A DNA stretch of 64,000 bases, from the NCBI GenBank assembly GCA_028286585.1, contig JAQBRI010000011.1, forward strand, positions 1,648-65,647, written 5' to 3'. Source of the DNA: Candidatus Kaiserbacteria bacterium (GTDB taxonomy: Bacteria > Patescibacteriota > Minisyncoccia > Phycocordibacterales > UBA2100). Numbering within the stretch: the stretch's first letter is position 1; each line of letters starts with the position of its first letter. Positions 1 through 64,000 of the stretch are shown here, one piece after another. Both the position numbers and the translations under genes were made by a program. The notes under the pieces are model-generated. The model worked only from the letters and a program-made list of their open reading frames with translations, was not told the DNA's origin and ran no database searches.

Positions 1-1
1 C

Positions 2-637
2 TCTACACTTTCTGCAATTGAAGGCTTGCTGAAACCGCAATCTGGTTCAGTGGTCGTGGCAGGTTTTGATATTAATCGAGAGGCACTGGATGCGCGTGCA
101 AATTTAGGCGTACAATTGCAATCAACCAGCTTTCAGAAAGATTTAAAAGTACGTGAAATCATTGTCCTCTACGCCGGACTCTACGGCGTTTATCTTACGG
201 ATGATGAGGTACAAAAAATACTCATCGGTATCCAATTGCAATCGGAAGCAAACAAACGTGCGTCGCAACTTTCTGGTGGCCAACAGCAACGGTTGGCACT
301 CTCAGTTTCGACACTCCACAATCCTCCTCTGGTACTACTGGACGAACCTACTACAGGTCTTGACCCCCAATCTCGTCGCCAATTATGGGACAGAATAGTG
401 GCAATGCGAGATTTAGGGAGAAGTGTACTTATCACTACACACTCGATGGAAGAAGCTCATGCAATTTGTAGTCGTGTTGCAATTATCGACCACGGACACA
501 TTATTGAAACCGGTAATCCAGATGAGCTTATTGAAAAATATAAAAATGACACCTTGGTACGAGCCGCAATGCGTCTACCAGAGGTAACACTTGAAGATGT
601 ATTTATTGGACTCACCGGTCGCGAAGTGCGACATTAA
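2..637 (+). CDS. ABC transporter ATP-binding protein (5' end outside window)
   Basis: The ORF is open to the window edge. It has the ABC signature LSGGQQQR, a Walker B LLLDEPTTGLD, and an H-loop TTHSMEEA. Walker A would lie upstream of the window. A cognate permease follows 5 nt downstream. Confidence 0.8.
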   Translation, partial: STLSAIEGLLKPQSGSVVVAGFDINREALDARANLGVQLQSTSFQKDLKVREIIVLYAGLYGVYLTDDEVQKILIGIQLQSEANKRASQLSGGQQQRLALSVSTLHNPPLVLLDEPTTGLDPQSRRQLWDRIVAMRDLGRSVLITTHSMEEAHAICSRVAIIDHGHIIETGNPDELIEKYKNDTLVRAAMRLPEVTLEDVFIGLTGREVRH

Positions 638-642
638 TCTAT

Positions 643-1419
643 ATGCAAACTTCTACACAAGAAACATTTATCAAAAAAATCCCTTCTCCAATTGAGGCTT
701 TTAAAATATTGTTGCGCGCTGACTTTACTGTGCAGTTACGGCAGCGACGTTCGCTCCTAATGAGTCTTATTACGCCGATTATCTTTCTTCTCGCGTGGAA
801 GAGTCTTATTCCTGAGATTGGCGCGGCATCCGTACTTTCTATCTGCGTAGCAATCGGTCTTCCTGGCACCGGTCTGATGGGATATTCGAATACATTAGCA
901 AATGACAGGGAACGCGGCATCTTTCAACGTTTACGCGCATCTCCGATACCAACATGGGTCATAATGCTAAGTCGTATTATCGTACAGCTCTCGGTGCTTA
1001 TACTTATGGCGCTTGTCACGTGCGGTGTAGCGTACTTTGCCGACGGAATCACTTTTGGCTTTGGTAACCTTTTGCTTATTCTTGTCGCCTCTGCAATTGG
1101 AGGCCTCGCTTTTTTGGCCTTAGGGCAAGCAATTGTTGCATTAATGCGCAGTAGCGATGCCATAAATGCGACAACTCGTTTGCTTTATATGGTCATTGCA
1201 GTGGTAGGAGGTCTGGGACAAACAGGATTATTTGGGGCAGTACTTCAAAAAATAGTAACTTACTCACCACTCGGTACCAGTAAAACAATGATTGTGGCAG
1301 CAATGAATCCTGCCAGTATTTTTACCTGGCCTGTCATGTTTGCTGTAGTTATAACTCTTGCGTACGGACTCTTTTTTGCAATCATTGGAATACGTTTCTT
1401 TAAGTGGACAGTTAATTAA
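643..1419 (+). CDS. ABC-2 type transporter permease
   Basis: 258-aa protein with about six hydrophobic helices, directly downstream of the ABC ATPase (ATPase stop and this start 5 nt apart). ATG start. Confidence 0.7.
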   Translation: MQTSTQETFIKKIPSPIEAFKILLRADFTVQLRQRRSLLMSLITPIIFLLAWKSLIPEIGAASVLSICVAIGLPGTGLMGYSNTLANDRERGIFQRLRASPIPTWVIMLSRIIVQLSVLILMALVTCGVAYFADGITFGFGNLLLILVASAIGGLAFLALGQAIVALMRSSDAINATTRLLYMVIAVVGGLGQTGLFGAVLQKIVTYSPLGTSKTMIVAAMNPASIFTWPVMFAVVITLAYGLFFAIIGIRFFKWTVN

Positions 1420-1499
1420 AGGTAGTAATTAATTCCAACCAATAATAATTAATGAGATCTAACTCAAATTCTCCCAAACAGAAGTGATATAATCTCTTT

Positions 1500-1976
1500 A
1501 TGGCGCATTTAAATTATTCTGTCGATTTGTGTGCAGATGCATATATTGTCAATGGTAGTGCAGTGCTTTTACGTCTTCATGAAAAATATAACTTTTGGAT
1601 AGCTCCAGGCGGTCATGTAGACCCTGGTGAAGATATTAATCAAGCAGTACTCAGAGAGATTTGGGAAGAAGTTGGACTGAAAGTGGAACTTGTAGGACCG
1701 AACACCTGGCAAAAGCAGGATTTTGATATTAATAAGGATCTGGTGCCTCCAATTTTTGTGAATAGACATGCAATAAATGAGCACCATGATCACTCTTCAT
1801 TTATTTTTGTTGCAAAGTCTGATACTCGAGAAATAAAACCCCAAGAGGAGGCGAGTAAATATACTGAATGTGTTTGGGTAACAAAAGTGGAATTGGATGC
1901 AATGTTTAATAATGATTCTCGGTTGCGGCAAGATGTATATCGATATGCCTCTGCCGCTCTTGATCTGGTTAAATAA
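1500..1976 (+). CDS. NUDIX hydrolase
   Basis: Canonical Nudix box: GGHVDPGEDINQAVLREIWEEVGL (Gx5Ex7REUxEExGU). Confidence 0.85.
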   Translation: MAHLNYSVDLCADAYIVNGSAVLLRLHEKYNFWIAPGGHVDPGEDINQAVLREIWEEVGLKVELVGPNTWQKQDFDINKDLVPPIFVNRHAINEHHDHSSFIFVAKSDTREIKPQEEASKYTECVWVTKVELDAMFNNDSRLRQDVYRYASAALDLVK

Positions 1977-1985
1977 AAACGCCCT

Positions 1986-2342
1986 ATGAAAAAAGAAAAT
2001 CTTTATGCGACGAGTTTTTCAAAAGTGTATCCGTACTATATTGTAAAGGCCGAGAGAAAAGGCCGTACAAAGGCAGAGGTCGATGAAATCATTCGATGGC
2101 TAACGGGATATACTCAGAAAGGATTAGAAACGCAACTGAAAAGACAAACTGATTTTAAAACTTTTTACGGCAAAGCTCCCAAAATGAATTCTGCACGTTC
2201 TCTAATCACAGGAATGATTTGCGGAATAAGAATAGAAGAAATAGAAGATCCACTTATGCGGGAAATTCGTTATTTGGATAAGCTGATAGCTGATTTAGCA
2301 AAGGGTTGGCCGATGGAAAAGATTAAGCGACAGACAAAATAA
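1986..2342 (+). CDS. DUF2200-like small protein
   Basis: 118-aa protein. The sequence pattern ([28 protein letters not shown] ... [14 protein letters not shown]) matches my recollection of the DUF2200 family. A short hairpin (ccccatg-tttc-catgggg) follows the stop. Confidence 0.55.
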
Positions 2343-2387
2343 AAACCCCATGTTTCCATGGGGCTGCCTCCAAAGAGGACTTATTGT

Positions 2388-2885
2388 TCAGCAGTCGGCG
2401 TAAGCAATTGGTCCGGCCTGCATCTGGATTTGGAGACGGATAAGAGTCCCTTCATCCCTGGGCTTGGGTGTACCGATTTGGCCTCCGCAGCAGTTCAAGA
2501 ACGTGAGCTGCTTGCCGTGGCAAACATGTCTTTCGACGAGCGGACGTACGGCATCGGACGCATGGATGCGGATAAGCTGCTTGCCGAGTTTCGAGTTGGG
2601 GTTTTCTGTCCACAAAACCACACCCTGCTGCTTGTCGGCCTCGTGGGCACGATCATGCAAGTAGGCGATTGCCTCGGGACAATCCCGACGAACCGCCTCA
2701 ATGAGTACGCTTTCGGCGTCTTTCGACGAAAGTGCTTGGAGAGACAGGCCGCGTTCTGCGGCGATTGCTACGACTGACGGAAAGGACATAATCCACCTTG
2801 TAGGTTGAATACTGGCGATCTTGCCAGCGTGCCCTCCGGCATATATTTCGGAGGGCACGCTAACAACATCAATATGTATGAGCAA
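2388..2885 (-). CDS. hypothetical protein in a high-GC patch (strand and frame uncertain)
   Basis: The roughly 500-bp stretch 2380-2800 is clearly GC-richer (~55%) than its flanks. The minus ORF (TTG start overlapping the stop of the upstream ATPase gene by 17 nt, internal ATG at MSFPSV) is co-directional with that upstream gene. A plus-strand ORF 2358-2777 also exists and has a higher third-position GC. No recognisable motif in either. Confidence 0.3.
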   Translation of the reverse strand: MLIHIDVVSVPSEIYAGGHAGKIASIQPTRWIMSFPSVVAIAAERGLSLQALSSKDAESVLIEAVRRDCPEAIAYLHDRAHEADKQQGVVLWTENPNSKLGKQLIRIHASDAVRPLVERHVCHGKQLTFLNCCGGQIGTPKPRDEGTLIRLQIQMQAGPIAYADC

Positions 2886-3543
2886 GTATCATTTCTGTCG
2901 CGAGTAGCGTATCAATTTCTATACCTGCGTTTTTATTATTAACTATAATGTGAGGCACTTTCGCAATTTCAAGCTCACGTTTTATTTGCTCGGCCACACG
3001 TTTACTATTGATAGTTGGCTCTTGCACAATGACTGCCAAGTCCACACCCGAAAGAATACCGGTTGCAACAGGATCTGTGCCTGCACGTTCATCAATAACT
3101 ACTGCTTCATCTTGATTGAGAGTAAGAAGCGGCAAATACACCTTAAGCGGAGCAGCAAGTGAGTGACTACAGGATTCTTGCGAACGGACTCTGTCTGTAT
3201 GCGGGCCTGCTGTTATAAGACGCAATCCATTTTCCAGTTCAGCTGATACACTGGCTGTAAACGCGTCGAGTGGGGACAGGGTAAAGATAACTTTGCGATC
3301 TTGAGCCACTTGCAGAGCAGCATCGTATGTTCCAGCGCGTGTAGACCCGACATACTCTTTAATGCGATCGGGGTCGGCCCCAAGAAACAAAGAAGGTTCT
3401 GCTTCCAAGTTATACGAAAGATCCATATTATGATCTGCATCTATAGCGAGTACTTTCATGCCGCGTGCGCGTAGTTGTCGCACAAGAGCTGTTGCCATAG
3501 TTGATTTGCCCGACCCTCCTTTTCCAAGAAATGCTATTTTCAT
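2869..3543 (-). CDS. ParA/MinD/CooC-family P-loop ATPase
   Basis: The N-terminal deviant Walker A (KIAFLGKGGSGKST), AIDADHN, and overall length of about 224 aa resemble CooC/MinD-type ATPases. ATG start, TGA stop. Confidence 0.75.
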   Translation of the reverse strand: MKIAFLGKGGSGKSTMATALVRQLRARGMKVLAIDADHNMDLSYNLEAEPSLFLGADPDRIKEYVGSTRAGTYDAALQVAQDRKVIFTLSPLDAFTASVSAELENGLRLITAGPHTDRVRSQESCSHSLAAPLKVYLPLLTLNQDEAVVIDERAGTDPVATGILSGVDLAVIVQEPTINSKRVAEQIKRELEIAKVPHIIVNNKNAGIEIDTLLATEMILAHTY

Positions 3544-3721
3544 ATTGCGTTGTTTTATAAATTTTTTTGATGATAAAGTGAATGCATTCAGGAGTCAGCC
3601 CACAGGGGTCGATGCCTGCGGGCTTGCTTCTAATTACAAACGCAATTGTGTTGCATTTACAATGTAGCACTCTGGAATACTAGTTGCAATCTTGTTGCGT
3701 TTATGATATCGTGGTGTAGTA

Positions 3722-4147
3722 ATGACTAAAACAGCGCCTAACTTTGAGGAAATATTGCGTGAGGGTGGCTATAAGGCCACCCCAGGGCGCGTCCTTTTGC
3801 TTAAGACTCTCTTTGGAGAGGAAAAGCCAGTGACCGTTTCCTACTTGGAGAAAAAGCTTAAAAGCGCAATTGATAAAGTAACGCTCTATCGCGCACTTGA
3901 TTCGATGGTAGTCTCAGGAGTAGTACGTGAGGTGGATTTTCGCCACGGTCATGCACACTATGAACTTCAAATATTGCGCAAACATCACCATCATATTGTC
4001 TGCACTAACTGCGCACTTGTTGAGGATGTTGATTGCAATACCGAGCCATTTGTAAAACAGGTAGAAAAAAAATCCAAAAAATTTGATTTGATCAGCGATC
4101 ACTCTACGGAATTTTTTGGTCTATGCAAAAATTGCACTAAAGTTTAG
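3722..4147 (+). CDS. Fur family transcriptional regulator
   Basis: Fur-like winged helix (VTLYRALDSMVVSGVV), His-rich metal site (HGHAHYE ... HHHHIVC) and CxxC ... CxxC (CTNC ... CKNC). Confidence 0.85.
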   Translation: MTKTAPNFEEILREGGYKATPGRVLLLKTLFGEEKPVTVSYLEKKLKSAIDKVTLYRALDSMVVSGVVREVDFRHGHAHYELQILRKHHHHIVCTNCALVEDVDCNTEPFVKQVEKKSKKFDLISDHSTEFFGLCKNCTKV

Positions 4148-5274
4148 TGATGATGAGAGTGTTCCCGTATCGGATCTTTTTCTGAAAGCAAATATGATGC
4201 AATTAAAGTAGTGATTGGAACTGCAAGTATGAGTCCTATACTACCAATAAGAATACGGACTATTTCTGTCGAGAATAATTCTCCATTGATGATAGCGCCT
4301 AAATTTGCACTTGGAGAATACGTTTCCTTTAGAAGGAGCAGAAGTGGTAGCGCAACGCCCACATACGCTATCGCGAGAGTGTTTACCAAAGCACCTATAT
4401 GTTCTCGTCCGATGCGGATTGCCCGTTTATATATTTCGAGACGAGTCATGTGCCTTCCTGCATGAAAAAGCTCTTCGACCGCAATTGCTTGTCCGATGGC
4501 AATATCGTAGAGCACCCCCAAAAGACCTATCATAATACCGCCAAACAAAAGTCCAATCATGCTGATGTTTCCGTGAGTATTGAAATTAAGATATATGTTT
4601 TCCTCGGTCGTGTATCCACTGAAGTGCCCGATATGCACGACGTAATAAGCTCCGAGGCCAGTAATAATAACAGTGATAAGCATGCCAATGGCTGCTGCGC
4701 TTGTTGTCTTATTAAAACCATGTGTGATGTACGAACCTGCAATAATAATCAGTGAAGAAACTCCAATACTTACCAAAATAGGCGAGTAACCGCTCAATAT
4801 GCCAGGCAGGAGCACATAGAATATTAGAATCAAACTACCTATCAAACTTGCAAGTCCTCTGATGCCTTGTATTCCACCAAAAAAGAAAAGCAGCAACAGA
4901 AAAACCAGACCAAGTCCTATGAGTACATTAAGGCGGTATGCATCTGAAACGGTCCAATACTCCGCACCGCCGAGCGAATTACTTTGGTGACGAATATAAA
5001 AAATATCACCAACACTTAATTGGGTAAAATCATTTTCAAAGGTAACTACCTGCCCTTTATCCGGCCCTTCGAGCACTTTTGCTTTGAGTGTCTGTACTTT
5101 GGTGGATACATCGGTGCCCGCAACAATCGTATCGTGCTGATTGGTCATTTCCAAGACCTGCGCTTTTTCTATATTCACCGCATCGGGTACAGCCTCGGCT
5201 TGAGCATATACAAATACAGGTAGAAAGAATGGAACTATCAGTGCAAAGACGAAGGAAACCCTGGTTAATTTCAT
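4144..5274 (-). CDS. YibE/F-like integral membrane protein
   Basis: Signal peptide, extracytoplasmic N-terminal domain, then 6-7 TM helices. The layout and GRHMT-like segment resemble YibE/F. Family assignment is tentative. Confidence 0.5.
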   Translation of the reverse strand: MKLTRVSFVFALIVPFFLPVFVYAQAEAVPDAVNIEKAQVLEMTNQHDTIVAGTDVSTKVQTLKAKVLEGPDKGQVVTFENDFTQLSVGDIFYIRHQSNSLGGAEYWTVSDAYRLNVLIGLGLVFLLLLFFFGGIQGIRGLASLIGSLILIFYVLLPGILSGYSPILVSIGVSSLIIIAGSYITHGFNKTTSAAAIGMLITVIITGLGAYYVVHIGHFSGYTTEENIYLNFNTHGNISMIGLLFGGIMIGLLGVLYDIAIGQAIAVEELFHAGRHMTRLEIYKRAIRIGREHIGALVNTLAIAYVGVALPLLLLLKETYSPSANLGAIINGELFSTEIVRILIGSIGLILAVPITTLIASYLLSEKDPIREHSHHH

Positions 5275-5341
5275 TATTCCTAATTATACGCTTATTCTCC
5301 AATTGTAACGAGCTTCATAGAAATTGAGATATAATAAAAGT

Positions 5342-5947
5342 ATGAGAAAAATAATCACAACTACGTTTGTAACTTTAGACGGTGTTATGCAGGCGCCTGG
5401 CGGTTCGCAAGAAGATACATCGGGCGGTTTTATATATGGAGGATGGCAGATATCTTTTCCCTCGGATAAAATGTTTGAGTCCAAGATGATGGAATTTATG
5501 CATATTCCATTCGAACTTCTTCTCGGTAAAAAAACTTACGATATCTTTGCATCATTTTGGCCACACGCTACTACAGATCTTGATGTAGCAAATCCATTTA
5601 ATAAAACAAAGAAATATGTTGTCTCGCACAATTCTTTCGAACCTTCGTGGGACAATTCGGTCTGCATTACTGGTGATGTAGTTGCGCAAATACGAAAAAT
5701 AAAAGAAGAGGATGGTCCTGATTTGTGGGTATATGGAAGCGGAAATCTTATTCAAACGTTGCTCAAAGAACACTTAATAGATCGCATGCATCTATGGATA
5801 CACCCCATCACAATTGGTACTGGCAAACAACTTTTTGCAGAAGGCGCGCAACCTCAAAATTTTAAACTTGTTGATTCGCAAATTGGCGCAACAGGCATTA
5901 TCTTTGCCACCTACGAACCTGCTGGACCACTGAAAACAGTTCAATAA
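5342..5947 (+). CDS. dihydrofolate reductase family protein (RibD C-terminal domain type)
   Basis: MRKIITTTFVTLDGVMQAPGG is the typical RibD_C/YwjB-type N-terminus. The track ORF starts at a TTG at 5324. The ATG at 5342 gives the canonical start. Confidence 0.8.
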   Translation: MRKIITTTFVTLDGVMQAPGGSQEDTSGGFIYGGWQISFPSDKMFESKMMEFMHIPFELLLGKKTYDIFASFWPHATTDLDVANPFNKTKKYVVSHNSFEPSWDNSVCITGDVVAQIRKIKEEDGPDLWVYGSGNLIQTLLKEHLIDRMHLWIHPITIGTGKQLFAEGAQPQNFKLVDSQIGATGIIFATYEPAGPLKTVQ

Positions 5948-5986
5948 ATTTCTTGTGAAAATAATGAACATTAGTGCAATCTAAAC

Positions 5987-6622
5987 ATGTCTATTGAACC
6001 TTTATTCCTCTGGTGCGGAGTTTTAGCAGGATCGTTATTTATTATCGTTTTTCTCATCGAGGGAATGTTGCGTACCGGGTATCAACCGTTACGCCAACCT
6101 GTGAGCGCTCTTGCAATGGGGTCACGTGGTTGGGTGCAACGAATAAATTTTATTATTACTGGCGCACTCATGCTGCCTTTCTCTATTGGGTTGTCAGTAT
6201 CACTTCGAGCATATGGAGGATCCTTCTGGGCACCAGTGCTTGTTGGAATATATGCACTGGGTCTTATCGGTGCCGGCGTTTTCGTCACCGATATAACTGG
6301 AATGCCAAAAACTAACCCAGGGATGCCAAAGCGTGCCGTGTCGGGAGTATTGCACGACATATGTTCGCTTTTTGTTTTTATACCGCTTTTTTTAGCTTTT
6401 TTTGTTTTTCAGCAGTTATTTGTGGAAGCAGGAATGTACGGTTGGGCAATCTATTCTGCAACATCCGGTCTTTTATTTGGACTCGGTTTTCTGCTTTTTG
6501 CAAGAAGTTTTGCAACCGAGGGCGCACTTGCACCGGTTGGGGGGCTGATTCAACGCATTACAATCGCGACCGGATGGTTATGGCTCTCGCTTGTAGCAGC
6601 ACATTTGGTAGGTGTTATTTAG
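5987..6622 (+). CDS. DUF998-like membrane protein
   Basis: 211-aa, 5-6 TM protein. The N-terminal pattern (PLRQPVSALAMG) recalls DUF998. Confidence 0.4.
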   Translation: MSIEPLFLWCGVLAGSLFIIVFLIEGMLRTGYQPLRQPVSALAMGSRGWVQRINFIITGALMLPFSIGLSVSLRAYGGSFWAPVLVGIYALGLIGAGVFVTDITGMPKTNPGMPKRAVSGVLHDICSLFVFIPLFLAFFVFQQLFVEAGMYGWAIYSATSGLLFGLGFLLFARSFATEGALAPVGGLIQRITIATGWLWLSLVAAHLVGVI

Positions 6623-6770
6623 TTTTTTATTTCAAGGTTACTTTTGGAGTAACTATTATAATTTAATCACAAAAAAAACGATGTGAGTTTTGCGTTGCCG
6701 GATAGTAACCTATTATTCCGAAGAGAAACAAAGTATGTAATATGGTTATATGATAAAATGTATATAAGAT

Positions 6771-7818
6771 ATGGAACAGAGAACAATACCCCACACAAAT
6801 ATACAGGTTTCTAAAATTTGCTTAGGCTCCATGAATTGGGGTCAGCAGAATACCGAGACTCAGGCGCATGAGCAACTCGACTATGCAACAAGCAATGACA
6901 TTAATTTTATAGACACCGCAGAGGTGTATCCAATTCCACCGACAGCAGAACTGCAGGGTACAACCGAGCGTTTTATTGGTACATGGCTAAAAAAGCGCGG
7001 TAAGCGTGACGATTTGGTTATAGCAACCAAAATCGGAAGCCACTTTCAGTCCTCTTACATTGCGACACGTGATGCGCGCAATGGTCTGACACGAGAAAAC
7101 ATTTTGCAGGCAATCGACGGTTCACTTGAGCGTTTGCAAACAGACTACGTCGACCTGTATCAGGTGCATGTGCCAGACCGTACTGCAAATTATTTTGGCA
7201 TACGCGGCTTTGAGCAGCTCAAGGAAGAAGATGTACCATCAATTGAAGAAACACTCAGCGGCCTCGCTGAAATCGTACAAAGCGGTAAGGTTCGCCATAT
7301 TGGTATTTCAAACGAGACGCCGTGGGGCACAATGGAATATTTGCGCATCTCAAAAAAAAAAGGGATATCCACGTATTGTGACTATTCAAAACCAATACAG
7401 CCTGACCAATCGTACATTTGAAATCGGACTTTCAGAGATCTGTCTTCGCGAGGGGATTGGCCTCTTACCTTATTCACCAATTGGAGGCGGCGCACTTTCA
7501 GGAAAATACCTTGGTGGTGCAATGCCGGCAGGCGCGAGACATACCCTGTGGGAACGAAATCGCGAGCGCTATAATGGCGCTCACGTGCAAGCTGCGATTG
7601 AAGCGTATGTTGATCTGGCTCGCAAACATGAACTTGATCCAGTACAAATGGCACTTGCCTTTGTAAATGACCGGGCGTTTGTTACATCCACTATCATTGG
7701 CTGTACGAGTATGGAGCAGCTCAAGACCGACATTGCCTCGGCAGATATTACACTTTCTGAAGATGTACTGTCCGGCATAGCTGAAATATATAAACGCATC
7801 CCAGACCCGCATGCATAA
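6771..7818 (+). pseudogene. aldo/keto reductase, interrupted by a +1 frameshift in an A10 tract
   Basis: ORF 6771-7421 encodes the AKR N-terminus (IDTAEVY, GKRDDLVIATK). ORF 7126-7818 in the +1 frame encodes the C-terminus (QNQYSLTNR ... LLPYSPIGGG). The frames switch at the homopolymer a10 at 7352-7361. Removing one A gives a continuous ...LRISKKKGYPRIVTIQNQYSL... protein. Confidence 0.8.
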
Positions 7819-8267
7819 TGGTTGTTATGCAGAAACAATATATTTCAGCAATTCTTCTTATAGTCTATAGTGCAATCCTGATCAAGGTAATGGTATTTAA
7901 AGAGATACCAACTATTCATATAGGCCATTTGATGTTTAATTTTGGAGGAGCGGAAGCGATTCACCCAGCCAATTTTATACCGTTCAAAACTATTTTACCG
8001 TATTTTTTCGGCGAGAACGGCTTGATTATTGCAGGTATTAATCTTGTTGGAAACATTGTAATACTTATACCATTTGGATTTCTTGCCACGGTTGTCTATC
8101 CAAAAATGACTTGGAAAAAATCTCTTATTCTTGCAGTAGCGACCGGTCTCGCTATAGAAATAATGCAGGCGTTGTTTCGTGTGGGAATATTTGATATTGA
8201 CGATGTAATCCTGAATGCGCTTGGCGTTATGATAGGTTTTTGGTTATTTAGAATGTATAAAAAATAA
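7818..8267 (+). CDS. VanZ family protein
   Basis: Small 4-TM protein with the VanZ-like core GNIVILIPFGFL ... IEIMQALFRVGIFDIDDVILNALGVMIG. Confidence 0.7.
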   Translation: MVVMQKQYISAILLIVYSAILIKVMVFKEIPTIHIGHLMFNFGGAEAIHPANFIPFKTILPYFFGENGLIIAGINLVGNIVILIPFGFLATVVYPKMTWKKSLILAVATGLAIEIMQALFRVGIFDIDDVILNALGVMIGFWLFRMYKK

Positions 8268-8347
8268 TATTGTGCTACTTCTTGTCTAGCTGCAGAGATC
8301 TTCGAAATGCGTTATACTAAAGATATTACTTATCACATATAAATCTT

Positions 8348-8695
8348 ATGAATAAATTCTTTGTATTACTTTGTGTCCCAGCTGCATCTATTGAAGAATG
8401 GATGAAAAACGTCGACGAAACGACTCGCAAACAACAGACCGACGAAATGATGAAGTCTTGGCAAGAATGGACGACCAAGCACGAAGCCGCTATCGTTGAT
8501 AAAGGCACGTCAGTTGGCAAAACCAAGCGAGTAACATCCTCAGGTGCTACTGACGCACGCAACGAGGTAAACTGGTATCTCGTAGTCGAGGCAGAATCGC
8601 ACGAGGCTGCAGTTGAGATGTTTATCGGACATCCTCACCTAGTGATTCCTGCTGCTTACATCGACATAAGTAGTACCAAACACCCAGAAATGTAA
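8348..8695 (+). CDS. hypothetical protein
   Basis: 115-aa soluble ORF with ATG start and no recognisable motif. A terminator hairpin follows. Confidence 0.4.
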   Translation: MNKFFVLLCVPAASIEEWMKNVDETTRKQQTDEMMKSWQEWTTKHEAAIVDKGTSVGKTKRVTSSGATDARNEVNWYLVVEAESHEAAVEMFIGHPHLVIPAAYIDISSTKHPEM

Positions 8696-8722
8696 ATAGG
8701 CAGTAGTTTCTTAATATTCTGT

Positions 8723-8758
8723 AAAAGTGGCTGTCAGGGACAGCCACTTTTATTTTGT
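8723..8758 (+). terminator. rho-independent terminator
   Basis: aaaagtggctgtc-agg-gacagccactttt followed by attttgtt. Confidence 0.6.
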
Positions 8759-8771
8759 TATACTGTAAGTT

Positions 8772-9245
8772 ATGAAAAAACCTTGGATCCTTGTCTTTGC
8801 ACTTGTCGTTATAATTATATGTATTGTATTTGTGTGGATGAGATATTCTACTAAATCTGGACTCAACCCCGCAGTGCTGCCGTTATATTCTGGCGTTTCG
8901 TGGAGTGTTCCGCAGGCAAAAGTATTTAGTAATATACCAGTCTATGAAGTCGCTTCGGTATCAGTCTCAAACATAACAAATCTGAGTGAAAAATCTCTCC
9001 CATTTACAAAATATTATGATGAAAAACTTTTGGGAACAGGTTGGACCCGTGATCTTTCCCGTGAGGCAGGAGGTCCGGGGTCAGGTGTTTCCTTTTATAC
9101 AAAAGGAAAAGACTTCGTCATTATTGCGTATCAGTCAACATTTCATGTGACCCACACTGATGCACCGTCAGAATGTCCTTGTGACCTGCAATTTCTAATC
9201 ACAACCGGTTCAAATGTGGGCACTACTTCAACAACTACTCAGTAA
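8772..9245 (+). CDS. hypothetical membrane-anchored protein
   Basis: N-terminal TM or signal anchor (WILVFALVVIIICIVFVW), then a soluble domain. No known motif. Confidence 0.45.
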   Translation: MKKPWILVFALVVIIICIVFVWMRYSTKSGLNPAVLPLYSGVSWSVPQAKVFSNIPVYEVASVSVSNITNLSEKSLPFTKYYDEKLLGTGWTRDLSREAGGPGSGVSFYTKGKDFVIIAYQSTFHVTHTDAPSECPCDLQFLITTGSNVGTTSTTTQ

Positions 9246-9258
9246 TTTTTAAACTGTT

Positions 9259-9807
9259 ATGAAAAAGACTGCAACACACGCAAAATCATACGTATACAGA
9301 ATGATGAAATCTCCGATAGGGAATCTTACCTTGGTAGGTAGTGATCGTGGACTTGCTGCTATCTTGTGGGAAAAAGAAAAGAAGGGTCGTGTGCCCCTGA
9401 AGATAGTAGGGGAGGATAAAAAACTGCCCATTCTTATCAAAGCAGAAAAACAGCTTAATGAATATTTTGCAAAAAAACGAAAAACATTTGATCTTACACT
9501 CGATTTTAACGGCACCGATTTTCAGAAAAAGGTTTGGAAGGCACTGCTCAATATTCCATTTGGAGCTACTGTAAGTTATGGTGATATTGCGCGCAAAGTG
9601 GGTAAGCCTACAGCAAGTCGTGCAGTTGGGGCAGCAAACGGGAAAAACCCAATATCAATTATAGCGGCGTGCCATCGAGTCATCGGCACGTCCGGCAAAC
9701 TTACTGGATACGCAGGTGGAGTGGAAAACAAAGTTATGCTGCTAGAACTTGAAGGCGGCACATTCGAGGGAAAGGCCAGCAAGAATTCGCGTTTGGTAAA
9801 ACAATAG
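9259..9807 (+). CDS. ogt: methylated-DNA--protein-cysteine methyltransferase
   Basis: Active-site PCHRV (IIAACHRVIG) and the DNA-binding helix region VSYGDIARKVGKPTASRAVGAANGKNP. Confidence 0.85.
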   Translation: MKKTATHAKSYVYRMMKSPIGNLTLVGSDRGLAAILWEKEKKGRVPLKIVGEDKKLPILIKAEKQLNEYFAKKRKTFDLTLDFNGTDFQKKVWKALLNIPFGATVSYGDIARKVGKPTASRAVGAANGKNPISIIAACHRVIGTSGKLTGYAGGVENKVMLLELEGGTFEGKASKNSRLVKQ

Positions 9808-9843
9808 AAAATGCTTTTTTATAATTGATCTATACTTATAGAT

Positions 9844-11244
9844 ATGAACACTACAAATTCAAACAAGGCTCGATGGCTGGCCCTCTTGGTACTCTGCTTG
9901 GGCACACTCATGATCGTACTCGACACGACGATTGTAAACGTGGCATTGCCATCTATCAAGGCAAGCCTTGGTTTTTCTGACACATCGCTTGCGTGGGTAG
10001 TGAACGCATACGCGCTTACGTTTGCCGGCTTTTTGCTTCTTGGGGGCAGGCTCGGGGACTTGTATGGTCAGCGACGATTTTTTCTCATTGGTATTATCGT
10101 TTTTACACTCTCATCGATTGTGTGCGGGCTTGCAGGTTCTCAATTTATACTCATAGCGGCTCGTGCAGCTCAGGGCATTGGAGGTGCAATAGCTTCGGCA
10201 ATTGCATTGTCGCTCGTTATGAACATGTTTCCAGAGCCGGGTGAACGCGCGAAGGCGATGGGTATTTTTGGTTTTGTCGCAGCAGGCGGAGGATCGGTGG
10301 GTGCAGTATTAGGAGGCATACTTACCGGGACACTTAACTGGCATTGGATATTTTTGGTGAATGTTCCAATAGGAATTCTTGTGTGTATTCTTTCTTTATA
10401 TCTTCTTTCGGGAGAACAGGCAGATTCAAAAAACGTACACCTGGATTTGGTGGGAGCATTTACTGTAACAGCATCTCTCATGCTCGCGGTATACGGAATC
10501 GTAAACGGGAATGCACTTGGATGGACTTCTGTGCAGACTCTCGGCACATTACTTGGTGCTGTGATACTCATGATTCTTTTTCTGTACATAGAAAGTAAGG
10601 TGCGTGCACCCTTAATGCCATTGTCTCTGTTTAAACTACGAAGTGTCGTTGTTGCAAATACCGCCGGGGTACTCTGGTCTGCTGCAATGTTCTCGTGGTT
10701 TTTTCTTTCTGCGCTCTATATGCAACTCGTTTTGAATTATGATCCACTACAAGTTGGACTGGCGTTTGTACCGGCTAATCTTATTATGGCCGTATTTTCT
10801 ATTTGGCTTTCTGCCAAAGTAATTACACGATTTGGAATCAAAAAATCTCTAACTACGGGACTTGCACTATGCGCAGCAGGGTTACTGGTGTTTGCACACG
10901 CGTCAGAACACGGAACTTTTTTGACCGATATATTGTTACCAATGATATTGATGGGTTTTGGGGCAGGAATTTCATTTAATCCTATGCTTCTTGCAGCAAT
11001 GAATGATGTGCCCGAAGACGAGTCAGGACTAGCGTCAGGCGTCGTCAATACATCATTTATGATGGGCGGGGCACTTGGACTCGCGATTCTTGCAAGTATT
11101 GCATCGTCGCAGACTGCACATTTGCTGGCTGCAGGATCGAGCCAAGCGGCTGCTCTAACAGGAGGATATGATGTAGCTTTTTTGACAGGCGGACTATTTG
11201 CAGCATGCGGAGCACTGCTTGTTGGACTCGGATTGCGAATATAA
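9844..11244 (+). CDS. MFS transporter, DHA2 (EmrB/QacA) family
   Basis: 14-TM layout. MFS motif GRLGDLYGQRR and a drug:H+ antiporter-type N-terminus. Confidence 0.85.
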   Translation: MNTTNSNKARWLALLVLCLGTLMIVLDTTIVNVALPSIKASLGFSDTSLAWVVNAYALTFAGFLLLGGRLGDLYGQRRFFLIGIIVFTLSSIVCGLAGSQFILIAARAAQGIGGAIASAIALSLVMNMFPEPGERAKAMGIFGFVAAGGGSVGAVLGGILTGTLNWHWIFLVNVPIGILVCILSLYLLSGEQADSKNVHLDLVGAFTVTASLMLAVYGIVNGNALGWTSVQTLGTLLGAVILMILFLYIESKVRAPLMPLSLFKLRSVVVANTAGVLWSAAMFSWFFLSALYMQLVLNYDPLQVGLAFVPANLIMAVFSIWLSAKVITRFGIKKSLTTGLALCAAGLLVFAHASEHGTFLTDILLPMILMGFGAGISFNPMLLAAMNDVPEDESGLASGVVNTSFMMGGALGLAILASIASSQTAHLLAAGSSQAAALTGGYDVAFLTGGLFAACGALLVGLGLRI

Positions 11245-11250
11245 CAACAT

Positions 11251-11268
11251 TTGACAGCTGGCTGTCAA
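11251..11268. promoter_or_regulatory. perfect 18-bp palindrome ttgacagctggctgtcaa
   Basis: Lies 7 nt after the MFS stop codon. No downstream T-run, so it is more like an operator or protein-binding site than a terminator. Confidence 0.3.
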
Positions 11269-11398
11269 TACGACATAGCTCTATGTAATGTAAGAAACTA
11301 TTGTTGGAGGCGTATTAATATATATACGTTGCCCGTTTTTAGCATAAGTTCGCATGTGGCGATGTATAGCGCTTATTAGTCTAATACATCAAAATAGT

Positions 11399-12067
11399 AT
11401 GAAAGATGCAAAGAAAATAAACACAATGAGTTCTATGGGACTCTTCATATTGTTCGCAGTCATGCTCGCGTTTGCTTCGACGTTCATGATGCAAACAGTA
11501 AATGCTGATACTACCACGACAGTTTCAAATCCCAATGGACTTGGAATGTATTATGTAAATGTTGTGCCTGATTCGTACTTCAAAACTCCCGGTCAGTACG
11601 TCACATTTAGTGGATCGCATTTCTATCCCGGCGAGCTGATCTCAATTCAGAGAAATGGTTCAGTCGTTGCGTCTCTCGCAGCAGATAGTAGCGGTGCCTT
11701 TAGCGATGTAACGATACTGCAGCCATATGCATGGGGCACATACGCATATACGTTTACTGGTGCCATAAGTGGAATTCCTTTTACGGTGAACGAGTCAGTC
11801 GGCGGGGCAACACCATGGGTTACGCTCAGTAATTACTATGCCGGCCCTGGTGCACAAATTGTAGTCATGGGACATAGTTTTGGAGCAAATGAACAAGTGA
11901 CTGTTTGGTTCGATGGTATCAACGAAGGAAGTAGTACTGCCGATACAAATGGAAACGCAAATCTCACGATAACGGTTCCAAGTAATGGTGTCGGGCAACA
12001 CACAATTGTTGCAAAAGGTTCTCTAACAAACATCTCAGCTACGCAGTCATTTAGTGAAGCATGGTAG
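11399..12067 (+). CDS. secreted protein with two Ig-like (IPT/TIG-like) repeats
   Basis: Signal peptide MKDAKKINTMSSMGLFILFAVMLAFASTFMMQTVNA. Two roughly 80-aa beta-rich repeats. The track ORF begins at 11354, but the ATG at 11399 gives a canonical signal peptide. Confidence 0.5.
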   Translation: MKDAKKINTMSSMGLFILFAVMLAFASTFMMQTVNADTTTTVSNPNGLGMYYVNVVPDSYFKTPGQYVTFSGSHFYPGELISIQRNGSVVASLAADSSGAFSDVTILQPYAWGTYAYTFTGAISGIPFTVNESVGGATPWVTLSNYYAGPGAQIVVMGHSFGANEQVTVWFDGINEGSSTADTNGNANLTITVPSNGVGQHTIVAKGSLTNISATQSFSEAW

Positions 12068-12094
12068 CAGAGCGGAAAGTAGTCGCGTGCAGCC

Positions 12095-12132
12095 AAAGAC
12101 ACCCGAGCCAAAACTCGGGTGTCTTTGTAAAG
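12095..12132 (+). terminator. rho-independent terminator
   Basis: Perfect 11-bp stem agacacccgag-ccaaaa-ctcgggtgtct followed by ttgtaaagactttt. Confidence 0.65.
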
Positions 12133-12188
12133 ACTTTTAGTAATAGTATACTGATCGCGACAAGTTACTGAAATTTTGCTCCCGTATT

Positions 12189-12212
12189 TTGTGTATATAT
12201 ATTTATACACAA
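12189..12212. promoter_or_regulatory. AT-rich palindrome ttgtgtata-tatatt-tatacacaa upstream of the peptidase gene
   Basis: Inverted repeat 30-55 bp upstream of the ATG at 12244. Candidate operator overlapping the promoter. Confidence 0.3.
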
Positions 12213-12243
12213 AGAAATACACTGATTCTTTGTAGAAACATTC

Positions 12244-13323
12244 ATGAGAAAAACAACACTTTTACCGCTTACGATTGCACTTGTAGCATTTTTTGGCATA
12301 ACAGGAAGCACTTTCGCAGAGGCCGCAAACCAAGGTCTTGGTTTTACCAGCTCCCGTAATTGGGCAGGGTATGCAATGAATTCTGCACCAAATTATACGA
12401 GCGTATCGGGAACCTGGACGATTCCTGCTGTTCCCGTATCCTCGCAAACATCGGGCGACGCAACATGGGTTGGAATAGGCGGCGTTTCCAATCAGGATCT
12501 TATTCAAGCGGGAACCGATGCAATTGTTGCAGATGGATCGCTCACATATGAAGCTTGGTACGAAATGATTCCAGATGCGCAGATATTTGTTCCGCTCCCA
12601 ATTGCCGCAGGCGACTCAGTCTCTGTAACCATAACTGAGCAAACTCCTGGCACGTGGGCTATTACCATAACAAATAATACGACGGGCAAGGTATTTCAAA
12701 AGTCTGTTGCATATAATTCATCACACGCCTCAGCAGAATGGATAGAGGAAATGCCTTCTGTAAACAATGGAGATATTCTACCTATCGATTCGTTTGGGAG
12801 CGTAACGTTTACAAATGCCACAGCTGTTAGCAACGGTTTAGTGCTGAACCTCAATACTGGAAATGCCCAGCCAATTACTCTTATTGATCGAAATTCTCAA
12901 ACATTGGCATCGCCATCTTCTTTTTTGTCGGACACCAGCTTTACAGTGACACGCAGCGATATTGCCGCTAACTACGACAGTATAAATGCACCACAGACGA
13001 TTCTTTGGACCGGCCGTGGTGGGTTCCGCCGCAGTGGACACGGTGACATTCATTACATCATTCAAGGCAATAGTGGCAGCCCTACACAAACCACCCCTCA
13101 ACAACAGACGAGCACCGTCACCACGGTGGCTAGTATTGATCCACGCATACAGGCGCTCTATCAACAAATTGCAATCCTCCAAGCATTGATTCAGCAATTA
13201 CAGCTCGCACAAATCCAAAAGCAGGCGACAATCCAGAATGCACAGCCGGTTCAAGTTACCGTTCCATTACGAATGTTTTTGCAAGGGGACGCGTCTAACA
13301 GAGAACTGTTCTTTACTTTTTAA
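12244..13323 (+). CDS. secreted G1-family (eqolisin / Peptidase_A4) glutamic peptidase with Gln-rich C-terminal tail
   Basis: Signal peptide. Motifs align to scytalidoglutamic peptidase: SSRNWAGY (SNWGGA), ATWVGIGGVSNQDLIQAG (TAWVGIDG ... ILQTG, catalytic Gln), EAWYEMIPD (DAWYEWYPE), and AEWIEEMP (AEFIIEDF, catalytic Glu). C-terminal QALYQQIAILQALIQQLQLAQIQKQ coiled-coil-like tail. Confidence 0.7.
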   Translation: MRKTTLLPLTIALVAFFGITGSTFAEAANQGLGFTSSRNWAGYAMNSAPNYTSVSGTWTIPAVPVSSQTSGDATWVGIGGVSNQDLIQAGTDAIVADGSLTYEAWYEMIPDAQIFVPLPIAAGDSVSVTITEQTPGTWAITITNNTTGKVFQKSVAYNSSHASAEWIEEMPSVNNGDILPIDSFGSVTFTNATAVSNGLVLNLNTGNAQPITLIDRNSQTLASPSSFLSDTSFTVTRSDIAANYDSINAPQTILWTGRGGFRRSGHGDIHYIIQGNSGSPTQTTPQQQTSTVTTVASIDPRIQALYQQIAILQALIQQLQLAQIQKQATIQNAQPVQVTVPLRMFLQGDASNRELFFTF

Positions 13324-13368
13324 TCAATTTGCTATACTCGAGCAGATTCGAATTTTAAATACGTATAT

Positions 13369-15294
13369 ATGAAAATCCTGTATACGTATGCAAGAGCCCT
13401 CATTGTACCGGTTGGACTAGTAATTATATTTGTAATTCAAAACCTGATATTCAATAATTGGGTCCATCTTGATCCAAATCCAGAAAATGCAATTTTTGTC
13501 TTTGATTGCGCAATCTTTGGCGTTTTGCTTTATATGCCAGGAATCCTCTGTAGGGGAATATGGCGCTTTATCTATTATCTTTGCGTCTCAGTTATCTTAT
13601 CTGCAATATTTATTTCCCAATACCTTTATTTTTCATTTTATGGAGGTTTTTTACAAGCTTCGGCATTGCGATATGCCAATCAGCTGGGCGATGAGACAAG
13701 CACACTGATTAAATTGGTACATCCCAGTATTGTCGTCTTTCTGCTTGGAGTCCTTGGTGTTGCAATCGCATATTGGATCACACGCTCGAATCATCTGCAT
13801 GTTCCCGAACTCGGGCGGAGACAAAAACTAAACGTAGCTGTAGTCTTACTATGCACCATGATTGGTTGGTACGGTTTTTTTGTACCGAGTGATGTACAGG
13901 GACTTCGTAAATTTACCGATCCACAGCTTGTACTGCATGATCTGAATAGTTTTTCATACTCGCCAAACCAAACCGTACGTGAAATTGGAATATCCAGTTT
14001 TTATCTCGAAGATCTTATCGGTACGTTTATGAGAAAAACGGTTATTTCAAGTGTCGAAAAGGATTTTGTAAAAAATTGGTTCAATGTTAAGCCGCCAATA
14101 ACCAAGGAAGCAAATTTTGGCCTTTTGAAAGGAGATAATTTTATTATTATTCAAGTGGAATCCCTCGAAGCATCGGTAATAGGGCAGACAATAGGTGGTG
14201 AGGAAATTACACCCAATTTGAACAAACTTGCTCATGATGGCCTCTACTTCAAAAACTACTATACGCAGGTTGGTCCAGGGAACACAGCGGACGCAGAGTT
14301 TGTTACTCTCAATTCCTTATATCCACTTACCAATACTGTGGCATTTATTGACTATGCCAATAACTCTTATGCTGCGCTGCCAAACTTGTTGGTTCAAAAT
14401 GGCTACAGCACGTTTGCACTCCATGGAGATATCGCGAACTTTTGGAATCGCACAAACATTTACCCCGGCTTGGGCTATCAAACGTCCATCAATAAAGCAG
14501 ACTTTACGGTTAAGGAAACTGACTTTGAATCCCTAAGCGATGATGATTTTCTGCAACAAAGTGCCGTAAAGATGCAAACTTTTACTCAGCCGTTTATGGC
14601 GACGGTTATTACCTTGAGCTCGCATACTCCATTTCAAATTCCTCAACGTTTTCAAACTCTCAACATTCCAGACGATGCCAATCTTACTGATACGCAAAAG
14701 GATTATTTACAAAGCGTCCACTACGCCGACTCTGCACTGGGAATGTTTATTCAGTCTCTTAAATCCGAAGGATTATATGATAATTCGCTCATTGCGATTT
14801 ATGGGGATCATGGCGGCTCAACTGGCATTAGTGAAGTAGTGGGCACATCCACGTATCACACCGTTACTCCGCTTCTTAATAGTCATGTTCCATTGATACT
14901 TCTCTCGCCCAAACTTAATACACTCAAACACGGCACAATCGATACACCTGGAAGCCACTTGGATTTGTACCCGACCGTTGCCAATTTACTTGGAATTCTG
15001 CCCCCAAATACAGTTCTCGGACAAGATCTGCTTAATACAAAAACACCAGTCATTACACACCGAGATCCATACTCAGAAATTATTCTCTCCATCATGACAC
15101 CTTCTTTGTTGTATGAAAGTAGTGCAAGCGGAATATTTGAAGAGGGAACATGCGAAACGTTGCCGCAAAACACAATGCTTCCAATTGCCGACTGTAGCGC
15201 TTTATATGAACAGCAGTCAACTACGATACGGGTATCCGATGATTTGGTTCGGGGTAATCTTCTCAATTTGGTTTTGAAAAATTCTTCTCAATAA
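13369..15294 (+). CDS. LTA synthase family protein (sulfatase-like phosphoglycerol transferase)
   Basis: N-terminal 5-TM domain plus an extracytoplasmic sulfatase/alkaline-phosphatase-like domain (DNFIIIQVESLE ... HTPF ... YGDHG). Confidence 0.8.
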   Translation: MKILYTYARALIVPVGLVIIFVIQNLIFNNWVHLDPNPENAIFVFDCAIFGVLLYMPGILCRGIWRFIYYLCVSVILSAIFISQYLYFSFYGGFLQASALRYANQLGDETSTLIKLVHPSIVVFLLGVLGVAIAYWITRSNHLHVPELGRRQKLNVAVVLLCTMIGWYGFFVPSDVQGLRKFTDPQLVLHDLNSFSYSPNQTVREIGISSFYLEDLIGTFMRKTVISSVEKDFVKNWFNVKPPITKEANFGLLKGDNFIIIQVESLEASVIGQTIGGEEITPNLNKLAHDGLYFKNYYTQVGPGNTADAEFVTLNSLYPLTNTVAFIDYANNSYAALPNLLVQNGYSTFALHGDIANFWNRTNIYPGLGYQTSINKADFTVKETDFESLSDDDFLQQSAVKMQTFTQPFMATVITLSSHTPFQIPQRFQTLNIPDDANLTDTQKDYLQSVHYADSALGMFIQSLKSEGLYDNSLIAIYGDHGGSTGISEVVGTSTYHTVTPLLNSHVPLILLSPKLNTLKHGTIDTPGSHLDLYPTVANLLGILPPNTVLGQDLLNTKTPVITHRDPYSEIILSIMTPSLLYESSASGIFEEGTCETLPQNTMLPIADCSALYEQQSTTIRVSDDLVRGNLLNLVLKNSSQ

Positions 15295-15330
15295 TGTTTT
15301 AACAATATACAGCTGTGCACAACTAGATTG

Positions 15331-15364
15331 ACGGAACGCTTATAATCATGTAAGATACTTACAT
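15331..15364 (+). promoter_or_regulatory. candidate sigma70 promoter and MarR operator palindrome
   Basis: TTGACG (15331-15336), 17 nt, TAAGAT. The perfect palindrome atgtaag-ata-cttacat (15348-15364) overlaps the -10. It lies 13 bp upstream of the MarR start. Confidence 0.4.
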
Positions 15365-15376
15365 ATCTAGCGTCTT

Positions 15377-15817
15377 ATGCATATGAAAGCCCGCAAAACA
15401 CAAATAGAGGGGTTGGTGGATAATTTCCAGTGTATTAAGCGTGCGATGGGATATTCACCTGGAAAAGATGGTACAGCGCCAAAGGTTACCGGTTCGCAGT
15501 GGACTGTGCTCGTTCTGCTTTCACGTAAGCCTGATTTATCTATAAAAGAAGTTGCGGCATTCATGAGTATATCTTCGAGTGCTGCGACACAACTTGTAGA
15601 ATCATTGGTTCAGGCAAAACACATTATTCGTGCGGAAGATACCACCGACCGCCGCGCAGTGAGCCTTAATCTTAGTCGGAATATGGCAGACAAAATTGTC
15701 CTTATGAAAAAGGATGCAGTTGAACGCCTCATGAAAGTGTATTCAGTATTAACAGATGAAGAATTGGACCGATACGTTGAACTTAATAACAAGATCGCAA
15801 AAAATTTATCACAATAA
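15377..15817 (+). CDS. MarR family transcriptional regulator
   Basis: wHTH region [43 protein letters not shown]. It is followed 9 nt later by an MFS pump gene (operon). Confidence 0.8.
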
Positions 15818-15825
15818 AAAACTAT

Positions 15826-17490
15826 ATGAACAATTTAAAAAGCAGTAGAATCGCAGTTCTTGGAGGCATTATGCTTGCAATGCTTCTCTCCGCACTCGAC
15901 CAAACCATCGTTTCAACAGCGATGCCCAAGATCGTAGGGGAGTTAAATGGCCTTTCGCACCTTACCTGGGTCTTTACGGCATATTTGCTCGCCTCGGCAA
16001 TTACAGTGCCAATTTACGGTAAATTATCGGATATTTTTGGACGTCGGGGATTTTATCTCCTTGGTATCGCAATATTTCTCGTTGGATCGATACTCTCAGG
16101 TCTTGCACCTAGTATGTTTTGGCTGATTGTATTTCGTGGTCTGCAGGGTATTGGAGGCGGGGCAATTATGGTCAACTCGCTTGCAATCATTGGCGATATT
16201 TTTCCTCCGGAGGAACGCGGCAAATTCCAAGGACTCATCGGAGGCGTATTTGGTATGGCATCAATTGCAGGACCGCTTCTTGGCGGTTTTATAACAGATA
16301 ATCTTTCATGGCGCTGGATTTTCTTCATTAATATTCCTCTTGGAATCTTGGCTATGGTTGTCTTGTCGATTGTCCTTCCAAAAATTGCTGTTGATACTCG
16401 AGATCGATCTATCGACTATATTGGCGCTACATTTCTTGCAACAACGTTAATACCATTTCTTTTGGCACTTGTTTGGGGAGGTAGTCAGTACGCCTGGGGC
16501 TCCGAAACAATAATCTTACTGCTCGCGGGATCAGTCGTATCTTTGTTTTTGTTTATCTGGGCAGAATGGCGCGCAAAAGAACCAATTCTTTCATTGGATT
16601 TATTCAAAAACAGGGTATTTCTTGTCTCCATCATTGCAACGTTTATTACCGGTATGGGAATGTTTGGTGCCATCATTTACATTCCTGTATTTGCGCAAGG
16701 AGTCATTGGCATCTCAGCAACAAGTTCTGGATTTATATTGACTCCGCTTATGATCGGCCTTATCACCGCATCTATTATTTCGGGACAGATTATATCTCGT
16801 ACCGGAAAATACAAAATTCTTGCAGTGACAGGCATGATCATAACGACCATTGGTATGTATTGGTTCTCACTCATTCGTCTTGATACTAGTAACTTTATGC
16901 TTGGTGTTCGCATGGTAGTACTTGGTTTTGGACTTGGAACGACAATGCCTATCTTTACACTGGTTGTACAGAGCGCATTTGGCCGGGAAAAAATTGGAGA
17001 AGTAACCGCAGGTATACAGCTCTTTCGATCGATTGGAGGAACCGTGGGTACGGCAATCTTTGGTGGCGTTATGAACTCACAATTGGCAAGCCGACTTGCG
17101 AGCATTGGTAGTGATCCTTTTGTGCAGACCATGAAGCAGCTTGATCCAAACACCGCCATTGCCCATATCGACAGTAATACAGTGCAGGCGATACTCAATC
17201 CAGCTACACAATCGTCTATAACATCACTCTTCTTAAAGGCACCAGCACCGATGCAGGCACAACTCAGCCAAAGTTTCGAGAACTTTGTTGGGATTGTAAA
17301 AATAGCCTTTACCCAATCTGTCGACCAGGTGTATATCGTGAGTACGCTTCTGATGGCAACAGCGCTCATCGTAGTATGCTTCTTGCCACAAATTTCACTT
17401 AAACGAAGTGAGCGTTCTACGCTTGAAGAAATTGGCGTTGAGCTTGAGGATGAACTTGGTCATGATCGCGTAAATACTTTCGCTCACTAG
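15826..17490 (+). CDS. MFS transporter, DHA2 family efflux pump
   Basis: 14-TM layout. [11 protein letters not shown] motif. Confidence 0.85.
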
Positions 17491-17551
17491 AATCGTAAAG
17501 TGCTCATATAGGTTGCTTTGACAGACACTCTATTTGAGTCATACTTGGGGT

Positions 17552-17959
17552 ATGAACAAAACATACATAACCATTGCAGCGGGCGTCATTGTTATTATTG
17601 CTGGTAGTCTCTGGTACTTTAGTACTCCTAATACAGCAGGTGTTACGCAGACGGAGATTACGCAAGCAACCACGAGTCCAACATACAGCAGTTATCAGTA
17701 TGAGTGTGACGAACATGTGATGTTTACAATGATGCCTATGCCGGATGCTTCTTCTATTATGGTGGCGCCTGTGGGCGGAGCGTACCCCGCAACGAGTACA
17801 CTAGTCCAAGTTGCTACAACTTCAGGCGTCCTATACAAAGGCAACGGTATTGTTTTTGCAGCGCACGGTGAGACTGTTACGCTCGGGGAAGGGGATTCAG
17901 CAATAACCTGTTCTCCTGTGCCAGATCAAAACAATGCCCCATTTAATTTTGGTGACTAA
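17552..17959 (+). CDS. membrane-anchored small protein, possibly MliC-like (lysozyme inhibitor fold)
   Basis: Signal anchor, two Cys (YECDEH ... AITCSP) and a YKGNGIVFAAHGETVTL segment reminiscent of MliC. Tentative. The track ORF starts at a TTG at 17534. Confidence 0.35.
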   Translation: MNKTYITIAAGVIVIIAGSLWYFSTPNTAGVTQTEITQATTSPTYSSYQYECDEHVMFTMMPMPDASSIMVAPVGGAYPATSTLVQVATTSGVLYKGNGIVFAAHGETVTLGEGDSAITCSPVPDQNNAPFNFGD

Positions 17960-17985
17960 TTTTTAATAACTAAAAATATACATAT

Positions 17986-18318
17986 ATGACGGAATACGTT
18001 GTTGAGCGAAGAAGTTATTACCCAGGATTTATCGTAACGCGAATTATCGACGGAATTGTTGTTGCTATTGAATTATTGCTGGCAGTCCGATTGGTATTCG
18101 AGTTTCTTGGAGCCAGCCAGTCGTCTCCCTTTGTCGCTTGGCTGTATGGCATAACCTACGGACTGGTGCGTCCTTTTGCTGGAGCTTTTCCACAACTCTA
18201 TATTTCTGGCTCACCAATTGATCTTGCAGTTGTGCTCGCAATGATTGGTTACGCGGTTATAGGCTGGATTATCTTACGTCTCTTGCAGTTACTATTTGCT
18301 GCAATGGCGACTATATAA
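17986..18318 (+). CDS. YggT family membrane protein
   Basis: 110-aa protein with two TM helices and a YggT-like pattern (IIDGIVVAIELLLAVRLVFEFL ... WLYGITYGLVRP). Confidence 0.5.
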   Translation: MTEYVVERRSYYPGFIVTRIIDGIVVAIELLLAVRLVFEFLGASQSSPFVAWLYGITYGLVRPFAGAFPQLYISGSPIDLAVVLAMIGYAVIGWIILRLLQLLFAAMATI

Positions 18319-18347
18319 AAACTGGTCTGTTATTCAATATACAAAAA

Positions 18348-18375
18348 ATACCCGGGCTAATCCCGGGTATTTTTT
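18348..18375. terminator. bidirectional rho-independent terminator
   Basis: aaaaaatacccggg-ctaat-cccgggtatttttt. A-run and T-run flank a 9-bp stem. It lies between convergent genes. Confidence 0.75.
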
Positions 18376-18390
18376 GTATGTTTTGTATTT

Positions 18391-19938
18391 TTATACTCCG
18401 CTATTGAGAGAAGCTCTGGTAAGTGGTCCAACAGAACCAACGGCGGATATTCCGTGCGCAGTCTGATAATTCATTACTGCAGATTCTGTAAGAGGACCGA
18501 AGTATCCGGTAATTGGTCCGCTATACATGTTAAGTGTAGTAAGTCGTTGCTGTAATTGTGTGACGTCAGAGCTGGTATCACCGACAGTGAGATTTGTGCT
18601 GAAGGTAAATTGTGCAGCCATCGCTGCAGCCAATTGTGCCTGAAGCTGCGCAAGTTTCGCAAGCAGATCACTTAGTGTTGGTGCAATGTTCGAGCCAACG
18701 ACTATGCTCGTCTGTGTGCTTGCAGAGTGTCCCAATGAATCGGTGGCCGAAATGGTGATGGTGTGCGTACCAACATCATTTGAGCCCGGAGTCCAGCTCA
18801 GCAAACCTACCGAGTTTATGTTGGCATTTGTAAGACTGTTACCTGTCAGTGCATCGCTAACAGTGTATGTAGGATTTGTAAATCCATTTGCTGTAGTCTG
18901 CAATGATACAGGACTGCCGACAACAATCGTACCGCCTGGAGGAGATACAGCACCTACCGAAAGAGATGTTCCGGTATTTGATGTTTGGCCAACGGTAACG
19001 TTCACCTGCGTATTTGCAGAGTGACCACTTGTATCAGTTGCGTAGACTGTGAGCAAGTGTGTTCCAACCTGCGTGGAATCAGGTGTCCAAGTAAAATATC
19101 CTGACGAATTTATGTTGGAGCTATTTACAGAACTTGGAGCTGAGCCATTAAACGAATCACTTACGGTATACGTAGGATTTGTGAATCCCGCTGGGGCTGC
19201 ATTAAATGTAAATGATGAATACGGCGCTACAATCATCGAACTAGGGGTTACTGACGAGAGAGAAAGATTCGCGGACATAACAGGAATTGAGACACTCACC
19301 GTACCTGTTTTCCCAGTTGAATCATTTACAACAAGAGTAAGATTGTGAGTACCTACATCAGCAGTAGATGGAGTCCATGAGAAGTTTCCACTCGACGTTA
19401 TATTGTTATTGGTAATACTTGTGCCCAGTGCGCTGTCACTAATACTGAACAGTGGATTACTAAAACCTTGCGCATTGATGCTAAAAGTTACCGGATTGCC
19501 CACTGTTGCACCTGTCGCAGGAGATATATTTTGAAGTGTTACATTTGAACTTCCGACCGTAAGCACTTGTGATGCCGATGCTGTATTGCCATAACTATCA
19601 TTTGCAGTAATGGTAATCGTGTGAGCTCCTACATCATTTGCAGACGGCGTCCAACTAAAGGCGCCAGATGAATTGATATTTGAACTATTGATCGATGATC
19701 CACTAAAAGAGTCTGTCACTGAGTATGACGGGTTAGTAAATCCAGAGCCGAGCGCACCAAACGTAACAGTCTGTCCTTGATTAATTTGACTGCTTGGTGA
19801 CACCGGCTGGATGGTCACAGAACCACTTGCATACGTATACGTAAGCGGTGCTACTACAATCCCAATTCCAATTGCTGCGCCTGCAATTCTCCGCATTAGT
19901 TCACTATTTTTCAATTGCGCATATGTGCTTGTTTTCAT
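18391..19938 (-). CDS. surface protein: five tandem Ig-like repeats plus C-terminal peptidoglycan-binding domain
   Basis: Signal anchor. Five ~80-aa repeats of pattern Y.VSDS..G......NINSSG.FSWTP...DVGTH..T. The C-terminus matches PG_binding_1 (LTVGDTSSDVTQLQQRL ... GYFGPLTESAVMNYQTAHGI). Confidence 0.7.
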   Translation of the reverse strand: MKTSTYAQLKNSELMRRIAGAAIGIGIVVAPLTYTYASGSVTIQPVSPSSQINQGQTVTFGALGSGFTNPSYSVTDSFSGSSINSSNINSSGAFSWTPSANDVGAHTITITANDSYGNTASASQVLTVGSSNVTLQNISPATGATVGNPVTFSINAQGFSNPLFSISDSALGTSITNNNITSSGNFSWTPSTADVGTHNLTLVVNDSTGKTGTVSVSIPVMSANLSLSSVTPSSMIVAPYSSFTFNAAPAGFTNPTYTVSDSFNGSAPSSVNSSNINSSGYFTWTPDSTQVGTHLLTVYATDTSGHSANTQVNVTVGQTSNTGTSLSVGAVSPPGGTIVVGSPVSLQTTANGFTNPTYTVSDALTGNSLTNANINSVGLLSWTPGSNDVGTHTITISATDSLGHSASTQTSIVVGSNIAPTLSDLLAKLAQLQAQLAAAMAAQFTFSTNLTVGDTSSDVTQLQQRLTTLNMYSGPITGYFGPLTESAVMNYQTAHGISAVGSVGPLTRASLNSGV

Positions 19939-20066
19939 ATATTTTTTATATATGACCCCAACTTGATCTTAATAATGACAGTTTTGGGTAATTATAATGA
20001 AATAATTCTCCAGCTGTATATTTTTAGTACAATTCACTTCGAGGTGTTTATTACATACCATCTAAC

Positions 20067-20098
20067 AAAAGACCCGCGGCATATACAGCGGGTCTTTT
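20067..20098. terminator. rho-independent terminator (serves the minus-strand gene ending at 20125)
   Basis: aaaagacccgc-ggcatataca-gcgggtctttt. Confidence 0.6.
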
Positions 20099-20124
20099 GT
20101 AATAGCAACTCGAGTAAGTCCGCA

Positions 20125-20925
20125 TTATTGGGTTACAGTCACAGTAGCTGAACCAAGAATGTTACTGGTAAGACCTTTGAAGGTGTACGTGTATACTCCT
20201 GGTGTCCACGGTGCATTCAGCGAACCGGTTGAGAAGTTACCTCCACCATCTGCGTGAGCTTGCGTAACAGTGGCTCCGTTCAGAGTAACTAATACAGACT
20301 CCTCATGGCCAAACTGTGACCCTCCGAAGTTAAGTCCGCCGCCAATATGGACCGAGGTATCTGCTGGTGAAACCATGCCGGTCGTTACTGTGGTACTACC
20401 TGTCGGAGGTATGGTTCCTCCGCCCATGCCTCCCAAATTAAGATTTGAAAGAATGAACAAAATCTGCTGCTGGATATTTTGCAGCTGTACCAAGAGAGCC
20501 TGAAGGGTTGTCAGAGTGGTCCACATATCTGTGGTTGAACCCACTCCTGTTGTAGTAGTTGCACCTGTCGTAGTTCCGGTTCCCGTTGTGGTAGTCGATC
20601 CTACACCAGTGTCTGTGCTTGTTCCGGTACCTGTCGTGGTGGTTGTTCCTACGCCAGTATCAGTGGTCGATCCCATGCCGGTATCGGTCGATGTTGCAGA
20701 AGATGTCGTACTGGTAGCGGTTGTTGAACCCATTCCAGTATCTGTTGAGGTGCCAACACTGGTATCAGTGGTTGTGCCTGTCGTTGAGCTTGCTACATCG
20801 GCAAACGCAAATACGGTTGGAATTAATAATGCGCCCGCTGTAATCGCCGACAAAAGCAAAGGTGTTTTGAATGCTTGTAGAGTGTTACTGGTAAGGGATT
20901 TTGATGTGTTATGTAAGGTTTTCAT
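20125..20925 (-). CDS. secreted Thr-rich tandem-repeat protein
   Basis: Signal peptide. About nine imperfect repeats of TDTGVGSTT (DNA 20520-20784). C-terminal ~110-aa beta-rich domain. Confidence 0.6.
   Translation of the reverse strand: MKTLHNTSKSLTSNTLQAFKTPLLLSAITAGALLIPTVFAFADVASSTTGTTTDTSVGTSTDTGMGSTTATSTTSSATSTDTGMGSTTDTGVGTTTTTGTGTSTDTGVGSTTTTGTGTTTGATTTTGVGSTTDMWTTLTTLQALLVQLQNIQQQILFILSNLNLGGMGGGTIPPTGSTTVTTGMVSPADTSVHIGGGLNFGGSQFGHEESVLVTLNGATVTQAHADGGGNFSTGSLNAPWTPGVYTYTFKGLTSNILGSATVTVTQ
20520..20784 (-). repeat. imperfect ~27-bp coding tandem repeats (Thr/Gly/Ser-rich)
   Basis: Repeated ccagt(a/g)tc(t/a)gt ... ggtacc-like units visible in the DNA. They encode (T/S)TDTG(V/M)GSTT units. 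Confidence 0.6.
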
Positions 20926-21017
20926 ACGCGTGGTAGAAGTTACAATTGTTAATGCATATCTCTAATAATATTAACTAGTAATATAATTAGTACTCCGCAC
21001 CAATAGGGAATGTTACC

Positions 21018-21048
21018 TTGACACCTGCACTTACTTAAATGCTATAAT
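21018..21048 (+). promoter_or_regulatory. candidate sigma70 promoter for the VOC gene
   Basis: TTGACA (21018-21023), 19 nt, TATAAT (21043-21048), about 25 bp upstream of the ATG. Confidence 0.4.
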
Positions 21049-21070
21049 TATAGATTGCCCAAATGCACAT

Positions 21071-21484
21071 ATGAAAACAGACGTCTACATGCACATGTCA
21101 GTAAAAAATCTTTTAGTATCAAAAGCTTTTTTTGAGGAACTGGGCTTTACCACCTATCCACGTCTTACTTCAGATGATTGTCTCTGTATGAACATCGAGG
21201 ACAATATATATTGCATGTTTGTCAGTCGAGATTTTTTTGCCAAATTTTCTGAAAAAGATATCGTCGACGCTCATCTTGCGACCGAGTCACTCGTCTGTAT
21301 ATCTGCAGAAAGTAGGGGAGAGGTAGATGAATGGGTCAACAAAGCACTCTTTTTGGGCGCTACAGAGAACCTCGTCCCAGAAATGAAAACAGGGGGCAAC
21401 ATGTACAGCCGATCCTTTTCTGATCTCGATGGACACATCTGGGAAATCATGTGGATGGACCTCGAGCTCATACATGCGGTATAG
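21071..21484 (+). CDS. VOC family protein (glyoxalase/bleomycin-resistance fold)
   Basis: About 130-aa protein with the beta-alpha-beta-beta-beta VOC pattern (HMSVKNLLVSKAFFEELGF ... DLDGHIWEIMW). Confidence 0.65.
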   Translation: MKTDVYMHMSVKNLLVSKAFFEELGFTTYPRLTSDDCLCMNIEDNIYCMFVSRDFFAKFSEKDIVDAHLATESLVCISAESRGEVDEWVNKALFLGATENLVPEMKTGGNMYSRSFSDLDGHIWEIMWMDLELIHAV

Positions 21485-21529
21485 TAGTATTGTTTCCGTT
21501 TCTCTCACTCTAGGAGTGATATCAATGTT

Positions 21530-23272
21530 ATGCCACAACAGCCAAAACAAACCACATCTGAAATAACGCTCATTAGCCTGCTCAAACCATATACATGGAC
21601 TATTGTGGGTATCATTATTCTTACCCTTATAAGTAACGGGCTCAATCTTGTGGGGCCACAAATTGTCGCACATACGATAGATACCTACGGCCAAGGAAAT
21701 TTTGCTCTCAAGACGGTTATTTTCGAATTTTTCTCTGTTGCAGCTGGCATATTTATCTTTACCTACCTGCAAACCATTGTGCAAACGTATGCATCGGAAA
21801 GGGTTGCGCGGGATTTACGGAAACGATTCATAGCCAAAATATCAGAACAGGAATATGCGTATATTCAGGAAGTTTCTCCTGCAAAACTCTTGACCAACCT
21901 AACGTCTGACATCGATGCTGTAAAAACGTTTGTATCTCAAGCAATCGCGTCACTCATTTCCTCATTCTTTTTAATTATTGGTGCGAGCATATTACTGCTA
22001 CTTATTAATTGGAAAGTTGCACTTGCTGTCTTGGTCATCGTTCCAATTATCGGAATTACTTTTTTTGTTGTTCTGGGAAGAGTTCGCAAATTATTTAAAC
22101 GTGCGCAAGAGACGATAGATTGGCTCAATAAAGTTATCAATGAAAGCATTCTGGGCGCCGCACTCATTCGTCTCCTCAATTCGCAGTCATATGAGTATCA
22201 AAAGTTCCTTGCAGCAAATGAAGAATCTAAAAATATTGGATTGAGTATTTTACGTCTCTTTGCAGGTCTAATTCCAGTGATTATATTTACAACTAACGTT
22301 GCAACATTGATCATTCTTATTTTTGGCGGTCATTTCGTGATTACAGGCACCATGAGTTTGGGTGACTTTACTGCATTTAATAGTTATTTGGCTATCCTCA
22401 TCTTTCCGATTCTAATTATTGGATTTATGAGCAATGTGATTGCGCAGGCAAGCGCGTCTTTACAGCGTATTTCTCTAGTCCTTAATTCACAGCAGCCCGA
22501 AAACACAGGTACACTTTCTTCACCGCTCTCAGGAAACATTGCAGTCAGCGGCGTAACTATCAACTACGGAGAACGGTCGTCACTCAAAAATGTTTCTTTT
22601 ACTATTAAGGCGGGCACAAAAACTGCAATCATCGGTCCTACTGCTGCAGGAAAGACCCAGCTGTTGTACGCAATGACCGGCCTCATCAAAACGTCGGAAG
22701 GAACCATATCGTATGATAATCACAGAATTGATGAGTATAAAAAAGTAACCCTTCACAAACAAATAGGCTTTGTGTTTCAAGACAGTATTATGTTTAATTT
22801 GAGCGTACGAGAAAATATTGCGTTTAGTAATACGGTCACAGATCAAAGCTTGGAGAAGGCGATAGAGACTGCTGAATTGCATGATTTTATTGATGTTCTT
22901 CCTGAAAAGCTCGATACGGTTGTCTCAGAGCGAGGAACAAGTCTTTCAGGGGGCCAAAAACAGCGCATCATGCTTGCGCGGGCTCTGTCACTTAACCCAA
23001 CCATACTTCTGCTAGATGATTTTACCGCACGAGTAGATTCAAATACGGAGTCCAAGATTCTCGCAAACATTACTCGTAATTATCCGGACCTTACCTTGGT
23101 TTCAGTGACACAAAAAATCGCCCCTGTCGAAACATACGACCAGATCATTCTTTTGATGGAGGGTGAAATATTAGCAACGGGCACGCACGAGGAGCTTTTG
23201 CACAAATCACCAGAATACGTACAAATATACAATTCCCAAAAGAGTACAGAAAATTATGAACTACAAACTTAA
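21530..23272 (+). CDS. ABC transporter permease/ATP-binding protein (exporter half, degenerate catalytic site)
   Basis: Six-TM domain plus NBD. Walker A GPTAAGKT, signature LSGGQKQR, Walker B ILLLDDF (Asp in place of the catalytic Glu). RBS aggag. Confidence 0.9.
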   Translation: MPQQPKQTTSEITLISLLKPYTWTIVGIIILTLISNGLNLVGPQIVAHTIDTYGQGNFALKTVIFEFFSVAAGIFIFTYLQTIVQTYASERVARDLRKRFIAKISEQEYAYIQEVSPAKLLTNLTSDIDAVKTFVSQAIASLISSFFLIIGASILLLLINWKVALAVLVIVPIIGITFFVVLGRVRKLFKRAQETIDWLNKVINESILGAALIRLLNSQSYEYQKFLAANEESKNIGLSILRLFAGLIPVIIFTTNVATLIILIFGGHFVITGTMSLGDFTAFNSYLAILIFPILIIGFMSNVIAQASASLQRISLVLNSQQPENTGTLSSPLSGNIAVSGVTINYGERSSLKNVSFTIKAGTKTAIIGPTAAGKTQLLYAMTGLIKTSEGTISYDNHRIDEYKKVTLHKQIGFVFQDSIMFNLSVRENIAFSNTVTDQSLEKAIETAELHDFIDVLPEKLDTVVSERGTSLSGGQKQRIMLARALSLNPTILLLDDFTARVDSNTESKILANITRNYPDLTLVSVTQKIAPVETYDQIILLMEGEILATGTHEELLHKSPEYVQIYNSQKSTENYELQT

Positions 23273-25019
23273 CACAATCGACGAACAGTCAAACAAGGGG
23301 AACACGCTTGGCGGTATCAAGCGCCTTATTCCTCTCATGCATGGGGAGGGGAGACAAACGCTTATTGCATTTACCACTATTCTCGTTAGTTCTGCGACGT
23401 CATTAATTACGCCTATTATTATTGCGCATACCGTAGACACATATATTCGCAACAAGGATTTTCATGGAGTATTGGCCTGGTCTCTTGTACTCTTTGCCAT
23501 ATACTGCGTCGGGCTTGGTGCTAGTTATATACAAACAATTACCATGGGTAGTATTGGACGCCGCGTGCTGTTTAATTTGCGAAATACTATTTTTAATAAA
23601 TTACAGGAACTGCCTGTTGCCTTTTTTAATCAAAACAAGGCAGGAGATCTTATTTCTCGCATTAACAACGATACGGATAAACTGAATCAGTTTTTTGCAC
23701 AAGCGCTGATGCAGTTTGTGGGCAACGCATTTTTGATTCTTGGTGCGGGCATCCTGCTTATTGTACTTAATCCACGACTAGGTGCTGCAGCACTTTTGCC
23801 AGCGGTAGTAATTCTAGGCGTAACTCAAATTATTTCTCCCTGGGTCAACCGTGTCAGCTTTAAGAGCTTGCAGGCTCTTGGAGGAATGAGTGGAGAAATT
23901 CAGGAAAGTATTAATAATTTTAAGGTTATAGTTGCGTTTAACCGGCTTGATTATTTTCGCAACAAGTTTGATGAGGCCAATCAAAAGAATTTTAAAGCGT
24001 CGGTCACTGCCGGAATTGCAAGCAATATATTTACTCCACTATACGGTCTCGCATATAACTTTGGACAATTAATAGTCTTGGCATACGGAATATACCTGAT
24101 TTCAACAGGTATGTTTACGGTAGGCTTATTGATTGGATTTCTTCTCTATGTAAACAGTTTTTATAACCCTTTGCGACAGCTTGCGACCGTATGGTCGTCG
24201 TTACAGCTTGCGCTTGCTGGTCTTGAGCGCATCTCAGAGGTCTTGGCACTAAAATCAGATATGATCACGTTACCAAACACACAACCTGTAGTCCCGTCGG
24301 CTCCGCTTCTTGCATTTAATAATGTCTCTTTCAAATACCCTGATAGCGGAAACATCATTTCAGATATCTCCTTTGAGCTTTTGCCTGGTAAAGTCTATGC
24401 GCTTGTCGGCCCTACGGGCGGGGGAAAGACCACTACCGCTTCATTAATGGCCCGTTTGTATGATCCAACTGAAGGCACAATCCTACTTAATGGCCGGGAT
24501 ATCAGAGGCTATTCGGCCGAGGAGCGAGGAAAATATATTGGTTTTATTCTTCAAGAACCGTTTCTTTTTACCGGAACTGTTCGAGAAAATATAATTTATG
24601 GTAATACTCGATATCATGATTATTCCAACGAACAGTTATTGGAGGTGCTCAAAGAAAAAGATCTGACGGGATTGCTTGCTCGTTTTGAAGAAGGTTTGAG
24701 TACTCCAATATCTTCGAGCGGCGACATGATCAGTCTTGGTCAAAAACAATTGATCGCATTTATTCGAGCCATATTGCGAGAACCAGAGCTATTGATTCTC
24801 GACGAAGCAACGGCAAACATTGATACTGTAACAGAAGAGTTACTTGAAAATATTCTTGAAAAACTTCCAAAAACAACTACTAAAGTAATCATTGCGCATC
24901 GACTCAATACGATTGAAAATGCAGATGACATATTTTTTGTAAATGGTGGCGAAATAACGCGTGCGGGCTCATTACAAAATGCACTCGACCTGCTTTTACA
25001 CGGCAAAAGAGCAAGTTAG
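23256..25019 (+). CDS. ABC transporter permease/ATP-binding protein (exporter half, consensus site)
   Basis: Walker A GPTGGGKTT, signature ISLGQKQ, Walker B LLILDEAT. It overlaps the upstream half-transporter by 17 nt, which indicates a heterodimeric exporter. Confidence 0.9.
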   Translation: MNYKLNTIDEQSNKGNTLGGIKRLIPLMHGEGRQTLIAFTTILVSSATSLITPIIIAHTVDTYIRNKDFHGVLAWSLVLFAIYCVGLGASYIQTITMGSIGRRVLFNLRNTIFNKLQELPVAFFNQNKAGDLISRINNDTDKLNQFFAQALMQFVGNAFLILGAGILLIVLNPRLGAAALLPAVVILGVTQIISPWVNRVSFKSLQALGGMSGEIQESINNFKVIVAFNRLDYFRNKFDEANQKNFKASVTAGIASNIFTPLYGLAYNFGQLIVLAYGIYLISTGMFTVGLLIGFLLYVNSFYNPLRQLATVWSSLQLALAGLERISEVLALKSDMITLPNTQPVVPSAPLLAFNNVSFKYPDSGNIISDISFELLPGKVYALVGPTGGGKTTTASLMARLYDPTEGTILLNGRDIRGYSAEERGKYIGFILQEPFLFTGTVRENIIYGNTRYHDYSNEQLLEVLKEKDLTGLLARFEEGLSTPISSSGDMISLGQKQLIAFIRAILREPELLILDEATANIDTVTEELLENILEKLPKTTTKVIIAHRLNTIENADDIFFVNGGEITRAGSLQNALDLLLHGKRAS

Positions 25020-25156
25020 CTATTGTGAATAGTGCCTTGTTCTTTGCTCCTCTACTGTTACTATAAAGGGGTGAGTGTGCAGGAAATAGTCATATAACTA
25101 GCTGCACCTTTGCATTGGATTTCTCTACTTATAACAAATAACACGTAACTTATTCT

Positions 25157-25459
25157 ATGTCTTCAAAAACAGTTCTTGGTATTATCGTTGTGCTCGTAGT
25201 TGCGGGGTTGACCATCTGGTGGTTCTTTAACAAACCACTTCCGCCTGCGTCATCAACAATTACCGCCACATCAAGCCAGGAAATGACTGGCCAGCCAAAT
25301 GGTGCTGCAGTGAACACCAGTATAAGCAGCACGGTGCAAAATACAGACAATTCTGACGCAGGCATTGATCAAACAATGACTTCAATTGATGCACAAATGA
25401 GTGGATTGGGTTCTGATAACGCAAGTACTGACAAAGCAATGAGTAATCCAGCTCAATAA
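25157..25459 (+). CDS. hypothetical membrane-anchored Ser/Thr-rich protein
   Basis: 100-aa protein with N-terminal TM (VLGIIVVLVVAGLTIWWFF) and a low-complexity tail. Confidence 0.4.
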   Translation: MSSKTVLGIIVVLVVAGLTIWWFFNKPLPPASSTITATSSQEMTGQPNGAAVNTSISSTVQNTDNSDAGIDQTMTSIDAQMSGLGSDNASTDKAMSNPAQ

Positions 25460-25484
25460 TTAAAATAATAACTCTGATATCACT

Positions 25485-26303
25485 ATGAACTTTAAAAATA
25501 CTTTGCTCGTTGCCTCATCATTATCTCTTTCGCTCGTGCTTGTCATTACTCTTATTGTGCTGCCTGCAGGCGCATTATCGGTTGGAACAAAGGCTGCAGT
25601 TTCCGCATCAAGTACGATTGGTATAAAAGCAGAGGTTCGCATTGCAACAAAGCTAAATGACATTATTACTCGAAGTAATACAGAGATAGCTGCACGTATT
25701 GCTGCACTGAACGCGCTTTCGGTACGGATTGAATCCCTCAAAAATGTTTCTGTTTCTGCAAAAACGGCAGTTGCTAATAGCGTTCTAGCAAATACAAATG
25801 GTCTATCAGCGCTCAAAAGCAAAATTGATGCTGATACAGACGCATCAGTGGCTTTGACAGACGAAAAAACGATAACTGGTTCATATCGAATATACGCACT
25901 CGTTATACCGCAGGGTTATATTCTTGCATCTACGGATAGAATAGCGGTGATTGCAGGCATGATGACCACCTTGAGTACCCAGTTTCAGGCACGTATTACC
26001 GGAGCCCAGACAGTTGGTAAAAATGTGACAGACATGCAAGCATTGCTTGTTGATTTTGATGCAAAAATTGCTGACGCTAAGATGCATGCCCTTGCTGCCC
26101 AAACTGGGGTTGCAGCTCTTATGCCTGATTTTGGCAATAAAACGACGCTAGAGGTTAATACAGCGGCAATTAAGGCAGCACGAGCAGATGTTAAGGTATC
26201 TAGCCAAGATTTGGACGCTGCACGAACAACCGCAAAGAAAATTGTGAAAGAAATAAGGAGTTTAAACGTCAAAGCAACTAGCTCCGCCACTATAACTCAA
26301 TAG
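25485..26303 (+). CDS. hypothetical membrane-anchored Ala-rich protein
   Basis: 272-aa protein with N-terminal TM, then alpha-helical Ala/Thr-rich sequence. Confidence 0.5.
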   Translation: MNFKNTLLVASSLSLSLVLVITLIVLPAGALSVGTKAAVSASSTIGIKAEVRIATKLNDIITRSNTEIAARIAALNALSVRIESLKNVSVSAKTAVANSVLANTNGLSALKSKIDADTDASVALTDEKTITGSYRIYALVIPQGYILASTDRIAVIAGMMTTLSTQFQARITGAQTVGKNVTDMQALLVDFDAKIADAKMHALAAQTGVAALMPDFGNKTTLEVNTAAIKAARADVKVSSQDLDAARTTAKKIVKEIRSLNVKATSSATITQ

Positions 26304-26413
26304 GCCATATTAAATAACGACTGGCAGGGAAGGGGAGGTTCTATTTATTCACGATATTGGATAGGCTTTTGAAACTTATCCAATACACTTGTTATCACAA
26401 AATGTAATCATCT

Positions 26414-27067
26414 ATGAAAAAATTCTTACTTGTTCTGCTCGTCATAATTCTCGCACTTTTCGCTGATTGGTACTTTATGTATTACAAAATGGGAACAACT
26501 TCGACAGCGACAACGACTGTAAGTACCACGACGACTCAACAGCCTGTAGCATCAAATGTATATACAAATACACAGTCTGGTTACTCGCTGACCTTGCCGA
26601 GTATTGCGACTTCAAGCACTGATCTTGGAGGCTATATGGTAGTCGAAGGTTATCAATACCAAGAACTTGGTCCGGGCAATGATATCGCTGGAACAAAATT
26701 TACCATTCCAACAAATCTTGCAGCTGGTACTAACTTGTCTTCAGACAGTTATATAAGTGTGGAAACAATGCCGCAAGCTACAAGCTGCATAGCAGGACAA
26801 TTCCTGAGTACCGACACTATAAAATCACAAACAGTTACAGAAGGTGGCACAACATATTCTGTCGCGTCGTCGACTGGTGCCGGAGCAGGGAATCGATATG
26901 AGGAAATTGTCTACGCACTTTCGGGAACTCAACCTTGTTTGGCTGTCCGTTATTTTATCCATTATGGAGTTATCGGCAACTATCCGGCAGGTACTGTAAA
27001 GGAGTTTGATGAAAAGTCGTTGCGTGCACAATTTGACAGTATTCGCCACACCCTGGTGATAAACTAG
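26414..27067 (+). CDS. hypothetical secreted or membrane-anchored protein
   Basis: 217-aa protein with N-terminal TM, Thr-rich linker, then a beta-rich domain. Confidence 0.5.
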   Translation: MKKFLLVLLVIILALFADWYFMYYKMGTTSTATTTVSTTTTQQPVASNVYTNTQSGYSLTLPSIATSSTDLGGYMVVEGYQYQELGPGNDIAGTKFTIPTNLAAGTNLSSDSYISVETMPQATSCIAGQFLSTDTIKSQTVTEGGTTYSVASSTGAGAGNRYEEIVYALSGTQPCLAVRYFIHYGVIGNYPAGTVKEFDEKSLRAQFDSIRHTLVIN

Positions 27068-27125
27068 TGGCGCACAAAATACACCTTGCTATACTTATAG
27101 ATTACCAAATTAATAAATAAAAAAT

Positions 27126-27278
27126 ATGTTGTATACAATTGCTGTGATCTTGTTGATCCTATGGTTGTTGGGCCTAGTTACTTCGTACACGATTGGAGGG
27201 TTTATTCACATATTGCTCGTCGTTGCAATTGTCATGATTTTGATTCGACTCATTCGTGGAGAGAACCCAATTAAGTAA
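27126..27278 (+). CDS. lmo0937-family small membrane protein (50 aa, not in ORF track)
   Basis: MLYTIAVILLILWLLGLVTSYTIGGFIHILLVVAIVMILIRLIRGENPIK matches the lmo0937-type motif (I..IL.ILWLLG ... GG.IH.LLV.A...II). Confidence 0.55.
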   Translation: MLYTIAVILLILWLLGLVTSYTIGGFIHILLVVAIVMILIRLIRGENPIK

Positions 27279-27308
27279 TACTTGTAATAACCTAACTCGC
27301 AAACACTT

Positions 27309-27545
27309 ATGGTAGACATAATAAACAACGCAGAACCACAACGTCCCGTAGTTGTCGCTTCCAATGATGATTCGAGCGGATGGATGGTATTGGTAATCGT
27401 ACTTCTAATCGTAATTGCCGGTGGGGCATACGCATGGGTACATTACCGTCGTCCTGCAGCGCCTGCAGCTGCTCCTGTGATTCAGGTCAACGTACCTAAT
27501 CCGACTCCTGCAGCAGGAAATCCACCAGCTCCAGCAGGACAATAA
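27309..27545 (+). CDS. hypothetical small membrane protein with Pro/Ala-rich tail
   Basis: 78-aa protein, one TM (WMVLVIVLLIVIAGGAYAWVHY), C-terminal PAAPAAAP low complexity. A terminator follows. Confidence 0.35.
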   Translation: MVDIINNAEPQRPVVVASNDDSSGWMVLVIVLLIVIAGGAYAWVHYRRPAAPAAAPVIQVNVPNPTPAAGNPPAPAGQ

Positions 27546-27571
27546 ATAATTGGGCTGACGCAATCAAAAAT

Positions 27572-27605
27572 ACAAAAGCCGATGGAAACATCGGCTTTTG
27601 TATTT
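27572..27605 (+). terminator. rho-independent terminator
   Basis: aaaagccgatg-gaaa-catcggcttttgtattt. Confidence 0.65.
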
Positions 27606-27996
27606 ACATATACTTACTTGGGAGACAAACCAATTGGATTGATTCAATGACTCTACACGCAGCTTTGCCGTGTGGACTCAGCCATGCGCTACAGTATTAA
27701 ATGTTCTAGGTTGTATGTCGCAAAAGATATATTGTGCGACATGGAACCTCGAGAGAAGCTTCACGCTCCCAGTCTTGGTCTATGCAGTCTTGCTTATCCC
27801 CCTACCCTATATTGTTATTGCTTTCTAAAAACTTTTGATTAGAGATCTTTATATATTTTATCTCGTTTTGGATTCAGATATTTTTCTTACGTTTTGAATT
27901 TTAAGACGCTCGCTCCCCCCACATTGATTGACCTTGTTGTTAATTAAAGTGGTGCTATAGTTTTTATGGGATTGATCTCAGAGGGAGGAGGATCTC

Positions 27997-28395
27997 ATGG
28001 GACTCGTATATTTGACACCAAATGGTCTGCTTCATAAGCTTGCCTACCTAATGAGCTACATTCGCGACGCTCTTTTTGGCTCTGCAATGGTGCCAAAACC
28101 GCGGCCGACGACAATGAGCTGGTGGGAGCTGTGTTACAAGATTGTTCTGAACTTTCTTGCTGCCATCTTTACCTTCGTCGTGGTTGTCGGGGTATCCCTT
28201 GCAAGTGGCGCATTGTTAGGGCAGTTGCTTTCCAGGTTCCCCGAATTGCGTTGGCTGTTTGGAGCCGTGCTTGTACTCGCCATACTCTATCGTGCGTGGG
28301 AAAGCCTCCGCATCAAGAAGAGGCTACGCAGTATCAAAAAGAGGCTCCGCGTTATCTGGCGCCGGCTCAACGATCCTTTGCACCGTATTACATAA
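27997..28395 (+). CDS. hypothetical membrane protein (GC-rich)
   Basis: Strong SD gagggaggagg 7 nt upstream. Two TM helices and an Arg/Lys-rich C-terminus. Local GC about 52%. Confidence 0.45.
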   Translation: MGLVYLTPNGLLHKLAYLMSYIRDALFGSAMVPKPRPTTMSWWELCYKIVLNFLAAIFTFVVVVGVSLASGALLGQLLSRFPELRWLFGAVLVLAILYRAWESLRIKKRLRSIKKRLRVIWRRLNDPLHRIT

Positions 28396-28424
28396 GAAAA
28401 TAGTGCGCCAAGAATTTCCTGAAC

Positions 28425-28461
28425 TTAACCCGCTATCATCACAGAAGCGGGTTAATTTTTT
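28425..28461 (+). terminator. rho-independent terminator
   Basis: ttaacccgc-tatcatcacagaa-gcgggttaa followed by ttttttg. Confidence 0.55.
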
Positions 28462-28490
28462 GGGTCACTCACATCATTAAGCGCTCAAGA

Positions 28491-29336
28491 CTACGCTTTC
28501 TTTACAGCTTCAATGCAAAGGAACAAAGGAAATTCTTTACGTGCGATATCTTCCGCTTTTGCTCGCGGACCCTTTTCACTACTCCGATGAGAAATCCACT
28601 CCTCAAGTCGAGTGACAGAAAAATTTGAATTAGAAAGTGCCTTTACATAATCCTGCAGTGATCGATGAAAGGAATACGTATATGACTTTCCAGTCTGCTT
28701 GCCTGGTGTCATGTCGATCTTCTCTTTTGATGAAGACAAATAGGTATCAAGTCTTCGATATTGCGTTTGCGTATTGGAATCCCAGCCCCACGAAGAAGAC
28801 TTTGGAATTCTGAAAGCAGGATGGTTGATCACAAACACAAACCGGCCGCCTGGTCTAAGAACCCGAAATGCTTCTTTAAAAACCATATCCATACGTTCTA
28901 TGTTTTGAAGTGCGAGTACGCACGTGAGCACATCAAAGGTACCTGAATCTGCAAAGTCTAGGCTGTCGGCCGCCGCACAATGATATTCAATATCTGGTGA
29001 TTTCTTTTGCGCAATTGATATGAGTTCTTTTGCAATGTCCGCTCCTACTACATCTGCACCCTGTTCATTAAAGAGGCGTGTAAAAAACCCTTCCCCACAG
29101 CCAATGTCGAGTATATGCAATCCAGTTTGTGCCGCGACAATTCGCGCAAGATTGGGTGTAATTACCTGTGCATGGTAGGTGTCCTCACCTTGCAAATGCT
29201 CCTGATACCACCCAGCAACCGGTCCCCATGAAGTACTCTTGTCTGTATCTTTTACAGGCTTGCGTGGGGAAGAGCCTGTGTCCCCTGCCCTGCCAGCTTT
29301 TTTGTGGTCTCGCTTAGGATTTCCAGGGAATGGCAT
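28491..29336 (-). CDS. class I SAM-dependent methyltransferase with basic N-terminal tail
   Basis: Motif I LDIGCGEGFF, motif post-I VVGADI, Methyltransf_11-like VLRPGGRFVF. The N-terminal Lys/Arg-rich 40 aa may bind nucleic acid. The ATG at 29336 lies 22 nt after the stop of the upstream exonuclease gene. Confidence 0.75.
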   Translation of the reverse strand: MPFPGNPKRDHKKAGRAGDTGSSPRKPVKDTDKSTSWGPVAGWYQEHLQGEDTYHAQVITPNLARIVAAQTGLHILDIGCGEGFFTRLFNEQGADVVGADIAKELISIAQKKSPDIEYHCAAADSLDFADSGTFDVLTCVLALQNIERMDMVFKEAFRVLRPGGRFVFVINHPAFRIPKSSSWGWDSNTQTQYRRLDTYLSSSKEKIDMTPGKQTGKSYTYSFHRSLQDYVKALSNSNFSVTRLEEWISHRSSEKGPRAKAEDIARKEFPLFLCIEAVKKA

Positions 29337-29913
29337 AATGTTCAAATTCTGGCAATAATTTTCTGTCGTACAAAAGTCGAGATATAACTTCGGCATGAGA
29401 AAGCGCACCTGTAAGCGCATTGTGCGGCTCTGGTTCATCTGGTATACCGCAGTAGTTCATAACAGCATCAAGATTAAGTGCCGAACGCTTGTGCTTTTTA
29501 TCAAACGGAGGCTGTATTCCCTTGTTGATCATATGCATGTAGCACAAGGTGTGCGTGTCGATTGTTCTATAAGCAAATGGATATTCACTATGACCTGAAC
29601 GCTCAAGCGCATGCTTTACAAAGTCTCGATCAAAAGATACGTTCTGGCCAGCAAGAGTGCGGTCTACCAAATTTTCACTCCACTGCAAAAATTCGTGGAC
29701 AATTTCGGCCTCGGTTGGCTTACTAGGATCAAGAATTTCTGAACGTTTAAAACCATTTACAGCAAGTGCCTCGTCCATAATATGTGCACCATCCCATACG
29801 CGGCATTCTGCATAAAAACGATTTGTCGGATTAGATAAATCGAGCGCTCCAATACTTACAATGGAGTGCTTCCATAGCTCAGTCCCCGATGCCTCTACGT
29901 CGATAACTAACAT
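29314..29913 (-). CDS. DEDDh-type 3'-5' exonuclease (DnaQ-like)
   Basis: Exo I VIDVEASG, Exo II QNVSFDRDFV, Exo III PHNALTGALSHAEV. Confidence 0.75.
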   Translation of the reverse strand: MLVIDVEASGTELWKHSIVSIGALDLSNPTNRFYAECRVWDGAHIMDEALAVNGFKRSEILDPSKPTEAEIVHEFLQWSENLVDRTLAGQNVSFDRDFVKHALERSGHSEYPFAYRTIDTHTLCYMHMINKGIQPPFDKKHKRSALNLDAVMNYCGIPDEPEPHNALTGALSHAEVISRLLYDRKLLPEFEHYAIPWKS

Positions 29914-30015
29914 GCGGATACTATAGCATATGCTCCTCTGTACTTACAGAGCTGATTTGCTAGTATTGCTGCAGGCAAAATATAGAAATCTGTTAAGTCT
30001 AAACAGGAGGTAGAA

Positions 30016-30849
30016 ATGAACATTGATTCTCTTAAAACAGAGGGTTTCGTTCGGTTCAATTATCCGAAAAGCCTGCGGTGGGACGTTGCAATAGCAATAG
30101 ACGCATGGAGAGCTTTCTGTGCGCTCGATGAAAAGGAAAAGCGCAAGATCTCTGGCGGAGACAGGATCAACGACTTCGGGTATATGCATCGGAATGATTC
30201 GGGGCCAACCGCCGACAAAAAGGAAATATTCCATGTCACCGGTGAACATATCAAAGAGCTCATGCAAAAGGCCCGATACGTTCACGATCAAAGCTCGATA
30301 TCTTTCATTCTTGCGCTTTACGAGCTGCTCGAAGGATTGTTTCCAGTCGTGAAGGAATTCGCCATCAACGTCGAGGAGCAATATAAGATTCCTAGACTTG
30401 CTGCTCGAGTGCTCGGCTCCAAGGATACCTGGACAATTCGCTTTGTGCATTATTATGGAGTCGGTGAACCTGTTCTTGCAAAACCACATACCGATCGAGG
30501 CGGATTTACCATTCACATGTACGAGAGTCATCCGGGTGGTCAATACTTGGGACGCGATCGCGCCTGGCACGATTGGCCGATAAACCACAAGGAATCGATA
30601 TTATTTCCAAGCGCGGGTTTGCAATTTCTCCGCAACGAGCTCAAGGCGCTTTGTCATCGGGTAATATCGCTCGATGACACGCTTCACGGCGGGCGTTACT
30701 CGATGGTCGGTTTCATCGATTTTCCTTTAGGCCATCGGTTCGACGACACCAGATTCAGAATGCAGGATCTGCCGGTCGGATTTAACTACGATATATCTCC
30801 TGAAGACTACCGGAAATATTTCGTACCGACTGCACTTGCTACGGTGTGA
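30016..30849 (+). CDS. 2OG-Fe(II) oxygenase superfamily protein
   Basis: HxD ... H ... RxS triad: KPHTDRGG, LCHRV, GGRYSMVGF. SD aggagg upstream. Local GC about 50%. Confidence 0.65.
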   Translation: MNIDSLKTEGFVRFNYPKSLRWDVAIAIDAWRAFCALDEKEKRKISGGDRINDFGYMHRNDSGPTADKKEIFHVTGEHIKELMQKARYVHDQSSISFILALYELLEGLFPVVKEFAINVEEQYKIPRLAARVLGSKDTWTIRFVHYYGVGEPVLAKPHTDRGGFTIHMYESHPGGQYLGRDRAWHDWPINHKESILFPSAGLQFLRNELKALCHRVISLDDTLHGGRYSMVGFIDFPLGHRFDDTRFRMQDLPVGFNYDISPEDYRKYFVPTALATV

Positions 30850-30871
30850 CGCAACATTTATTTGCCCTTTG

Positions 30872-30905
30872 ATCCCGCCGTAAATACACGGCGGGATTTT
30901 TTTAT
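30872..30905. terminator. bidirectional rho-independent terminator
   Basis: atcccgccg-taaatacac-ggcgggat followed by ttttttta. It lies between convergent genes. Confidence 0.65.
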
Positions 30906-30907
30906 AC

Positions 30908-31273
30908 TTAATTACCGAGGCCAATACAGCCTTTTGCAGGACTGTATCCGGCTTTTAAGGCCTCCGGCTCGTCGCTAAACCAGCGTATATCTGTATTCCC
31001 TATTCGCTCTATCCCCTTGCACCAGGGCGCGTAATAAACCAGGGTTGCAACAGAGCCGATAATAAGCCCGCCTGGATACATAGCTTGCGCCTTAATAGCC
31101 TTATTTGCCTGCATTATTTGAATATTTGGAGACATATCGTCCAAGGCAGAAAGTCTTCCCAAACCAAAGGATGAGAGCGAAACCAAGAGTATAACCAGCG
31201 GCATTCCCCAGTCTCTAAGGCTGGTTTCTCCCTGGTACTTGATTTTTAACCATAAACCCCGTATAATCCTCAT
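30908..31273 (-). CDS. hypothetical membrane-anchored protein
   Basis: 122-aa protein from the ATG at 31273 (the track ORF extends to 31336, overlapping the rpmA start). One TM, no motif. Confidence 0.4.
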   Translation of the reverse strand: MRIIRGLWLKIKYQGETSLRDWGMPLVILLVSLSSFGLGRLSALDDMSPNIQIMQANKAIKAQAMYPGGLIIGSVATLVYYAPWCKGIERIGNTDIRWFSDEPEALKAGYSPAKGCIGLGN

Positions 31274-31304
31274 ATCGTAATTATACGGCAAGAAATCGAA
31301 ATAT

Positions 31305-31583
31305 ATGGCACATACTAAAGCTGGTGGTTCAGCCAAAAACCTAAAAGATTCAAATCCTAAATATCTCGGTGTTAAGCGCGCCGATGGTCAGACTGTTGGA
31401 ATCGGTGAAATCATCGTTCGTCAGCGTGGTACCAAAATCATGGTCGGCAAGAATGTCGGACTTGGAAAGGATCACACACTCTTTGCTCTTAAGGCTGGAA
31501 TTGTAAAATTCCGAAACGCTCGAAAGACAAACTTTGACGGTCAGACTGTCATGCGCCGCATCCTCGACATCGTTCCTGCCTAG
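31305..31583 (+). CDS. rpmA: 50S ribosomal protein L27
   Basis: [29 protein letters not shown] ... RQRGTK ... GKDHTLFAL matches the bL27 N-terminus and core. Confidence 0.9.
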
Positions 31584-31617
31584 TCCCCTTATCATTCCTT
31601 CTTTGAAAGGTATGTGC

Positions 31618-31650
31618 AAAATCGCCGACTTCCCGGCGATTTTTGTTTTG
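31618..31650 (+). terminator. rho-independent terminator of rpmA
   Basis: Perfect 10-bp stem aaaatcgccg-acttcc-cggcgatttt followed by tgttttg. Confidence 0.7.
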
Positions 31651-31774
31651 CATTACGACTCGTATGAGATGTGATTTTAAAAACCTCTCGGAAGGCGGCG
31701 GCCTGAGAGGGCTAATTTTCTAGCAAGAAAATATCGCTTGTTTTTAAAATTGCATCGATTAAAGAGTCAAAACA

Positions 31775-31801
31775 AAAATCGCCCCCTTTTGGAGCGATTT
31801 T
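31775..31801 (-). terminator. rho-independent terminator (minus strand, downstream of rplI and the micro-ORF)
   Basis: Minus-strand reading: aaaatcgctcc-aaaagg-gggcgatttt followed by tgttttgac. Confidence 0.5.
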
Positions 31802-31805
31802 CAAA

Positions 31806-31868
31806 CTACTTCTTCTTATCCTTTTTTGGCTTCTTCGTTTCCTTTTTATGAGTCATCCCTTTTGACAT
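31806..31868 (-). other. Lys-rich micro-ORF MSKGMTHKKETKKPKKDKKK (20 aa; or 16 aa from the second ATG)
   Basis: In frame between rplI's stop and the minus-strand terminator. Weak SD. Coding status uncertain. Confidence 0.3.
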
Positions 31869-31917
31869 ATCCGAGAGTTTATATGAATAATATTATAATA
31901 ATAACACGTGTTTAGAA

Positions 31918-32361
31918 TTACTTTGCAACCACCTCTATGTTCAGTGTCGCTTTATGAGTTCCAAGCGTGATAGTTATTGGAGTTATTCCCGTCGCTTTGA
32001 CTGGCTGATCAAAATGCACCGCTTTAGTATCAACTGGTATTGAAAGCTGCTCCTTGATGGCTTGCACGACCTCTTCGGCGGTAATGTTTTTGTAGAGCTT
32101 CCCTACTTCGTTTGCCTTTGCAATAATGCGTACACTCTTCCCTGCCAATGTCTTTGCATGCGTACCAAATAATGCGCTGCGCGCAGCATTTGCCTCTTGT
32201 TTACTATCTATTTCTGCTTGTACCTGAGCCACCTTCGAATTACTTGCCTGCTCGGCAAGGCCTCGCGGAATGAGCGAATTGAGCGCATAGCCGTCGGCTA
32301 CTTCTTTGATAACACCGCGAACTGCGACGCCTTTGACATCTTTTAGAAAAATGACTCGCAT
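31918..32361 (-). CDS. rplI: 50S ribosomal protein L9
   Basis: [36 protein letters not shown] matches the bL9 N-domain. Length 147 aa. Confidence 0.9.
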
Positions 32362-32368
32362 ATAATTG

Positions 32369-33640
32369 TTATTTCATTGCGTTCAGCACCTGCACAGCCT
32401 TTTCCATTTGCACGTCTTTCTTTGCCTTTATTAGTGTCTCACTAGTAGTTGATACCACGTCAGGAATGAGACCGTCGTGAGGAATCTGTATGCCGTCTGG
32501 GCCAAGCCATCGAGCAACAGTCACCTTGACCGAAGTGTCTTCGGTTACCGGGAAAAGTTCTTGCACGACGCCCTTACCAAACGTATTCGTTCCCACAAGT
32601 GTTCCCATTTTGTAGTATCGAAGTGCGTCAGCAAATATTTCAGAAGCAGAAGCAGATCCCTTGTCGACAAGAATCACCATCTTGAGATTTGAATTAAAGA
32701 TATTGTATCCAAGCGATCGGTGCACAATGTTGTCTCGGTGACCTGCATAATCCTCGGTCACGACAATGTCTCCTTGTGGCAAAAACCAACTTGCCATACT
32801 TACTGCAGCGTCCAGGTATCCTCCAGGGTTACCACGCATGTCGAGCACCAGTTTGGTGTCGCCGCTCGCAGCAAAATCTTTGAGTGCATCACGGAATAAG
32901 TCTGGTGCGTTTGAAGTAAAGCTTGAGACTGCGATTACAAACACGCCATCGTCGCGCTTGGTTGTTGTTACAATTGGTACATTGATAGTGTCACGAGTAA
33001 CTGGGATATCCTTTGGCGCAGCAAATCCTTCTCGCATGATGGTAAGCGTTACGATAGTTCCCTTTGGACCACGAATTTTGTTAACCGCTGTGTCGGTGTC
33101 CATTCCCACGGTGCTGTCACCATTAATTTTGAGAATAATATCAGCAGCCTTGATTCCCGCTTTTTCCGATGGTGTTCCCTTAAGCGGCGAGACAACAACG
33201 AGATTACTATCTTTGATATCTATCTGCGCTCCAATACCCTCAAAGCTTCCACTCAGCTGACTACTAAAGTCTTTGTTTTCTTGTGGCGGCATAAAGAACG
33301 TGTACGGATCATTGAGTGATGCCGCGAGCCCAGCTGCCATGCCCCAGACTTTTTGTTGATTGAGCCCAGCAGTTGTAGTTGCAATAGGAGTGGACGAAGC
33401 AACTGCCGCCGGAACGAAATTGTCGTTGATAATATTCCAGACTTTCCAAACCGGGACAAAATCGACATTATCGGGTTGTGACGAATTCATAATAGAAATC
33501 GTCTGACCAACGGCGTGTGATGTCGCAAACATACCGCCTCCAAAGCCAATGATAAGTGCAATCCCGATCGAGGCTATGGTCGTATGATATGAATACGTCT
33601 TGATTTTTTTGATACGAACAGGTGTTGAGGTATCGCTCAT
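32369..33640 (-). CDS. S41 family C-terminal processing peptidase
   Basis: PDZ domain plus S41 catalytic region ([24 protein letters not shown] ... [13 protein letters not shown]). N-terminal TM anchor. Confidence 0.85.
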
Positions 33641-33693
33641 AGATGCATTATCTCATGCTCACTTATAAGTGCAAATTAGCTTGTTTACAAAAA

Positions 33694-34677
33694 TTATCGC
33701 AGTGACGTCACAAATGACGCACCAATAATACAAAGTCCGATGAGTGCGATCAGTACTTCGGGTACGTGAAAGACGAGTGACGCTGCCATACACAAGGCAA
33801 GACCAAGTATCGCCCAATGTGCCCCATGTTCGAGATATTTAATGCTGTTGATTGTCTTTTCTTGCACCATATACATAGTGAGTACGCGTACAAAGTACGC
33901 ACCGATTCCCAATCCGACTGCAATCACAAGTACGTTACTACTGATAGCAAATGCACCAATAACACCATCGAGTGAAAATGCAGAATCAAGAACATTTAGA
34001 TAGATAAATCCTGCAAGTCCTGTCTGCACCGCATGCAACGAATTAGTGCTAATCGTGTGAATGACACCCTCCATGATGATAAACAATAACAATCCTACGA
34101 TTCCTGCCGAAAGGATGGTTGCACCTTCGCCGCCACTTGCAAACGAAACAACAAGCAGCAAGATCAATACCAAACCAATTTCAATCTCCTCGATAGAACC
34201 AAGTTTTGAAAGCTTTGCCTCAAATGCACCAATCCAGTGATCACGCTTGTTCACGTTAAAAAAGTATTTGAGCGCAAGCATCGCGAGAAAGCCAGTACCA
34301 AAGGCGTTGATAGCGTGATGCGTATTACCAAGAAGCTGTGCGTACATTTCTGGGTTATATACAACGAGCTGCGAAATAAGAATTGGCGAAATTCCTGCAA
34401 TAATACTTACGACAAGAATTGGTAATATGAGGCGTGTTCCCACTACCGCAAACAATATTCCCCAGGTGAGAAATCTCTTTTGCCATTGCGGTGACATGGC
34501 CTCCAAAACCTTTGCATTAACAATCGCATTATCAAATGAAAGTGTAACTTCGAGGAGCGCCAAAAGTGCAGCTGTTATAAATGCCGCAGAACCTACAAAG
34601 AATCCAACAAGCGCAAGCACCACAACCGAGACAATAATGGGCCCAAGGAAATATCTTTGTACACTTTTGTTTATCAT
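33694..34677 (-). CDS. DUF475/TerC-like integral membrane protein
   Basis: 8-9 TM helices. LSFDNAIVNA motif typical of TerC/DUF475. The ATG at 34677 is preferred to the TTG at 34683. Confidence 0.5.
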   Translation of the reverse strand: MINKSVQRYFLGPIIVSVVVLALVGFFVGSAAFITAALLALLEVTLSFDNAIVNAKVLEAMSPQWQKRFLTWGILFAVVGTRLILPILVVSIIAGISPILISQLVVYNPEMYAQLLGNTHHAINAFGTGFLAMLALKYFFNVNKRDHWIGAFEAKLSKLGSIEEIEIGLVLILLLVVSFASGGEGATILSAGIVGLLLFIIMEGVIHTISTNSLHAVQTGLAGFIYLNVLDSAFSLDGVIGAFAISSNVLVIAVGLGIGAYFVRVLTMYMVQEKTINSIKYLEHGAHWAILGLALCMAASLVFHVPEVLIALIGLCIIGASFVTSLR

Positions 34678-34715
34678 AGTCAAAACAGTCTATCACAGCA
34701 TGATATACTGGCCAC

Positions 34716-35627
34716 ATGTATTCGCGACATGAGTATGGAAATATCATTTGGGTTGACCTCGAGTCACCTGCGCGAAGTGATGTTGAGCGCATTATCGAGG
34801 AGTTTGATATTCACCCTTCTGTTGCCGAAGAACTTTTGGTGCCATCGGTCAAAGCGCGTGCCGAATATTATGGTGAGTACGCGTACCTGGTACTGCACTT
34901 CCCTGCACTCCGACACTCGCACAAAACCCGCGAACAAGAAATGGACTTTATTGTTGGCAAAAACTTTTTGATCACCACTCATTACGATCTCATCGATCCA
35001 CTGCACAAGTTTTCTAAACTTTTTGATACTCAAGCGTTACTCAATGATCATCAAGGCTCTGAACACGCCGGTATGATTATGCTATCGATGATAAAAAAGC
35101 TCTACAAGGCGGTCGAGCACGAGGTACAAGTGGTCCGACAAAACCTTCATGATATCGAAGACCATATCTTTTCGAACCATCATGTCGAAATGGTGTCTGC
35201 AATTTCTCGCAGTTCTCGCGACCTTCTTAACTTGCGACACACCATCGAGCCACACCGCGACACGCTGCAGTCTTTTGAACTATTTGCGCCGCAACTTTTT
35301 GGCCAGGAATTTATGTTGCCGTTAAAGACACTTACCAACGAGTACTATCGTGTACACAACCATATTGTGCGCGAGACAGAAAGCTTGCACGAACTTCGCG
35401 AGACCAACAACTCGATGCTCACCACCAAACAAAACGAGACCATGCGTATCTTTACGATTCTTGCGTTCGTCACCTTCCCTCTTACTCTTATCGTTGATGT
35501 CGTAAATATTGATTCAGAATACAACCCTCTTTTGCATCATCAATACGATTTTTGGTATGTTCTGGGAATTCTCTTAGTTGTCGCCTGCTTCATGTTCGTC
35601 TTCTTTAAAGTTAAAAAGTGGTTATAA
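34716..35627 (+). CDS. CorA-like divalent cation transporter family protein
   Basis: Cytoplasmic alpha/beta N-domain plus two C-terminal TM helices. The canonical GMN is replaced (TFPLTLIVDVVNIDSEYNP), so ion specificity is uncertain. Confidence 0.55.
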   Translation: MYSRHEYGNIIWVDLESPARSDVERIIEEFDIHPSVAEELLVPSVKARAEYYGEYAYLVLHFPALRHSHKTREQEMDFIVGKNFLITTHYDLIDPLHKFSKLFDTQALLNDHQGSEHAGMIMLSMIKKLYKAVEHEVQVVRQNLHDIEDHIFSNHHVEMVSAISRSSRDLLNLRHTIEPHRDTLQSFELFAPQLFGQEFMLPLKTLTNEYYRVHNHIVRETESLHELRETNNSMLTTKQNETMRIFTILAFVTFPLTLIVDVVNIDSEYNPLLHHQYDFWYVLGILLVVACFMFVFFKVKKWL

Positions 35628-35633
35628 TGAGAT

Positions 35634-37127
35634 ATGATTTTCAGTTCACTTCGTAAGTCTTCGAGCGCGCAAAGCCGCTCGGACCTCTACCTTCATAATA
35701 CGCTCGGCAACGAGAATCAGATTTTTAAACTTCCTCCTATCGCGCGCTATGTGCGCATGTACAACTGTGGCCCTACCGTTTATGGCGAACAGCACATCGG
35801 CAATCTCTCGATGTTTGTATTTACCGACGTACTTCGTCGCGTTTTGCAATATCATGGGCATGAGGTAAAACAGGTCATCAATATCACCGATTTTGGGCAC
35901 CTTTCCGGCGATAATCAGGGCGATGCAGATATTGGCGAAGATCGCATGACAAAGGGCTTAAAACGCGAAAATATGGCCATTACGATGGAAAATATGGCCC
36001 TCTTGGCCGAGAAATACACTCAGGTGTTCTTGGGTGATTTAACGACGCTCAACATCGATGTTTCCAAAATAGAATTTCCTCGAGCAAGCGCCTATGTGCC
36101 AGCGCAAATTGCGATGATTCAAACCCTTATCGAAAAAGGATATGCGTACCAGTGCGCGGACGGTGTCTATTACGATACATTGCGATTCCCTGATTACGGC
36201 ATATTGGGTGGCATCGATTTAGAAGGTCTTAAGGCTGGTGCTCGTGTTGCAATGAGTAGTGAGAAGCGACACCCAACCGACTTTTTACTTTGGAAGTCTG
36301 ATGCGAGCATTGGATGGGAGTCACCATGGGGTAAAGGCTTTCCTGGCTGGCATATCGAATGTTCTGCAATGGCGCGTGCAGTATTAGGTGAGCAAATAGA
36401 CATTCACACGGGTGGAATAGAACACATTCCGATTCATCACAATAACGAAATTGCACAGTCCGAAGCAGCGACAGGCAAAAAGCCATTCTCACGTTTTTGG
36501 ATGCATCGTGCACACCTGCAGATCGACGGCGGGAAAATTGCAAAGTCAGATGGTAATGTTGTGTATCTTTCAGAAATAATTGAGCGTGGCTTTCACCCCA
36601 TCGCTTTTAGATACTTGTGTCTGGGTGCGCATTACCGAACGAATGCTAACTTTTCGTGGGATGCACTTGCCGCTTCGCAGTCGGCACTCGTGAAGCTTAC
36701 GGCGTTTTACCTAGAACATGCCGATCTTAATGCAGTAGACGCCCCGGTCAAGTGGCAGAACGAATTTGATCATCGTGTTAACGACGACTTGGATACGCCA
36801 GGTGCTCTTGCTACCGTATGGGCAATGCTCAAGAGTGATGACTACAGCACACCAGAAAAGCTCGCGGCACTTCGCACCGTTGACATGGTACTTGGTCTTA
36901 CTATTACCGAGCCAGACGAGCAGCTGCGCACACTTGCACAAGCTGAAATACGGACAGAGATTCCAATGAGTGAACTTCCAGAAAATATCCGGGCACTTGT
37001 ACAAGAGCGCGAAGAAGCTCGCACAAACAAAAATTGGTCCAAATCCGACGAACTCCGCGCAACCCTCACCTCCCTCGGCTACTCCCTCGATGACGCAAAG
37101 AGTGGCGTTAAGGTGTACAGAATCTAA
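35634..37127 (+). CDS. cysS: cysteine--tRNA ligase
   Basis: HIGN (EQHIGNLSM), Zn-binding Cys (YNCGPTVY ... HIECSAM), KMSKS-equivalent KIAKSDG. Length 497 aa. Confidence 0.9.
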   Translation: MIFSSLRKSSSAQSRSDLYLHNTLGNENQIFKLPPIARYVRMYNCGPTVYGEQHIGNLSMFVFTDVLRRVLQYHGHEVKQVINITDFGHLSGDNQGDADIGEDRMTKGLKRENMAITMENMALLAEKYTQVFLGDLTTLNIDVSKIEFPRASAYVPAQIAMIQTLIEKGYAYQCADGVYYDTLRFPDYGILGGIDLEGLKAGARVAMSSEKRHPTDFLLWKSDASIGWESPWGKGFPGWHIECSAMARAVLGEQIDIHTGGIEHIPIHHNNEIAQSEAATGKKPFSRFWMHRAHLQIDGGKIAKSDGNVVYLSEIIERGFHPIAFRYLCLGAHYRTNANFSWDALAASQSALVKLTAFYLEHADLNAVDAPVKWQNEFDHRVNDDLDTPGALATVWAMLKSDDYSTPEKLAALRTVDMVLGLTITEPDEQLRTLAQAEIRTEIPMSELPENIRALVQEREEARTNKNWSKSDELRATLTSLGYSLDDAKSGVKVYRI

Positions 37128-37192
37128 ATAAAATTGAATGCCTCAAATATATTCGCTTGCTATATTTTATAGTGAAGACTATCATTGCGCAT

Positions 37193-37870
37193 ATGAAGTG
37201 CCCCTATCCAGATTGTCAAAAAGACTATAACCAGAATTGGCAAGATTTTTTTCGTGGATGGCTATGGAATCAGGACGATTACCCGTCGGATAATGAAAGA
37301 CATCTGCTCAAGCGAGTTAATCTTCACACGAGGCGCTGCCATTTTTGTAGTCGCCTTTTCCATGATATTTATATAGGAAATGAAAATCCAAAAATATTTG
37401 ATGATGCTACTAAGAGATTTATACAGGCTGCACCAGATCTCGAATTAATTGCTAGTTATCCCGCATCAAAAACATCCTTTAAGGCCAAGAAAGTTCCGGA
37501 AAACATTCGTAAATATTTTCATGAAGCGGAACGTTGTCGCTCAATTGGTGCGATGACAGGTGTAGCAGCATGCTTAAGAAAAACAGTATATGCAATCTGC
37601 GACGATTTAGGGGTAGGCGGGATTGATTACAAAGAAAAAATATCAAACTTACCCTTGAAAGAGGAGGTCTACAAAGAACTGTTGAAGCAAATAAAATTCC
37701 TCGGTGACAATGGCACTAAGCCGGGTGGCGATATTTATACATCAGATCAGATAGACATAGCTCTAAAAGTTTTGCCAGTCGTTATTGATAAACTCTATGA
37801 GCAAGACGAGCAAATAGACGAGGCCCAAAGAGCCTTGGCACACGCAAGATCCAAAGGACTTCAACTATAA
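37193..37870 (+). CDS. zinc-ribbon + DUF4145-like (HEPN-like) protein, degenerate motif
   Basis: CPYPDC ... CHFC zinc ribbon. C-terminal domain aligns with its neighbour's DUF4145 domain (AACLRKTVYAICDDLG ... IKFLGDNGTKPG) but lacks the His of the R..GN.aAH motif. The ATG at 37193 is preferred to the TTG at 37157. Confidence 0.5.
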   Translation: MKCPYPDCQKDYNQNWQDFFRGWLWNQDDYPSDNERHLLKRVNLHTRRCHFCSRLFHDIYIGNENPKIFDDATKRFIQAAPDLELIASYPASKTSFKAKKVPENIRKYFHEAERCRSIGAMTGVAACLRKTVYAICDDLGVGGIDYKEKISNLPLKEEVYKELLKQIKFLGDNGTKPGGDIYTSDQIDIALKVLPVVIDKLYEQDEQIDEAQRALAHARSKGLQL

Positions 37871-37876
37871 ATTAGA

Positions 37877-38521
37877 TTATACGTCGTTCTTTTTCTTACT
37901 ATCGATCACTGCTTGTACCGCCTTAAGTTTGGAGGGAGCTACATATACGTATTCAAGAATCGTAGTAAAAAAATCATCTATTATTCTTGCGTCTTCAAAA
38001 CCTACTTTTGTGTCAGTTGCGTGCGCCCCGACGTTACCAAAAAATCTTAAAGCAGTAGTCATCTTTGACAAAGTTGGGGGGATAATTTCCTTCTTTACCA
38101 GATCATTTAGCTGATTAACGAGATTTTTTCCAACTGCATGCTGATCTTTACAAATATATTCCAGACAGCGACGTATTAATACGGCGAAAGCAATTGGGGA
38201 TATTCTAAATACACGTTTAGCCTCCGTATAATTTTCTATTATAACAAGAGGGACACTGCCGTCATATTTCTTGGAACTTGGGTAAAGTAAAAAAGCTTCG
38301 TTCAAATCCCCCAAGTCTGCACTTTCACCCCAATCAGAATAAAGCGAAAACTCAGAACAATTTTTACATTGTGCCAAAAATAAATAAGTTTCAACTTCTC
38401 TATCATCCCCCGGATGAAATTCTACTATTTCACTTTTACCTTGAACATGGAAAATTACTGTTTGCGAAGTTTTTTGATGACAATGTTGGCAATTTATCAA
38501 TTGCAACTTCGATGTAGTCAT
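37877..38521 (-). CDS. zinc-ribbon + DUF4145 (HEPN-like) protein
   Basis: CQHC ... CKNC zinc ribbon. C-terminal VLIRRCLEYICKD ... ALRFFGNVGAHATD ... ARIIDDFFTTILEYVY fits the DUF4145 consensus, including R..GN.aAH. Confidence 0.55.
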   Translation of the reverse strand: MTTSKLQLINCQHCHQKTSQTVIFHVQGKSEIVEFHPGDDREVETYLFLAQCKNCSEFSLYSDWGESADLGDLNEAFLLYPSSKKYDGSVPLVIIENYTEAKRVFRISPIAFAVLIRRCLEYICKDQHAVGKNLVNQLNDLVKKEIIPPTLSKMTTALRFFGNVGAHATDTKVGFEDARIIDDFFTTILEYVYVAPSKLKAVQAVIDSKKKNDV

Positions 38522-38523
38522 AC

Positions 38524-41403
38524 TTATTTAATTACAAAATTCACCAACTTATTAGGTACTACGATCACGCGGATGATGTTTTGATCTTTAAGGCGGTCGG
38601 AGGCGATGGTGCGAGCGATCTTTTCAAGAGTTTCATTATCGGTGTCGGTGGCTGCGCGGAACTGCTCGCGCATTTTCCCGTTGATAGATACCATAATAGT
38701 TACTTCGGACACTGCCAAAAATTTCTTATCGGCCTTTGGCCACTTTTCGAGGTGTATCGACTTTTTGTTACCAAGCACACTCCACATCTCCTCAGTTATA
38801 TGCGGAGCAAACGGTGCCAATATTCGTAGGAATGTTGCCAATTGCTTCTCCCCTACCCCCTTTTTTTCTACCTCGTTTACAAAAACCATCATTGCGGAAA
38901 CTGCGGTATTAAACTTCATTTCCTCTATATCCCCACCCACCTTTTGAATACACACATGCAATGCGTGGTTAACATCTGCTACTTCTTTCTTTTGTACAAT
39001 ATCCTGCAGTCGCCAAATACGATCGAGAAAGCGTTTTACGCCCACCATGTTGTTGGTGTTCCAGGCAATCGATTCGCCAAATGGACCCATAAACATTTCA
39101 TAGACTCGCAGCGTATCAGCGCCAACTGCTTTTATTATTTCGTCAGGGCTCAGCGCATTGCCTTTTGACTTACTCATCTTTGCCCCTCCTTCGGCCAAAA
39201 TAAGCCCATGGCTCGTCCGTTTTATATAAGGCTCGCTTGTGGGTACTAGTTTAAGATCGTAGAGGAATTTGTGCCAAAAGCGGCTGTACAGCAAGTGGAG
39301 TGTTGTGTGCTCCATACCTCCGTTGTACCAGTCAACTGGAGTCCATTTCTTTAAAAGTGTTTTGTCGGCAAGAGCTTTTTTGTTCTTTGGATCAACATAT
39401 CGCAAAAAGTACCATGATGAACCTGCCCAGTTTGGCATCGTGTCAGTCTCGCGGCGTGCCCAGTTTTTGCACTGAGGACATTTTACCCGCAGCCACTTTT
39501 CCATAGTCGAAAGCGGAGATTCTCCGTCGTCTGTTGGTTCGTACTTTTTGACGTTGGGAAGTTTGACCGGCAAATCCTTTTCTGGCACAGGAATCCATCC
39601 AAGTGTCTCTGGATTCTTAAGGCCACAGTATTCACAGCGGATCATTGGAATTGGTTCGCCCCAGTATCGCTGACGAGAGAAAACCCAATCACGAAGTTTG
39701 AACGTTGTTATCATCTTGCCTCCCACCTCATCAACAATCTTTTTCATTGCTTCGGCACTTTCCATTCGATTATAAGTACTCGAATTAGACAGTGTGCCGT
39801 AGTCAGTATAAATTCCCCCGTTACCACTCAAGACTTTGAGAAAGTACTGGTGCGTATCTGCAGTCAAGAATTTAGCGAGCTCTGCTTTTGTAAGCCACAT
39901 GACCTCGTGCATTGCTTCCTCTTTTGTATCTACCGAAACTCGCTCGTCGTTTTCAAGCTCAAGATACACCATGTGTGCATGAGAATTGCGATTGGTCTTT
40001 TTTGGAACGTGATAAAACTTGCCGTGTACAATTCCATAATCTTTTACAAAGCGTGCATTCTTGTATCCTACCTCTTCGAGCAGTTCTGCTTTTGCTGCAG
40101 TCTCTGGTGTCTGTCCCTTCTCGATACCTCCGGTAATAAAAGTGCCCCATGCAACCTGTTTCCACTTAAGACCAATGTATTTGTCTTCTGACCAATGTTT
40201 TACGACTGCAATAATAGCTTCACGATGATCAAATGGTTCACCCTCCCGAATCTTGCCTGGCTCTGTTGTCTGACTGTAGGTTGGTTCGATCACCTGCCTT
40301 ATCGGCAAATCAAACTTTTTTGCAAACTCATTGTCGCGCTGATCGTGCGCTGGTACTGCCATAATAGCGCCAGTACCGTAGTGTGCGAGTACATAGTCTG
40401 CAATATAGACTGGAATCTTTTCTTTATTCGCTGGGTTGATAGCCCAAATGCCTTCAAGGCGTACACCTGTCTTTTCTTTGCCTTCGGCAGTACGTTCGAT
40501 TTCGGGTTTGTTTTTTGCGGCTTTTGCATACGCTCGCACTGCATCTTCATTATTCAAAAGTCCCTTGTGCGTAAGTGAAAGTGTTACAAACAAATGATCT
40601 GGCGCGAGTACCAGGTATGTCGCTCCAAACAAAGTGTCTGGGCGTGTGGTAAAGACTGCAAGAGAACCATCTTGTGCCTTGGGTTGATTATCAAATGTTA
40701 CGGCAAAATTTATTTCGGCACCCTCACTTTTACCTATCCAGTTGCGCTGCTGTGTTTTGATTTTTTCCAGATATTCGACACCATCGAGATCGTTGTACAA
40801 ACGTTCTGCATACTTGGTAATTGCAAGCATCCATTGCTCTTTCTCACGTTTTTCGACAACACTTCCGCAACGTTCACAGCATCCGTCGACGACTTCTTCG
40901 TTTGCGAGCCCAATCTTATCGACTGGGCACCAGTTAATAGGCATCTTACTTTTGTATGCAAGACCTTTTTTGTACATCTGCAAAAAGATCCACTGCGTCC
41001 ATTTGTAGTATTCGGGATCAGTGGTATTGATCTCGCGTGACCAGTCAAACGAAAATCCTATTCGCTTGAGTTGTTTGCGAAAGGTATCGGTATTTTGTTT
41101 TGTAACTTTTGCCGGATGAATACCAGTTTTGATGGCGTAGTTCTCGGTTGGAAGTCCAAAGGCGTCCCATCCTATTGGATACAAAACGTCGTACCCTTCG
41201 GCACGACGCTTGTGGGAAATAATATCCATTGCAGTGTTAGATCGCACGTGTCCAACATGGAGTCCGCTACCAGATGGGTACGGGAACTCGATAAGGGCAT
41301 AGAACTTCTTTTTGCCTGCCACTTTTGGCGCTTGCCAGATTTTGGACTTTTCCCACTTTGCCTGCCACTTTTTTTCGATTTTGTTGTGGTCGTACTTGCT
41401 CAT
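38524..41403 (-). CDS. leuS: leucine--tRNA ligase with NUDIX-fold insertion
   Basis: HVGHVRSNTAMD (HIGH), the TTRPDT and AVPAHDQRD editing-domain motifs, KMSKS. About 135 extra residues between IRQVIEP and FKLRDWVFSRQRYWG contain a Nudix-like fold (WGTFITGGIEKGQTPETAAKAELLEEVGY). The ATG at 41403 (MSKYDHNKIEKKWQ) is preferred to the GTG at 41412. Confidence 0.9.
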   Translation of the reverse strand: MSKYDHNKIEKKWQAKWEKSKIWQAPKVAGKKKFYALIEFPYPSGSGLHVGHVRSNTAMDIISHKRRAEGYDVLYPIGWDAFGLPTENYAIKTGIHPAKVTKQNTDTFRKQLKRIGFSFDWSREINTTDPEYYKWTQWIFLQMYKKGLAYKSKMPINWCPVDKIGLANEEVVDGCCERCGSVVEKREKEQWMLAITKYAERLYNDLDGVEYLEKIKTQQRNWIGKSEGAEINFAVTFDNQPKAQDGSLAVFTTRPDTLFGATYLVLAPDHLFVTLSLTHKGLLNNEDAVRAYAKAAKNKPEIERTAEGKEKTGVRLEGIWAINPANKEKIPVYIADYVLAHYGTGAIMAVPAHDQRDNEFAKKFDLPIRQVIEPTYSQTTEPGKIREGEPFDHREAIIAVVKHWSEDKYIGLKWKQVAWGTFITGGIEKGQTPETAAKAELLEEVGYKNARFVKDYGIVHGKFYHVPKKTNRNSHAHMVYLELENDERVSVDTKEEAMHEVMWLTKAELAKFLTADTHQYFLKVLSGNGGIYTDYGTLSNSSTYNRMESAEAMKKIVDEVGGKMITTFKLRDWVFSRQRYWGEPIPMIRCEYCGLKNPETLGWIPVPEKDLPVKLPNVKKYEPTDDGESPLSTMEKWLRVKCPQCKNWARRETDTMPNWAGSSWYFLRYVDPKNKKALADKTLLKKWTPVDWYNGGMEHTTLHLLYSRFWHKFLYDLKLVPTSEPYIKRTSHGLILAEGGAKMSKSKGNALSPDEIIKAVGADTLRVYEMFMGPFGESIAWNTNNMVGVKRFLDRIWRLQDIVQKKEVADVNHALHVCIQKVGGDIEEMKFNTAVSAMMVFVNEVEKKGVGEKQLATFLRILAPFAPHITEEMWSVLGNKKSIHLEKWPKADKKFLAVSEVTIMVSINGKMREQFRAATDTDNETLEKIARTIASDRLKDQNIIRVIVVPNKLVNFVIK

Positions 41404-41446
41404 ATTGAACACTCTATCATGTGGAATATGATCAAGCTATATTGTG

Positions 41447-42388
41447 TTACTTGGCTTGAATGGGTGCTTGTACTGGGTATCGCTTTGGGTCGATAGTACG
41501 GTCAAAGCACACATGTCCGGGGCCATGCGTCCATGAATCTCCTCCATTTCCATATGGACCTGTTGGATATGCGACATTGCCCGAACCTTGTGACTGTTCG
41601 TTAAAGTCTGCACACAATTCAAACGTATTCTTGCCGGTCACCTTGTATTCGAACGGTAGGTTTGTTTGCGGATCCATTGGAACCGAATATCCGGCTGTAG
41701 AATCGTTGAGTACATTGAGCTGATCTGGCAGCTTGTTCTCACGCTGCCAATATTGAATGATTTGTTCCTGAATGTTTTGGAGGCTTGTTACCTTTTGATC
41801 ATCATATCGATACATACGAGTCTGCTGTGGTGTGCCAAATATGACAAAGCCCGAGAGAATCGTCGCAACGACAAGCACAATCACTCCAATCGCTACATGT
41901 TGTGCGTATTTTGGATTTTGTTTCCAGTAGCCACGTACATCAGCCAAAAAGTGCATAAAGCCGATACTCGCAATGCCAATGATAATGACAGCCTTGAGAA
42001 TGAATGCCTGCGCAATCTCACCACTGAGAAAGTCGTTGATGACATATACCAGTGTGCCTACGATCGTAAGACCACTAATAAAAAGCGTAAGGTACAGCGC
42101 CCAGCGACGAACCCATATTTCTGCACGCGACGCGTCGGCAGCAATCGACTGTCGGATAAAGTACATAAGTGCAAAAAATACTGGTACAAGCACAATAAGC
42201 GAGGCCATTTCAAATCGCACCGATCCACTAGAAAAGTCGACGTAATAATAAGGATTCAACGGATCTGGATACACCTTGTCGATGTAATCAAAAAACAAAT
42301 TAATATATGCTATAACGCTCCAATAAAGTGATACCATCGCCCCTGCCCAAAGAAAGAAATCCTTTGGTGTGGTTTTGTTATTATTCAT
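41447..42388 (-). CDS. hypothetical integral membrane protein (possibly DUF5671-like)
   Basis: Five or six TM helices at the N-terminus, then a Gly-rich soluble C-terminal domain. No catalytic motif recognised. Confidence 0.45.
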   Translation of the reverse strand: MNNNKTTPKDFFLWAGAMVSLYWSVIAYINLFFDYIDKVYPDPLNPYYYVDFSSGSVRFEMASLIVLVPVFFALMYFIRQSIAADASRAEIWVRRWALYLTLFISGLTIVGTLVYVINDFLSGEIAQAFILKAVIIIGIASIGFMHFLADVRGYWKQNPKYAQHVAIGVIVLVVATILSGFVIFGTPQQTRMYRYDDQKVTSLQNIQEQIIQYWQRENKLPDQLNVLNDSTAGYSVPMDPQTNLPFEYKVTGKNTFELCADFNEQSQGSGNVAYPTGPYGNGGDSWTHGPGHVCFDRTIDPKRYPVQAPIQAK

Positions 42389-42452
42389 ACATATAAGTGT
42401 ACCCTACCCTTTCGTATCGGCAACTACACCAATATGTTATTATTTCTGTGTT

Positions 42453-43046
42453 ATGGAGGTCATACTATCCACTCGCAATCCAACTAAAATCAAACAGATT
42501 CAGGCGGTATTTGCCGATTCGAGTATTAAAATACTTAGCCTTGATGAAGTAGGTATTTCTGGCGAAGCAATCGAAGACGGAACTACTCTTGGCGAAAATG
42601 CATTTAAGAAAGCTCGCTATGCATACGACAATTCCGATAAATCCCGCTGGTGTATGGCAGATGATACTGGAATATTTATTGCATCTCTCAATAATGAGCC
42701 AGGAATATACGCAGCACGATGGGCTGGTGAAGGCGCTTCGACAGAAGACACGATGGCCTACGCACTCAAACGACTTGAGGGACAGCAAGATCGCAGTGCA
42801 ACATTTAAAACATTTGTGGCAGTTGTCTCGCCCGAAGGAGTAGAGTATTCATTTGAAGGAGCCGTTGAGGGCACGATGCGAGAATCTGCAAACGTCTCCC
42901 CGCAACCAAAGATGCCCTACAGTCCCCTATTTGTACCAAACGGATATACGCAATCGTGGTCAGAAATGACAACCGAAGAAGAAAATAAAATTTCTCACCG
43001 CGGCCAAGCTTTTCGTAAAGTCAGATCATTCTTAGAATCCATTTAA
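42453..43046 (+). CDS. non-canonical purine NTP pyrophosphatase (RdgB/HAM1 family)
   Basis: MEVILSTRNPTKIKQ (Ham1 N-terminus), FVPNGYTQSWSEMTTEEENKISHRGQAF (C-terminal Ham1 motif). The ATG at 42453 is used instead of the upstream TTG. Confidence 0.8.
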   Translation: MEVILSTRNPTKIKQIQAVFADSSIKILSLDEVGISGEAIEDGTTLGENAFKKARYAYDNSDKSRWCMADDTGIFIASLNNEPGIYAARWAGEGASTEDTMAYALKRLEGQQDRSATFKTFVAVVSPEGVEYSFEGAVEGTMRESANVSPQPKMPYSPLFVPNGYTQSWSEMTTEEENKISHRGQAFRKVRSFLESI

Positions 43047-43185
43047 TTCTTGTTTGATAAAATAGTCATAAATTGTGTTCAATTCGAGGCGCGCAAGAAA
43101 AATAGAAAGAGACGTATCTTTGATACGGTGAATGATATTTTTTGAAGCGCAACGAAGAAGTGGACCGATTTTGGCTGTTTTATGG

Positions 43186-44289
43186 CTAACCGTGTTTGAA
43201 CTCGGTCACATCGCCGTCCTGGAAAATATATTCTTTTCCCTCACTACGCACCAATCCTTTTTCGCGAGCCTTGCTCCACGACCCTTCCGTAAGTAGTTGA
43301 TCCCATTGAATTACATCAGCACGAATGAATTTGTTCATAAAGTCTGTGTGAATTGCACCAGCCGCCTGAGGAGCGGTTGAATTGCGCGGAATAGTCCATG
43401 CGCGAGTCTCATCTTCGCCTGTTGTAAAATACGAAATAAGATCCAGAAGTGCGTATCCACCTTTGATAAGTGCATCAAGTCCGTCGTCGGACACTCCCAA
43501 TTCGTTTCGAAAATCTCGCTTCTCGTCTTCGTGCACGTCTGCAAGTTCGTTTTCGACTCCGGCATCGATGATTACATATGATGCGTTTCGCTCTTCAATA
43601 AATCGCTGGAGGTCCGCCCATCGAGCACCTCTTTCTGCATCAACATTCACAACGCCGCTTTTACGGTTAAGAACATAGAGGATTGGCTTCATCGTAAGTA
43701 AGTGAAGCGACTTAATCGAAAGCAACTCCTCATCGTCGAGTACAACCGTGCGCGCTGCTTTTCCGTTTTGAAGTGTGGGAAGAATTTTCTTAATGGTCTC
43801 TCGTTCGAGCACTGCAGCTTTATCTGCTCCACTGCGAGCATCTCGTTCGACACGCTCAAGCCGCTTGGTTGTACTATCAAGATCGGCAAGCACAAGCTCG
43901 AGGTCGATTACTTCGATGTCGCGGATTGGATCAACAGTTCCGGCAACATGGTGCACGTCTTCGTCATCAAACATACGCACGACTTCGGCGATAGCATCGA
44001 CTTCGCGAATATGATTTAAAAATTGATTACCCAACCCTTCGCCTTGTGATGCTCCTTGCACCAAGCCTGCAATATCAACAAATTCAACAATAGCTGGAGT
44101 GGTCTTTTTTGACTGTGACATTTCCGAAAGCCGTGTGAGGCGAATGTCCGGTACCGCAACTACACCGACCGATGGATCGATAGTACAAAATGGATAATTT
44201 TCTGCGGGAACGCCTTTGCGAGTAAGCGCATTAAAGAGCGTCGATTTACCGACGTTGGGAAGTCCTACAATACCGATAGAAAGTGACAT
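43186..44289 (-). CDS. ychF: redox-regulated ATPase YchF (Obg-family GTPase)
   Basis: G1 GIVGLPNVGKSTLFNALT. C-terminal TGS-like EGKEYIFQDGDVTEFKHG. ATG at 44289. Confidence 0.9.
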   Translation of the reverse strand: MSLSIGIVGLPNVGKSTLFNALTRKGVPAENYPFCTIDPSVGVVAVPDIRLTRLSEMSQSKKTTPAIVEFVDIAGLVQGASQGEGLGNQFLNHIREVDAIAEVVRMFDDEDVHHVAGTVDPIRDIEVIDLELVLADLDSTTKRLERVERDARSGADKAAVLERETIKKILPTLQNGKAARTVVLDDEELLSIKSLHLLTMKPILYVLNRKSGVVNVDAERGARWADLQRFIEERNASYVIIDAGVENELADVHEDEKRDFRNELGVSDDGLDALIKGGYALLDLISYFTTGEDETRAWTIPRNSTAPQAAGAIHTDFMNKFIRADVIQWDQLLTEGSWSKAREKGLVRSEGKEYIFQDGDVTEFKHG

Positions 44290-44333
44290 GGGGGCAATTA
44301 TAGCCGAAATTTGGGCAATTTTCAACGCTCCAC

Positions 44334-46058
44334 CTAGTCAACATATATATTGACCGACTTCTGATCAATTATGTTTCCGCTCGTGTCTTTGCTTACAAAA
44401 GTGATTTTGTACGGTCCGCTTCCCTTCCAGTTCCAGTTTGTAAGATCAGTCAAGAATTCCTTATGTGGGTAATCAGTTTGATTATCGCTCATAAGTACCA
44501 AACCACCTCCATCTACCTGCCAGTACATCGTGTATTGTGATAGCGTAAAACCCGAAAGCATTGCCTTAAATGGCTGCGTACCGTGTACGTGTGATCCATC
44601 ACTTGGCCACCAAATGTTAGTTTGACCATTTCCTGTTGTGGGTGGAGGTGTCGAGGTTGTTCCGGCAGTAACCGAGAATGTTTGTGCAGAATTGAGCCAG
44701 TAATAGTTTTTGGTCCATCCGCCAGCAAACACGCCTATTGCTATGCGATACTGTCCGGTTTGCGATGGAGTCCAGTGCACAGTGTTTGTATACGATGCAC
44801 TCGACTGAATTGAAACGTTTTCGATTGCCTTTTGGAAAACTCTGGTGTTGTTGGAATCGTATATTTCGATATCAACTATTCCATTTGAGAGATTTCCAGA
44901 AATATCTGTAACGGTTACGCCAAGAGACATATCCTGTCCCACAGTGCCGTTTTGTGCCGTTGCACTAGCCGAGAACGATGGATCACCCGCTGGTGTAACA
45001 GGAGCAGGAGGCGTGCCAAAATATTTAGTCATAATAGATTCTGCAGTTTTATTCTGCGGAGTATATTCATTTGAACCCGGGCCGCCAGCTGAGGCGTTTG
45101 ATTTCCAATCCCAAAGATACACTCCTTGCATGTACGAATAGTTATTCCAATAGCTAAACAGTGCTTCGTAAGCATTTGCCTGTGTTTGCATGCTTATGGG
45201 CGAAGAACGATTGTAATCCCATGGATTATTATATGAGCCTTCGATGCTGCGATACCCCACTTCGGTAAATATGATTGGCTTTCCTACCTGAGCTGCAAAA
45301 CCTTTAATATCATTTGCATTCCATGCATTCCAAGCGTTTGAAAGTGATTGCACAGAATTATCAGGCGCATTCAAGGAGTAATACGTTGAGAGTCCCACAA
45401 AATCGAGTGAAGACCAAAATCCGATGTACTTCTTTTCATTCGTAAACTGGTTGTCACTGTTATCGTTGGAGTTTGCACTATATGAAAGTTTGCCCGAATA
45501 CACTTTTCGCACATTACCGATCATCGTAACCCAATGCTGTGTATTAGTTGAATTCATTTGAGATGACGCCATGCTGACGAGCTCTGTTCCAAGTATCATA
45601 TATTCAGCTTGATGTGCCTGTGCAATTTGCGCTGTATGCACAAGCATTGCACCGTAATTGTTAAACCATGTATCACGGTCTGACGGATTTATATTTGCAC
45701 GCCATGCATTGTCATATGTTTCGATATGCACCTTGAGGGACACTTGCAGTCCTATTGAATGCGCATAGTCTATTCCTGCGGCAAGCGAAGCGTCGGTTGG
45801 AGTATTCCAGCCCACGGCCACGTCGGTACTATAGATATTAGTTTGATAAAACGGAATGACGAGTGCGACAGAATTTGCACCGGTATTTCGCAGTTCCTGC
45901 AGTGACTGCTTAAACGTAGCACTTGCAAAGTCTGTCGAAGACTGCGGCACAATAGAAGCACCGCGCTGCCAGCTAGAAATTGCGGCGTGCGTCGAAAATG
46001 GTACGAGAGTAGTGGCCGCAAAAAGAAACGTAATGAGAAGTGCGGATGTTATTTTCAT
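44334..46058 (-). CDS. secreted TIM-barrel glycoside-hydrolase-like protein with C-terminal beta-sandwich modules
   Basis: Signal peptide MKITSALLITFLFAATTLVPFSTHA. Candidate catalytic Glu segments YMILGTELV and PIIFTEVGY (clan GH-A-like; family not assignable). C-terminal ~95-aa WWPSDG module homologous to two modules in the adjacent GH6. Confidence 0.55.
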   Translation of the reverse strand: MKITSALLITFLFAATTLVPFSTHAAISSWQRGASIVPQSSTDFASATFKQSLQELRNTGANSVALVIPFYQTNIYSTDVAVGWNTPTDASLAAGIDYAHSIGLQVSLKVHIETYDNAWRANINPSDRDTWFNNYGAMLVHTAQIAQAHQAEYMILGTELVSMASSQMNSTNTQHWVTMIGNVRKVYSGKLSYSANSNDNSDNQFTNEKKYIGFWSSLDFVGLSTYYSLNAPDNSVQSLSNAWNAWNANDIKGFAAQVGKPIIFTEVGYRSIEGSYNNPWDYNRSSPISMQTQANAYEALFSYWNNYSYMQGVYLWDWKSNASAGGPGSNEYTPQNKTAESIMTKYFGTPPAPVTPAGDPSFSASATAQNGTVGQDMSLGVTVTDISGNLSNGIVDIEIYDSNNTRVFQKAIENVSIQSSASYTNTVHWTPSQTGQYRIAIGVFAGGWTKNYYWLNSAQTFSVTAGTTSTPPPTTGNGQTNIWWPSDGSHVHGTQPFKAMLSGFTLSQYTMYWQVDGGGLVLMSDNQTDYPHKEFLTDLTNWNWKGSGPYKITFVSKDTSGNIIDQKSVNIYVD

Positions 46059-46153
46059 ATTTGATTTCAAATGGCACGTCCATGCTAATAAAAGGCACGC
46101 ATTAAACGTCCCTTTAATATTAAGAGGACGTCATCATTTCTATTTTCTTACAA

Positions 46154-48031
46154 TTAGTGGCTGTTGCGTACCAACTCAAGCGCACCATCAGACCACCATT
46201 GCCCAGCACCTGGTCCACCATTACAGTTTCCGTCGGACTCACCAGGAGTCTTGATCCACAAGAATGCGTCAATCAGTGCGTTTCCTGTCGCCGTAGTAGG
46301 TTTTGCACCTATTGCGCGGCCGCTTGGATTACACCAGTTGTTTCCTGCATCAGGTCCATTTCCATTTCTTGACGTGTCTACTACGAAATGTTTTCCATTT
46401 ATTTTTTGCGACAAACTGTTTCCGTAGGAAATCGAATCACTCGAAGACTGGTAGTTGGAAATGTTAAGAGAAAAACCATCAGCGCGGCCAATGTTAGCCT
46501 TTTGTAATTCACTTGCCATAACACTCGTATCAATCCACCCTGAGTGGCCGGCATCGATATATACAGAGGTTTGTCCGCTCACTTTAAAGGTGTTCACTGC
46601 ATCCGACAAAAGAGAAAGTCGTGTCGCTTGATCAGCTGGCGAAAGACAGCCAATGTTTGCAAGAGCGTCAGGTTCGAGAATCACAACTGCCTTGGTGTTT
46701 CCAATAGCAGCAGCAAATGATCCGATCCATGAGCGATAGCCATCAGGGGAATTAATACCTCCTGCAGAATAGCCACCACAGTCACGACCGGGTATGTTGT
46801 ACGCCACAAATACGGGCACGGTATTACTCTTTTGTGCAGCATCTGTCACCGCATGCACCGCTTTGTATACGTCTGTGTTCCAGTTACCAATCCAGGTAGC
46901 TGTTGCCTGTGAAGCGAGCACATTCATAAGAAGAGCGTCATTTGGACGGCTGTATTTCCAAGCACTCGCTTGTGACGCTGCGCCCGATTGCGGATTTACA
47001 TAAAAATTGAGTCCCGCGAGATTTCCAGTAACTGCGTTGATAACGGTTGGAAGTACTGGCGTTTGTAATGCAGCAACAGCAGCTGAAACGGTACCAACTT
47101 GAATGGTAACTTTTTGCGTTGCAATAATATTTCCCGAAGAATTTTTTGCGGTAAATGTAAGTACGTACTGGCCCGATGTATTCCAATTCCAACTAGAAAG
47201 GTCAACCAATGATTCTTTATAAGTTCCTTCTGATGTACTTGTGGTATTAAGTGGAACGAGCCCGCCCGCGTCGACACTCCAATACATTGTGTACGCGTCC
47301 GTATTCATATTTTGAACAACTGCCTTGAACGGTTGTATTCCTGTGACATGTGCACCGTCAGTTGGCCACCAAACATTGATAGATGCCGGCGCTGCAGGAA
47401 CTATAATTGCTGGCGCAACATTTATAACTGGCGTTGGGGTCGTAATAGTTGGCACTGGCGTCGACGCAACTATTGGAGCTGGTACTGGTGTTGGAGTAGG
47501 TGCAGGAGTCGGCGTCGGAGTTGTAATTACCGGAGTTGGTATTGGTGCTGGAGTAGGCGTAGGAACTGGTGCAGGAGCAACAGACACAGGCACAGAAGCG
47601 GCCGCGTCGTTATACAAACTAATTGAGCGTTGCGCAAAAGTTGTTCCGTTACTTTTTGCTACAAAATTTACCATGTATGGTCCCTTGCCTTTCCAGGTCC
47701 AGTTGGTCAAATCAACACTCGACTCTTTGTGAGGATAGCCGTCGTAGTTTGATGGAAGAAGATTGAGCTGACCGTTGTCGACTTGCCAATACATATCGTA
47801 CTGATCGACCGCCATGTTGTCAGCGACAACCTTAAAAGGCTGTACTCCTGTGACGTGCGCACTGTCTGTCGGCCACCATACACCAACACTTGCATTAGAG
47901 GTGTCAGCGGACACCCCTGTAGATGATATTAAAAATAGTGATGCGACAATGAGCGCACTACTGAGTACTTTGCTTATTTTTGATATTGAGTCCCAAGTAT
48001 ATATGGGAATTTTTTCGCACTGATTTTGCAT
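46154..48031 (-). CDS. glycoside hydrolase family 6 (cellulase/cellobiohydrolase-like), two N-terminal WWPTDG modules and PT linker
   Basis: GH6 motifs VFVAYNIPGRDCGG (catalytic Asp), VILEPDALANI, YIDAGHSGWI, FVVDTSRNGNG, NWCNPSGRAIG, DAFLWIKTPGESDGNC. Signal peptide from the ATG at 48031. Pro/Thr linker at residues about 153-225. Confidence 0.8.
   Translation of the reverse strand: MQNQCEKIPIYTWDSISKISKVLSSALIVASLFLISSTGVSADTSNASVGVWWPTDSAHVTGVQPFKVVADNMAVDQYDMYWQVDNGQLNLLPSNYDGYPHKESSVDLTNWTWKGKGPYMVNFVAKSNGTTFAQRSISLYNDAAASVPVSVAPAPVPTPTPAPIPTPVITTPTPTPAPTPTPVPAPIVASTPVPTITTPTPVINVAPAIIVPAAPASINVWWPTDGAHVTGIQPFKAVVQNMNTDAYTMYWSVDAGGLVPLNTTSTSEGTYKESLVDLSSWNWNTSGQYVLTFTAKNSSGNIIATQKVTIQVGTVSAAVAALQTPVLPTVINAVTGNLAGLNFYVNPQSGAASQASAWKYSRPNDALLMNVLASQATATWIGNWNTDVYKAVHAVTDAAQKSNTVPVFVAYNIPGRDCGGYSAGGINSPDGYRSWIGSFAAAIGNTKAVVILEPDALANIGCLSPADQATRLSLLSDAVNTFKVSGQTSVYIDAGHSGWIDTSVMASELQKANIGRADGFSLNISNYQSSSDSISYGNSLSQKINGKHFVVDTSRNGNGPDAGNNWCNPSGRAIGAKPTTATGNALIDAFLWIKTPGESDGNCNGGPGAGQWWSDGALELVRNSH
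47389..47608 (-). repeat. coding low-complexity repeat (Pro/Thr/Val linker)
   Basis: Reiterated ggtgttgg/ggagtagg/ggcgtcgg units that encode PTPTPAP ... TPTPVPAP. Confidence 0.6.
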
Positions 48032-48110
48032 GATTATATGCCCCTGTGAAAAAGTATACCCCAAATGTCCTCTTGACCGCTAGTCTTTTTTGTCGTTGTG
48101 TCAGCCTTAT

Positions 48111-49394
48111 TTACAAAGAAAATGATCCACACACCGACTCTGTAGCGGCATCAAGCAGCAAATATTTTTTGAGAGCTGCTTCAACTTCGCGCTTCGTAAG
48201 TTTGAGTATTCGCTGCGGAAATTGATCAAGATACGCGATAGGTTTACCTTGCACAACGATCTCATGAGCTGTGCGAGCAAGACTCATGGAATCAACACAT
48301 GCGACTATGGATTGTGCTACAAACATTGCGCGATGCTTTTTAAACTCCTCGCTGTCGATACCCCTTGTACGTATTTTTTTGATTTGCGAATGAATTGCTG
48401 CACGCCCTTTTTCCAAAAGCTGCGGTGCAAAGGTTGCCCATATTGTTATGTATCCATCTGCAATAGAAAATCCGCTTGGATATGCATATATTCCGTAGGT
48501 TAATCCCTGTTTTTCGCGGATTTCCTTCATAAGGCGCCCGGTAAATCCGCTTCTGTTTCCCAAAATCTGAAGTCCCAAGACAAGTGCAGGATAGTCGGCG
48601 TGATCTGAAGTAATTCCTGTGGTTATACCAAGCATGTAGTCGACACTCGACTTGTCCATAATCGGAGTTTGAATATATTCCTTGTGATGATCGACTGCTT
48701 TTTCATATATTGCCGGCTTTATCGCAGTTGAGGCGAGTTTACTACAATGCTTTTCGATGATTGTCGAGATAGGTACCATCTGCACGTCACCTACAACGGA
48801 TACTATCAATGATTCTCGAGAAATGGCATGTGTATGATATTGAACTAGTGTATCTCGCGTGAGCGTTTGAATTGCCTGCCGTGCTTCATCGGTTGAATCA
48901 CTGCGCAATGGATGGCCGGGAGAATAGAGTGTTCGAGACAAGTGAATTGCCGCCTGTGCTCGTGTGTCTTGACTCTCGAGTGCAAGGTCTGATTCAGTAC
49001 GTCCGCAAAGCGTAACAAATTCTTTCTCTTCAAATGTCGACACGGTGAGACATTCGGCGATGAGTGCAAAGAGTGCATCCAGGTAATCGGTATGTACTCG
49101 TGCTACAAATTGTAGTCGATTTGCTGTCGCACTGAATGAAAGCGATGCTCCTATAGTGTCTAATGCAACTTGGAGTTCCTGCTTGGTGTGTTTTTTTGTA
49201 CCTTCAAGCAACATTGCTGCGTGCAGTTCTGCGAGTGTGTCGCCCATTGATTGCGAAGCGAACGATCGTGCCAGCTGCGATCCACCAGCAATACTTCCAA
49301 CGATTGATACATAGCCCACGAGCGGCATCTTTGAAGTAAGGAGTGTACCTCCCCACTTGTATGACATACGTTTTATGCGGGAAGTGTATTTCAT
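48111..49394 (-). CDS. M16 family peptidase, non-catalytic subunit
   Basis: Insulinase-like fold without HxxEH. 4-nt overlap with the upstream catalytic M16 gene. Confidence 0.75.
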   Translation of the reverse strand: MKYTSRIKRMSYKWGGTLLTSKMPLVGYVSIVGSIAGGSQLARSFASQSMGDTLAELHAAMLLEGTKKHTKQELQVALDTIGASLSFSATANRLQFVARVHTDYLDALFALIAECLTVSTFEEKEFVTLCGRTESDLALESQDTRAQAAIHLSRTLYSPGHPLRSDSTDEARQAIQTLTRDTLVQYHTHAISRESLIVSVVGDVQMVPISTIIEKHCSKLASTAIKPAIYEKAVDHHKEYIQTPIMDKSSVDYMLGITTGITSDHADYPALVLGLQILGNRSGFTGRLMKEIREKQGLTYGIYAYPSGFSIADGYITIWATFAPQLLEKGRAAIHSQIKKIRTRGIDSEEFKKHRAMFVAQSIVACVDSMSLARTAHEIVVQGKPIAYLDQFPQRILKLTKREVEAALKKYLLLDAATESVCGSFSL

Positions 49395-50713
49395 AATGTG
49401 TTTACAAGAGTCCCCGAGGTTTCGTTATTAGGTATAAAATATTGTTTTGCAATGCGCTGAATATCGCGTACGGTAAGTGCTTTCACATCATCCTCGCTTC
49501 GATAGACCAGCGTCCAATCCCCTGCTGCAACAGCTTCGGACAATGCAGAGACTTCATTCATAGCCCCGTCGCGGTCATGCGCAAGCTGGCCCAAAATTCG
49601 CGTCTGTGCACGTTTTAATTCTGCACGCGTTACTCCAATCTCGACAACTGCGTTTAACTCGGCACGAATAAGGCCAAGGACTTGTTCGGGCGTGCCCTTT
49701 TCAGTTAGAGATACAATGAGCGAAGTGGAACTTGGATCAATCGTCGGCAAAAGTACAATATGAATATCAGAGGCAAGACCTGTGTCAACAATAGTTTGCT
49801 GCAGCCGAGACGCAAACCCTCCCGCAAGAATAGTGACCAGTGCGGCAACTGCCGGATAATCAGGGTCACTTGCTGCAGGAGTTTTGTGTGCAATTTCGAC
49901 AATCGAAATGCCAACGGGTTTTTTGACGATACAGCTGCGCGGTTCAAGCTGCTCGGGCTCGACAGTATCCATTGTTGGAATCGAATTTGGAGATTGTGGT
50001 ACTGCACCAAAGTATTTGAGCACGAGTGCCTCAACATCGGATTTGCTTACATCACCCACAATGGCCAAGGTCGCATTGTTTGGCCAATAGTAAGTATCAT
50101 AAAAGTCGCGCAAGGTCTTTGCCGTTGAGTTCTCGATGTCTTCTTTGGTTCCAATTGTTGGAATGCGATACGGATGTACGCTAAAGGTGTGTTCTGTAAC
50201 CGCCTCATTTAATATTTCGTACGGGTTGTTTCGTCCGCGTTCATATTCGTTGCGAACAACAACCATTTCTGATGCCAAATCTTTGTCAGTAAAAAGTGCA
50301 CCACGCATGCGGTCTGCCTCGATTGCGAGCGCGTCTTCCAATCGTTCACGCGGAAGCAATTCATAATAGTTGGTTCGATCGAGTGATGTTGTAGCGTTCA
50401 TGTGTGCTCCCAGCCATTCAAGGTAATCGGTAATTGCTTTGTGATTTTTTTTGTTAAAGTTTTTGGAGTCTTTAAACAAAAGGTGTTCAAGAATATGTGT
50501 TGCGCCAGTATGGCCCTTGACCTCATTACGAGATCCAACGTGATACGTAATACATACCGCAACGGTTGGAGAACTTTTTACCTGTCTAAACAAAATTCTA
50601 AGGCCATTACTAAGCTGGTATTCGGAAACACCGTAGATGGTACGGACCTTTTTAAGAGACGGTATGACTGATCGCGCAGGAGTCGTTTTTTTGCCTTTTC
50701 GTTTGGTTGCCAT
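49391..50713 (-). CDS. M16 family zinc peptidase, catalytic subunit
   Basis: Inverted zincin motif HxxEH (GATHILEHLLF) and downstream Glu (NATTSLDRTNYYE). Confidence 0.85.
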   Translation of the reverse strand: MATKRKGKKTTPARSVIPSLKKVRTIYGVSEYQLSNGLRILFRQVKSSPTVAVCITYHVGSRNEVKGHTGATHILEHLLFKDSKNFNKKNHKAITDYLEWLGAHMNATTSLDRTNYYELLPRERLEDALAIEADRMRGALFTDKDLASEMVVVRNEYERGRNNPYEILNEAVTEHTFSVHPYRIPTIGTKEDIENSTAKTLRDFYDTYYWPNNATLAIVGDVSKSDVEALVLKYFGAVPQSPNSIPTMDTVEPEQLEPRSCIVKKPVGISIVEIAHKTPAASDPDYPAVAALVTILAGGFASRLQQTIVDTGLASDIHIVLLPTIDPSSTSLIVSLTEKGTPEQVLGLIRAELNAVVEIGVTRAELKRAQTRILGQLAHDRDGAMNEVSALSEAVAAGDWTLVYRSEDDVKALTVRDIQRIAKQYFIPNNETSGTLVNTL

Positions 50714-50735
50714 TTCAACACTTTACCACTTTCTC

Positions 50736-51557
50736 TTATAATCCCAAGGTTCCATCGGTAGCCACTCCTTTTTTGACTTCGACATGCTGTTTACTCTTAT
50801 TTTGTTGCGCAAGCAGTGCCTTGCCTGCAAATTCTCGGTACAAACAGTAATCACATGAGATGTCCGCTTTTGGTATCTCTTCGCTATCAAGACATGCCTT
50901 AATATTAAGAAGAGTCGGTTCAATCCAGGATGTGTCTCCGGTGTATGCAATAAGTGTGACGGCAAATTCTAGCTTGCCATCAAACGCCTTACGATCCTTT
51001 GACGCATTTGCATAGACAAAATATCCAGTGTTCGAAACTTTAAAACCCTTATTGCGAAGTAGCCATTGATACACTTCCATTTGCCTTTTGTAGCCGTCGT
51101 GCCAATCTTCGTCGAGTGCGTCAATGACTGCATCCTTACTTGTAGATTTGTAATCGACGACGATCAGTTCTCCTGCAGGATTTACCCATACATCATCAAC
51201 CGCGCCTGAGACGGTAAAACCAGTGGGTACATGATTATGGCGAATGCCTTTAAAATTCTCGCGCCAAATGTCAATTTCGGGATGTTCAAACGGTAAAACA
51301 TCAATACCATATTGTTCCATGATCGGATGCTTTGACTGCGCAACTCGGTGAATATCGAATTCTTTTTTGAGTAGCGCATCGACTGCACTGTTGAGGTTGA
51401 ACGGAAATCCTGGCGGTCGCGCCGTACCAAGTTTATTATCTAGATAAAAACATCGGGCACATTGTTGAAAAAGGTCTATTTTTGAACGTGATAATTTCCA
51501 TTGGGAACCGCCATAATTCCAATCTGTCTTTCTGGATGGTTTGTAGTAATTACTCAT
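50736..51557 (-). CDS. PD-(D/E)xK nuclease family protein (Cas4/RecB-like with Fe-S cysteines)
   Basis: Motif II/III in VVDYKSTSK, QxxxY in YKRQMEVYQW. Cys pattern CARCF (N-terminus) plus C-x12-C-x2-C (C-terminus), typical of the Cas4/AddB Fe-S cluster. Confidence 0.65.
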   Translation of the reverse strand: MSNYYKPSRKTDWNYGGSQWKLSRSKIDLFQQCARCFYLDNKLGTARPPGFPFNLNSAVDALLKKEFDIHRVAQSKHPIMEQYGIDVLPFEHPEIDIWRENFKGIRHNHVPTGFTVSGAVDDVWVNPAGELIVVDYKSTSKDAVIDALDEDWHDGYKRQMEVYQWLLRNKGFKVSNTGYFVYANASKDRKAFDGKLEFAVTLIAYTGDTSWIEPTLLNIKACLDSEEIPKADISCDYCLYREFAGKALLAQQNKSKQHVEVKKGVATDGTLGL

Positions 51558-51558
51558 T

Positions 51559-51589
51559 AGAGACTAGTATATCACTAGTCTCTTTTTTG
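51559..51589 (+). terminator. palindromic hairpin agagactagt-atat-cactagtctct followed by a T-run
   Basis: 10-bp perfect arms followed by tttttt on the plus strand. It lies between the purC stop and the nuclease gene start, so it may be an operator or insulating terminator. Confidence 0.35.
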
Positions 51590-51591
51590 TC

Positions 51592-52524
51592 TTAGAGAAT
51601 GTAATCGCCCAGGTTTCTCTGAATTCGTTCGAGTATTGGTGCACTGCCTGGAGTGAACTTGGTCTCGGTTAATTGTTCATATACATGAATATACCGATGG
51701 GACAATTCGAGAACCAGGTCCTCAGGAGCTTCTGGCAGCACTGTATCACCATATGGATCACAGTTTTCCTTAAACCACAGGCGCAGGAATTCCTTATCAA
51801 AATTTTCGGGTTCTTGTTGCGCTGCAAAACGTTGCTCGTATGAATCGAGCTGCCAGTAACGGGACGAATCTGGCGTATGAATTTCATCAATAAGAGTGAG
51901 CATCCCGTTTTCATTCAGGCCGAATTCATATTTGGTATCAACAAGAATAAGGCCGTGTTGCTTTGCAATTTCTACTCCCCGCTCATATAAAGCCATTGAT
52001 GCATTTTCTATTTGATTCATGAGTCCGGCAGTAATCACACCGCCTTCGATCATTTCGCTTGGGCTCATGGTTACGTCGTGCGCGTCGTCTTTGGTAGAAG
52101 GGGTAAATACTGGCGTTTGAAGTTTTTGATTTTTTTGAAGTCCTTCCGGAAGAATAAAGTTTCCAAAATCACGCTTGCCATCAGAGTAATGAGTCCACAG
52201 TGATGTGCCGGTGACCCCGGTAATATAGCCGCGCACGACTGCCTCGATGGGAATAGGTGTACATTTTTTAGCGACGGTGACGTTCGCATCTGGAATTGCT
52301 AATACATGATTTGAAATAATATCCTGCGTTTTATCAAACCAAAATGCGCTGATTTGATTTAAAATTTGTCCCTTGTATGGCACATGCGCAACGATTCTAT
52401 CAAATGAAGAATGCCTGTCTGTTGTTACTAGAATAATTTGGTGCGGCTGTTGATACACATCACGCACTTTGCCTGTTTTCTTGAGGCCATAAAACTCGAA
52501 GTCGGTTTCTTGTAATATGTCCAT
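51592..52524 (-). CDS. purC: phosphoribosylaminoimidazole-succinocarboxamide synthase (SAICAR synthetase, long form)
   Basis: GKVRDVY, ILVDTKYEFG, TPDSSRYW. ATG at 52524 (MDILQETDFEFYGLKKTGKVRD). The track ORF extends further upstream. Confidence 0.85.
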   Translation of the reverse strand: MDILQETDFEFYGLKKTGKVRDVYQQPHQIILVTTDRHSSFDRIVAHVPYKGQILNQISAFWFDKTQDIISNHVLAIPDANVTVAKKCTPIPIEAVVRGYITGVTGTSLWTHYSDGKRDFGNFILPEGLQKNQKLQTPVFTPSTKDDAHDVTMSPSEMIEGGVITAGLMNQIENASMALYERGVEIAKQHGLILVDTKYEFGLNENGMLTLIDEIHTPDSSRYWQLDSYEQRFAAQQEPENFDKEFLRLWFKENCDPYGDTVLPEAPEDLVLELSHRYIHVYEQLTETKFTPGSAPILERIQRNLGDYIL

Positions 52525-52535
52525 AGCGTAAGCGA

Positions 52536-53009
52536 CTATGATTCTTCTGTTGAGTGCGGACCAGGAGCTGAGATATCTTTTGTGCGTGTATGTGAAGCAA
52601 GAGTGTGTTTGAAGTGCTCCTCGATGTACCACATTCCGGTAAAGACAATCAATGCGAGAATCGAGGCAAAGGTAGCAATCGCGTATAATCCAAATCCTAC
52701 GGCTATTCCCACTGCAGCAGCAATCCATAAGCCGGCTGCGGTTGTGATGCCGTGCGTGGTGCCTCCGCGTGTAACGATAATTCCACCTCCAATAAAACCG
52801 ACACCAGTCACGATGCCAGCAGCTATGTGCATAGGATCAAAACTTTCTATTCCTACATAGGCGAGATCGACATAATTGGCGACGATAACAAAAAGCGCTG
52901 CACCCATCGAAACTAAACTAAAGGTGCGTGTGCCCGCTGGTTGCCCAGCAAGAGCGGAGCGCTCGGTACCGATAACACCGCCCAACACCATTGCGAGAAT
53001 AAGCTTCAT
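52536..53009 (-). CDS. MgtC/SapB family membrane protein
   Basis: MKLILAMVLGGVIGTERS is the MgtC N-terminal motif. Four TM helices. Start chosen at the M preceding this motif. Confidence 0.7.
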   Translation of the reverse strand: MKLILAMVLGGVIGTERSALAGQPAGTRTFSLVSMGAALFVIVANYVDLAYVGIESFDPMHIAAGIVTGVGFIGGGIIVTRGGTTHGITTAAGLWIAAAVGIAVGFGLYAIATFASILALIVFTGMWYIEEHFKHTLASHTRTKDISAPGPHSTEES

Positions 53010-53084
53010 GCACATGATGCTTGTCGTGTCAGTAAATTGAGCTATTCCATGCATATTGATATGACTATTGTACAGCAACTATTA

Positions 53085-53954
53085 CTATATGCCACAGAGG
53101 CGATTGGCCTCTTCGATGACTTGTGGGATTTTTGACTGTTTGACTCCATTTTCTTGCAGCAAATGAGGAACCTGGATGCTTTTACAAAGGACAATCTTTT
53201 GCTCAAGCAGTCGACGCTTTTCACCCTCGGAAAGCGTTGTAAGGCAGGTTAGTGGATGCACCTTTGCCTCTTCTATCATACTGAGAAGTCCGCGCGTACG
53301 GGGATAGTTCCAGCCGATTAGCTGCAGGTTTGAACATTGCGCATACCGAATCGCATTACGTGTAAAGCGCGTATTGGTTACGAGCCAGCCTTCGTCAACG
53401 CGCATCGATTGCTGTGGCGCAGCCTTGAGGTCGTCGTAACGGGCTTTTACATACAGTGCATCCTTGACGTCGGTTTTGCCGCTTGGATCATTATGAAATT
53501 TTGCTTCGATTCCAACACGTTTGCCCGCCTTTTCTGCAAGGACATCAACTTCGTGCGACACACAGCGACCCATCATCATGACGCCGGTTTGTGTATGCCA
53601 GCCTTCTGCCTTGAGCACTTCGGCCAAAAACCGTTCGAACGGAAACCCCGACGGACCAAGCGCAAAGACCGCACGCTTCATTGAGTAGCGCGCTGCTATC
53701 GGGGTTTCTTCATGCTCCTGCAAAAGCTGAAAGGCATGACGATAGATATCTTCTGTCATTATGTTGGGATGCAGCTCATGCATGATATGAGAGACAATTC
53801 GTGCCCGAGTAGTTGATGATGCACCCGCGTGTGCAAGCGAGTGTTCCAGCTTTACCGCATCAAACGCTTCGCGTTCGCCATCGGCTTTTGTTATCAACAT
53901 TTTTGCCTGCTGCATTGATGCAATTGTAACATCATAAAAATACAATCGATGCAA
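53085..53954 (-). CDS. ATP-cone domain + Mrr-like restriction endonuclease domain protein
   Basis: N-terminal ATP-cone (MLITKADGEREAFDAVKLEHSL). C-terminal PD-(D/E)xK Mrr_cat-like core (GKRVGIEAKFHNDPSGKTDVKDALYVKARYDDL). The true start may be at M14 or M19. Confidence 0.55.
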   Translation of the reverse strand: MHRLYFYDVTIASMQQAKMLITKADGEREAFDAVKLEHSLAHAGASSTTRARIVSHIMHELHPNIMTEDIYRHAFQLLQEHEETPIAARYSMKRAVFALGPSGFPFERFLAEVLKAEGWHTQTGVMMMGRCVSHEVDVLAEKAGKRVGIEAKFHNDPSGKTDVKDALYVKARYDDLKAAPQQSMRVDEGWLVTNTRFTRNAIRYAQCSNLQLIGWNYPRTRGLLSMIEEAKVHPLTCLTTLSEGEKRRLLEQKIVLCKSIQVPHLLQENGVKQSKIPQVIEEANRLCGI

Positions 53955-53979
53955 AATTTTAGCGCTATGTGGAGTACAG

Positions 53980-55026
53980 CTACAAAATTATTCCGCCGCC
54001 AAGACAAACTGCACCATCATACACAACTAACGATTGCCCGGGTGCCACAATGTGCGCTGTCTCGCACACTGCGACCCACATATCACCTTCTTGATATATA
54101 TGTGCTTTTACCGGTATCTCACGATATCGCGTTTGAACATCATAGACTCGGGACGAGTCGGGCTCAATCATCCACAAAGGATTGGTAAAGCTGATTTTTG
54201 ATTTTGAAGCATCATCTTTGTGCGAAGACACAATAATGGTGTTATGTATTGTGTCAGTAGAGACAATATATTGCGCGTCTACAATTCCAGGAGTTTCCAC
54301 CTTAAAGCCATGTCGCTGCCCTATTGTGTAGAGCGCTGCGCCCTCGTGTGTTCCTATTGTCTCCCCCACCATATTGAGAACCGCTCCTTCCTCAACAGTA
54401 ATATATCGCTTGAGAAAATCCTTCATTGAGACATCTCCAACGAAACATAGCCCCTGACTATCAGGTTTTGTTGCAACAGGAAGTGCATACTTTCGCGCAA
54501 GAGTGCGCACGGCTGATTTTTCGAGTTCACCGATGGGAAATTGAATATGTTCTAGTTCGCTCTTGTGTATGCGGTGTACAAAATACGACTGATCTTTGGA
54601 GCCATCAATTCCGCGCAACAGCTGAAATCCGTCCTGGTCTTTTTTGAGTCGCGCGTAGTGACCGGTTGCTACAATATCAGCGCCATCCTTGCGTGCCCAT
54701 GCGTAAAATTCGCCAAATTTTATTTTTTCATTGCAGAGCACATCAGGATTTGGAGTTATGCCCTTTGTATATGATGAAACCATTGTGTCGATCACCTGTT
54801 GTTTGTACTCGTCTGACAAGTCTATTTCCTTAAACGGGATGCCGAGATGCGCCGCGACACGCATAGCATCAAGCCTATCTTCGCGCCATGTGCACTCGAT
54901 AAATTCTGGCTGCCAGATTTTGATGAATACGCCCGTCACAGCATACCCAGCCTTTTGCAAAAGTGCCGCGGATACTCCGCTGTCTACGCCGCCCGAGAGG
55001 CCTACATATGCTTTTTGCATTTCCAT
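53980..55026 (-). CDS. mnmA: tRNA 2-thiouridine(34) synthase MnmA
   Basis: PP-loop SGGVDSGVSAALL. Catalytic Cys regions (FIECTW ... GLCFVGD). Confidence 0.9.
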   Translation of the reverse strand: MEMQKAYVGLSGGVDSGVSAALLQKAGYAVTGVFIKIWQPEFIECTWREDRLDAMRVAAHLGIPFKEIDLSDEYKQQVIDTMVSSYTKGITPNPDVLCNEKIKFGEFYAWARKDGADIVATGHYARLKKDQDGFQLLRGIDGSKDQSYFVHRIHKSELEHIQFPIGELEKSAVRTLARKYALPVATKPDSQGLCFVGDVSMKDFLKRYITVEEGAVLNMVGETIGTHEGAALYTIGQRHGFKVETPGIVDAQYIVSTDTIHNTIIVSSHKDDASKSKISFTNPLWMIEPDSSRVYDVQTRYREIPVKAHIYQEGDMWVAVCETAHIVAPGQSLVVYDGAVCLGGGIIL

Positions 55027-55078
55027 AGCTACACATTCCCCTATTTATTCATTCTATGCAAGTTTGCAGATACTAATA

Positions 55079-56119
55079 CTACTTACGACTGTCGATATAC
55101 AGCGCTTTGTATTGAAGATGTTGCGCGTATGTTTTTGAATAATACGTCACGTTATTTTTGTCGGACAGGTAAAAAAGAAAATCACTTTTTATTGGGTTTG
55201 CTGCCGCAAGAATACTTGCTATCGAAGGATTATTCACGGGACCAATTGGAAGGCCTTTGTGCACATAGGTGTTATAAGGTGACGGGTTTCTTAGGTCGGC
55301 AAGAGTGAGCCGCGAATCATATTTGCCGGTGACATACATAATTGGGATGTCAGATTGTAGCGGCATGCCTTTTGCAATGCGATTCCACAACACTCCCGAA
55401 ACCATTCTGCGGTCATGTTCGGTATCAGCCTCTTTTTCGATAATTGATGCCATGGTCGTTATCTCTTCGATGGTGTGAGTTGAAGATGCGATTTGAGGTT
55501 GAATTTTTTGTATCTGTACGTCAAAGTTTTGCCTCATTGCAGCAATAACGGTAGTTTCGGTTACGTTAGGCAAAAAATAGTACGTGTCCGGAAAAAGAAA
55601 TCCTTCGAGAGGCATTGCCTGCGTGAGAAACGAAGCCTTATTGAATCGCGGCAACTGCGCAGCATAGATTTCTGCCATTTGTCGCACCGTGTACCCTTCG
55701 GGGATTGTAATATGGAGCGGCTCCAATCCATAGGCACCAATCGCAATTGCTCGCGCAACAGTAAGTACGTTCTCTGGTTGCTTAAAAATGTAGTCACCCG
55801 CATGAAGCGTGTTACTTGCACCCAAAAGCTTTTCGATAACTCGAAATGTAAATGCCGAGCGAATGACATGCTGATCCTCAAGGATAATGCCAATATTGGT
55901 TGCAGAAGCTCCTGCTGGAACGGTGATTAATACTTTTGATGGAAACTGATCAGGTGCTACAAACAAAACAAAATAACCCCAGGTTGCGAGACTTCCAACA
56001 AACAACAAAAAAAGAATAGTACGAATATTAATTCGATACTGCCAGGAGGTTTGGAATGAATAATATTCATGATCCAACCACTCAAAAAAGCCCCGTATAT
56101 AATCAGATATTTTTTTCAT
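55079..56119 (-). CDS. mltG: endolytic murein transglycosylase MltG (YceG family)
   Basis: N-terminal TM. YceG-like core IIEKEADTEHDRRMVSGVLWNRIAKGMPLQSDIPIMYV ... YNTYVHKGLPIGPVNNPS. Confidence 0.8.
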   Translation of the reverse strand: MKKISDYIRGFFEWLDHEYYSFQTSWQYRINIRTILFLLFVGSLATWGYFVLFVAPDQFPSKVLITVPAGASATNIGIILEDQHVIRSAFTFRVIEKLLGASNTLHAGDYIFKQPENVLTVARAIAIGAYGLEPLHITIPEGYTVRQMAEIYAAQLPRFNKASFLTQAMPLEGFLFPDTYYFLPNVTETTVIAAMRQNFDVQIQKIQPQIASSTHTIEEITTMASIIEKEADTEHDRRMVSGVLWNRIAKGMPLQSDIPIMYVTGKYDSRLTLADLRNPSPYNTYVHKGLPIGPVNNPSIASILAAANPIKSDFLFYLSDKNNVTYYSKTYAQHLQYKALYIDSRK

Positions 56120-56121
56120 AC

Positions 56122-57624
56122 TTACATTGGAAGATTTATTGGTGGCTCCGCCTTTTTTGCCGCAATGCGTTGTATACCAGGAGTCTTAATGCTACTGCTT
56201 GGAAAATGAAAAATCGTTGCCAAGGCTTCGGTCGTCATTATACGATTATCAATTTCCCAAGGCGGATAAAATGAGCTTCTCCGCTGATAGGCATCGAAGA
56301 AACGACGGCTTCGCTCTATTTTGACACGTCCTCCTATATCTTGCCAGGGGTAATCAAAATCAAGACCATTCGTTGGACGCAGTTTATTAAGGTGAGCCGA
56401 ATCAAATACTCGGTATATTTCTCGAAAGCTCGAAATAAGCTGACCGTTAAATTGGCCATATCGTTCGTCGCCAAAAAACACTCCGCGTATGGAGGTTTGG
56501 AAATGCGTTTTTGATTTATGCCGCTCCAAGTGCTTCATTCTATCTTGCTGTTCTGTTGTAAGACGCGCGGTTGAGGATTCTTTGGTATTATCGTCGGGAT
56601 ATTTTGGGTTGACCATTGATTCAATCTTGATCTGTCTTATTTCCTCATCAATCTGTGCTGGCCAGTTACGACCCGTACGTATAAGCGCTCCCTCAGCGGC
56701 CTCAGCACGAATCATTATTTGAATCCACATTTGTTCGTGGGATTTGGTTGTGCCCATTAGCTCTAAGACTTGCGCAAGCGGATCAACTTTGAATTCCTCT
56801 TTGGGATCTTTGTCGAGCTCAAAATCGATATAACTCTTAAGCTGATAGGTGTCCTTATAATGATGTGCGGAACTGTCAGGCCTATTGTACTGGTATTCAA
56901 TATAGTACAGACGGTGATATTCTGAATTATATTCGAACTTTTTTGCATAGTCTTCGACTTCGTGAATTTCTATCTCTGGAAACTGTGCATAAAATGCTGC
57001 CTCGATCAACGACCTAAATCGCCCAGCACCCCATACATAAAAATGTATATTTCCTCCGATACTTACCATTTCGAGAGAAAACCAGGTACGCACAGAGCCG
57101 CGCCAAAAACGAGCACCGTAGGTTGTCTCGCTTCCTGCATGATACAAAGAGGTCAAGACCATTTCCATGGCACGCGGAGATTTTGTAATTTCGCGTGGTA
57201 TCTTTATTTCGAGCAATATAAAACCCTGTGCCGATATATACAGCTCTCGAACATAATGCACCCATACGAACATGGCAACTACCGCGAGCGTCAGCGGCAG
57301 CCAAATAGGCGCCAATCCAACAATCCAAGTTACAGCAAAAACAAAAAAATGAGGAGTAACAGCAGCAAATGCCAATATCAAACCAAAAAAAGTTATGCCC
57401 AAGACTAGCCCTCGGGAAATGTTCCATCCATTGATACTCCACTCCTGTCCTCCTATTTTGAGTTCACCAAACACAAATTTGTGATACCAGGATGGATTCT
57501 TTTTTGTATGATTAAACATTTTAAAAAGAATAATAAAAGGAAATAATACTATGATGAGTAGTATCTTGAGAAATTCTATAAGAAACGAGGGCTGCGGAGG
57601 TTGTGCATGTTCTTCATCTGCCAT
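56122..57624 (-). CDS. hypothetical membrane protein with large cytoplasmic domain
   Basis: 500-aa protein, four N-terminal TM helices, no recognised motif. 2-nt spacing to mltG suggests co-transcription. Confidence 0.45.
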   Translation of the reverse strand: MADEEHAQPPQPSFLIEFLKILLIIVLFPFIILFKMFNHTKKNPSWYHKFVFGELKIGGQEWSINGWNISRGLVLGITFFGLILAFAAVTPHFFVFAVTWIVGLAPIWLPLTLAVVAMFVWVHYVRELYISAQGFILLEIKIPREITKSPRAMEMVLTSLYHAGSETTYGARFWRGSVRTWFSLEMVSIGGNIHFYVWGAGRFRSLIEAAFYAQFPEIEIHEVEDYAKKFEYNSEYHRLYYIEYQYNRPDSSAHHYKDTYQLKSYIDFELDKDPKEEFKVDPLAQVLELMGTTKSHEQMWIQIMIRAEAAEGALIRTGRNWPAQIDEEIRQIKIESMVNPKYPDDNTKESSTARLTTEQQDRMKHLERHKSKTHFQTSIRGVFFGDERYGQFNGQLISSFREIYRVFDSAHLNKLRPTNGLDFDYPWQDIGGRVKIERSRRFFDAYQRRSSFYPPWEIDNRIMTTEALATIFHFPSSSIKTPGIQRIAAKKAEPPINLPM

Positions 57625-57670
57625 GCCCTCTATTGTACATCATGAAAATCGATTTGTGAGACCAAAAACA

Positions 57671-57704
57671 AAAAAAGCGAACACTTGGGTGTTCGCTTTT
57701 TTTA
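57671..57704 (-). terminator. rho-independent terminator
   Basis: aaaaaagcgaacac-ttgg-gtgttcgcttttttta. Confidence 0.65.
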
Positions 57705-57720
57705 TTTGGATCTCGCGCAA

Positions 57721-58800
57721 CTAACGAGACAGAGTATATTTGCCATCTGCAGTTCTTTCAAAAAGACTGTGCTGAAGGTTGACAGCGATTGTTGCGTCTT
57801 TAACATAGCGTTCACGTTTGACCCGTTCGATAACTTCTTCCCGCGTAAGTGCTCCTTCGCGAGCAAGGATAGTGCGGATTACATCGCGTACAACTCCTGG
57901 TCCGTATCCCCACTCCTTGAGTGCGTAGAGTCCGCGGCCAACCAAGATAAATCGGCTGTCTTTGATGAGCTCGTTGTGTGTTGTTGCTGGATGCGTCTTG
58001 CGATTAAAGAGTCCTTCGATACCTTTTGCAACTTCGGTAAAGTGCATTGGTGAACCATGACGCTTGATCGTAAGGTATGCAAAATCACGAGTGTTCTTGA
58101 TGCGAACATGTGGTGAATCAGCTCGTCCCCATTCTCCCAAAGGATTACGGTCGACGCGTTTTGATATATGCAGCCAGTGGAGCATCGTCTCGTCGGAAAT
58201 AGTTCGTACGCCTGCAGCTTTAAGATGTCGTGCAAACAATTGCATAAACTCTTCTTCTGGAGACAGAGTTTGTGTTTCGATTGATTGATACAAATTGATA
58301 AGAGCACTTTCAACTTGTTCCATAAGCTGCTCGTCGACAAACCATCGTGCATTAAAATCATTGTCCTCGCGACGCGTATCAAAAACGTGTCCTACCGTAA
58401 GGAGGAACAAAATATGATTGCGATCCGGGGTGGTACGAGCAATCTTTTCGAGAAGCATTTCTTCTGTCAAAACACTGCCCAATGATTGGATGACCTTTTT
58501 AAGCTCTTTAAGGGTTTCGGTGTGCTTACTGTATGCATCTGAATCACGAATTGCGATAATACTGTGATTTTCGATCTGTCGGATGCGCTCACGGGTAACA
58601 TTGTATTGTTTACCAATGGCATCCAGTGTACGTCCATCCCCGCCCGAAAGGCCAAATCGGTCGGTCAACACGTTGCGTGACCGGTCCGAAAGTCCCCCCA
58701 AAAGCTCTTTACTGACTGATTTTGCTGAAAATGTAAGCATATATTGACTATTATTGTTCTGCGTTGCATACGTTGTACCAAATCTAAGGGCTTTCGTCAA
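57721..58800 (-). CDS. sigma-70 region 4 (HTH) domain-containing protein
   Basis: N-terminal LSDRSRNVLTDRFGLSGGDGRTLDAIGKQYNVTRERIRQIENHSI is sigma70 region 4. No regions 2 or 3 are recognisable. The C-terminal ~250 aa are uncharacterised. Confidence 0.5.
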   Translation of the reverse strand: MTKALRFGTTYATQNNNSQYMLTFSAKSVSKELLGGLSDRSRNVLTDRFGLSGGDGRTLDAIGKQYNVTRERIRQIENHSIIAIRDSDAYSKHTETLKELKKVIQSLGSVLTEEMLLEKIARTTPDRNHILFLLTVGHVFDTRREDNDFNARWFVDEQLMEQVESALINLYQSIETQTLSPEEEFMQLFARHLKAAGVRTISDETMLHWLHISKRVDRNPLGEWGRADSPHVRIKNTRDFAYLTIKRHGSPMHFTEVAKGIEGLFNRKTHPATTHNELIKDSRFILVGRGLYALKEWGYGPGVVRDVIRTILAREGALTREEVIERVKRERYVKDATIAVNLQHSLFERTADGKYTLSR

Positions 58801-58888
58801 GGGGTCTTATGTTATCCACAGTCCGTACACAGTTCTCGGTGCTTTTTGGGAAGTGGCTCTAAGCCCTACCCGTGATAGTATTGTCGGA

Positions 58889-60274
58889 ATGGTAATGCCT
58901 GCACGAGTTCCACCCCAAGATGTCGACATGGAGCGCGCCCTTTTGGGTTCGCTTATGTTGAGCCAAAATGCCATGTACGAGGTGTCTGATGTGGTAGGAA
59001 TTGACTCGTTTTACGCAGGAAAACACCGTACCGTCTATGACGCGATGCTCTCACTACATACCAAAGGCGAACCAATCGACGTAGTCACTGTCTCAACAAA
59101 ACTCAAAGAAAGAAAACTACTCAAGGATATCGGAGGCGCGTCATACCTAACAGAGTTGGTAAACGCTGCTGCAAGTCCAGGAAGTGCGCGGCACTACGCG
59201 CAAACGGTGCAATCAAAGTTTGTGCTTCGCAGTCTTATTGATGCAGCTGCAAAAATCAATGACCTTGGTTTTGAGGAGGATCGTGATATCGAACATGTGC
59301 TCGACGAGGCGCAGGCAAGTATTTTTGCCGTATCTCAAGCCCCAATGCTACGAACGTTTACATCGATCAAAGAAGAGCTCGCGGAGGCTTGGGAGCGACT
59401 CGAAAATTTGCAAAAAAACGAAGGTATCACACGAGGTGTGCCTACAGGCTTTCAAGCACTCGACAATCTGCTCTCTGGTTTTCAAAAAGCAGACCTTATT
59501 ATTCTTGCGGCACGACCATCAATGGGTAAGACCGCGCTCGCGCTCGACATCGCGCGCAATGTTGCCGTACAAAGTAATATTGCGGTTGGTATGTTCAGTC
59601 TTGAAATGTCATCCCAGCAGCTTGTCGATCGTATGCTCTCGGCACAGTCGGGTGTAAATTCCTGGCGATTGCGCACCGGTAAAATTAAAGATGATGATGA
59701 GTACGGACGCTTGCAGCACGGTATGGCACAGTTGTCTGAGGCACCAATATTTATCGATGATAAATCGAGCTCTTCTGTATTGGGTATGCGATCGGTTGCG
59801 CGCCGTCTTAAAATGGAAAAAAATCTTGGGCTAATCGTGATCGACTATTTGCAGCTTATAGTTCCTACAAACTCTCGGTCGAGCGATAACATGGTGGCAC
59901 AGGTGACCGAAATTTCGCGATCGCTCAAGTCGATGGCACGCGAACTCGACGTGCCTGTCCTTGCCCTCTCACAGCTCTCACGTGCCGTTGAGCAACGACG
60001 CGGACGTCCCCGCCTGTCCGACCTCCGAGACTCTGGTTCGATCGAACAGGATGCCGATGTGGTTATGTTTATTCACCGCGAAGACAAAATGAGTGAAAGT
60101 TCCGAAAGAAATGGCATGGCCGAAATTCTGGTCGAAAAACATCGAAACGGCCCAGTCGGCAAAGTCGATCTTTTCTTTGATGAAGAAATGACAACTTTTA
60201 AGTCTGTTGATAAAAGTGATTTTGGAGACTTTGCATCTAACGACACGCAGGTGGATACAAATACACCGTTTTAA
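58889..60274 (+). CDS. dnaB: replicative DNA helicase DnaB
   Basis: N-terminal PPQDVDMERALLGSLML. Walker A ILAARPSMGKTALAL. Walker B/H4 LGLIVIDYLQL ... DVPVLALSQLSRAVEQR. ATG at 58889 (the track ORF starts earlier, overlapping the upstream gene). Confidence 0.9.
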   Translation: MVMPARVPPQDVDMERALLGSLMLSQNAMYEVSDVVGIDSFYAGKHRTVYDAMLSLHTKGEPIDVVTVSTKLKERKLLKDIGGASYLTELVNAAASPGSARHYAQTVQSKFVLRSLIDAAAKINDLGFEEDRDIEHVLDEAQASIFAVSQAPMLRTFTSIKEELAEAWERLENLQKNEGITRGVPTGFQALDNLLSGFQKADLIILAARPSMGKTALALDIARNVAVQSNIAVGMFSLEMSSQQLVDRMLSAQSGVNSWRLRTGKIKDDDEYGRLQHGMAQLSEAPIFIDDKSSSSVLGMRSVARRLKMEKNLGLIVIDYLQLIVPTNSRSSDNMVAQVTEISRSLKSMARELDVPVLALSQLSRAVEQRRGRPRLSDLRDSGSIEQDADVVMFIHREDKMSESSERNGMAEILVEKHRNGPVGKVDLFFDEEMTTFKSVDKSDFGDFASNDTQVDTNTPF

Positions 60275-60279
60275 ATAGT

Positions 60280-60882
60280 ATGAATCCGCTCGATAGACTC
60301 AGCGCGCTTTTTGAAAAGTTTCCGGGTATTGGCCCGCGACAAGCCGGACGATTTGTACAGCACGTCGTTCGTGCCTCGCCCTCTGTGCGCAATGAATTTA
60401 TTAGTGCGCTACAAGAAATAGACACTCAGGTAAGACAGTGCCCATCGTGCATGCGTATTCATTCTGGATCACGTGACCTTTGTAACATTTGTGACAACGC
60501 ACGTCGCGATACCTCGACCTTGGCAGTTGTTGCGATTGACGCCGACATACTCGCTCTCGAGCGCAGTGGAACATACAAAGGATTGTACTTTGTGCTTGGC
60601 GGAACAATCGCGCTTACATCCGAAAAAATGAACGGGCTACACATGAGACAGCTGTTTGATTCAATACCCACTCGAGTAGAAAAAGGATTGCGAGAAATAA
60701 TCCTGGCATTCCCTGCAAACCCCGAGGGTGATGCTACAGCGGTGCGTATAAAAGAAGAATTGACCCCAGTCGTTGGCGAAAATTGCCGCATAACAACCCT
60801 TGGTCGCGGCCTCTCGACCGGAAGCGAGCTTGAGTATGCCGACGTCGACACACTGCGTAATGCCTTGGTAAACAGAAAGTAA
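60280..60882 (+). CDS. recR: recombination protein RecR
   Basis: HhH FPGIGPRQAGRF. C4 zinc finger CPSC ... CNIC. Toprim region. 200 aa. Confidence 0.9.
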   Translation: MNPLDRLSALFEKFPGIGPRQAGRFVQHVVRASPSVRNEFISALQEIDTQVRQCPSCMRIHSGSRDLCNICDNARRDTSTLAVVAIDADILALERSGTYKGLYFVLGGTIALTSEKMNGLHMRQLFDSIPTRVEKGLREIILAFPANPEGDATAVRIKEELTPVVGENCRITTLGRGLSTGSELEYADVDTLRNALVNRK

Positions 60883-60883
60883 C

Positions 60884-60912
60884 AAAAAGACCCCTTTCGG
60901 GGTCTTTTTTGC
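60884..60912. terminator. bidirectional rho-independent terminator
   Basis: aaaaagacccc-tttc-ggggtctttttt between convergent recR and rplU. Confidence 0.7.
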
Positions 60913-60927
60913 AAATTCCAGAGAGAA

Positions 60928-61245
60928 TTAGAGAGTAGTGATTCGAACCTTATTGTATGGCTGCTTGTGGCCGTTTTTCTTGAATGAGCGACTCTTTGGT
61001 CGGTATCGGATTACACGAACCTTCTTTTCGCGTCCCTCTTCGATGAATTCAGCGACTACCTTTGCTCCTGCGATATATGGTGCTCCAACTGTTGTTGCTG
61101 CTCCATCGTCGGTCAAAAGTACCTTATCAAAGGTAATGATATCTCCTGCCTTGTGAGCACCTTCAAGCTTTTCGATATAAAGCTGAGTATCGTTCATGAC
61201 GACGTACTGCTTGCCCCCTGTTTCAATAATTGCGATTTTTGCCAT
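60928..61245 (-). CDS. rplU: 50S ribosomal protein L21
   Basis: MAKIAIIETGGKQYVV ... GDIITFDKVLL ... RVIRYRPKSRSFKKNGHKQPYNKVRI matches the bL21 pattern. Confidence 0.9.
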   Translation of the reverse strand: MAKIAIIETGGKQYVVMNDTQLYIEKLEGAHKAGDIITFDKVLLTDDGAATTVGAPYIAGAKVVAEFIEEGREKKVRVIRYRPKSRSFKKNGHKQPYNKVRITTL

Positions 61246-61278
61246 AGATATTGTCTTTGTTTCGCGATTATACTACAG

Positions 61279-62385
61279 CTATTCCTCGCTTGCAATAGCT
61301 GGCTTTTCGAGCACGTCCAATTCCAATCCAGCCTGTGTTCCCGTGATCTTAAGGACGTCCTTGTCTATCTTTCCCAATTCCTTGGTACCGGCGTTGTAGT
61401 GGTTGATTGTGGTCGCGAGCGCAGTGCCCAATTTTTTGTAATATTGATCGTAGGCTTCGATATGGCGCATGAGCATCTCGACATTTTTCTTGATACCTTC
61501 GGCGTCCTTCTCGATTTGGAATGCCTTAAAGCCGTAGAGAACCGACTGTAGATAGGCCGCAAAGGTCGTAGGACTTACGATGACGACCCGCTTTTCGTTG
61601 TAGGCGTAATCGATCATACTGCGCGAATTGATACCGCTCCGAGCGTCTCCTGTAAGAAGATCATAATAAATTCCTTCTGCAGGAATATACATAAACGCAA
61701 ACGGAAGTGTTTTTTCGTCAGGTTTGATATATTTACTCGCCTCATCAATACGCTTTTTAACATCTTTTTTGAATTCTTCGCGATATTGAACTCGCTTTTC
61801 ATCATCGGTCTCCTCGATAAGGCGCATATAATTTTCGAGCGGAAACTTGGCATCAACAGGAATGATTCCTTCTTTGGTATGAATAACCGCATCCACTTTT
61901 TCGCCATTTTTAAATTGGTACTGATTTTCGTACATGCCAGGAGCAAGAATATTTGAAAGAACGAGTTCGAGGGACGCTTCGCCAAGGTTTCCGCGCTGTT
62001 TTTGATTTTTGAGTACCCTCTCTAAACTATTGAGCTGCTCCGCAATTGTAAAAACCTGTTTGGTTGAGGCATTTGTTTCGGCGACACCTTTTGCAACCTC
62101 TTTGAGCTGTGAGTGCACGAGGTCACGAATGTCTGTTGCAAGACGCTGTGACTCGCCAAATTGCGACTTCATGTTTTCGAACATTTGCTTGTTGCTTTCA
62201 AAGGTGAGCTTGGTTCCCTCTCCAAGCGAACGCTCAAGGCTGTTTGCAAGCGCGTTGAGCTGATTTTGAAGCAGCATCATTCCCTGTGAGTCATCGTGTT
62301 TCTTTTGCGGCAGCGTCATGCGATATGCGACAAATCCGACGAGTATAATAAGTACGATAAGTAGTATCAAGACGAGTATTTCCAT
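61279..62385 (-). CDS. rmuC: DNA recombination protein RmuC
   Basis: N-terminal TM, long coiled-coil, C-terminal RmuC nuclease-like region (IPVDAKFPLENY ... MYIPAEGIYYD). Confidence 0.8.
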   Translation of the reverse strand: MEILVLILLIVLIILVGFVAYRMTLPQKKHDDSQGMMLLQNQLNALANSLERSLGEGTKLTFESNKQMFENMKSQFGESQRLATDIRDLVHSQLKEVAKGVAETNASTKQVFTIAEQLNSLERVLKNQKQRGNLGEASLELVLSNILAPGMYENQYQFKNGEKVDAVIHTKEGIIPVDAKFPLENYMRLIEETDDEKRVQYREEFKKDVKKRIDEASKYIKPDEKTLPFAFMYIPAEGIYYDLLTGDARSGINSRSMIDYAYNEKRVVIVSPTTFAAYLQSVLYGFKAFQIEKDAEGIKKNVEMLMRHIEAYDQYYKKLGTALATTINHYNAGTKELGKIDKDVLKITGTQAGLELDVLEKPAIASEE

Positions 62386-62467
62386 GCGCAGATTGTAACA
62401 TATTTGAAGCGCAATTCTTTTTATAATGACACGTAAAATTGGGTTTTTGTGGTATAATTATCAACAT

Positions 62468-62920
62468 ATGATTCTTGAACAAATCCGCAACCAAATCAAA
62501 GACGCAATGCGTGCACGAGACCAGCTTTTGCTCGACACACTTCGCGGCATTATTTCTGCATGTACCAACGAACTTGTTTCAAAGGGACGCAAACCGACAG
62601 ACACACTTACCGATAGTGAAATTATCACTGTCCTCAAGCGCCTTGCAAAACAACGGACTGATGCAGCTGAACAATTTACAAAAGGAGGACGCCCTGAAAT
62701 GGCAGAAAAGGAGCTCAAGGAAAAAACAATCATCGAACAATATTTACCTGAACAAACTTCTCGTGAAGATATCGAAAAGGTGGCAAAAGCAAAGAAGGCT
62801 GAACTTGGTATTACGGATTCAACAGGTGCAGGTAAGCTCATGGGAGCTGTCATCAAGGAGTTTGAGGGCAATGCTGACGGGGCTGTCGTCAAAGAAGTTG
62901 TAGCTTCGCTGTTCGGTTAA
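62468..62920 (+). CDS. GatB/YqeY domain-containing protein
   Basis: MILEQIRNQIKDAMRARDQLLLDTLRGI is the YqeY N-terminus. ATG at 62468. Confidence 0.8.
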   Translation: MILEQIRNQIKDAMRARDQLLLDTLRGIISACTNELVSKGRKPTDTLTDSEIITVLKRLAKQRTDAAEQFTKGGRPEMAEKELKEKTIIEQYLPEQTSREDIEKVAKAKKAELGITDSTGAGKLMGAVIKEFEGNADGAVVKEVVASLFG

Positions 62921-62929
62921 TACATTTGT

Positions 62930-63925
62930 TTAACGAGAAAATGAGCGGATAGTTGCGGCAAATGCGGCACATAAGAATCCAACAAATAACGCTCCGACTA
63001 AGGACACGTAATATATCGAGACGATGACGACGCAGCACAAGAGAATTCGTCCGGCACTTTCTGACATTTCACGAAGTGCTGTATATTCGTCGATATAATG
63101 TCCGCCGTCTGTTGCATGTGTATGGGTAATATATGAACTCGCTCGCGGAATTTTGAGAATAAGTACTACGAGCATCGTAATAGTAAGTAATATTCCAAAG
63201 AGCATGTGCGAACCTCCCGCAATAAGCAAAAGGCATATTGGCCACAATAGTAAGATCGCCGTGTTTTCGACACCAAGAAGCATCGATTGAGTTGCCAAAT
63301 GATGATTTTTGCGCGACAAAAGTCTCGTAAATGTTTCGACATACGCCCATTCAAATTTTTCTACTCGATCTCTAATCGCAATAAGCGGAAGACTTGATAC
63401 AAGTACAATCACGCCTGCTCCATACAAAAGCGTACTCGGCGTAAGAATTGATTGAGCCAAAAGAACGCCTGCCCCAGCTGGCAAAAGCGCAAGCAAAAGT
63501 TCGCGTTCGACATATTGCGGCTGTTCGCCTGCGTAGCGATGCTCTACAACATAGGGCACCCAATACAACGCGCGATACAAGCCAAATAATATTGCAAAGA
63601 GTGATATGCCGAGGCCGGTAAGTCCTCCCCAAGTTCCCACAAAAACGCTGCCTAATATTATAAAAGCAAGAGCGTTGGCTACAACACCAAGTGCAATAGC
63701 ACGCTTGAGGCTGTTGCCCAGATATATTCCACCGTATGGAGTGGCAAGGAGTGTCGTAAGGTGCGTGAGTGCGTAGGCGTAGGTCACATGCAGCAAAGCG
63801 CTCTGCCACGACTCAGAAAGGATAAAGAAGTATTCAAATATAAATATCCATGCAAATATATGCGCTCCGGCAAGTGCCGTGCGCACGATGGTGCGATGCA
63901 GTGTGAGATAGAGTCCCTCGCGCAT
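62930..63925 (-). CDS. hypothetical integral membrane protein
   Basis: About 9 TM helices. No motif recognised. Confidence 0.45.
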   Translation of the reverse strand: MREGLYLTLHRTIVRTALAGAHIFAWIFIFEYFFILSESWQSALLHVTYAYALTHLTTLLATPYGGIYLGNSLKRAIALGVVANALAFIILGSVFVGTWGGLTGLGISLFAILFGLYRALYWVPYVVEHRYAGEQPQYVERELLLALLPAGAGVLLAQSILTPSTLLYGAGVIVLVSSLPLIAIRDRVEKFEWAYVETFTRLLSRKNHHLATQSMLLGVENTAILLLWPICLLLIAGGSHMLFGILLTITMLVVLILKIPRASSYITHTHATDGGHYIDEYTALREMSESAGRILLCCVVIVSIYYVSLVGALFVGFLCAAFAATIRSFSR

Positions 63926-64000
63926 ACAGCTAAACTGTTAGATCATCGCGATGTTGCGTATACGGGGCGCAGAGCGGAAAGAGCGCTACCAAAACGTACC

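Follow-up and report, generated by a model that had tools for sequence, protein, structure and literature searches.

The question raised by this locus is whether two short genes lodged between two aminoacyl-tRNA synthetase genes, cysS and leuS, both coding for an N-terminal zinc ribbon joined to a C-terminal DUF4145 (HEPN) domain, make up one two-component module or act separately, and what each of them does. ORF A (37193-37870, plus strand; 225 aa and a stop codon, TAA at 37868-37870) and ORF B (37877-38521, minus strand; 214 aa and a stop codon at 37877-37879, with its start ATG at 38519-38521) are convergent, and their stop codons are separated by 6 bp (37871-37876), a spacer that is too short to accommodate an intergenic terminator. 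To the left lies cysS (35634-37127, plus strand, as is ORF A), which ends 65 nt before the probable start of ORF A, and to the right leuS (38524-41412, minus strand, as is ORF B), the stop codon of which (38524-38526, minus strand) is 2 nt from the ATG of ORF B. A first-pass annotation of this DNA had described a tail-to-tail pair between cysS and leuS, 6 bp apart and spanning 37157-38521; the coordinates bear out this layout, but not 37157 as the start of ORF A. That position is the first in-frame TTG of the open frame; the NCBI call begins at the GTG at 37172, and the homologs begin at the equivalent of the ATG at 37193. As MKCPY, MRCPY or MHCPY constitutes the N-terminus in all 26 of the 26 aligned homologs, the true start is almost certainly this ATG. 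The GC3 values of ORF A (0.35) and ORF B (0.29) are lower than those determined for five flanking genes (0.40-0.50) and, together with a local dip in GC, mark the stretch as compositionally foreign. Matches to promoters and terminators at the locus showed no excess over the shuffled expectation.

ORF B possesses an N-terminal Cys4 zinc ribbon (38282-38521, minus strand; residues ~1-80) of the form C11-x2-C14 and C52-x2-C55, in which C52 and C55 are invariant across the family alignment and C11 and C14 nearly so. Its sequence scored 71.6 bits against Pfam DUF4145 (PF13643; gathering score 23.1) and displays an intact HEPN R-x7-H motif, RFFGNVGAH (R159-H167; 38021-38047, minus strand), the His of which is invariant in the family and the Arg nearly invariant. 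The AF2 model is confident (pLDDT 87.0) and combines an N-terminal beta domain with a C-terminal helical bundle like that of HEPN structures, and a Foldseek search of the PDB with the C-terminal domain recovered the HEPN-MNT structures 7ae6, 7bxo and 5yep as the best matches, albeit with weak E-values (> 0.02). ORF B also matched the PADLOC model PD-T7-4 (E 9.2e-17) over residues 6-187, zinc ribbon included, and the RAZR chain 9y9c both by sequence (E 1.8e-4) and with its family profile (E 1.2e-10). RAZR (ring-activated zinc-finger RNase), formerly PD-T7-4, is an E. coli protein (PDB 9y9c; PADLOC PDLC04109; PMC9519451; PMC13017515) that couples a Cys4 zinc ribbon to a DUF4145 HEPN RNase domain with the catalytic residues R146/H154, and it has been shown experimentally to be a single-gene abortive infection system (PMC13017515). 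In the alignment RFFGNVGAH falls upon RIVGNQAVH of chain 9y9c; no other Arg and His of this chain are spaced by eight residues, so that the segment corresponds to R146 and H154. ORF B is a canonical RAZR/PD-T7-4-like protein.

ORF A shows the same two-domain plan with a different zinc ribbon and a different motif. Its beta-rich N-terminal Cys4 domain (37193-37462, plus strand; residues ~1-90), presumed to be a sensor, is of the form C3-x4-C8 and C49-x2-C52, with all four cysteines invariant in an alignment of 27 sequences, while its helical C-terminal DUF4145/HEPN domain (37490-37867, plus strand; residues ~100-225) scored 26.1 bits against the Pfam model, likewise above the gathering score. 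In its likewise confident AF2 model (pLDDT 84.3) an N-terminal beta domain (strands 20-89) precedes a C-terminal helical bundle, and Foldseek retrieved from the PDB the HEPN structures 2hsb (probability 0.99, TMt 0.62), 7bxo and 1wol, again with weak E-values (> 0.02). The match to PD-T7-4 (E 1.4e-6) covers only residues 91-219 and leaves out the zinc ribbon. Both proteins matched PHROG 1305 nearly end to end (E 5e-17 for ORF A and 7e-30 for ORF B), and NCBIfam has no model for either. Thus, the zinc ribbon and the DUF4145/HEPN domain that the first-pass annotation had ascribed to each protein are both upheld by the family alignments and the profile scores.

Where HEPN domains carry R-x7-H, ORF A has KFLGDNGTK (K168-K176; 37694-37720, plus strand), with a Lys in place of both the Arg and the His. 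All 27 aligned sequences share K168, G171, D172 and K176, and K-x7-K is found at this site in 81 of 82 close homologs. The family has at least 82 members, with every named one belonging to Patescibacteria, and extends from Kaiserbacteria to Peregrinibacteria and Shapirobacteria at 44-79% identity with 43 invariant columns. Both ORF A and ORF B are under purifying selection (pN 0.15-0.24 versus a saturated pS of 0.77-0.85). The earlier contrast between an intact motif on the minus strand and a plus-strand copy devoid of the Arg and His is accurate, but the description of the latter as degenerate does not hold: its interpretation as a decaying copy is contradicted by the near-universal fixation of K-x7-K and by the low level of non-synonymous change, with the synonymous sites saturated. 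Hence, to judge from these alignments, ORF A is a functional gene under selection and K-x7-K is its fixed signature rather than a mark of decay.

The two proteins are only weakly similar in pairwise comparisons (BLASTP: 24% identity, E 0.024), but an hhalign comparison of the profiles of their C-terminal domains gave a probability of 96% and an E-value of 3.8e-9 over 170 columns, in keeping with the earlier observation that these domains align. This makes a solid case for homology of the two families at the profile level, with zinc ribbons that differ. Such a pair of adjacent homologs, one with an intact and the other with a substituted motif, had been understood as an active and a degenerate copy forming a toxin/antitoxin or abortive infection module. 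In a version of this model a catalytically dead ORF A would hetero-oligomerize with the active ORF B RNase and serve as its antitoxin, inhibitor or regulator until infection. The active site of HEPN domains is a composite one formed on dimerization, and RAZR assembles into higher-order oligomers (PMC13017515), so that a dead subunit could in principle poison or tune such an assembly. However, the genes are convergent, with stops 6 bp apart, and not co-transcribed, instead of sharing an operon as in type II toxin-antitoxin systems, and the co-occurrence of partners across genomes typical of those systems is likewise missing: no ORF B-type gene adjoins the ORF A family at any of 29 other loci (with 1 kb or more of downstream sequence at 16 of them and of upstream sequence at 24), nor does an ORF A-type gene adjoin the ORF B family at any of five other places, the gene being always alone in either case. 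The nearest homologs of ORF A (77-79% identity) and of ORF B (63-65%) reside in different contexts, the pair at hand is only ~24% identical with unlike zinc ribbons, and RAZR itself functions without a partner and shows no toxicity on its own (PMC13017515). No MNT nucleotidyltransferase gene is present at the locus. On account of the orientation and the absence of the partner at the other loci examined, the reading as a toxin/antitoxin or obligate pair is rejected, and a two-gene module of the kind described is very improbable. What endures of the original proposal is abortive infection, which is consistent with the match of both proteins to PD-T7-4/RAZR.

If the genes are not partners, their proximity calls for another account, and the genomic neighborhoods offer one. 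In the three nearest relatives at the locus (CysS 84%, 79% and 74% identical) the order L9, S41 peptidase, TerC, CorA and cysS is kept, similarity ends at the cysS stop codon, and different cargo follows: a DpnI-like gene with truncated HsdR and HsdM genes of a type I restriction-modification (RM) system in the first (L037/L038), nine other genes over ~7.6 kb in the second (L039), and a YgjP-like gene with small ORFs in the third (L041). leuS lies beyond the cargo in the 84% and 79% relatives, while the contig of the 74% relative stops short of it. None of the three has a DUF4145 gene in the slot, and PADLOC recorded no match in the cargo of L039 and L041. Given that the flanks are kept and the cargo differs, the cysS-leuS slot is a genomic insertion hotspot, and the suggestion that the genes were inserted into a housekeeping stretch, for which a check of cysS-leuS in related genomes had been proposed, is corroborated. 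The juxtaposition of ORF A and ORF B can accordingly be attributed to the hotspot rather than to mutual need.

Elsewhere, genes of the ORF A family are patchily distributed with no conserved synteny with cysS or leuS, and clustering of their neighbors within 4 kb uncovered no universal partner, with only RM and recombinase genes recurring. Directly upstream are found N6_N4 methylases, Eco57I/TaqI_C-type enzymes and the MjaI endonuclease; the remaining neighbors include an EcoRI methylase with GmrSD/HNH and both serine and tyrosine recombinases. Such RM or recombinase-type neighbors occur at ~12 of the 29 loci, many of which are on short contigs, and one small contig additionally encodes a resolvase and Rep. 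Distant relatives of ORF B adjoin AbiEi/AbiEii, HsdR, ThsB_TIR and PD-(D/E)XK genes in defense islands.

The foreign composition of the insert could also be reconciled with what is left of a decayed prophage or other mobile element, of which ORF A and ORF B would be superinfection-exclusion cargo rather than defense genes owned by the host. Consistent with this, tblastn against phage records detected distant homologs of ORF B in Virgibacillus phage Mimir87 (31% identical across 99% of the length of ORF B) and Streptococcus prophages, the model of ORF A matched two viral predicted structures in BFVD (E 1.2e-8 and 2.3e-5), and PHROG 1305, which both proteins match, derives from temperate phages. 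On the other hand, ORF A had no match in the phage records, and scans of IMG/VR yielded no close relatives of either family. The 1.4-kb insert contains two intact genes, both under purifying selection, and no others; there is no integrase or other phage gene in or beside it, no meaningful direct or inverted repeats surround it, and there are no tRNA genes in the 64-kb window (the whole stretch of DNA analyzed). We regard this origin as very improbable. Functionally, superinfection exclusion would overlap with a role of the two genes in defense.

In conclusion, this Candidatus Kaiserbacteria (Patescibacteria) genome probably gained by horizontal transfer two RAZR (PD-T7-4)-type antiphage systems, each made up of one gene and functioning independently of the other, which lie next to each other in the slot of variable cargo that cysS and leuS delimit. 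An abortive infection role is the best inference for both proteins, given that both match PD-T7-4/RAZR, which is experimentally an abortive infection RNase. By homology with RAZR, the zinc ribbon of ORF B might bind a ring-shaped protein made by the phage, such as the portal, upon which ORF B would assemble into a higher-order oligomer; its dimerized HEPN domains, with R159 and H167, could then cut single-stranded RNA (tRNA, rRNA or mRNA), so that translation would stop and the infection abort. Of this sequence of events, activation by a ring-shaped phage protein, oligomerization, ssRNA cleavage and abortive infection are established for E. coli RAZR only (PMC13017515). ORF A, with its RAZR-like two-domain plan, presumably responds to a different trigger because its zinc ribbon differs.

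The function of ORF A calls for separate consideration. It is most likely a defense effector too, either a His-independent RNase or an RNA-binding effector that does not cleave. More specifically, there is some possibility, which we put forward tentatively, that the K-x7-K clade is a working RAZR-type immune protein in which the Arg/His dyad was swapped for Lys/Lys, and that it either cleaves RNA in a His-independent manner or arrests the cell without cleavage, for instance by sequestering RNA or ribosomes on oligomerization. That it co-assembles in this genome with the canonical ORF B would be a bolder and less likely addition to this proposal. Alternatively, ORF A might be a non-catalytic zinc-ribbon/HEPN nucleic acid binder with a regulatory or RNA-handling role in the cell, which merely sits beside a true defense gene. 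The loss of both catalytic residues, a degree of conservation unusually high for a defense gene, the label of PHROG 1305 ("DNA binding protein") and the HEPN survey in which ~20% of DUF4145 domains were devoid of the motif (PMC3710099) would all be compatible with such a role. It is nevertheless unlikely in view of the patchy distribution and unconserved synteny of the family, the lack of the gene from the slot in the three closest relatives, the recurrent RM and recombinase neighbors, including the small contig with the resolvase and Rep, and the low GC3, which points to a foreign origin.

The genomes of Patescibacteria are tiny, their lifestyle is epibiotic and few defense systems are known from them; to our knowledge neither they nor their phages are in culture. 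The mechanism of RAZR has been worked out only in E. coli, and ORF B extends its family to Patescibacteria. The subfamily defined by ORF A is a coherent one, with both HEPN catalytic residues turned into Lys and then fixed. If this subfamily still comprises RNases, the chemistry ascribed to HEPN domains would be broadened; if not, it would represent a natural, catalytically silent HEPN domain kept in defense islands. Should the proposed action through K-x7-K be true, it would amount to a distinct effector mode in the HEPN superfamily and a characteristic defense of ultra-small symbiotic bacteria. In addition, two aminoacyl-tRNA synthetase genes here bound a small hotspot of variable content. 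Overall, this is a modest, testable extension that does not overturn the current understanding.

The above observations permit comparison with known systems. DUF4145 domains occur in the defense proteins Ishtar1 (anti-plasmid) and BxaP (BREX-associated) and in fusions to type I HsdR/REase proteins (PMC3710099; bioRxiv 10.64898/2026.07.06.735840; PMC10799925). These resemble ORF A and ORF B in deploying a DUF4145 HEPN module as an effector of RM-associated conflict systems, but have other domain partners in another order and do not share the plan of an N-terminal zinc ribbon and a C-terminal HEPN domain. The HEPN-MNT (HepT-MntA) type II/VII toxin-antitoxin systems (7ae6, 7bxo and 5yep) share the HEPN fold, coming up at the top for ORF B and being matched by ORF A as well; they differ in that ORF A and ORF B are convergent genes with no MNT gene, the HEPN domains of which are of the DUF4145 family and fused to zinc ribbons. 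PHROG 1305, with its annotation-derived label, is matched by both proteins. RAZR is close to both in length (a chain of 219 residues against ~215-225 aa), in the union of an N-terminal Cys4 zinc ribbon with a C-terminal DUF4145 HEPN domain, and in being encoded by a stand-alone gene with no obligatory partner, which for the two families is a matter of genomic context, in their case that of defense genes. ORF B further agrees with it in the catalytic R-x7-H motif (R159/H167) and in matching both the model and the chain, though it is distant (E 1.8e-4 pairwise), its match to 9y9c is confined to the HEPN domain, and Foldseek searches of the PDB with the models of ORF A and ORF B did not return 9y9c. 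The agreement of ORF A is partial: its sequence had no match to 9y9c and its family profile none of relevance among the PDB sequences, 9y9c included, homology of its zinc ribbon to that of RAZR went undetected beyond the second CxxC knuckle, this domain falls outside the PD-T7-4 match, and K168/K176 replace the Arg and His, on account of which ORF A does not belong among the canonical RAZR proteins. Both proteins also differ from RAZR in belonging to a patescibacterial symbiont. A further parallel is provided by DS-38, a defense protein with a zinc finger and a HEPN domain that the DefensePredictor study validated (bioRxiv 10.1101/2025.01.08.631726): zinc-finger and HEPN proteins with unrelated zinc fingers can be separate working systems, a situation reminiscent, by description only, of ORF A with respect to ORF B and RAZR.

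The interval between cysS (35634-37127, plus strand) and leuS (38524-41412, minus strand) in this metagenome-assembled genome of Candidatus Kaiserbacteria (Patescibacteria) holds two convergent genes, ORF A on the plus strand and ORF B on the minus strand (37877-38521), with the locus tags JWO50_839 and JWO50_840 and 6 bp between their stop codons. The open frame of ORF A runs from a TTG at 37157 to 37870, and its true start is almost certainly the ATG at 37193 (225 aa), because all 26 of 26 aligned homologues begin with MKCPY, MRCPY or MHCPY. Each gene lies on the strand of its neighbor, ORF A 65 nt downstream of cysS and ORF B 2 nt downstream of leuS (38519-38526), and a consensus scan recovered no promoter-like or terminator-like sites exceeding the shuffled expectation. 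The composition of the insert is foreign to its surroundings, being richer in AT (a GC dip), with a GC3 of 0.35 in ORF A and 0.29 in ORF B versus 0.40-0.50 in five flanking genes. ARAGORN recovered no tRNA or tmRNA genes in the whole window (1-64000).

Both products combine a zinc ribbon with a DUF4145/HEPN domain, as the first-pass annotation had proposed. Matches to Pfam DUF4145 (PF13643) exceed the gathering score of 23.1 in ORF A (26.1 bits, E 9e-6, residues 111-193) and in ORF B (71.6 bits, E 6e-20, residues 100-185), and the ribbon is defined by four cysteines in each: C3, C8, C49 and C52 of ORF A, all invariant in a 27-sequence alignment, and C11, C14, C52 and C55 of ORF B, with little or no variation across 21 sequences. 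The PADLOC PD-T7-4 model likewise recovered ORF A (E 1.4e-6, residues 91-219) and ORF B (E 9.2e-17, residues 6-187), as did PHROG 1305 (E 5e-17 and 7e-30, respectively); NCBIfam held no model for ORF A and no relevant one for ORF B. The AF2 models (mean pLDDT 84.3 and 87.0) are alike in having a beta-rich N-terminal domain followed by a helical bundle, and with this helical part Foldseek recovered the HEPN structures 2hsb (probability 0.99, TMt 0.62-0.64) and the HepT toxins 7ae6 and 7bxo, with weak E-values, all >0.02. In pairwise comparison the two proteins show hardly any similarity (24% identity, E 0.024); at the profile level they are clearly homologous, judging from an hhalign match (probability 96%, E 3.8e-9, 170 columns) that starts at the second CxxC knuckle and takes in the linker and the entire HEPN domain.

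PD-T7-4 came out of a functional selection in E. coli (PMC9519451) and now bears the name RAZR (ring-activated zinc-finger RNase; PMC13017515). In this single-gene abortive-infection system, the Cys4 zinc-ribbon domain at the N terminus recognizes phage proteins that form rings (Gp77 of SECphi27; the portals of T3, T7 and SECphi18), and a RAZR 24-mer surrounds the ring. The DUF4145 domain is a divergent HEPN RNase whose catalytic residues are R146 and H154; it cuts single-stranded RNA and brings translation to a halt (PMC13017515). ORF B matches the RAZR chain 9y9c with E 1.8e-4, and the profile of its family (the B family) matches this chain with E 1.2e-10. The intact HEPN motif previously noted in the minus-strand copy is borne out by this alignment, which places R159-FFGNVGA-H167 on RIVGNQAVH, the segment with the sole Arg and His eight residues apart in the RAZR chain, matching R146/H154. 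Within the B family this His never varies and the Arg hardly does. By these sequence features ORF B is a distant yet regular representative of the RAZR type.

Among 5.8 billion proteins searched, 82 homologs of ORF A were recovered (43-79% identity), the named ones coming from Kaiserbacteria, Paceibacterota, Peregrinibacteria, Shapirobacteria and the 'Patescibacteria group'; genome loci add Uhrbacteria, Andersenbacteria and Gracilibacteria as hosts. The family alignment (27 sequences) has 43 invariant columns, and where R-x7-H would stand, 81 of the 82 homologs display K-[WF]-[LI]-G-D-x-x-[TS]-K-P. From 1.84 billion representatives, an exhaustive HMMER search recovered 665 matches at E <=0.001, only 15 of them <1e-30; in the best 150 of the 665, the nearest outgroup of this K-x7-K family (the A family) has K-x7-H, and the broad remainder R-x7-H. 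The outgroup, with motifs such as IKWLGDNIVH and IKNIGDETVH, occurs outside Patescibacteria (L007 536-1192, a Calditrichota MAG; L008 9713-10426, a 'delta proteobacterium' MAG). From these motif states Arg appears to have been replaced by Lys first, a common change in DUF4145, and His by Lys subsequently, at the base of the K-x7-K clade, since the nearest outgroup keeps the His. The Lys/Lys state has been fixed since, and the named clade members are all Patescibacteria. According to the HEPN survey (PMC3710099), only some 80% of DUF4145 domains conserve the motif. Comparison of ORFs A and B with their closest homologs gave a saturated pS of 0.77-0.85, a pN of 0.15-0.24 and, for the single pair with estimable dS, a dN/dS of 0.07, by which measure both genes are under purifying selection. 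Thus, the plus-strand motif, earlier called degenerate, has indeed lost both Arg and His, but its fixed lysines together with purifying selection rule out a decaying copy. No conserved His is left in the HEPN domain of the 27-sequence alignment, so ORF A, if an RNase, would have to use other, non-His chemistry; RelE-type RNases work without His. Among other zinc ribbon/DUF4145 relatives Q or K replaces the Arg in P0261, P0266, P0297, P0302, P0319, P0330 and others; the P0261-type group, which has the signature '...S-D-[KQ]-[VL]-H-E-x-S-W' and its His one column off, may represent one more motif variant in this family.

The combination of an active and a degenerate copy had suggested a toxin/antitoxin-like module. 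We scanned all ORFs of 29 non-redundant A-family loci, 16 with >=1 kb downstream (the side of ORF B in the window) and 24 with >=1 kb upstream, using HMMs of both families; exactly one DUF4145 gene was found in 29/29, neighboring ORFs being crude stop-to-stop calls and many metagenomic contigs short. The closest homologs of ORF A are solitary (79% identity in L032, 77% in L033/L034), as are homologs of ORF B at 63% and 65% (L035, L036), 51% (L042/L043) and about 35% (L044, L045/L046), and among the loci read both genes occur together only in the window and in L001, which is the same organism. This solo occurrence, the convergent orientation, the low identity and the fact that RAZR works alone argue against a toxin/antitoxin module and equally against an active/inactive heteromer, and the paired toxin/antitoxin-like architecture that had been the attraction of the finding is unsupported. 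Rather, there are good, if not compelling, grounds for regarding ORFs A and B as two independent RAZR-like defense genes in a hotspot.

The slot between cysS and leuS is variable among the three closest CysS relatives, all of which (3/3) keep the upstream genes for L9, S41 peptidase, TerC, CorA and cysS. The closest (CysS 84%) carries a decayed defense locus (L037 9522-11600; L038 5566-7644). Besides a short DpnI-like gene it contains a truncated type I R-M system, in which HsdR is reduced to its C-terminal third (profile positions 646-1022 of 1029) and HsdM to its first 112 residues; leuS is visible beyond, followed by DUF5671, MscS and YchF. In the second (L039, CysS 79%) nine other genes, spanning about 7.6 kb, precede a visible leuS, and in the third (L041, CysS 74%) a YgjP-like gene and small ORFs occupy the slot, the contig ending before leuS. 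None of these loci contains a DUF4145 gene. DNA similarity to the relatives ends at the cysS stop codon, with neither flanking repeats at the insert nor an integrase in or beside it. Direct adjacency of cysS and leuS, which the first-pass annotation had suggested looking for, was never seen in the relatives read, and the insert is absent from them. Because the cargo differs in each, the A-B pair is by this comparison lineage-specific accessory cargo, and the slot, as judged from three relatives, a hotspot. LeuS itself (962 aa) has a NUDIX domain (PF00293, E 6e-11, above the gathering score; 39841-40173, minus strand, residues 414-524) inserted past the editing-domain match, and this recurs in LeuS of the closest relatives.

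Within 4 kb, no gene family is a universal neighbor of the A-family genes at the 29 loci, and none of the other loci shows synteny with cysS or leuS. Recurrent defense-type neighbors include N6_N4 DNA methylases (L011, L014, L015, L028), Eco57I/N6_Mtase/TaqI_C enzymes (L028, with BLAST-related ORFs in L013, L016, L017 and L031) and a MjaI restriction endonuclease directly upstream (L014, with a BLAST-related ORF in L011), besides serine recombinases (L014, L020) and tyrosine integrases (L004, L006). A 7-kb contig (L033, 1-7122) encodes in a row a resolvase, a REP_ORF2-G2P replication protein, an EcoRI-type methylase, GmrSD/HNH and, directly downstream of the latter two, an A-family protein with 77% identity to ORF A; the contig resembles a small defense cassette, plasmid-like or mobile, of a Patescibacteria relative. 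Distant relatives of ORF B adjoin AbiEi/AbiEii and type I HsdR (L044) or DUF1156/DUF499, ThsB_TIR and PD-(D/E)XK genes (L045), so that the context of both families points to defense. Distant B homologs also occur in temperate phages, namely Virgibacillus phage Mimir87 (31% identity over 99% of ORF B; MK560763.1 13820-14455) and several Streptococcus prophages (e.g. NC_010945.1 3469-3720; NC_004996.1 3343-3594), in most of which they lie 3-6 kb from the record start. Given RAZR, their labels 'DNA binding protein' or 'hypothetical protein' are probably wrong, and they may be prophage-borne defense genes. No A homologs were recovered in phage records, and no close relatives of either family in IMG/VR.

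Homologs of a YibE/F-like membrane protein gene (4147-5283, minus strand) and the adjoining RibD_C-domain gene (5321-5944, plus strand; product 78% identical to an L002 ORF) lie about 0.7-6 kb from A-family genes (1.7 kb in L002, 12343-13011; about 6 kb in L003; 0.7 kb in L004/L023, L004 11343-12464). This is probably coincidence, as the window copies are 32 kb from ORF A. B-family genes directly follow aminoacyl-tRNA-synthetase genes on the same strand in two unrelated genomes, the first being the window (ORF B after leuS) and the second a Patescibacteria locus (L042 6605-8663, GCA_040384225.1) with the gene 4 nt past a class II synthetase gene (tRNA_anti-codon + tRNA-synt_2); the L035 homolog comes after def-fmt. 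tRNA is among the RAZR cleavage targets. In so small a sample, chance, read-through expression or a functional link could each account for this adjacency.

By analogy with RAZR, the zinc-ribbon domain of ORF B would sense a ring-shaped phage protein, upon which curved higher-order oligomers would form and the HEPN dimers become active; their RNA cleavage would stop translation and abort the infection. ORF A would follow the same plan with a putative effector site formed by Lys/Lys and a different sensor domain; the PD-T7-4 model leaves its zinc-ribbon domain uncovered. As far as sequence comparison goes, its clade is distinguished by named members found only in Patescibacteria, the fixed K-x7-K and the divergent zinc-ribbon domain, a combination and setting that might be mildly interesting to the specialist, albeit unsurprising. 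The difference between the sensors of ORF A and RAZR parallels that between DS-38 and PD-T7-4.

Follow-up and report, generated by a model that had tools for sequence, protein, structure and literature searches.

A Nudix domain inserted in the editing domain of leucyl-tRNA synthetase and its LeuRS-linked family in CPR bacteria

Few enzymes have been studied as much as the aminoacyl-tRNA synthetases, and an extra domain in one of them usually signals new biology, be it editing, signalling, or regulation. The leuS gene of a Candidatus Kaiserbacteria bacterium, analyzed here within the whole stretch of 64 kb (the window), raises the question of what a second enzyme fold is doing in the middle of a leucyl-tRNA synthetase (LeuRS). 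An earlier note on this DNA had proposed a Nudix domain at this locus. We describe here the architecture, fold, and distribution of the inserted module, the conservation of its catalytic residues, and its linkage to the leuS gene, and consider what the module may do next to the synthetase.

The LeuRS host and the inserted module

The leuS product is 100% identical to the NCBI protein annotated as 'leucine--tRNA ligase [Candidatus Kaiserbacteria bacterium]'. It scores 931.8 bits with the NCBIfam leuS_bact model (TIGR00396; cutoff 548.4), which assigns it to bacterial-type LeuRS, matches Pfam tRNA-synt_1, tRNA-synt_1_2, and Anticodon_1, and aligns with Thermus thermophilus LeuRS (Tth) at E=3.6e-202. 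The continuous open reading frame comprises 962 amino acids from GTG, and the same protein at NCBI (P0153) comprises 959 amino acids from ATG at 41403, which is likely the true start. The features of the host are as follows, with the HVGH, TTRPDT, and AVPAHDQRD motifs located by reading the sequence:

38524-41412, minus strand: leuS, bacterial-type LeuRS (TIGR00396 score, Pfam, and identity at NCBI)
41248-41259, minus strand: HIGH signature HVGH (aa 52-55), synthetic site
40282-40746, minus strand: CP1 editing domain, N-terminal part (aa 223-377; PF13603 and alignment to Tth LeuRS up to 372)
40633-40650, minus strand: Thr-rich motif TTRPDT in CP1
40333-40359, minus strand: AVPAHDQRD with the conserved editing Asp, in CP1
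39811-40281, minus strand: inserted Nudix module (aa 378-534), short linkers included
39703-39810, minus strand: CP1 editing domain, C-terminal part (aa 535-570; aligns with Tth LeuRS from 377, then YRLRDW)
39166-39201, minus strand: ILAEGGA-KMSKS (aa 738-749), expected site of the leucine-specific domain, which is absent (alignment to Tth)

HVGH, KMSKS, TTRPDT, and AHDQRD are all kept, and the AHD..D editing motif is found in 118 of 119 LeuRS homologues. Judged by these motifs, the host is a complete and functional-looking LeuRS, with both its synthetic and editing signatures intact. No tRNA genes were found within the 64-kb window, hence no tRNA-Leu for inspection. A Ham1 gene is located two genes away from leuS.

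The motif DLPIRQVIEP ends at residue 377 and FKLRDWVFSRQRYWG starts at residue 571, leaving 193 residues between them (about 195 had been estimated), compared with approximately 50 in the same stretch of T. thermophilus LeuRS, and the insert therefore accounts for approximately 150 extra residues. Since residues 4-385 align with Tth 1-372 and residues 535-740 with Tth 377-579, the insertion point falls in a surface loop of CP1 between Tth 372 and 377, approximately 30 residues past the conserved AHDxRD motif, and the insert splits the PF13603 editing-domain model (aa 223-382 correspond to profile positions 1-147 of 185). The interval given in the earlier note, 39820-40275 (aa 380-531), fits the module, but its assignment to the position of the leucine-specific domain has to be revised. 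The segment YTDYGTLSNS...VDEVGG, which had been taken for that domain, belongs to CP1, whose C-terminal part it forms (Tth 377-417), and the leucine-specific domain itself (Tth ~580-634, just before KMSKS) has no counterpart in this LeuRS: residue 740 aligns with Tth 579 and residue 743 with Tth 635, with no insertion at this point and about 55 Tth residues missing.

The proposed Nudix identity of the insert was borne out. Pfam NUDIX (PF00293) matches residues 414-524 with E=6e-11 and 42.9 bits, and the excised insert scores 47.0 bits, both above the gathering cutoff of 21.1; the predicted structure displays the alpha/beta/alpha fold of the superfamily. On the predicted structure, the insert is a well-folded, independently folded Nudix domain within the CP1 editing domain.

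Other origins of the insert were examined and rejected. Regarding an intein, the Pfam scan at E<=1 identified no intein family, and the junctions (VIEP/TYSQ and GGI/YTDY) lack the C-terminal His-Asn plus Cys/Ser/Thr pattern. Recent mobile DNA does not fit the composition, which is not anomalous (GC 0.442 in the insert vs 0.450 in the rest of the gene), nor the divergence of the module to 45-75% identity among relatives. An assembly or frameshift artefact is not compatible with an unbroken reading frame and the same architecture in 95 species-level genomes and all 120 closest homologues. The standalone Nudix gene at 1500-1976 is present with the intact, canonical box that had been described for it (Pfam 59.9 bits); it lies outside the family of the insert (32 bits with the family HMM vs 190 for the insert) and is neither its donor nor its paralogue.

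A Nudix family tied to LeuRS in CPR bacteria

A word-index homology search with the insert returned only two proteins, and the family became visible by an exhaustive profile search and genome scan. The insert belongs to a distinct Nudix family, recognizable by a signature of its own, R..K..NR..E...H...W, and by an EX2EE triad that hardly varies, and confined, in the genomes scanned, almost only to the Candidate Phyla Radiation (CPR/Patescibacteria). PF00293 is carried by all of the best 120 LeuRS homologues. The insert, and with it the length of this LeuRS, is lineage-wide in CPR bacteria, as the earlier note had foreseen as an objection, but the additional content is a Nudix domain and not an ordinary LeuRS element. 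LeuRS segments were present in 102 of the best 150 family representatives. The remaining ones consist of Nudix alone, as one domain or in tandem, or are short fragments, and two of these fragments match the LeuRS editing domain; no other synthetase or enzyme was found as a host among these 150.

The module occupies at least two places in LeuRS proteins: site A, after residue ~211-244, and site B, after residue 377; tandem copies are also found, as are separate genes encoding ~160 amino acids. Copies per LeuRS range from 0 to 3. Modules at different positions are mutually 61-72% identical, which indicates that the module has relocated between positions. Among the 11 free-standing members examined, those from six independent lineages immediately precede leuS on its strand and that of a seventh lineage lies 2.4 kb upstream, with 4 of the 11 not adjacent to leuS. 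The occurrence of one fold both inserted in LeuRS and as a partner gene (a 'Rosetta-stone' pattern) means that a functional connection of Nudix chemistry with leucylation can be tested directly. LeuRSs without the insert (L084 and L089) are likewise without the leucine-specific domain. Related LeuRSs also carry other hydrolase inserts, including an alpha/beta-hydrolase in L004 (aa 244-399) and P0171 (aa 750-905), HAD in P0200 and L043, Ham1 in P0212 (aa 250-390), and a DUF559 endonuclease in P0231.

Active-site residues and relation to known Nudix enzymes

The residues that define the module are located as follows:

40063-40131, minus strand: Nudix box GGIEKGQTPETAAKAELLEEVGY (aa 428-450), with Gln at position 7 and Ala at position 15
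40222-40224, minus strand: R397, signature Arg on the first long strand (Arg in 146/155 modules)
40012-40017, minus strand: F466-Y467, aromatic pair in the X-loop, 16 and 17 residues past the box (F/Y at both positions in 140/155)
39988-40002, minus strand: K471-x-x-N474-R475, signature basic hairpin (K 151/155, N 151/155, R 132/155)
39895-39921, minus strand: E498...H502...W506, signature residues past the box (E 136/155, H 126/155, W 149/155)

The box reads GX5QX7AELXEEXGY compared with the canonical GX5EX7REUXEEXGU, which confirms the degeneracy noticed earlier: Gln replaces the first Glu (Q434), Ala replaces Arg (A442), and Tyr occupies the final U position, so that the module departs from the full canonical 23-residue Nudix box. 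The module retains the metal-binding glutamates E443, E446, and E447 of the EX2EE motif, and also G449. Across the 155 family modules, E443 is found in 154, E446 in 149, E447 in 154, and the complete E-E-E triad in 147, with G428, G429, and G449 kept in 149-152. Positions 7 and 15 of the box co-vary (E+R in 112 modules, Q+non-R in 23, mixed in 3); both canonical residues occur in 72% of the family and the Gln subtype seen here in ~15%. Catalytic and signature residues are conserved in LeuRS-embedded and free-standing members alike, in a family whose pairwise identity to the window module is 21-59% (58-sequence subset). In close LeuRS homologues, the module and the anticodon-binding domain are conserved to the same degree (majority-residue frequency of 0.59 in both). 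In ApnA hydrolases, the specificity tyrosine on the X-loop lies 17 residues after the box. F466-Y467 supplies such an ApnA-type aromatic residue, which is a weak criterion; the role of the downstream Tyr in ApnA hydrolases has been reviewed (PMC5389931). Judging from its residues, the module is probably an active pyrophosphohydrolase that depends on Mg2+.

The best named sequence matches of the module are the NCBIfam RppH models, with a top score of 27.5 bits compared with cutoffs of 116-259, which does not make it an RppH equivalog. The CoA, NADH, and ADP-ribose pyrophosphatase subtypes were rejected, as neither the NuCoA nor the SQPWPFPxS motif is present and the NCBIfam matches are weak and below cutoff. 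The first structural neighbour is PDB 2azw, a free-standing, uncharacterised MutT/Nudix protein from the Firmicute Enterococcus faecalis, which shares 17% identity with the module and, in the alignment, lacks the K..NR and E...H signature of the LeuRS-linked family. It is followed by the Ap6A hydrolase Ndx1, the Mycobacterium tuberculosis diadenosine polyphosphatase Rv2985, DDP1/DIPP1, RppH, and several Ap4A hydrolases. With Ap4A/ApnA Nudix enzymes and RppH (NUDT2, E. coli RppH/NudH, T. thermophilus Ndx1, Rv2985, and Chlamydia CT771), which are among its nearest sequence and structural neighbours and degrade a by-product of synthetases, the module shares the fold, the EX2EE site, the X-loop aromatic residue, and basic residues fitting a polyphosphate chain. 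It differs from them in that identity is only 15-21%, its family has a signature of its own, and no known member of that group is fused to a synthetase.

The arrangement resembles other synthetases in which a hydrolytic module is either inserted or separate, namely the ProRS INS domain vs YbaK/ProXp and the AlaRS editing domain vs AlaX. In contrast to these, the LeuRS insert has the fold of a Nudix pyrophosphohydrolase, as opposed to an aminoacyl-ester hydrolase, and supplements a CP1 editing site that is intact; it varies in position, and several copies may be present. NadM-Nudix and IleRS+GNAT (NCBIfam NF040702) likewise join a house-keeping enzyme and a second catalytic domain, but as end-to-end fusions, whereas the LeuRS Nudix module sits inside CP1, which in turn is inserted in the Rossmann fold, and the LeuRS-Nudix host-guest pair is not among bifunctional enzymes of this type. 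Full-text literature searches yielded no description of the LeuRS-Nudix architecture, in line with the expectation of the earlier note, and neither 'tRNA' nor 'synthetase' occurs anywhere in an extensive review of the Nudix clan (PMC5389931). The LeuRS-embedded Nudix domain thus appears to be undescribed.

What the module may do next to the synthetase

Ap4A is made by aminoacyl-tRNA synthetases from aminoacyl-adenylate and ATP and is degraded by Nudix enzymes such as NUDT2 and RppH. We tentatively favour, with rather less than even confidence, the reading that the module is an active, LeuRS-tethered Nudix enzyme of a CPR family tied to LeuRS. Independently folded within a CP1 surface loop of a complete LeuRS, it would hydrolyse a nucleoside-polyphosphate compound beside the synthetase, in the manner of ApnA/RppH enzymes. 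The likeliest substrates would be dinucleoside polyphosphates (ApnN) or similar compounds that arise from the adenylate as by-products at the aminoacylation site, a preference based on the RppH sequence matches, the ApnA-type structural neighbours, and the aromatic residues at +16/+17. Activity, substrate class, and coupling to leucylation, if any, are what we infer. The Gln and Ala substitutions in the box of the window module count against this reading. LeuRS is not known to be a strong Ap4A producer, and clearing of Ap4A does not obviously account for LeuRS as the sole host or for LeuRSs with three copies.

The other hydrolase inserts fit a picture of permissive loops plus cargo at least as well. 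The module could be an active, general nucleotide-sanitising Nudix enzyme that hitch-hikes in LeuRS loops that tolerate it, or in the operon of leuS, for constitutive co-expression in a streamlined genome, with no mechanistic link to leucylation. The house-cleaning type of those hydrolases, found at the same or other loops in relatives, the variable position and the copy number of 0 to 3, the free-standing members that are not near leuS, and the Ham1 gene near leuS in the window are all consistent with this, which we regard as possible but doubtful: LeuRS is the sole host among the best 150 family representatives, repeated insertion and relocation in one protein, together with strict upstream adjacency when free-standing, exceed what operon convenience would lead one to expect, and generic Nudix genes are kept separately in the same genomes (1500-1976 in the window). 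Alternatively, the module may be non-catalytic, with a structural, tRNA-contacting, or ligand-sensing role, for example offsetting the missing leucine-specific domain or letting a nucleotide signal tune LeuRS. The off-consensus Q434 and A442, the absence of that domain from the window LeuRS, and the multiple copies, which would suit scaffolding, point in this direction, and Nudix domains without an enzymatic role are known (PMC5389931). However, the known ones have lost the metal glutamates (NUDT21, for example, has RLX2EI), whereas 147 of 155 modules keep this triad, along with the polar/basic signature. Moreover, L084 and L089 lack both the insert and the leucine-specific domain, so that replacing that domain does not require the insert in cis; we find a non-catalytic role distinctly unlikely.

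An RppH-like activity on RNA 5' ends, in which the module would strip pyrophosphate or a nucleotide cap from tRNA-Leu or another LeuRS-held RNA, seems to us improbable. RppH models are the best named matches, the structural neighbours include RNA-bound E. coli RppH as well as AvrM14, DDP1, and NUDT3, all of them decapping enzymes, and CP1 handles the acceptor end of tRNA; yet all RppH scores fall far under the cutoffs, RNase P already leaves a 5' monophosphate on mature bacterial tRNAs, and our analysis found no link of the module to RNA. Most improbable of all is that the Nudix and other hydrolase inserts would protect LeuRS by destroying natural inhibitors that mimic its aminoacyl-adenylate. 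The support is by analogy: aminoacyl-nucleotide antibiotics are detoxified by GNAT, peptidase, and phosphoramidase enzymes, an NCBIfam model exists for a GNAT-carrying IleRS (NF040702), and chemically different hydrolases occur in this one target enzyme, but no Nudix enzyme is known to cleave acyl-phosphate or phosphoramidate mimics.

A broader view, which goes further than our favoured reading of a tethered, active Nudix enzyme and which we consider speculative and rather unlikely, is that CPR LeuRS has acquired a third hydrolytic centre in addition to its synthetic and CP1 editing functions. This centre, joined in some lineages by alpha/beta-hydrolase, HAD, or Ham1, would destroy nucleotide by-products or adenylate-like poisons made at or aimed at the synthetase, and would constitute a new synthetase-linked quality control acting in cis (inserted) or in trans (from the gene upstream of leuS).

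Across a large and poorly understood bacterial radiation, an essential synthetase carries a second catalytic fold with preserved active-site residues, which under either reading the annotation 'leucine--tRNA ligase' conceals. Should the module clear Ap4A-type or other adenylate-derived by-products, LeuRS would become the first example of a synthetase equipped with a by-product hydrolase; should it be cargo, CPR LeuRS would be a striking case of an essential protein carrying house-cleaning enzymes in minimal genomes.

Position of the Nudix module in LeuRS

The protein encoded by leuS in the window can be assigned as a bacterial-type LeuRS, scoring 931.8 bits against NCBIfam leuS_bact (cutoff 548.4) and matching T. 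thermophilus LeuRS (Tth) at E=3.6e-202, with all motifs there: HIGH (HVGH), KMSKS, the CP1 Thr-rich TTRPDT, and AHDQRD with the conserved editing aspartate. NCBI names it 'leucine--tRNA ligase [Candidatus Kaiserbacteria bacterium]' and starts it at the ATG at 41403 (959 aa), three codons downstream of a GTG (41403-41412); residue numbers follow the 962-aa ORF throughout.

Genes in the window referred to in the text
1500-1976 (+), standalone Nudix gene, 158 aa
35634-37127, cysS
37157-37870 (+), DUF4145 gene
37877-38521 (-), DUF4145 gene
38524..41412 (-), leuS, 962 aa from GTG
41447-42388 (-), DUF5671 membrane-protein gene, directly upstream of leuS
42453-43046 (+), Ham1-family (non-canonical NTP pyrophosphatase) gene, two genes from leuS

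The convergent DUF4145 genes between cysS and leuS both carry N-terminal Cys-rich stretches, and ARAGORN found no tRNA or tmRNA genes in the 64-kb window (1-64000).

The earlier note counted about 195 residues between two LeuRS motifs; there are 193, from the end of DLPIRQVIEP (aa 377) to the start of FKLRDWVFSRQRYWG (aa 571). It placed the insert at the leucine-specific domain, which the Tth alignment contradicts: since query 4-385 corresponds to Tth 1-372 and query 535-740 to Tth 377-579, the ~150 additional residues fall within the CP1 editing domain, some 30 residues past AHDxRD, and the Pfam editing-domain model is split around them. The remainder (YTDYGTLSNS...VDEVGG), previously read as the leucine-specific domain, forms the C-terminal part of CP1. 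Just before KMSKS, where Tth has its true leucine-specific domain (~580-634), the window LeuRS has no counterpart, because query 740-743 bridges Tth 579-635. Insert-free LeuRSs of related lineages likewise lack this domain, and the insert is therefore not its cis replacement.

Extent, mobility and predicted activity of the LeuRS-linked family

A word-index search with the insert had just two hits, a LeuRS fragment (73% identity) and a free-standing Nudix protein of 163 aa (57% identity). A profile search run exhaustively over 1.84 billion representative proteins gave 435 clusters at E<=0.001, of which 232 reach E<=1e-10. The LeuRS-linked modules are thus a small, specific family, distinct from the general Nudix superfamily. 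LeuRS segments are present in 102 of the 150 best family representatives, and the other 48 were for the most part proteins of 150-210 aa, tandem-Nudix proteins or fragments; no host other than LeuRS, whether synthetase or other enzyme, was found among these 150. PF00293 is carried by all 120 of the closest LeuRS homologues, which their sources name plainly 'leucine--tRNA ligase' or 'class I tRNA ligase family protein'. The standalone Nudix gene at 1500-1976, whose box the earlier note saw as intact, has a canonical box (GGHVDPGEDINQAVLREIWEEVGL) and scores 59.9 bits on Pfam; as its protein reaches only 32 bits against the family HMM, it belongs to a different Nudix family.

A one-genome-per-species scan located the family in 95 genomes, essentially all CPR/Patescibacteria (Paceibacterota, Saccharibacteria, Moranbacteria, Sungbacteria, Taylorbacteria and others); it searched with two peptide patterns characteristic of the window's clade, and its species and site-type counts are lower bounds biased to that clade. 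The commonest layout is a single module after aa 377, as in the window (site B; at least 75 modules). The site after aa ~211-244, before CP1 (site A), is occupied in at least 13 LeuRSs, most of which carry another at site B. Some LeuRSs carry tandem modules, with a maximum of three per protein, as in the 1539-aa LeuRS of locus L043, which also has a HAD domain; in some of the representative set (P0038, P0056, P0070) a module also occurs in the C-terminal half. The nearest relatives can be modules from different positions (61-72% identity), which implies that modules have relocated within LeuRS.

Across 155 family modules (21-59% identity to that of the window in a 58-sequence subset), the EX2EE triad is E-E-E in 147, and G428, G429 and G449 are retained in 149-152. 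Embedded and free-standing members share a signature of R397 (146 of 155), K471 (151), N474 (151), R475 (132), E498 (136), H502 (126) and W506 (149). The Nudix box is fully canonical in 72% of modules; the window module belongs to a subtype (~15%) with Glu7->Gln and Arg15->non-Arg. These positions co-vary (E+R 112, Q+non-R 23, mixed 3; Fisher's test p=8e-23, uncorrected for phylogeny), and the change looks more like an interacting pair lost in concert than like decay. The module and the anticodon-binding domain are equally conserved in close LeuRS homologues (majority-residue frequency 0.59 each). The glutamates are lost from Nudix domains known to be non-catalytic, and some active Nudix enzymes tolerate box variants (PMC5389931). 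The module is probably catalytically active, and a non-catalytic role is less likely.

Free-standing members and other inserted hydrolases

In six independent lineages among the 11 examined, the free-standing gene immediately precedes leuS on the same strand, at a distance of 2-47 nt or with overlapping reading frames. The strongest evidence for what would be a functional tie to LeuRS is that the family is fused to it in some lineages and adjacent in others.

Free-standing Nudix genes and domains inserted in LeuRS of relatives (L, genomic loci; P, proteins)
Nudix directly upstream of leuS: P0002/L001-3, L038, L050, P0042/L088-90, P0043, P0019/L091
Nudix 2.4 kb upstream of leuS: P0012/L084
Nudix without leuS nearby (4 of 11): P0022, P0030, P0036, P0047
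Alpha/beta-hydrolase insert (Ser_hydrolase/thioesterase-like): L004 aa 244-399; L019 aa 252-422; P0171 aa 750-905
HAD phosphatase insert: P0200; L043 aa 1022-1176
Ham1 NTP pyrophosphatase insert: P0212 aa 250-390
DUF559/MTES_1575 endonuclease insert: P0231

The order DUF5671, free-standing Nudix, leuS occurs in L088 and on the P0043 contig, so that DUF5671-leuS synteny is kept with the Nudix either inserted or free-standing. At L001, the LeuRS (914-3763) has no Nudix insert and the free-standing family gene lies upstream; a ~125-aa insertion without a Pfam match occupies the start of CP1 (aa ~248-375). Many Saccharibacteria loci share a further small Nudix gene, an unrelated one (box GHIEEGETSKETAEREIMEETGL), 1-2 kb downstream of leuS (L001 4492-5022, adjoining nusB and an RNase III gene; also L012, L038, L042, L048, L050, L057, L059, L060, L064, L065 and L067).

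The non-Nudix inserts lie ahead of CP1 or in the C-terminal catalytic half, and the CPR LeuRS is thus a hotspot for inserted hydrolases. Ham1, a separate gene near leuS in the window, is inserted inside LeuRS in P0212; LeuRS inserts may derive from neighbouring genes.

Candidate function and significance

Since synthetases produce Ap4A from aminoacyl-adenylate and ATP, we favour, tentatively as to substrate, a module that would act as a LeuRS-tethered ApnN/nucleoside-polyphosphate hydrolase. The aromatic pair F466-Y467 lies 16-17 residues past the Nudix box, on the X-loop that in ApnA hydrolases bears the specificity tyrosine (+17 spacing). PMC5389931 describes what a tyrosine past the box does in ApnA hydrolases. 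The conserved basic R397, K471, R475 and H502 would suit a polyphosphate chain. The tethered-hydrolase reading accounts neither for LeuRS being the sole host nor for the several copies in some LeuRSs. The best named matches are RppH models, far under their cutoffs (27.5 bits vs 116-259), and the closest relative with a solved structure, 2azw, is an uncharacterised protein without the family signature. Ranked only slightly below the tethered hydrolase, as a possible but doubtful account, the module would be house-cleaning cargo riding on an essential, constitutively expressed protein; the other enzymes housed in relatives' LeuRS loops speak for this, but that the Nudix family is confined to LeuRS and the site upstream of leuS speaks against it. 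Roles at RNA 5' ends or in detoxifying an inhibitor are both less likely.

The earlier note knew of no description of this architecture, and we likewise found none in full-text literature (Nudix with LeuRS/leucyl-tRNA synthetase, CPR/Patescibacteria and domain insertion); a review of 205 Nudix-clan proteins mentions neither tRNA nor synthetase (PMC5389931). The architecture can already be seen in the precomputed Pfam annotation of hundreds of database entries, and the sequences themselves are therefore not new; both synthetases with added domains and bifunctional Nudix enzymes are known kinds. The interest lies in the domain-within-domain insertion in CP1, the occurrence in many CPR lineages, the movement from site to site, and the partner gene that stands free.

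Follow-up and report, generated by a model that had tools for sequence, protein, structure and literature searches.

Adjacent genes for two predicted secreted glycoside hydrolases

The window analysed here is a 64-kb stretch of DNA from a Candidatus Kaiserbacteria (Patescibacteria) MAG. Adjacent genes for a GH6 and a GH113 enzyme lie on its minus strand (Table 1), at the coordinates that a sequence-only reading had given for both open reading frames, and the products match MDB5188326.1 (GH6) and MDB5188325.1 (GH113) exactly. Both proteins are deposited as 'hypothetical protein'. The annotated ATG starts are at 48031 for the GH6 gene, which has an alternative in-frame TTG start at 48064, and at 46058 for the GH113 gene, which begins 95 nt past the stop of the GH6 gene and leaves a gap of 8 nt to the start of ychF. 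According to the window annotation, the two genes are flanked by housekeeping genes only; no β-glucosidase, phosphorylase or sugar-uptake locus is found near them.

Table 1. Coordinates of the two genes and of the features within them
Feature	Position	Strand	Basis
GH6 gene, 625 aa, MDB5188326.1	46154..48031	-	ORF list, exact protein match, Pfam GH6
Predicted Sec signal peptide of GH6 protein, aa 1-42	47906..48031	-	inferred by reading sequence
Module copy A, 95 aa, WWPTD...QPFK...MYWQVD...HKE...WTW	47609..47893	-	pairwise alignment, module HMM
Pro/Thr/Ala-rich flexible linker, 76 aa (24 P, 14 T, 14 A)	47381..47608	-	composition
Module copy B, 98 aa	47087..47380	-	pairwise alignment
GH6 catalytic domain, Pfam envelope	46217..46963	-	Pfam and PDB alignment
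GH113 gene, 574 aa, MDB5188325.1	44334..46058	-	ORF list, exact protein match, Pfam
Predicted Sec signal peptide of GH113 protein, aa 1-25, ...STHA/A	45984..46058	-	inferred by reading sequence
GH113 catalytic (β/α)8 domain	45093..45935	-	Pfam PF22612 and GH113 mannanase alignment
CARDB/filamin-like Ig domain	44667..44978	-	sub-threshold Pfam CARDB, BatD, Filamin
Module copy C, 96 aa, extreme C-terminus of GH113 protein	44337..44624	-	pairwise alignment, AlphaFold model

The GH6 protein is built from a signal peptide, module A, a Pro/Thr linker, module B and the GH6 domain. Its predicted signal peptide has a Lys-containing n-region, a hydrophobic core (VLSSALIVASLFLISS) and VSA ahead of the presumed cleavage site; for both proteins, the secretion proposed earlier agrees with the signal peptides predicted from their sequences. 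The linker, also recognized in that reading, separates modules A and B and is encoded by internally repetitive DNA (repeat family D2). The GH6 assignment is secure: Pfam GH6 (PF01341) matches the protein with E = 9.4e-67 (226 bits, cutoff 27), and the domain gives near-gapless alignments with Mycobacterium tuberculosis Cel6 (1uoz/1up0; E = 1e-74) and Thermobifida fusca E2 (1tml; E = 1e-61), in which the motifs originally quoted are aligned. All four conserved Asp residues are present (Asp417 in RDC, Asp455 in EPD, Asp493 in DAGH and Asp600 in ESDG, numbered in the 625-aa protein), with Asp455 at the catalytic acid position of GH6. By these comparisons the gene product is a predicted secreted, modular GH6 enzyme; it is of the endoglucanase type, short and with an open cleft, and lacks none of the conserved Asp residues.

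The short GH6 domain (∼290 aa) and the four Asp motifs are shared with M. tuberculosis Cel6/CelA1 and T. fusca Cel6A/E2, but the protein described here comes from Patescibacteria and has two N-terminal Ig-like modules instead of a CBM2. In modular cellulases such as Cellulomonas fimi CenA, Pro/Thr linkers are combined with a CBM2 or CBM3 at one end of the protein. The window GH6 has the same layout of signal peptide, putative binding module, Pro/Thr linker and GH6 domain; unlike the CenA-type CBMs, however, its module is an eight-stranded Ig-like sandwich that resembles none of the CBMs compared, either in sequence or in specific fold.

The neighbouring protein consists of a signal peptide, a GH113 domain, a CARDB-like Ig domain and module C. 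The TIM-barrel hydrolase-like domain noted earlier belongs to clan GH-A and can be refined to GH113 (PF22612, E = 2.9e-53, 181 bits). The GTELV and FTEVGY motifs that had drawn attention to this domain are the catalytic Glu sites: Glu159 is at the acid/base position and Glu266 at the nucleophile position, and both are aligned with those of the GH113 mannanases 5ylh, 7dv7 and 4cd6. Pfam family and catalytic residues are thus as in these enzymes and AaManA (3civ, 4cd6), but the window protein is distant from them (E∼1e-23) and has an extra C-terminal Ig-module cassette. We conclude that the second gene encodes a predicted secreted, modular GH113 enzyme of clan GH-A and of the β-mannanase type.

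That cassette comprises the CARDB-like Ig domain and module C, and is found elsewhere on M23 and CHAP peptidoglycan hydrolases. In a model of the cassette, the CARDB-like domain is a confident β-sandwich (pLDDT >90) and a disordered linker precedes module C. Aligned with the module, the CARDB-like domain gives E = 0.3; it is not homologous to the module and hence no further copy of it.

An Ig-like module family

Modules A, B and C share 47–50% protein identity, and BLASTP matches of A with B (E = 3e-29) and of A with C (E = 1e-35) are far beyond chance; by sequence comparison, the three modules of ∼95 aa are homologous, as the sequence-only reading had it. Its further claim, that the copies are recognizably alike as DNA, holds for a core of ∼70 nt encoding WWPTDG...QPFK (76 and 61% identity between copies) and fails for the module as a whole (53–56%).

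Module C is predicted by AlphaFold to be an Ig-like β-sandwich of eight strands (pLDDT 97.8). No Pfam or NCBIfam model matches the module at cutoff, although copy B alone has weak, sub-threshold Pfam matches to the Ig-like families InlK_D3, Bact_surface_Ig-like and PKD, and a PDB sequence search with the module gave no significant match. Foldseek returned generic Ig-like folds and no CBM. The best structural analogue is 6tn6, from a Thermotoga petrophila GH5 mannanase (TM 0.72, E = 1e-4, identity 16%), followed by 3tp4, derived from C. fimi Man26A (TM 0.65); identity to both is 14–16%. As the earlier reading suggested, the module matches no described family, but the fold itself is a generic one.

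An exhaustive profile search places the module in a family of 503 cluster representatives, mostly from Patescibacteria. Conservation reaches at least 85% at 27 of 96 positions (110 copies), including W5, W6, W35, W64, W66, Y31, Y72 and H54-K55-E56; the conserved polar residues include H-K-E, D38, Q17 and K20. Mean identity is ∼50% regardless of the carrier enzyme or the position of the module. The module thus defines a strongly constrained Ig-like β-sandwich family that has no Pfam, NCBIfam or PDB representative, and the locus presents a tiny-genome bacterium with two neighbouring, predicted secreted glycanases that carry one common, conserved and unannotated Ig-like module.

A probable glycan-binding function for the module

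The placement of the module is CBM-like: it is terminal, lies beside linkers and occurs in one to five tandem copies. The glycanases that carry it belong to GH5 (with five, two or one copies), GH8, GH12 (three or two copies), GH44, GH26, GH6 and GH113, and β-1,4-glycan hydrolases account for ∼70% of the classified carriers. The module is also present on peptidoglycan hydrolases (M23 and CHAP), on one S8 protease and on one caspase-like protein; signal peptides and record labels (L011) suggest that the peptidoglycan hydrolases among these come largely from non-CPR organisms. From these distributions, the module is probably a glycan-binding targeting domain, and the earlier suggestion of an undescribed CBM is a hypothesis in line with this. 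It would then substitute for a CBM by fixing the catalytic domains on a β-1,4-glycan surface, and tandem modules joined by flexible linkers would raise avidity.

The occurrence of the module on M23, CHAP, S8 and caspase-like proteins is as compatible with a general anchor at the cell surface as with a CBM specific for cellulose, if not more so. It is possible, though we doubt it, that the module is an address tag that retains unrelated secreted enzymes on the surface of the producer, either as a peptidoglycan or envelope anchor comparable to SLH, LysM and PG_binding domains or as a protein-docking unit. One module spread over seven GH families and these other enzymes is a pattern typical of anchoring domains, the terminal placement and variable copy number agree with it, and a module that binds cellulose by itself would make the CBM2 found on 2 of 100 carriers and the CBM6 on one superfluous. 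The predominance of β-1,4-glycan hydrolases among the carriers argues against such a tag, as does the presence in this organism of another surface protein (18391–19938) already served by PG_binding_1, and a membrane regulator with the module as its putative sensor, described below, would be hard to account for. We think it very improbable that the module merely spaces or stabilizes the protein as an inert Ig-like domain (X-module), similar to the central Ig-like domain of the T. petrophila mannanase, which is an accessory, internal domain without an assigned function or a possible spacer/thermostabilizer (PMC3966859). The best fold match is to that domain, then to 3tp4, with no CBM among the matches, and the 'X' domains of 6tn6 and Man26A, like the module, are parts of enzymes active on mannan. 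The module and 6tn6 have little sequence identity, however, and in contrast to these internal spacers the module sits at chain termini rather than linking a catalytic domain to a CBM, is multiplied up to five times in tandem and is far more conserved, polar residues included.

An inert role is also at odds with a transmembrane regulator in which the module is the only extracytoplasmic domain. This protein (P0369) is ToxR-like, with a winged helix and one TM helix, and its gene is divergent from that of a GH5 cellulase (L084). Its module may act as a sensor next to the cellulase gene. RsgI-type anti-sigma sensors of cellulolytic clostridia have extracellular CBM domains; P0369 likewise spans the membrane, shows a polysaccharide-enzyme module outside and is encoded beside a cellulase, but is a ToxR/OmpR-type one-component protein and a single example from a 3-kb contig.

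GH6 orthologues beside a BcsA-like synthase cluster

A β-1,4-glucanase locus had seemed unexpected in a small genome, but hundreds of proteins from Patescibacteria have the same full-length architectures as the GH6 and GH113 proteins. Nor do the two genes form a conserved unit, as the idea of a CAZyme pair implied: they occur together within ±6 kb at 8 of 80 loci, and the closest syntenic relative has the GH6 gene at the corresponding position without GH113 there.

The association of GH6 is instead with genes for predicted polysaccharide synthesis. Among 36 GTDB loci with a GH6 orthologue, at least one of GH8, GT2 and PMT_2 is present in 24 and all three in 20. The GH8–BcsA-like–PMT_2 cluster is found at 20 of the 27 GH6-orthologue loci that have at least 4 kb of downstream flank, and at 1 of 33 GH113-only loci. 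The GT2 of the cluster aligns with BcsA of Rhodobacter and Escherichia coli (E∼1e-52), has the FDADH, TED and QQFRW motifs and is of the BcsA type but has no PilZ domain. The GH8 is similar to CelA and BcsZ. At one locus (L024), a GH5-module enzyme replaces the GH6-module enzyme at the same position. At most of these loci the GH6 gene converges on the synthase operon, so that the two do not form one transcript. The GH6 of the window nests among the synthase-linked GH6s, and its closest GTDB relatives (65–60% identity) are all linked; as no BcsA-like, GH8 or PMT_2 genes occur within the 64-kb window or within ±10 kb in the syntenic relative, the link is drawn for this genome from orthology only.

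CslZ is a GH6 enzyme conserved beside cslA in Streptomyces and has no CBMs (PMC9040799), and BcsZ is a standard component of bcs operons whose described homologues are single-domain (PMC8892547). As with CslZ (cslA–glxA) and BcsZ (GH8, bcs), a β-1,4-glucanase is conserved in Patescibacteria beside a processive cellulose-synthase-type GT2. The Patescibacteria clusters differ in having a PMT_2-type GT-C and no GlxA, BcsB/C or synthase PilZ, and their GH6 has one or two modules of putative binding type, unlike CslZ. The window GH6 further differs from the CslZ and BcsZ loci in having no synthase operon beside it.

Physiological role

The position of GH6 orthologues beside a GH8–BcsA-like GT2–PMT_2 operon points to the processing of a self-made, cellulose-like glycan, which is the most likely role on this genomic evidence. 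The best explanation overall, to which we assign a probability of about one half, is that GH6 and GH113 are secreted, that the module binds glycan and that the GH6 substrate is a cellulose-like β-1,4-glucan made by the cell itself. The GH6 would belong to a Patescibacteria-wide orthologous group normally located beside a GH8, a BcsA-type synthase without PilZ and a PMT_2-type membrane glycosyltransferase. Like BcsZ in bcs operons, and as has been proposed for CslZ beside CslA, it would shorten the polymer, set it free or remodel it. The enzyme may then act on a cellulose-like coat of the cell itself and not on plant matter. Some observations run the other way: the GH6 gene and the synthase operon are not one transcript, CslZ has no CBMs and the described BcsZ homologues have a single domain, two putative binding modules together with a long Pro/Thr linker are more typically seen in enzymes that attack insoluble, exogenous cellulose, GH113 is almost unlinked to the synthase and the window lacks the operon.

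A strong rival is the scavenging of environmental glycans. Both would then be ordinary biomass-degrading enzymes that break down the necromass of plants, algae or microbes to cello- and manno-oligosaccharides and so feed a fermentative, biosynthetically poor cell, with the module as a plain substrate-binding CBM. The canonical cellulase layout, the predominance of families active on cellulose and mannan among the carriers of the module (GH5, 6, 8, 12, 26, 44 and 113) and the missing synthase operon would all fit. So would two MFS transporters encoded in the window, of which one weakly matches sugar transporters, and cellulose and hemicellulose GHs have repeatedly been reported from CPR MAGs (PMC9868632, PMC10413278). 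We nevertheless consider it somewhat unlikely: the neighbours are all housekeeping genes, neither the strong and phylogenetically broad linkage of GH6 to the synthase nor its non-orthologous replacement by GH5 in the same place is expected of a purely catabolic enzyme, and scavenging leaves unexplained why peptidoglycan hydrolases and proteases carry the module. An outward target had been suggested in the form of host or prey glucans or biofilm polysaccharide; the module would then direct the enzymes to cellulose- or mannan-type exopolysaccharides on a host surface or in a biofilm matrix. The module does occur on lytic M23 and CHAP enzymes that act on the walls of other cells, and PMC13386854, citing Srinivas et al. 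2024, calls Patescibacteria obligate epibionts. Those lytic carriers are apparently mostly non-CPR, however, no host of Kaiserbacteria is known, and the strongest signal from genomic context, the position of GH6 beside a synthase operon of the same cell, speaks for an inward role, making attack by an epibiont improbable.

On this reading, the GH6 gene of this lineage would have left the synthase operon for its present place among housekeeping genes, and the GH113 gene would have been placed beside it. The role of GH113 is the weakest part of the proposal; it may cut a mannose-containing part of the coat or environmental mannan. Elsewhere it is an occasional member of the synthase cluster, which around the closest GH113 homologue consists of GT2/GtrA, GH8, GT2, PMT_2, GH6 and GH113.

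A GH6 glucanase and a GH113 enzyme joined to a shared module

The two neighboring genes encode products identical to MDB5188326.1 (protein 1, 625 aa) and MDB5188325.1 (protein 2, 574 aa), each deposited as a 'hypothetical protein' of a Candidatus Kaiserbacteria MAG (locus-tag series JWO50) on a 66-kb contig, which places the window in a Patescibacteria (CPR) genome. Both can now be given firm family assignments. Both begin with plausible Sec signal peptides. The sequence-only reading had called protein 1 a GH6 cellulase and protein 2 a GH-A-like hydrolase. The Pfam profiles bear out the first claim (PF01341, 226.4 bits against a cutoff of 27, E=9.4e-67; all four conserved aspartates present) and sharpen the second to GH113, a family of clan GH-A (PF22612, 181.5 bits, cutoff 27, E=2.9e-53).

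In protein 1, Asp417 (RDC), Asp455 (EPD), Asp493 (DAGH) and Asp600 (ESDG) align with the active-site residues of 1uoz and 1tml. The Asp of EPD is taken as the catalytic acid, residue roles being assigned in part after the Thermobifida fusca Cel6A literature that PMC9040799 cites. The GH6 domain aligns almost without gaps over 289 residues to chains of endoglucanase size (286–315 aa), with E=1e-74 for M. tuberculosis Cel6 and E=1e-61 for T. fusca Cel6A/E2. Cellobiohydrolases (360–430 aa) align only partially (E>=1e-21). From these alignments we infer an endo-type open cleft without tunnel-forming loop extensions.

In protein 2, Glu159 (GTELV) and Glu266 (FTEVGY) occupy the acid/base and nucleophile positions of the GH113 mannanase alignment, matching GcEmv and fvEaG of 5ylh and 7dv7. 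Similarity to characterized GH113 members, the solved mannanases included, is low (about E=1e-23), and for this reason mannan specificity can only be inferred. A CARDB/filamin-like Ig domain, confidently modeled and matched by Pfam below threshold, lies between the catalytic domain and module C. It is not a fourth copy of the module (E=0.3). Nor does this Ig domain form a single rigid unit with the module: the model of the pair has a pTM of 0.55 and a disordered linker, and the cassette is predicted to consist of two separate domains linked by a flexible hinge. A fold search with the cassette returned only generic tandem-sandwich matches (transglutaminase barrels and RbmA) at a TM-score of ~0.3.

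Both genes are embedded in a long co-directional run of housekeeping genes, in the order two M16 peptidases, GH6, GH113, YchF, Ham1, a DUF5671 protein and LeuRS, with intergenic gaps of 79, 95 and 8 nt at the GH6/GH113 locus. The GC content of the region (44.5–46.4%) is like that of the rest of the window, so base composition gives no sign of recent transfer. A promoter and terminator scan of 44000–48400 found fewer sites than, or no more than, shuffled sequences, and Rfam has no match in the whole window.

Coordinates of the genes and loci discussed
Feature	Sequence	Position	Strand	Remark
ORF with GH6 gene	window	46154-48064	minus	ATG start 48031
ORF with GH113 gene	window	44334-46070	minus	ATG start 46058
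GH6–GH113–ychF junction	window	44325-48031
GH6–ychF junction	L081	10001-13138
MFS transporter	window	9844-11244	plus
MFS transporter	window	15826-17490	plus
Sulfatase-family (LtaS-like) membrane enzyme	window	13369-15294	plus
Surface protein	window	18391-19938	minus	515 aa
LeuRS with NUDIX domain	window	38524-41412	minus	962 aa
LeuRS with NUDIX domain	L081	15060-17945		961 aa
ATP-cone + Mrr_cat protein	window	53085-53954	minus
ATP-cone + Mrr_cat protein	L081	3664-4494
Protein without Pfam match	window	56122-57624	minus	500 aa
Protein without Pfam match	L081	1-1453
GH8-GT2-PMT_2 operon	L039	8717-11501
GH8-GT2-PMT_2 operon	L060	8162-9664
Tandem GH113 paralogues	L041	4543-8155
Tandem GH113 paralogues	L050	3994-8170
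Broken module-module-GH6 gene	L017	5743-7724		ORFs of 332, 152 and 192 aa
Lone GH113-Ig-module locus	L083	10001-21845		774-kb contig
Regulator P0369 and GH5(+PA14) genes	L084	1-2475		3-kb metagenome contig

The WWP module is a conserved Ig-like domain

Copies A (aa 47–141, nt 47609–47893) and B of the module, in protein 1, and copy C, in protein 2, share 47–50% protein identity (BLASTP E=3e-29 and 1e-35). The sequence-only reading had described the three copies as similar at the DNA level and had suggested that the module may be an undescribed carbohydrate-binding module (CBM). The former holds for a 70-nt core, which is the only detectable DNA repeat (76% and 61% identity), but not over the whole module, where nucleotide identity is only 53–56% and the duplications must therefore be old. 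As to the latter, comparisons with Pfam, NCBIfam and the PDB gave no match to a described CBM. Among Pfam and NCBIfam models none reaches threshold for any copy, no CBM profile in them matches at E<=10, and the sub-threshold Pfam matches are Ig-like and limited to copy B. When PDB sequences are searched with a profile of 30 homologues, no match is significant (best E=0.06, to antibody constant domains). An AlphaFold2 model from that homologue alignment (pLDDT 97.8) is a two-sheet sandwich of eight β-strands, within the 7–9 strands of an Ig-like (E-set type) fold. Its best Foldseek match in the PDB is 6tn6, an Ig-like accessory domain of a T. petrophila GH5 mannanase (TM-score 0.72, 16% identity). 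The function of this Thermotoga domain is described as unknown or possibly that of a spacer (PMC3966859). Another leading match, 3tp4, is listed in the PDB merely as an engineered protein and is placed among Cellulomonas fimi Man26A structures in the same paper (PMC3966859). All further matches are immunoglobulins, with no CBM among them.

An exhaustive profile search recovers 503 cluster representatives at E<=1e-3, of which 375 remain at the stricter threshold of E<=1e-10. Of the 96 module positions, 27 are at least 85% conserved over 110 copies: W5, W6, P7, G15, Q17, P18, F19, K20, A21, Y31, M33, W35, V37 and D38 in the first half and G40, M45, P53, H54, K55, E56, W64, W66, G70, Y72, F76, A78 and G83 in the second. 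Mean identity is ~50% whatever enzyme or position carries the copy. An ancient split into position-specific A, B and C clades is not seen, since identity between groups (0.46–0.55) equals that within them. Current domain libraries do not contain this family, which comprises about 500 clusters of a compact and strongly conserved extracellular domain.

Distribution and carriers of the module

GTDB species genomes yielded 131 confirmed module matches, and 80 loci were kept for analysis. Taxonomy was read from their record labels, and all are MAGs. About 61 of the 80 bear Patescibacteria labels (Adler-, Kaiser-, Magasanik-, Taylor-, Doudna- and Peribacteria, Paceibacterota and 'Saccharibacteria'), 12 bear others (Chloroflexia, Acidobacteriota, Gammaproteobacteria and others) and 7 are labeled just 'bacterium'. 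The GC content of the 12 loci with non-CPR labels is uninformative as to whether the labels are correct. The most frequent architecture is GH113-Ig-module (38/80, with a two-Ig-domain variant in 3/80), followed by module-module-GH6 (19/80), module-GH6 (16/80) and Ig-module-GH6 (4/80).

A Pfam census of 100 longer module-bearing representatives found GH113 in 37, GH6 in 23, GH5 in 5, GH8 in 4, GH12 in 2 and GH44 and GH26 in one each. Outside the glycoside hydrolases, Peptidase_M23 occurs in 6, CHAP in 2 and an S8 protease and a caspase domain in one each, and PA14, fn3, CBM_2 (2) and CBM_6 (1) are also present. Single architectures include a GH5 followed by five modules, a GH12 followed by three, two modules ahead of a GH8 and an S8 protease followed by two. 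M23 or CHAP domains can precede the same Ig-module cassette as in the GH113 proteins. In Patescibacteria and some further phyla, the module family is a marker of secreted enzymes. In one module-carrying protein, P0369, the module is the sole outside domain of a ToxR-type regulator with a winged helix and one transmembrane helix, and its gene is divergent from that of a GH5(+PA14) cellulase (one example). A ligand-binding role, in the simplest case glycan binding, is favored over that of an inert spacer by the terminal placement of the module, its linkers and multiplicity, its extremely conserved aromatic and polar positions and its use as a sensor.

Several loci show variant arrangements. In L041 and L050, GH113 paralogues occur in tandem, a GH113-Ig-module gene being followed by an overlapping GH113-module gene without the Ig domain. 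The module-module-GH6 gene of L017, a Doudnabacteria MAG, is broken into three ORFs by pseudogenization or an assembly frameshift and still adjoins synthase genes. In L083 (Patescibacteria), a lone GH113-Ig-module gene lies directly upstream of an F-type ATP synthase operon, and ychF stands at the opposite end of this locus. Genes for ATP-synthase subunits are recurrent neighbors, present in six of the loci studied.

A GH8–GT2–PMT_2 operon adjoins GH6 in most related loci

Clustering the neighbor genes of 83 loci brought out three recurrent families: (i) a cellulose-synthase-type GT2 above the PF03552 cutoff; (ii) a PMT_2-type membrane glycosyltransferase (GT-C) with no relative in the PDB and (iii) a GH8 that carries a membrane anchor at its N terminus and resembles CelA and BcsZ-type enzymes. 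The GT2 matches Rhodobacter BcsA over its transmembrane and GT core (E=9e-53) and E. coli BcsA (E=1.7e-49). Of the processive BcsA-type signature D, DxD, TED and QxxRW, the motifs FDADH, TED and QQFRW are seen in these related loci, and the PilZ domain is absent. The usual order is GH8, GT2, PMT_2, converging on the GH6-module gene, as in L039, L060 and ~24 other loci (e.g. L012, L026, L034, L045 and L078). Genes for a small DPM-synthase-like GT2, GtrA and an ECF sigma factor accompany the operon in some loci. At least one of the three genes is found in 24 of 36 GH6 loci and all three in 20. The cluster is present in 20 of the 27 GH6 loci with at least 4 kb downstream of GH6, and in only 1 of 33 GH113-only loci. 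In L024, the gene right after the operon encodes a GH5-module enzyme instead of the GH6-module enzyme.

The GH6 of the window nests among these synthase-linked enzymes, and its nearest GTDB relatives (65–60% identity), another Kaiserbacteria among them, are all synthase-linked. The 64-kb window itself has no homologues of the GT2, GH8 or PMT_2 genes.

The pairing of GH6 with GH113 is not a conserved operon: the genes lie within ±6 kb of each other in 8 of 80 GTDB loci and are same-strand neighbors in 3. The closest GH6 relative (L081, 65% identity) shares the synteny of the window (YceG, MnmA, Mrr, SAICAR synthetase, PD-(D/E)XK, M16, M16, GH6, YchF, DUF5671 and LeuRS), with ychF directly after GH6 across a 52-nt gap and no GH113 between them. 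The pairing in the window is therefore lineage-specific: the window lineage acquired GH113, or else L081 lost it. Around the closest GH113 relative the order is GT2/GtrA, GH8, GT2 (Cellulose_synt), PMT_2, GH6, GH113.

Proposed processing of a self-made glycan, with scavenging as the main rival

A glucanase next to a processive cellulose-synthase-type GT2 is also the arrangement of BcsZ, the GH8 of bcs operons, and of CslZ, a GH6 encoded beside cslA in Streptomyces (PMC8892547, PMC9040799). Because the Patescibacteria GH6 loci follow this pattern, we favor, with a probability of roughly 0.5, the reading that enzymes of this GH6 family act on a cellulose-like glycan of the cell's own making and are kept on the polymer by the module. 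The main rival, that both enzymes scavenge environmental cellulose and mannan, draws on two points: binding module, Pro/Thr linker and catalytic domain are arranged in the classic way, and the synthase operon is absent from the window. The GH6 gene adjoins no BcsA/CslA-type synthase there, but does so in 24 of 36 orthologous loci, and we regard scavenging as the less probable account. Under the self-made glycan reading, the GH6 gene would have parted from the synthase operon in the window lineage and GH113 would have been inserted alongside. Attack on host or prey, proposed from the sequence alone, is a possible but unlikely use of the enzymes. For the module by itself, a role as cell-surface anchor would suit its presence on peptidoglycan hydrolases and proteases, and we think it rather unlikely; a mere spacer, as considered for the Thermotoga domain, seems very improbable given the features that argue for ligand binding.

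A joint and more speculative reading, which we hold only tentatively, is that many Patescibacteria produce a cellulose-like glycan at their surface with a minimal set of proteins and that the WWP module represents a new CBM family recognizing the polymer. The set would comprise a BcsA-type synthase without PilZ, the GH8 and the PMT_2-type GT-C. The last might use a polyprenol-phosphate sugar to decorate the polymer, a suggestion prompted by the small GT2 and GtrA genes that accompany the cluster in some loci. The module would tether remodeling enzymes (GH6, GH5 and GH113) to the coat and would also let membrane regulators sense the polymer. Cells might attach to their hosts, or detach from them, by means of the coat and its regulated cleavage.

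The conservation of GH6- (or GH5-) module genes beside a BcsA-like operon suggests that ultrasmall, minimal-genome bacteria devote resources to producing and trimming a cellulose-like polymer of the envelope, a point that bears on the surface these cells present and on their interactions with hosts. A further lesson is that carbon-cycling surveys should not simply equate the GH6, GH8 and GH5 genes of CPR MAGs with 'cellulose degradation potential'. If the module binds glycans, it would provide a new CBM family with ready-made natural fusion partners. In the open-access papers and preprints searched, we found no report of a GH8–BcsA-type–PMT_2 operon in Patescibacteria, none of the module and none on GH6 or GH113 specifically in CPR; on these enzymes, on CBMs and on cellulose synthase in CPR or Patescibacteria there were only generic statements. 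CPR 'cellulose degradation potential' receives generic mention only (PMC9868632, PMC10413278).

Other features of the window and its closest relative

Among the scanned window ORFs, no carbohydrate-catabolism genes were seen beyond the LtaS-like sulfatase-family enzyme and the two MFS transporters, one of which has a weak sugar-transporter match. One surface protein combines Big_9 and He_PIG Ig domains and ends in PG_binding_1, so the organism also uses a classical peptidoglycan-binding anchor. Two further proteins are kept in L081: one that joins an ATP-cone to an Mrr_cat restriction-endonuclease domain and one that has no Pfam match in either sequence and holds the same syntenic position. 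The leucyl-tRNA synthetase carries a NUDIX domain at aa 414–524 (PF00293, 42.9 bits, above cutoff), inserted after the editing domain. This is an unusual aminoacyl-tRNA synthetase fusion, and the L081 enzyme has the same insertion, with a weak match.
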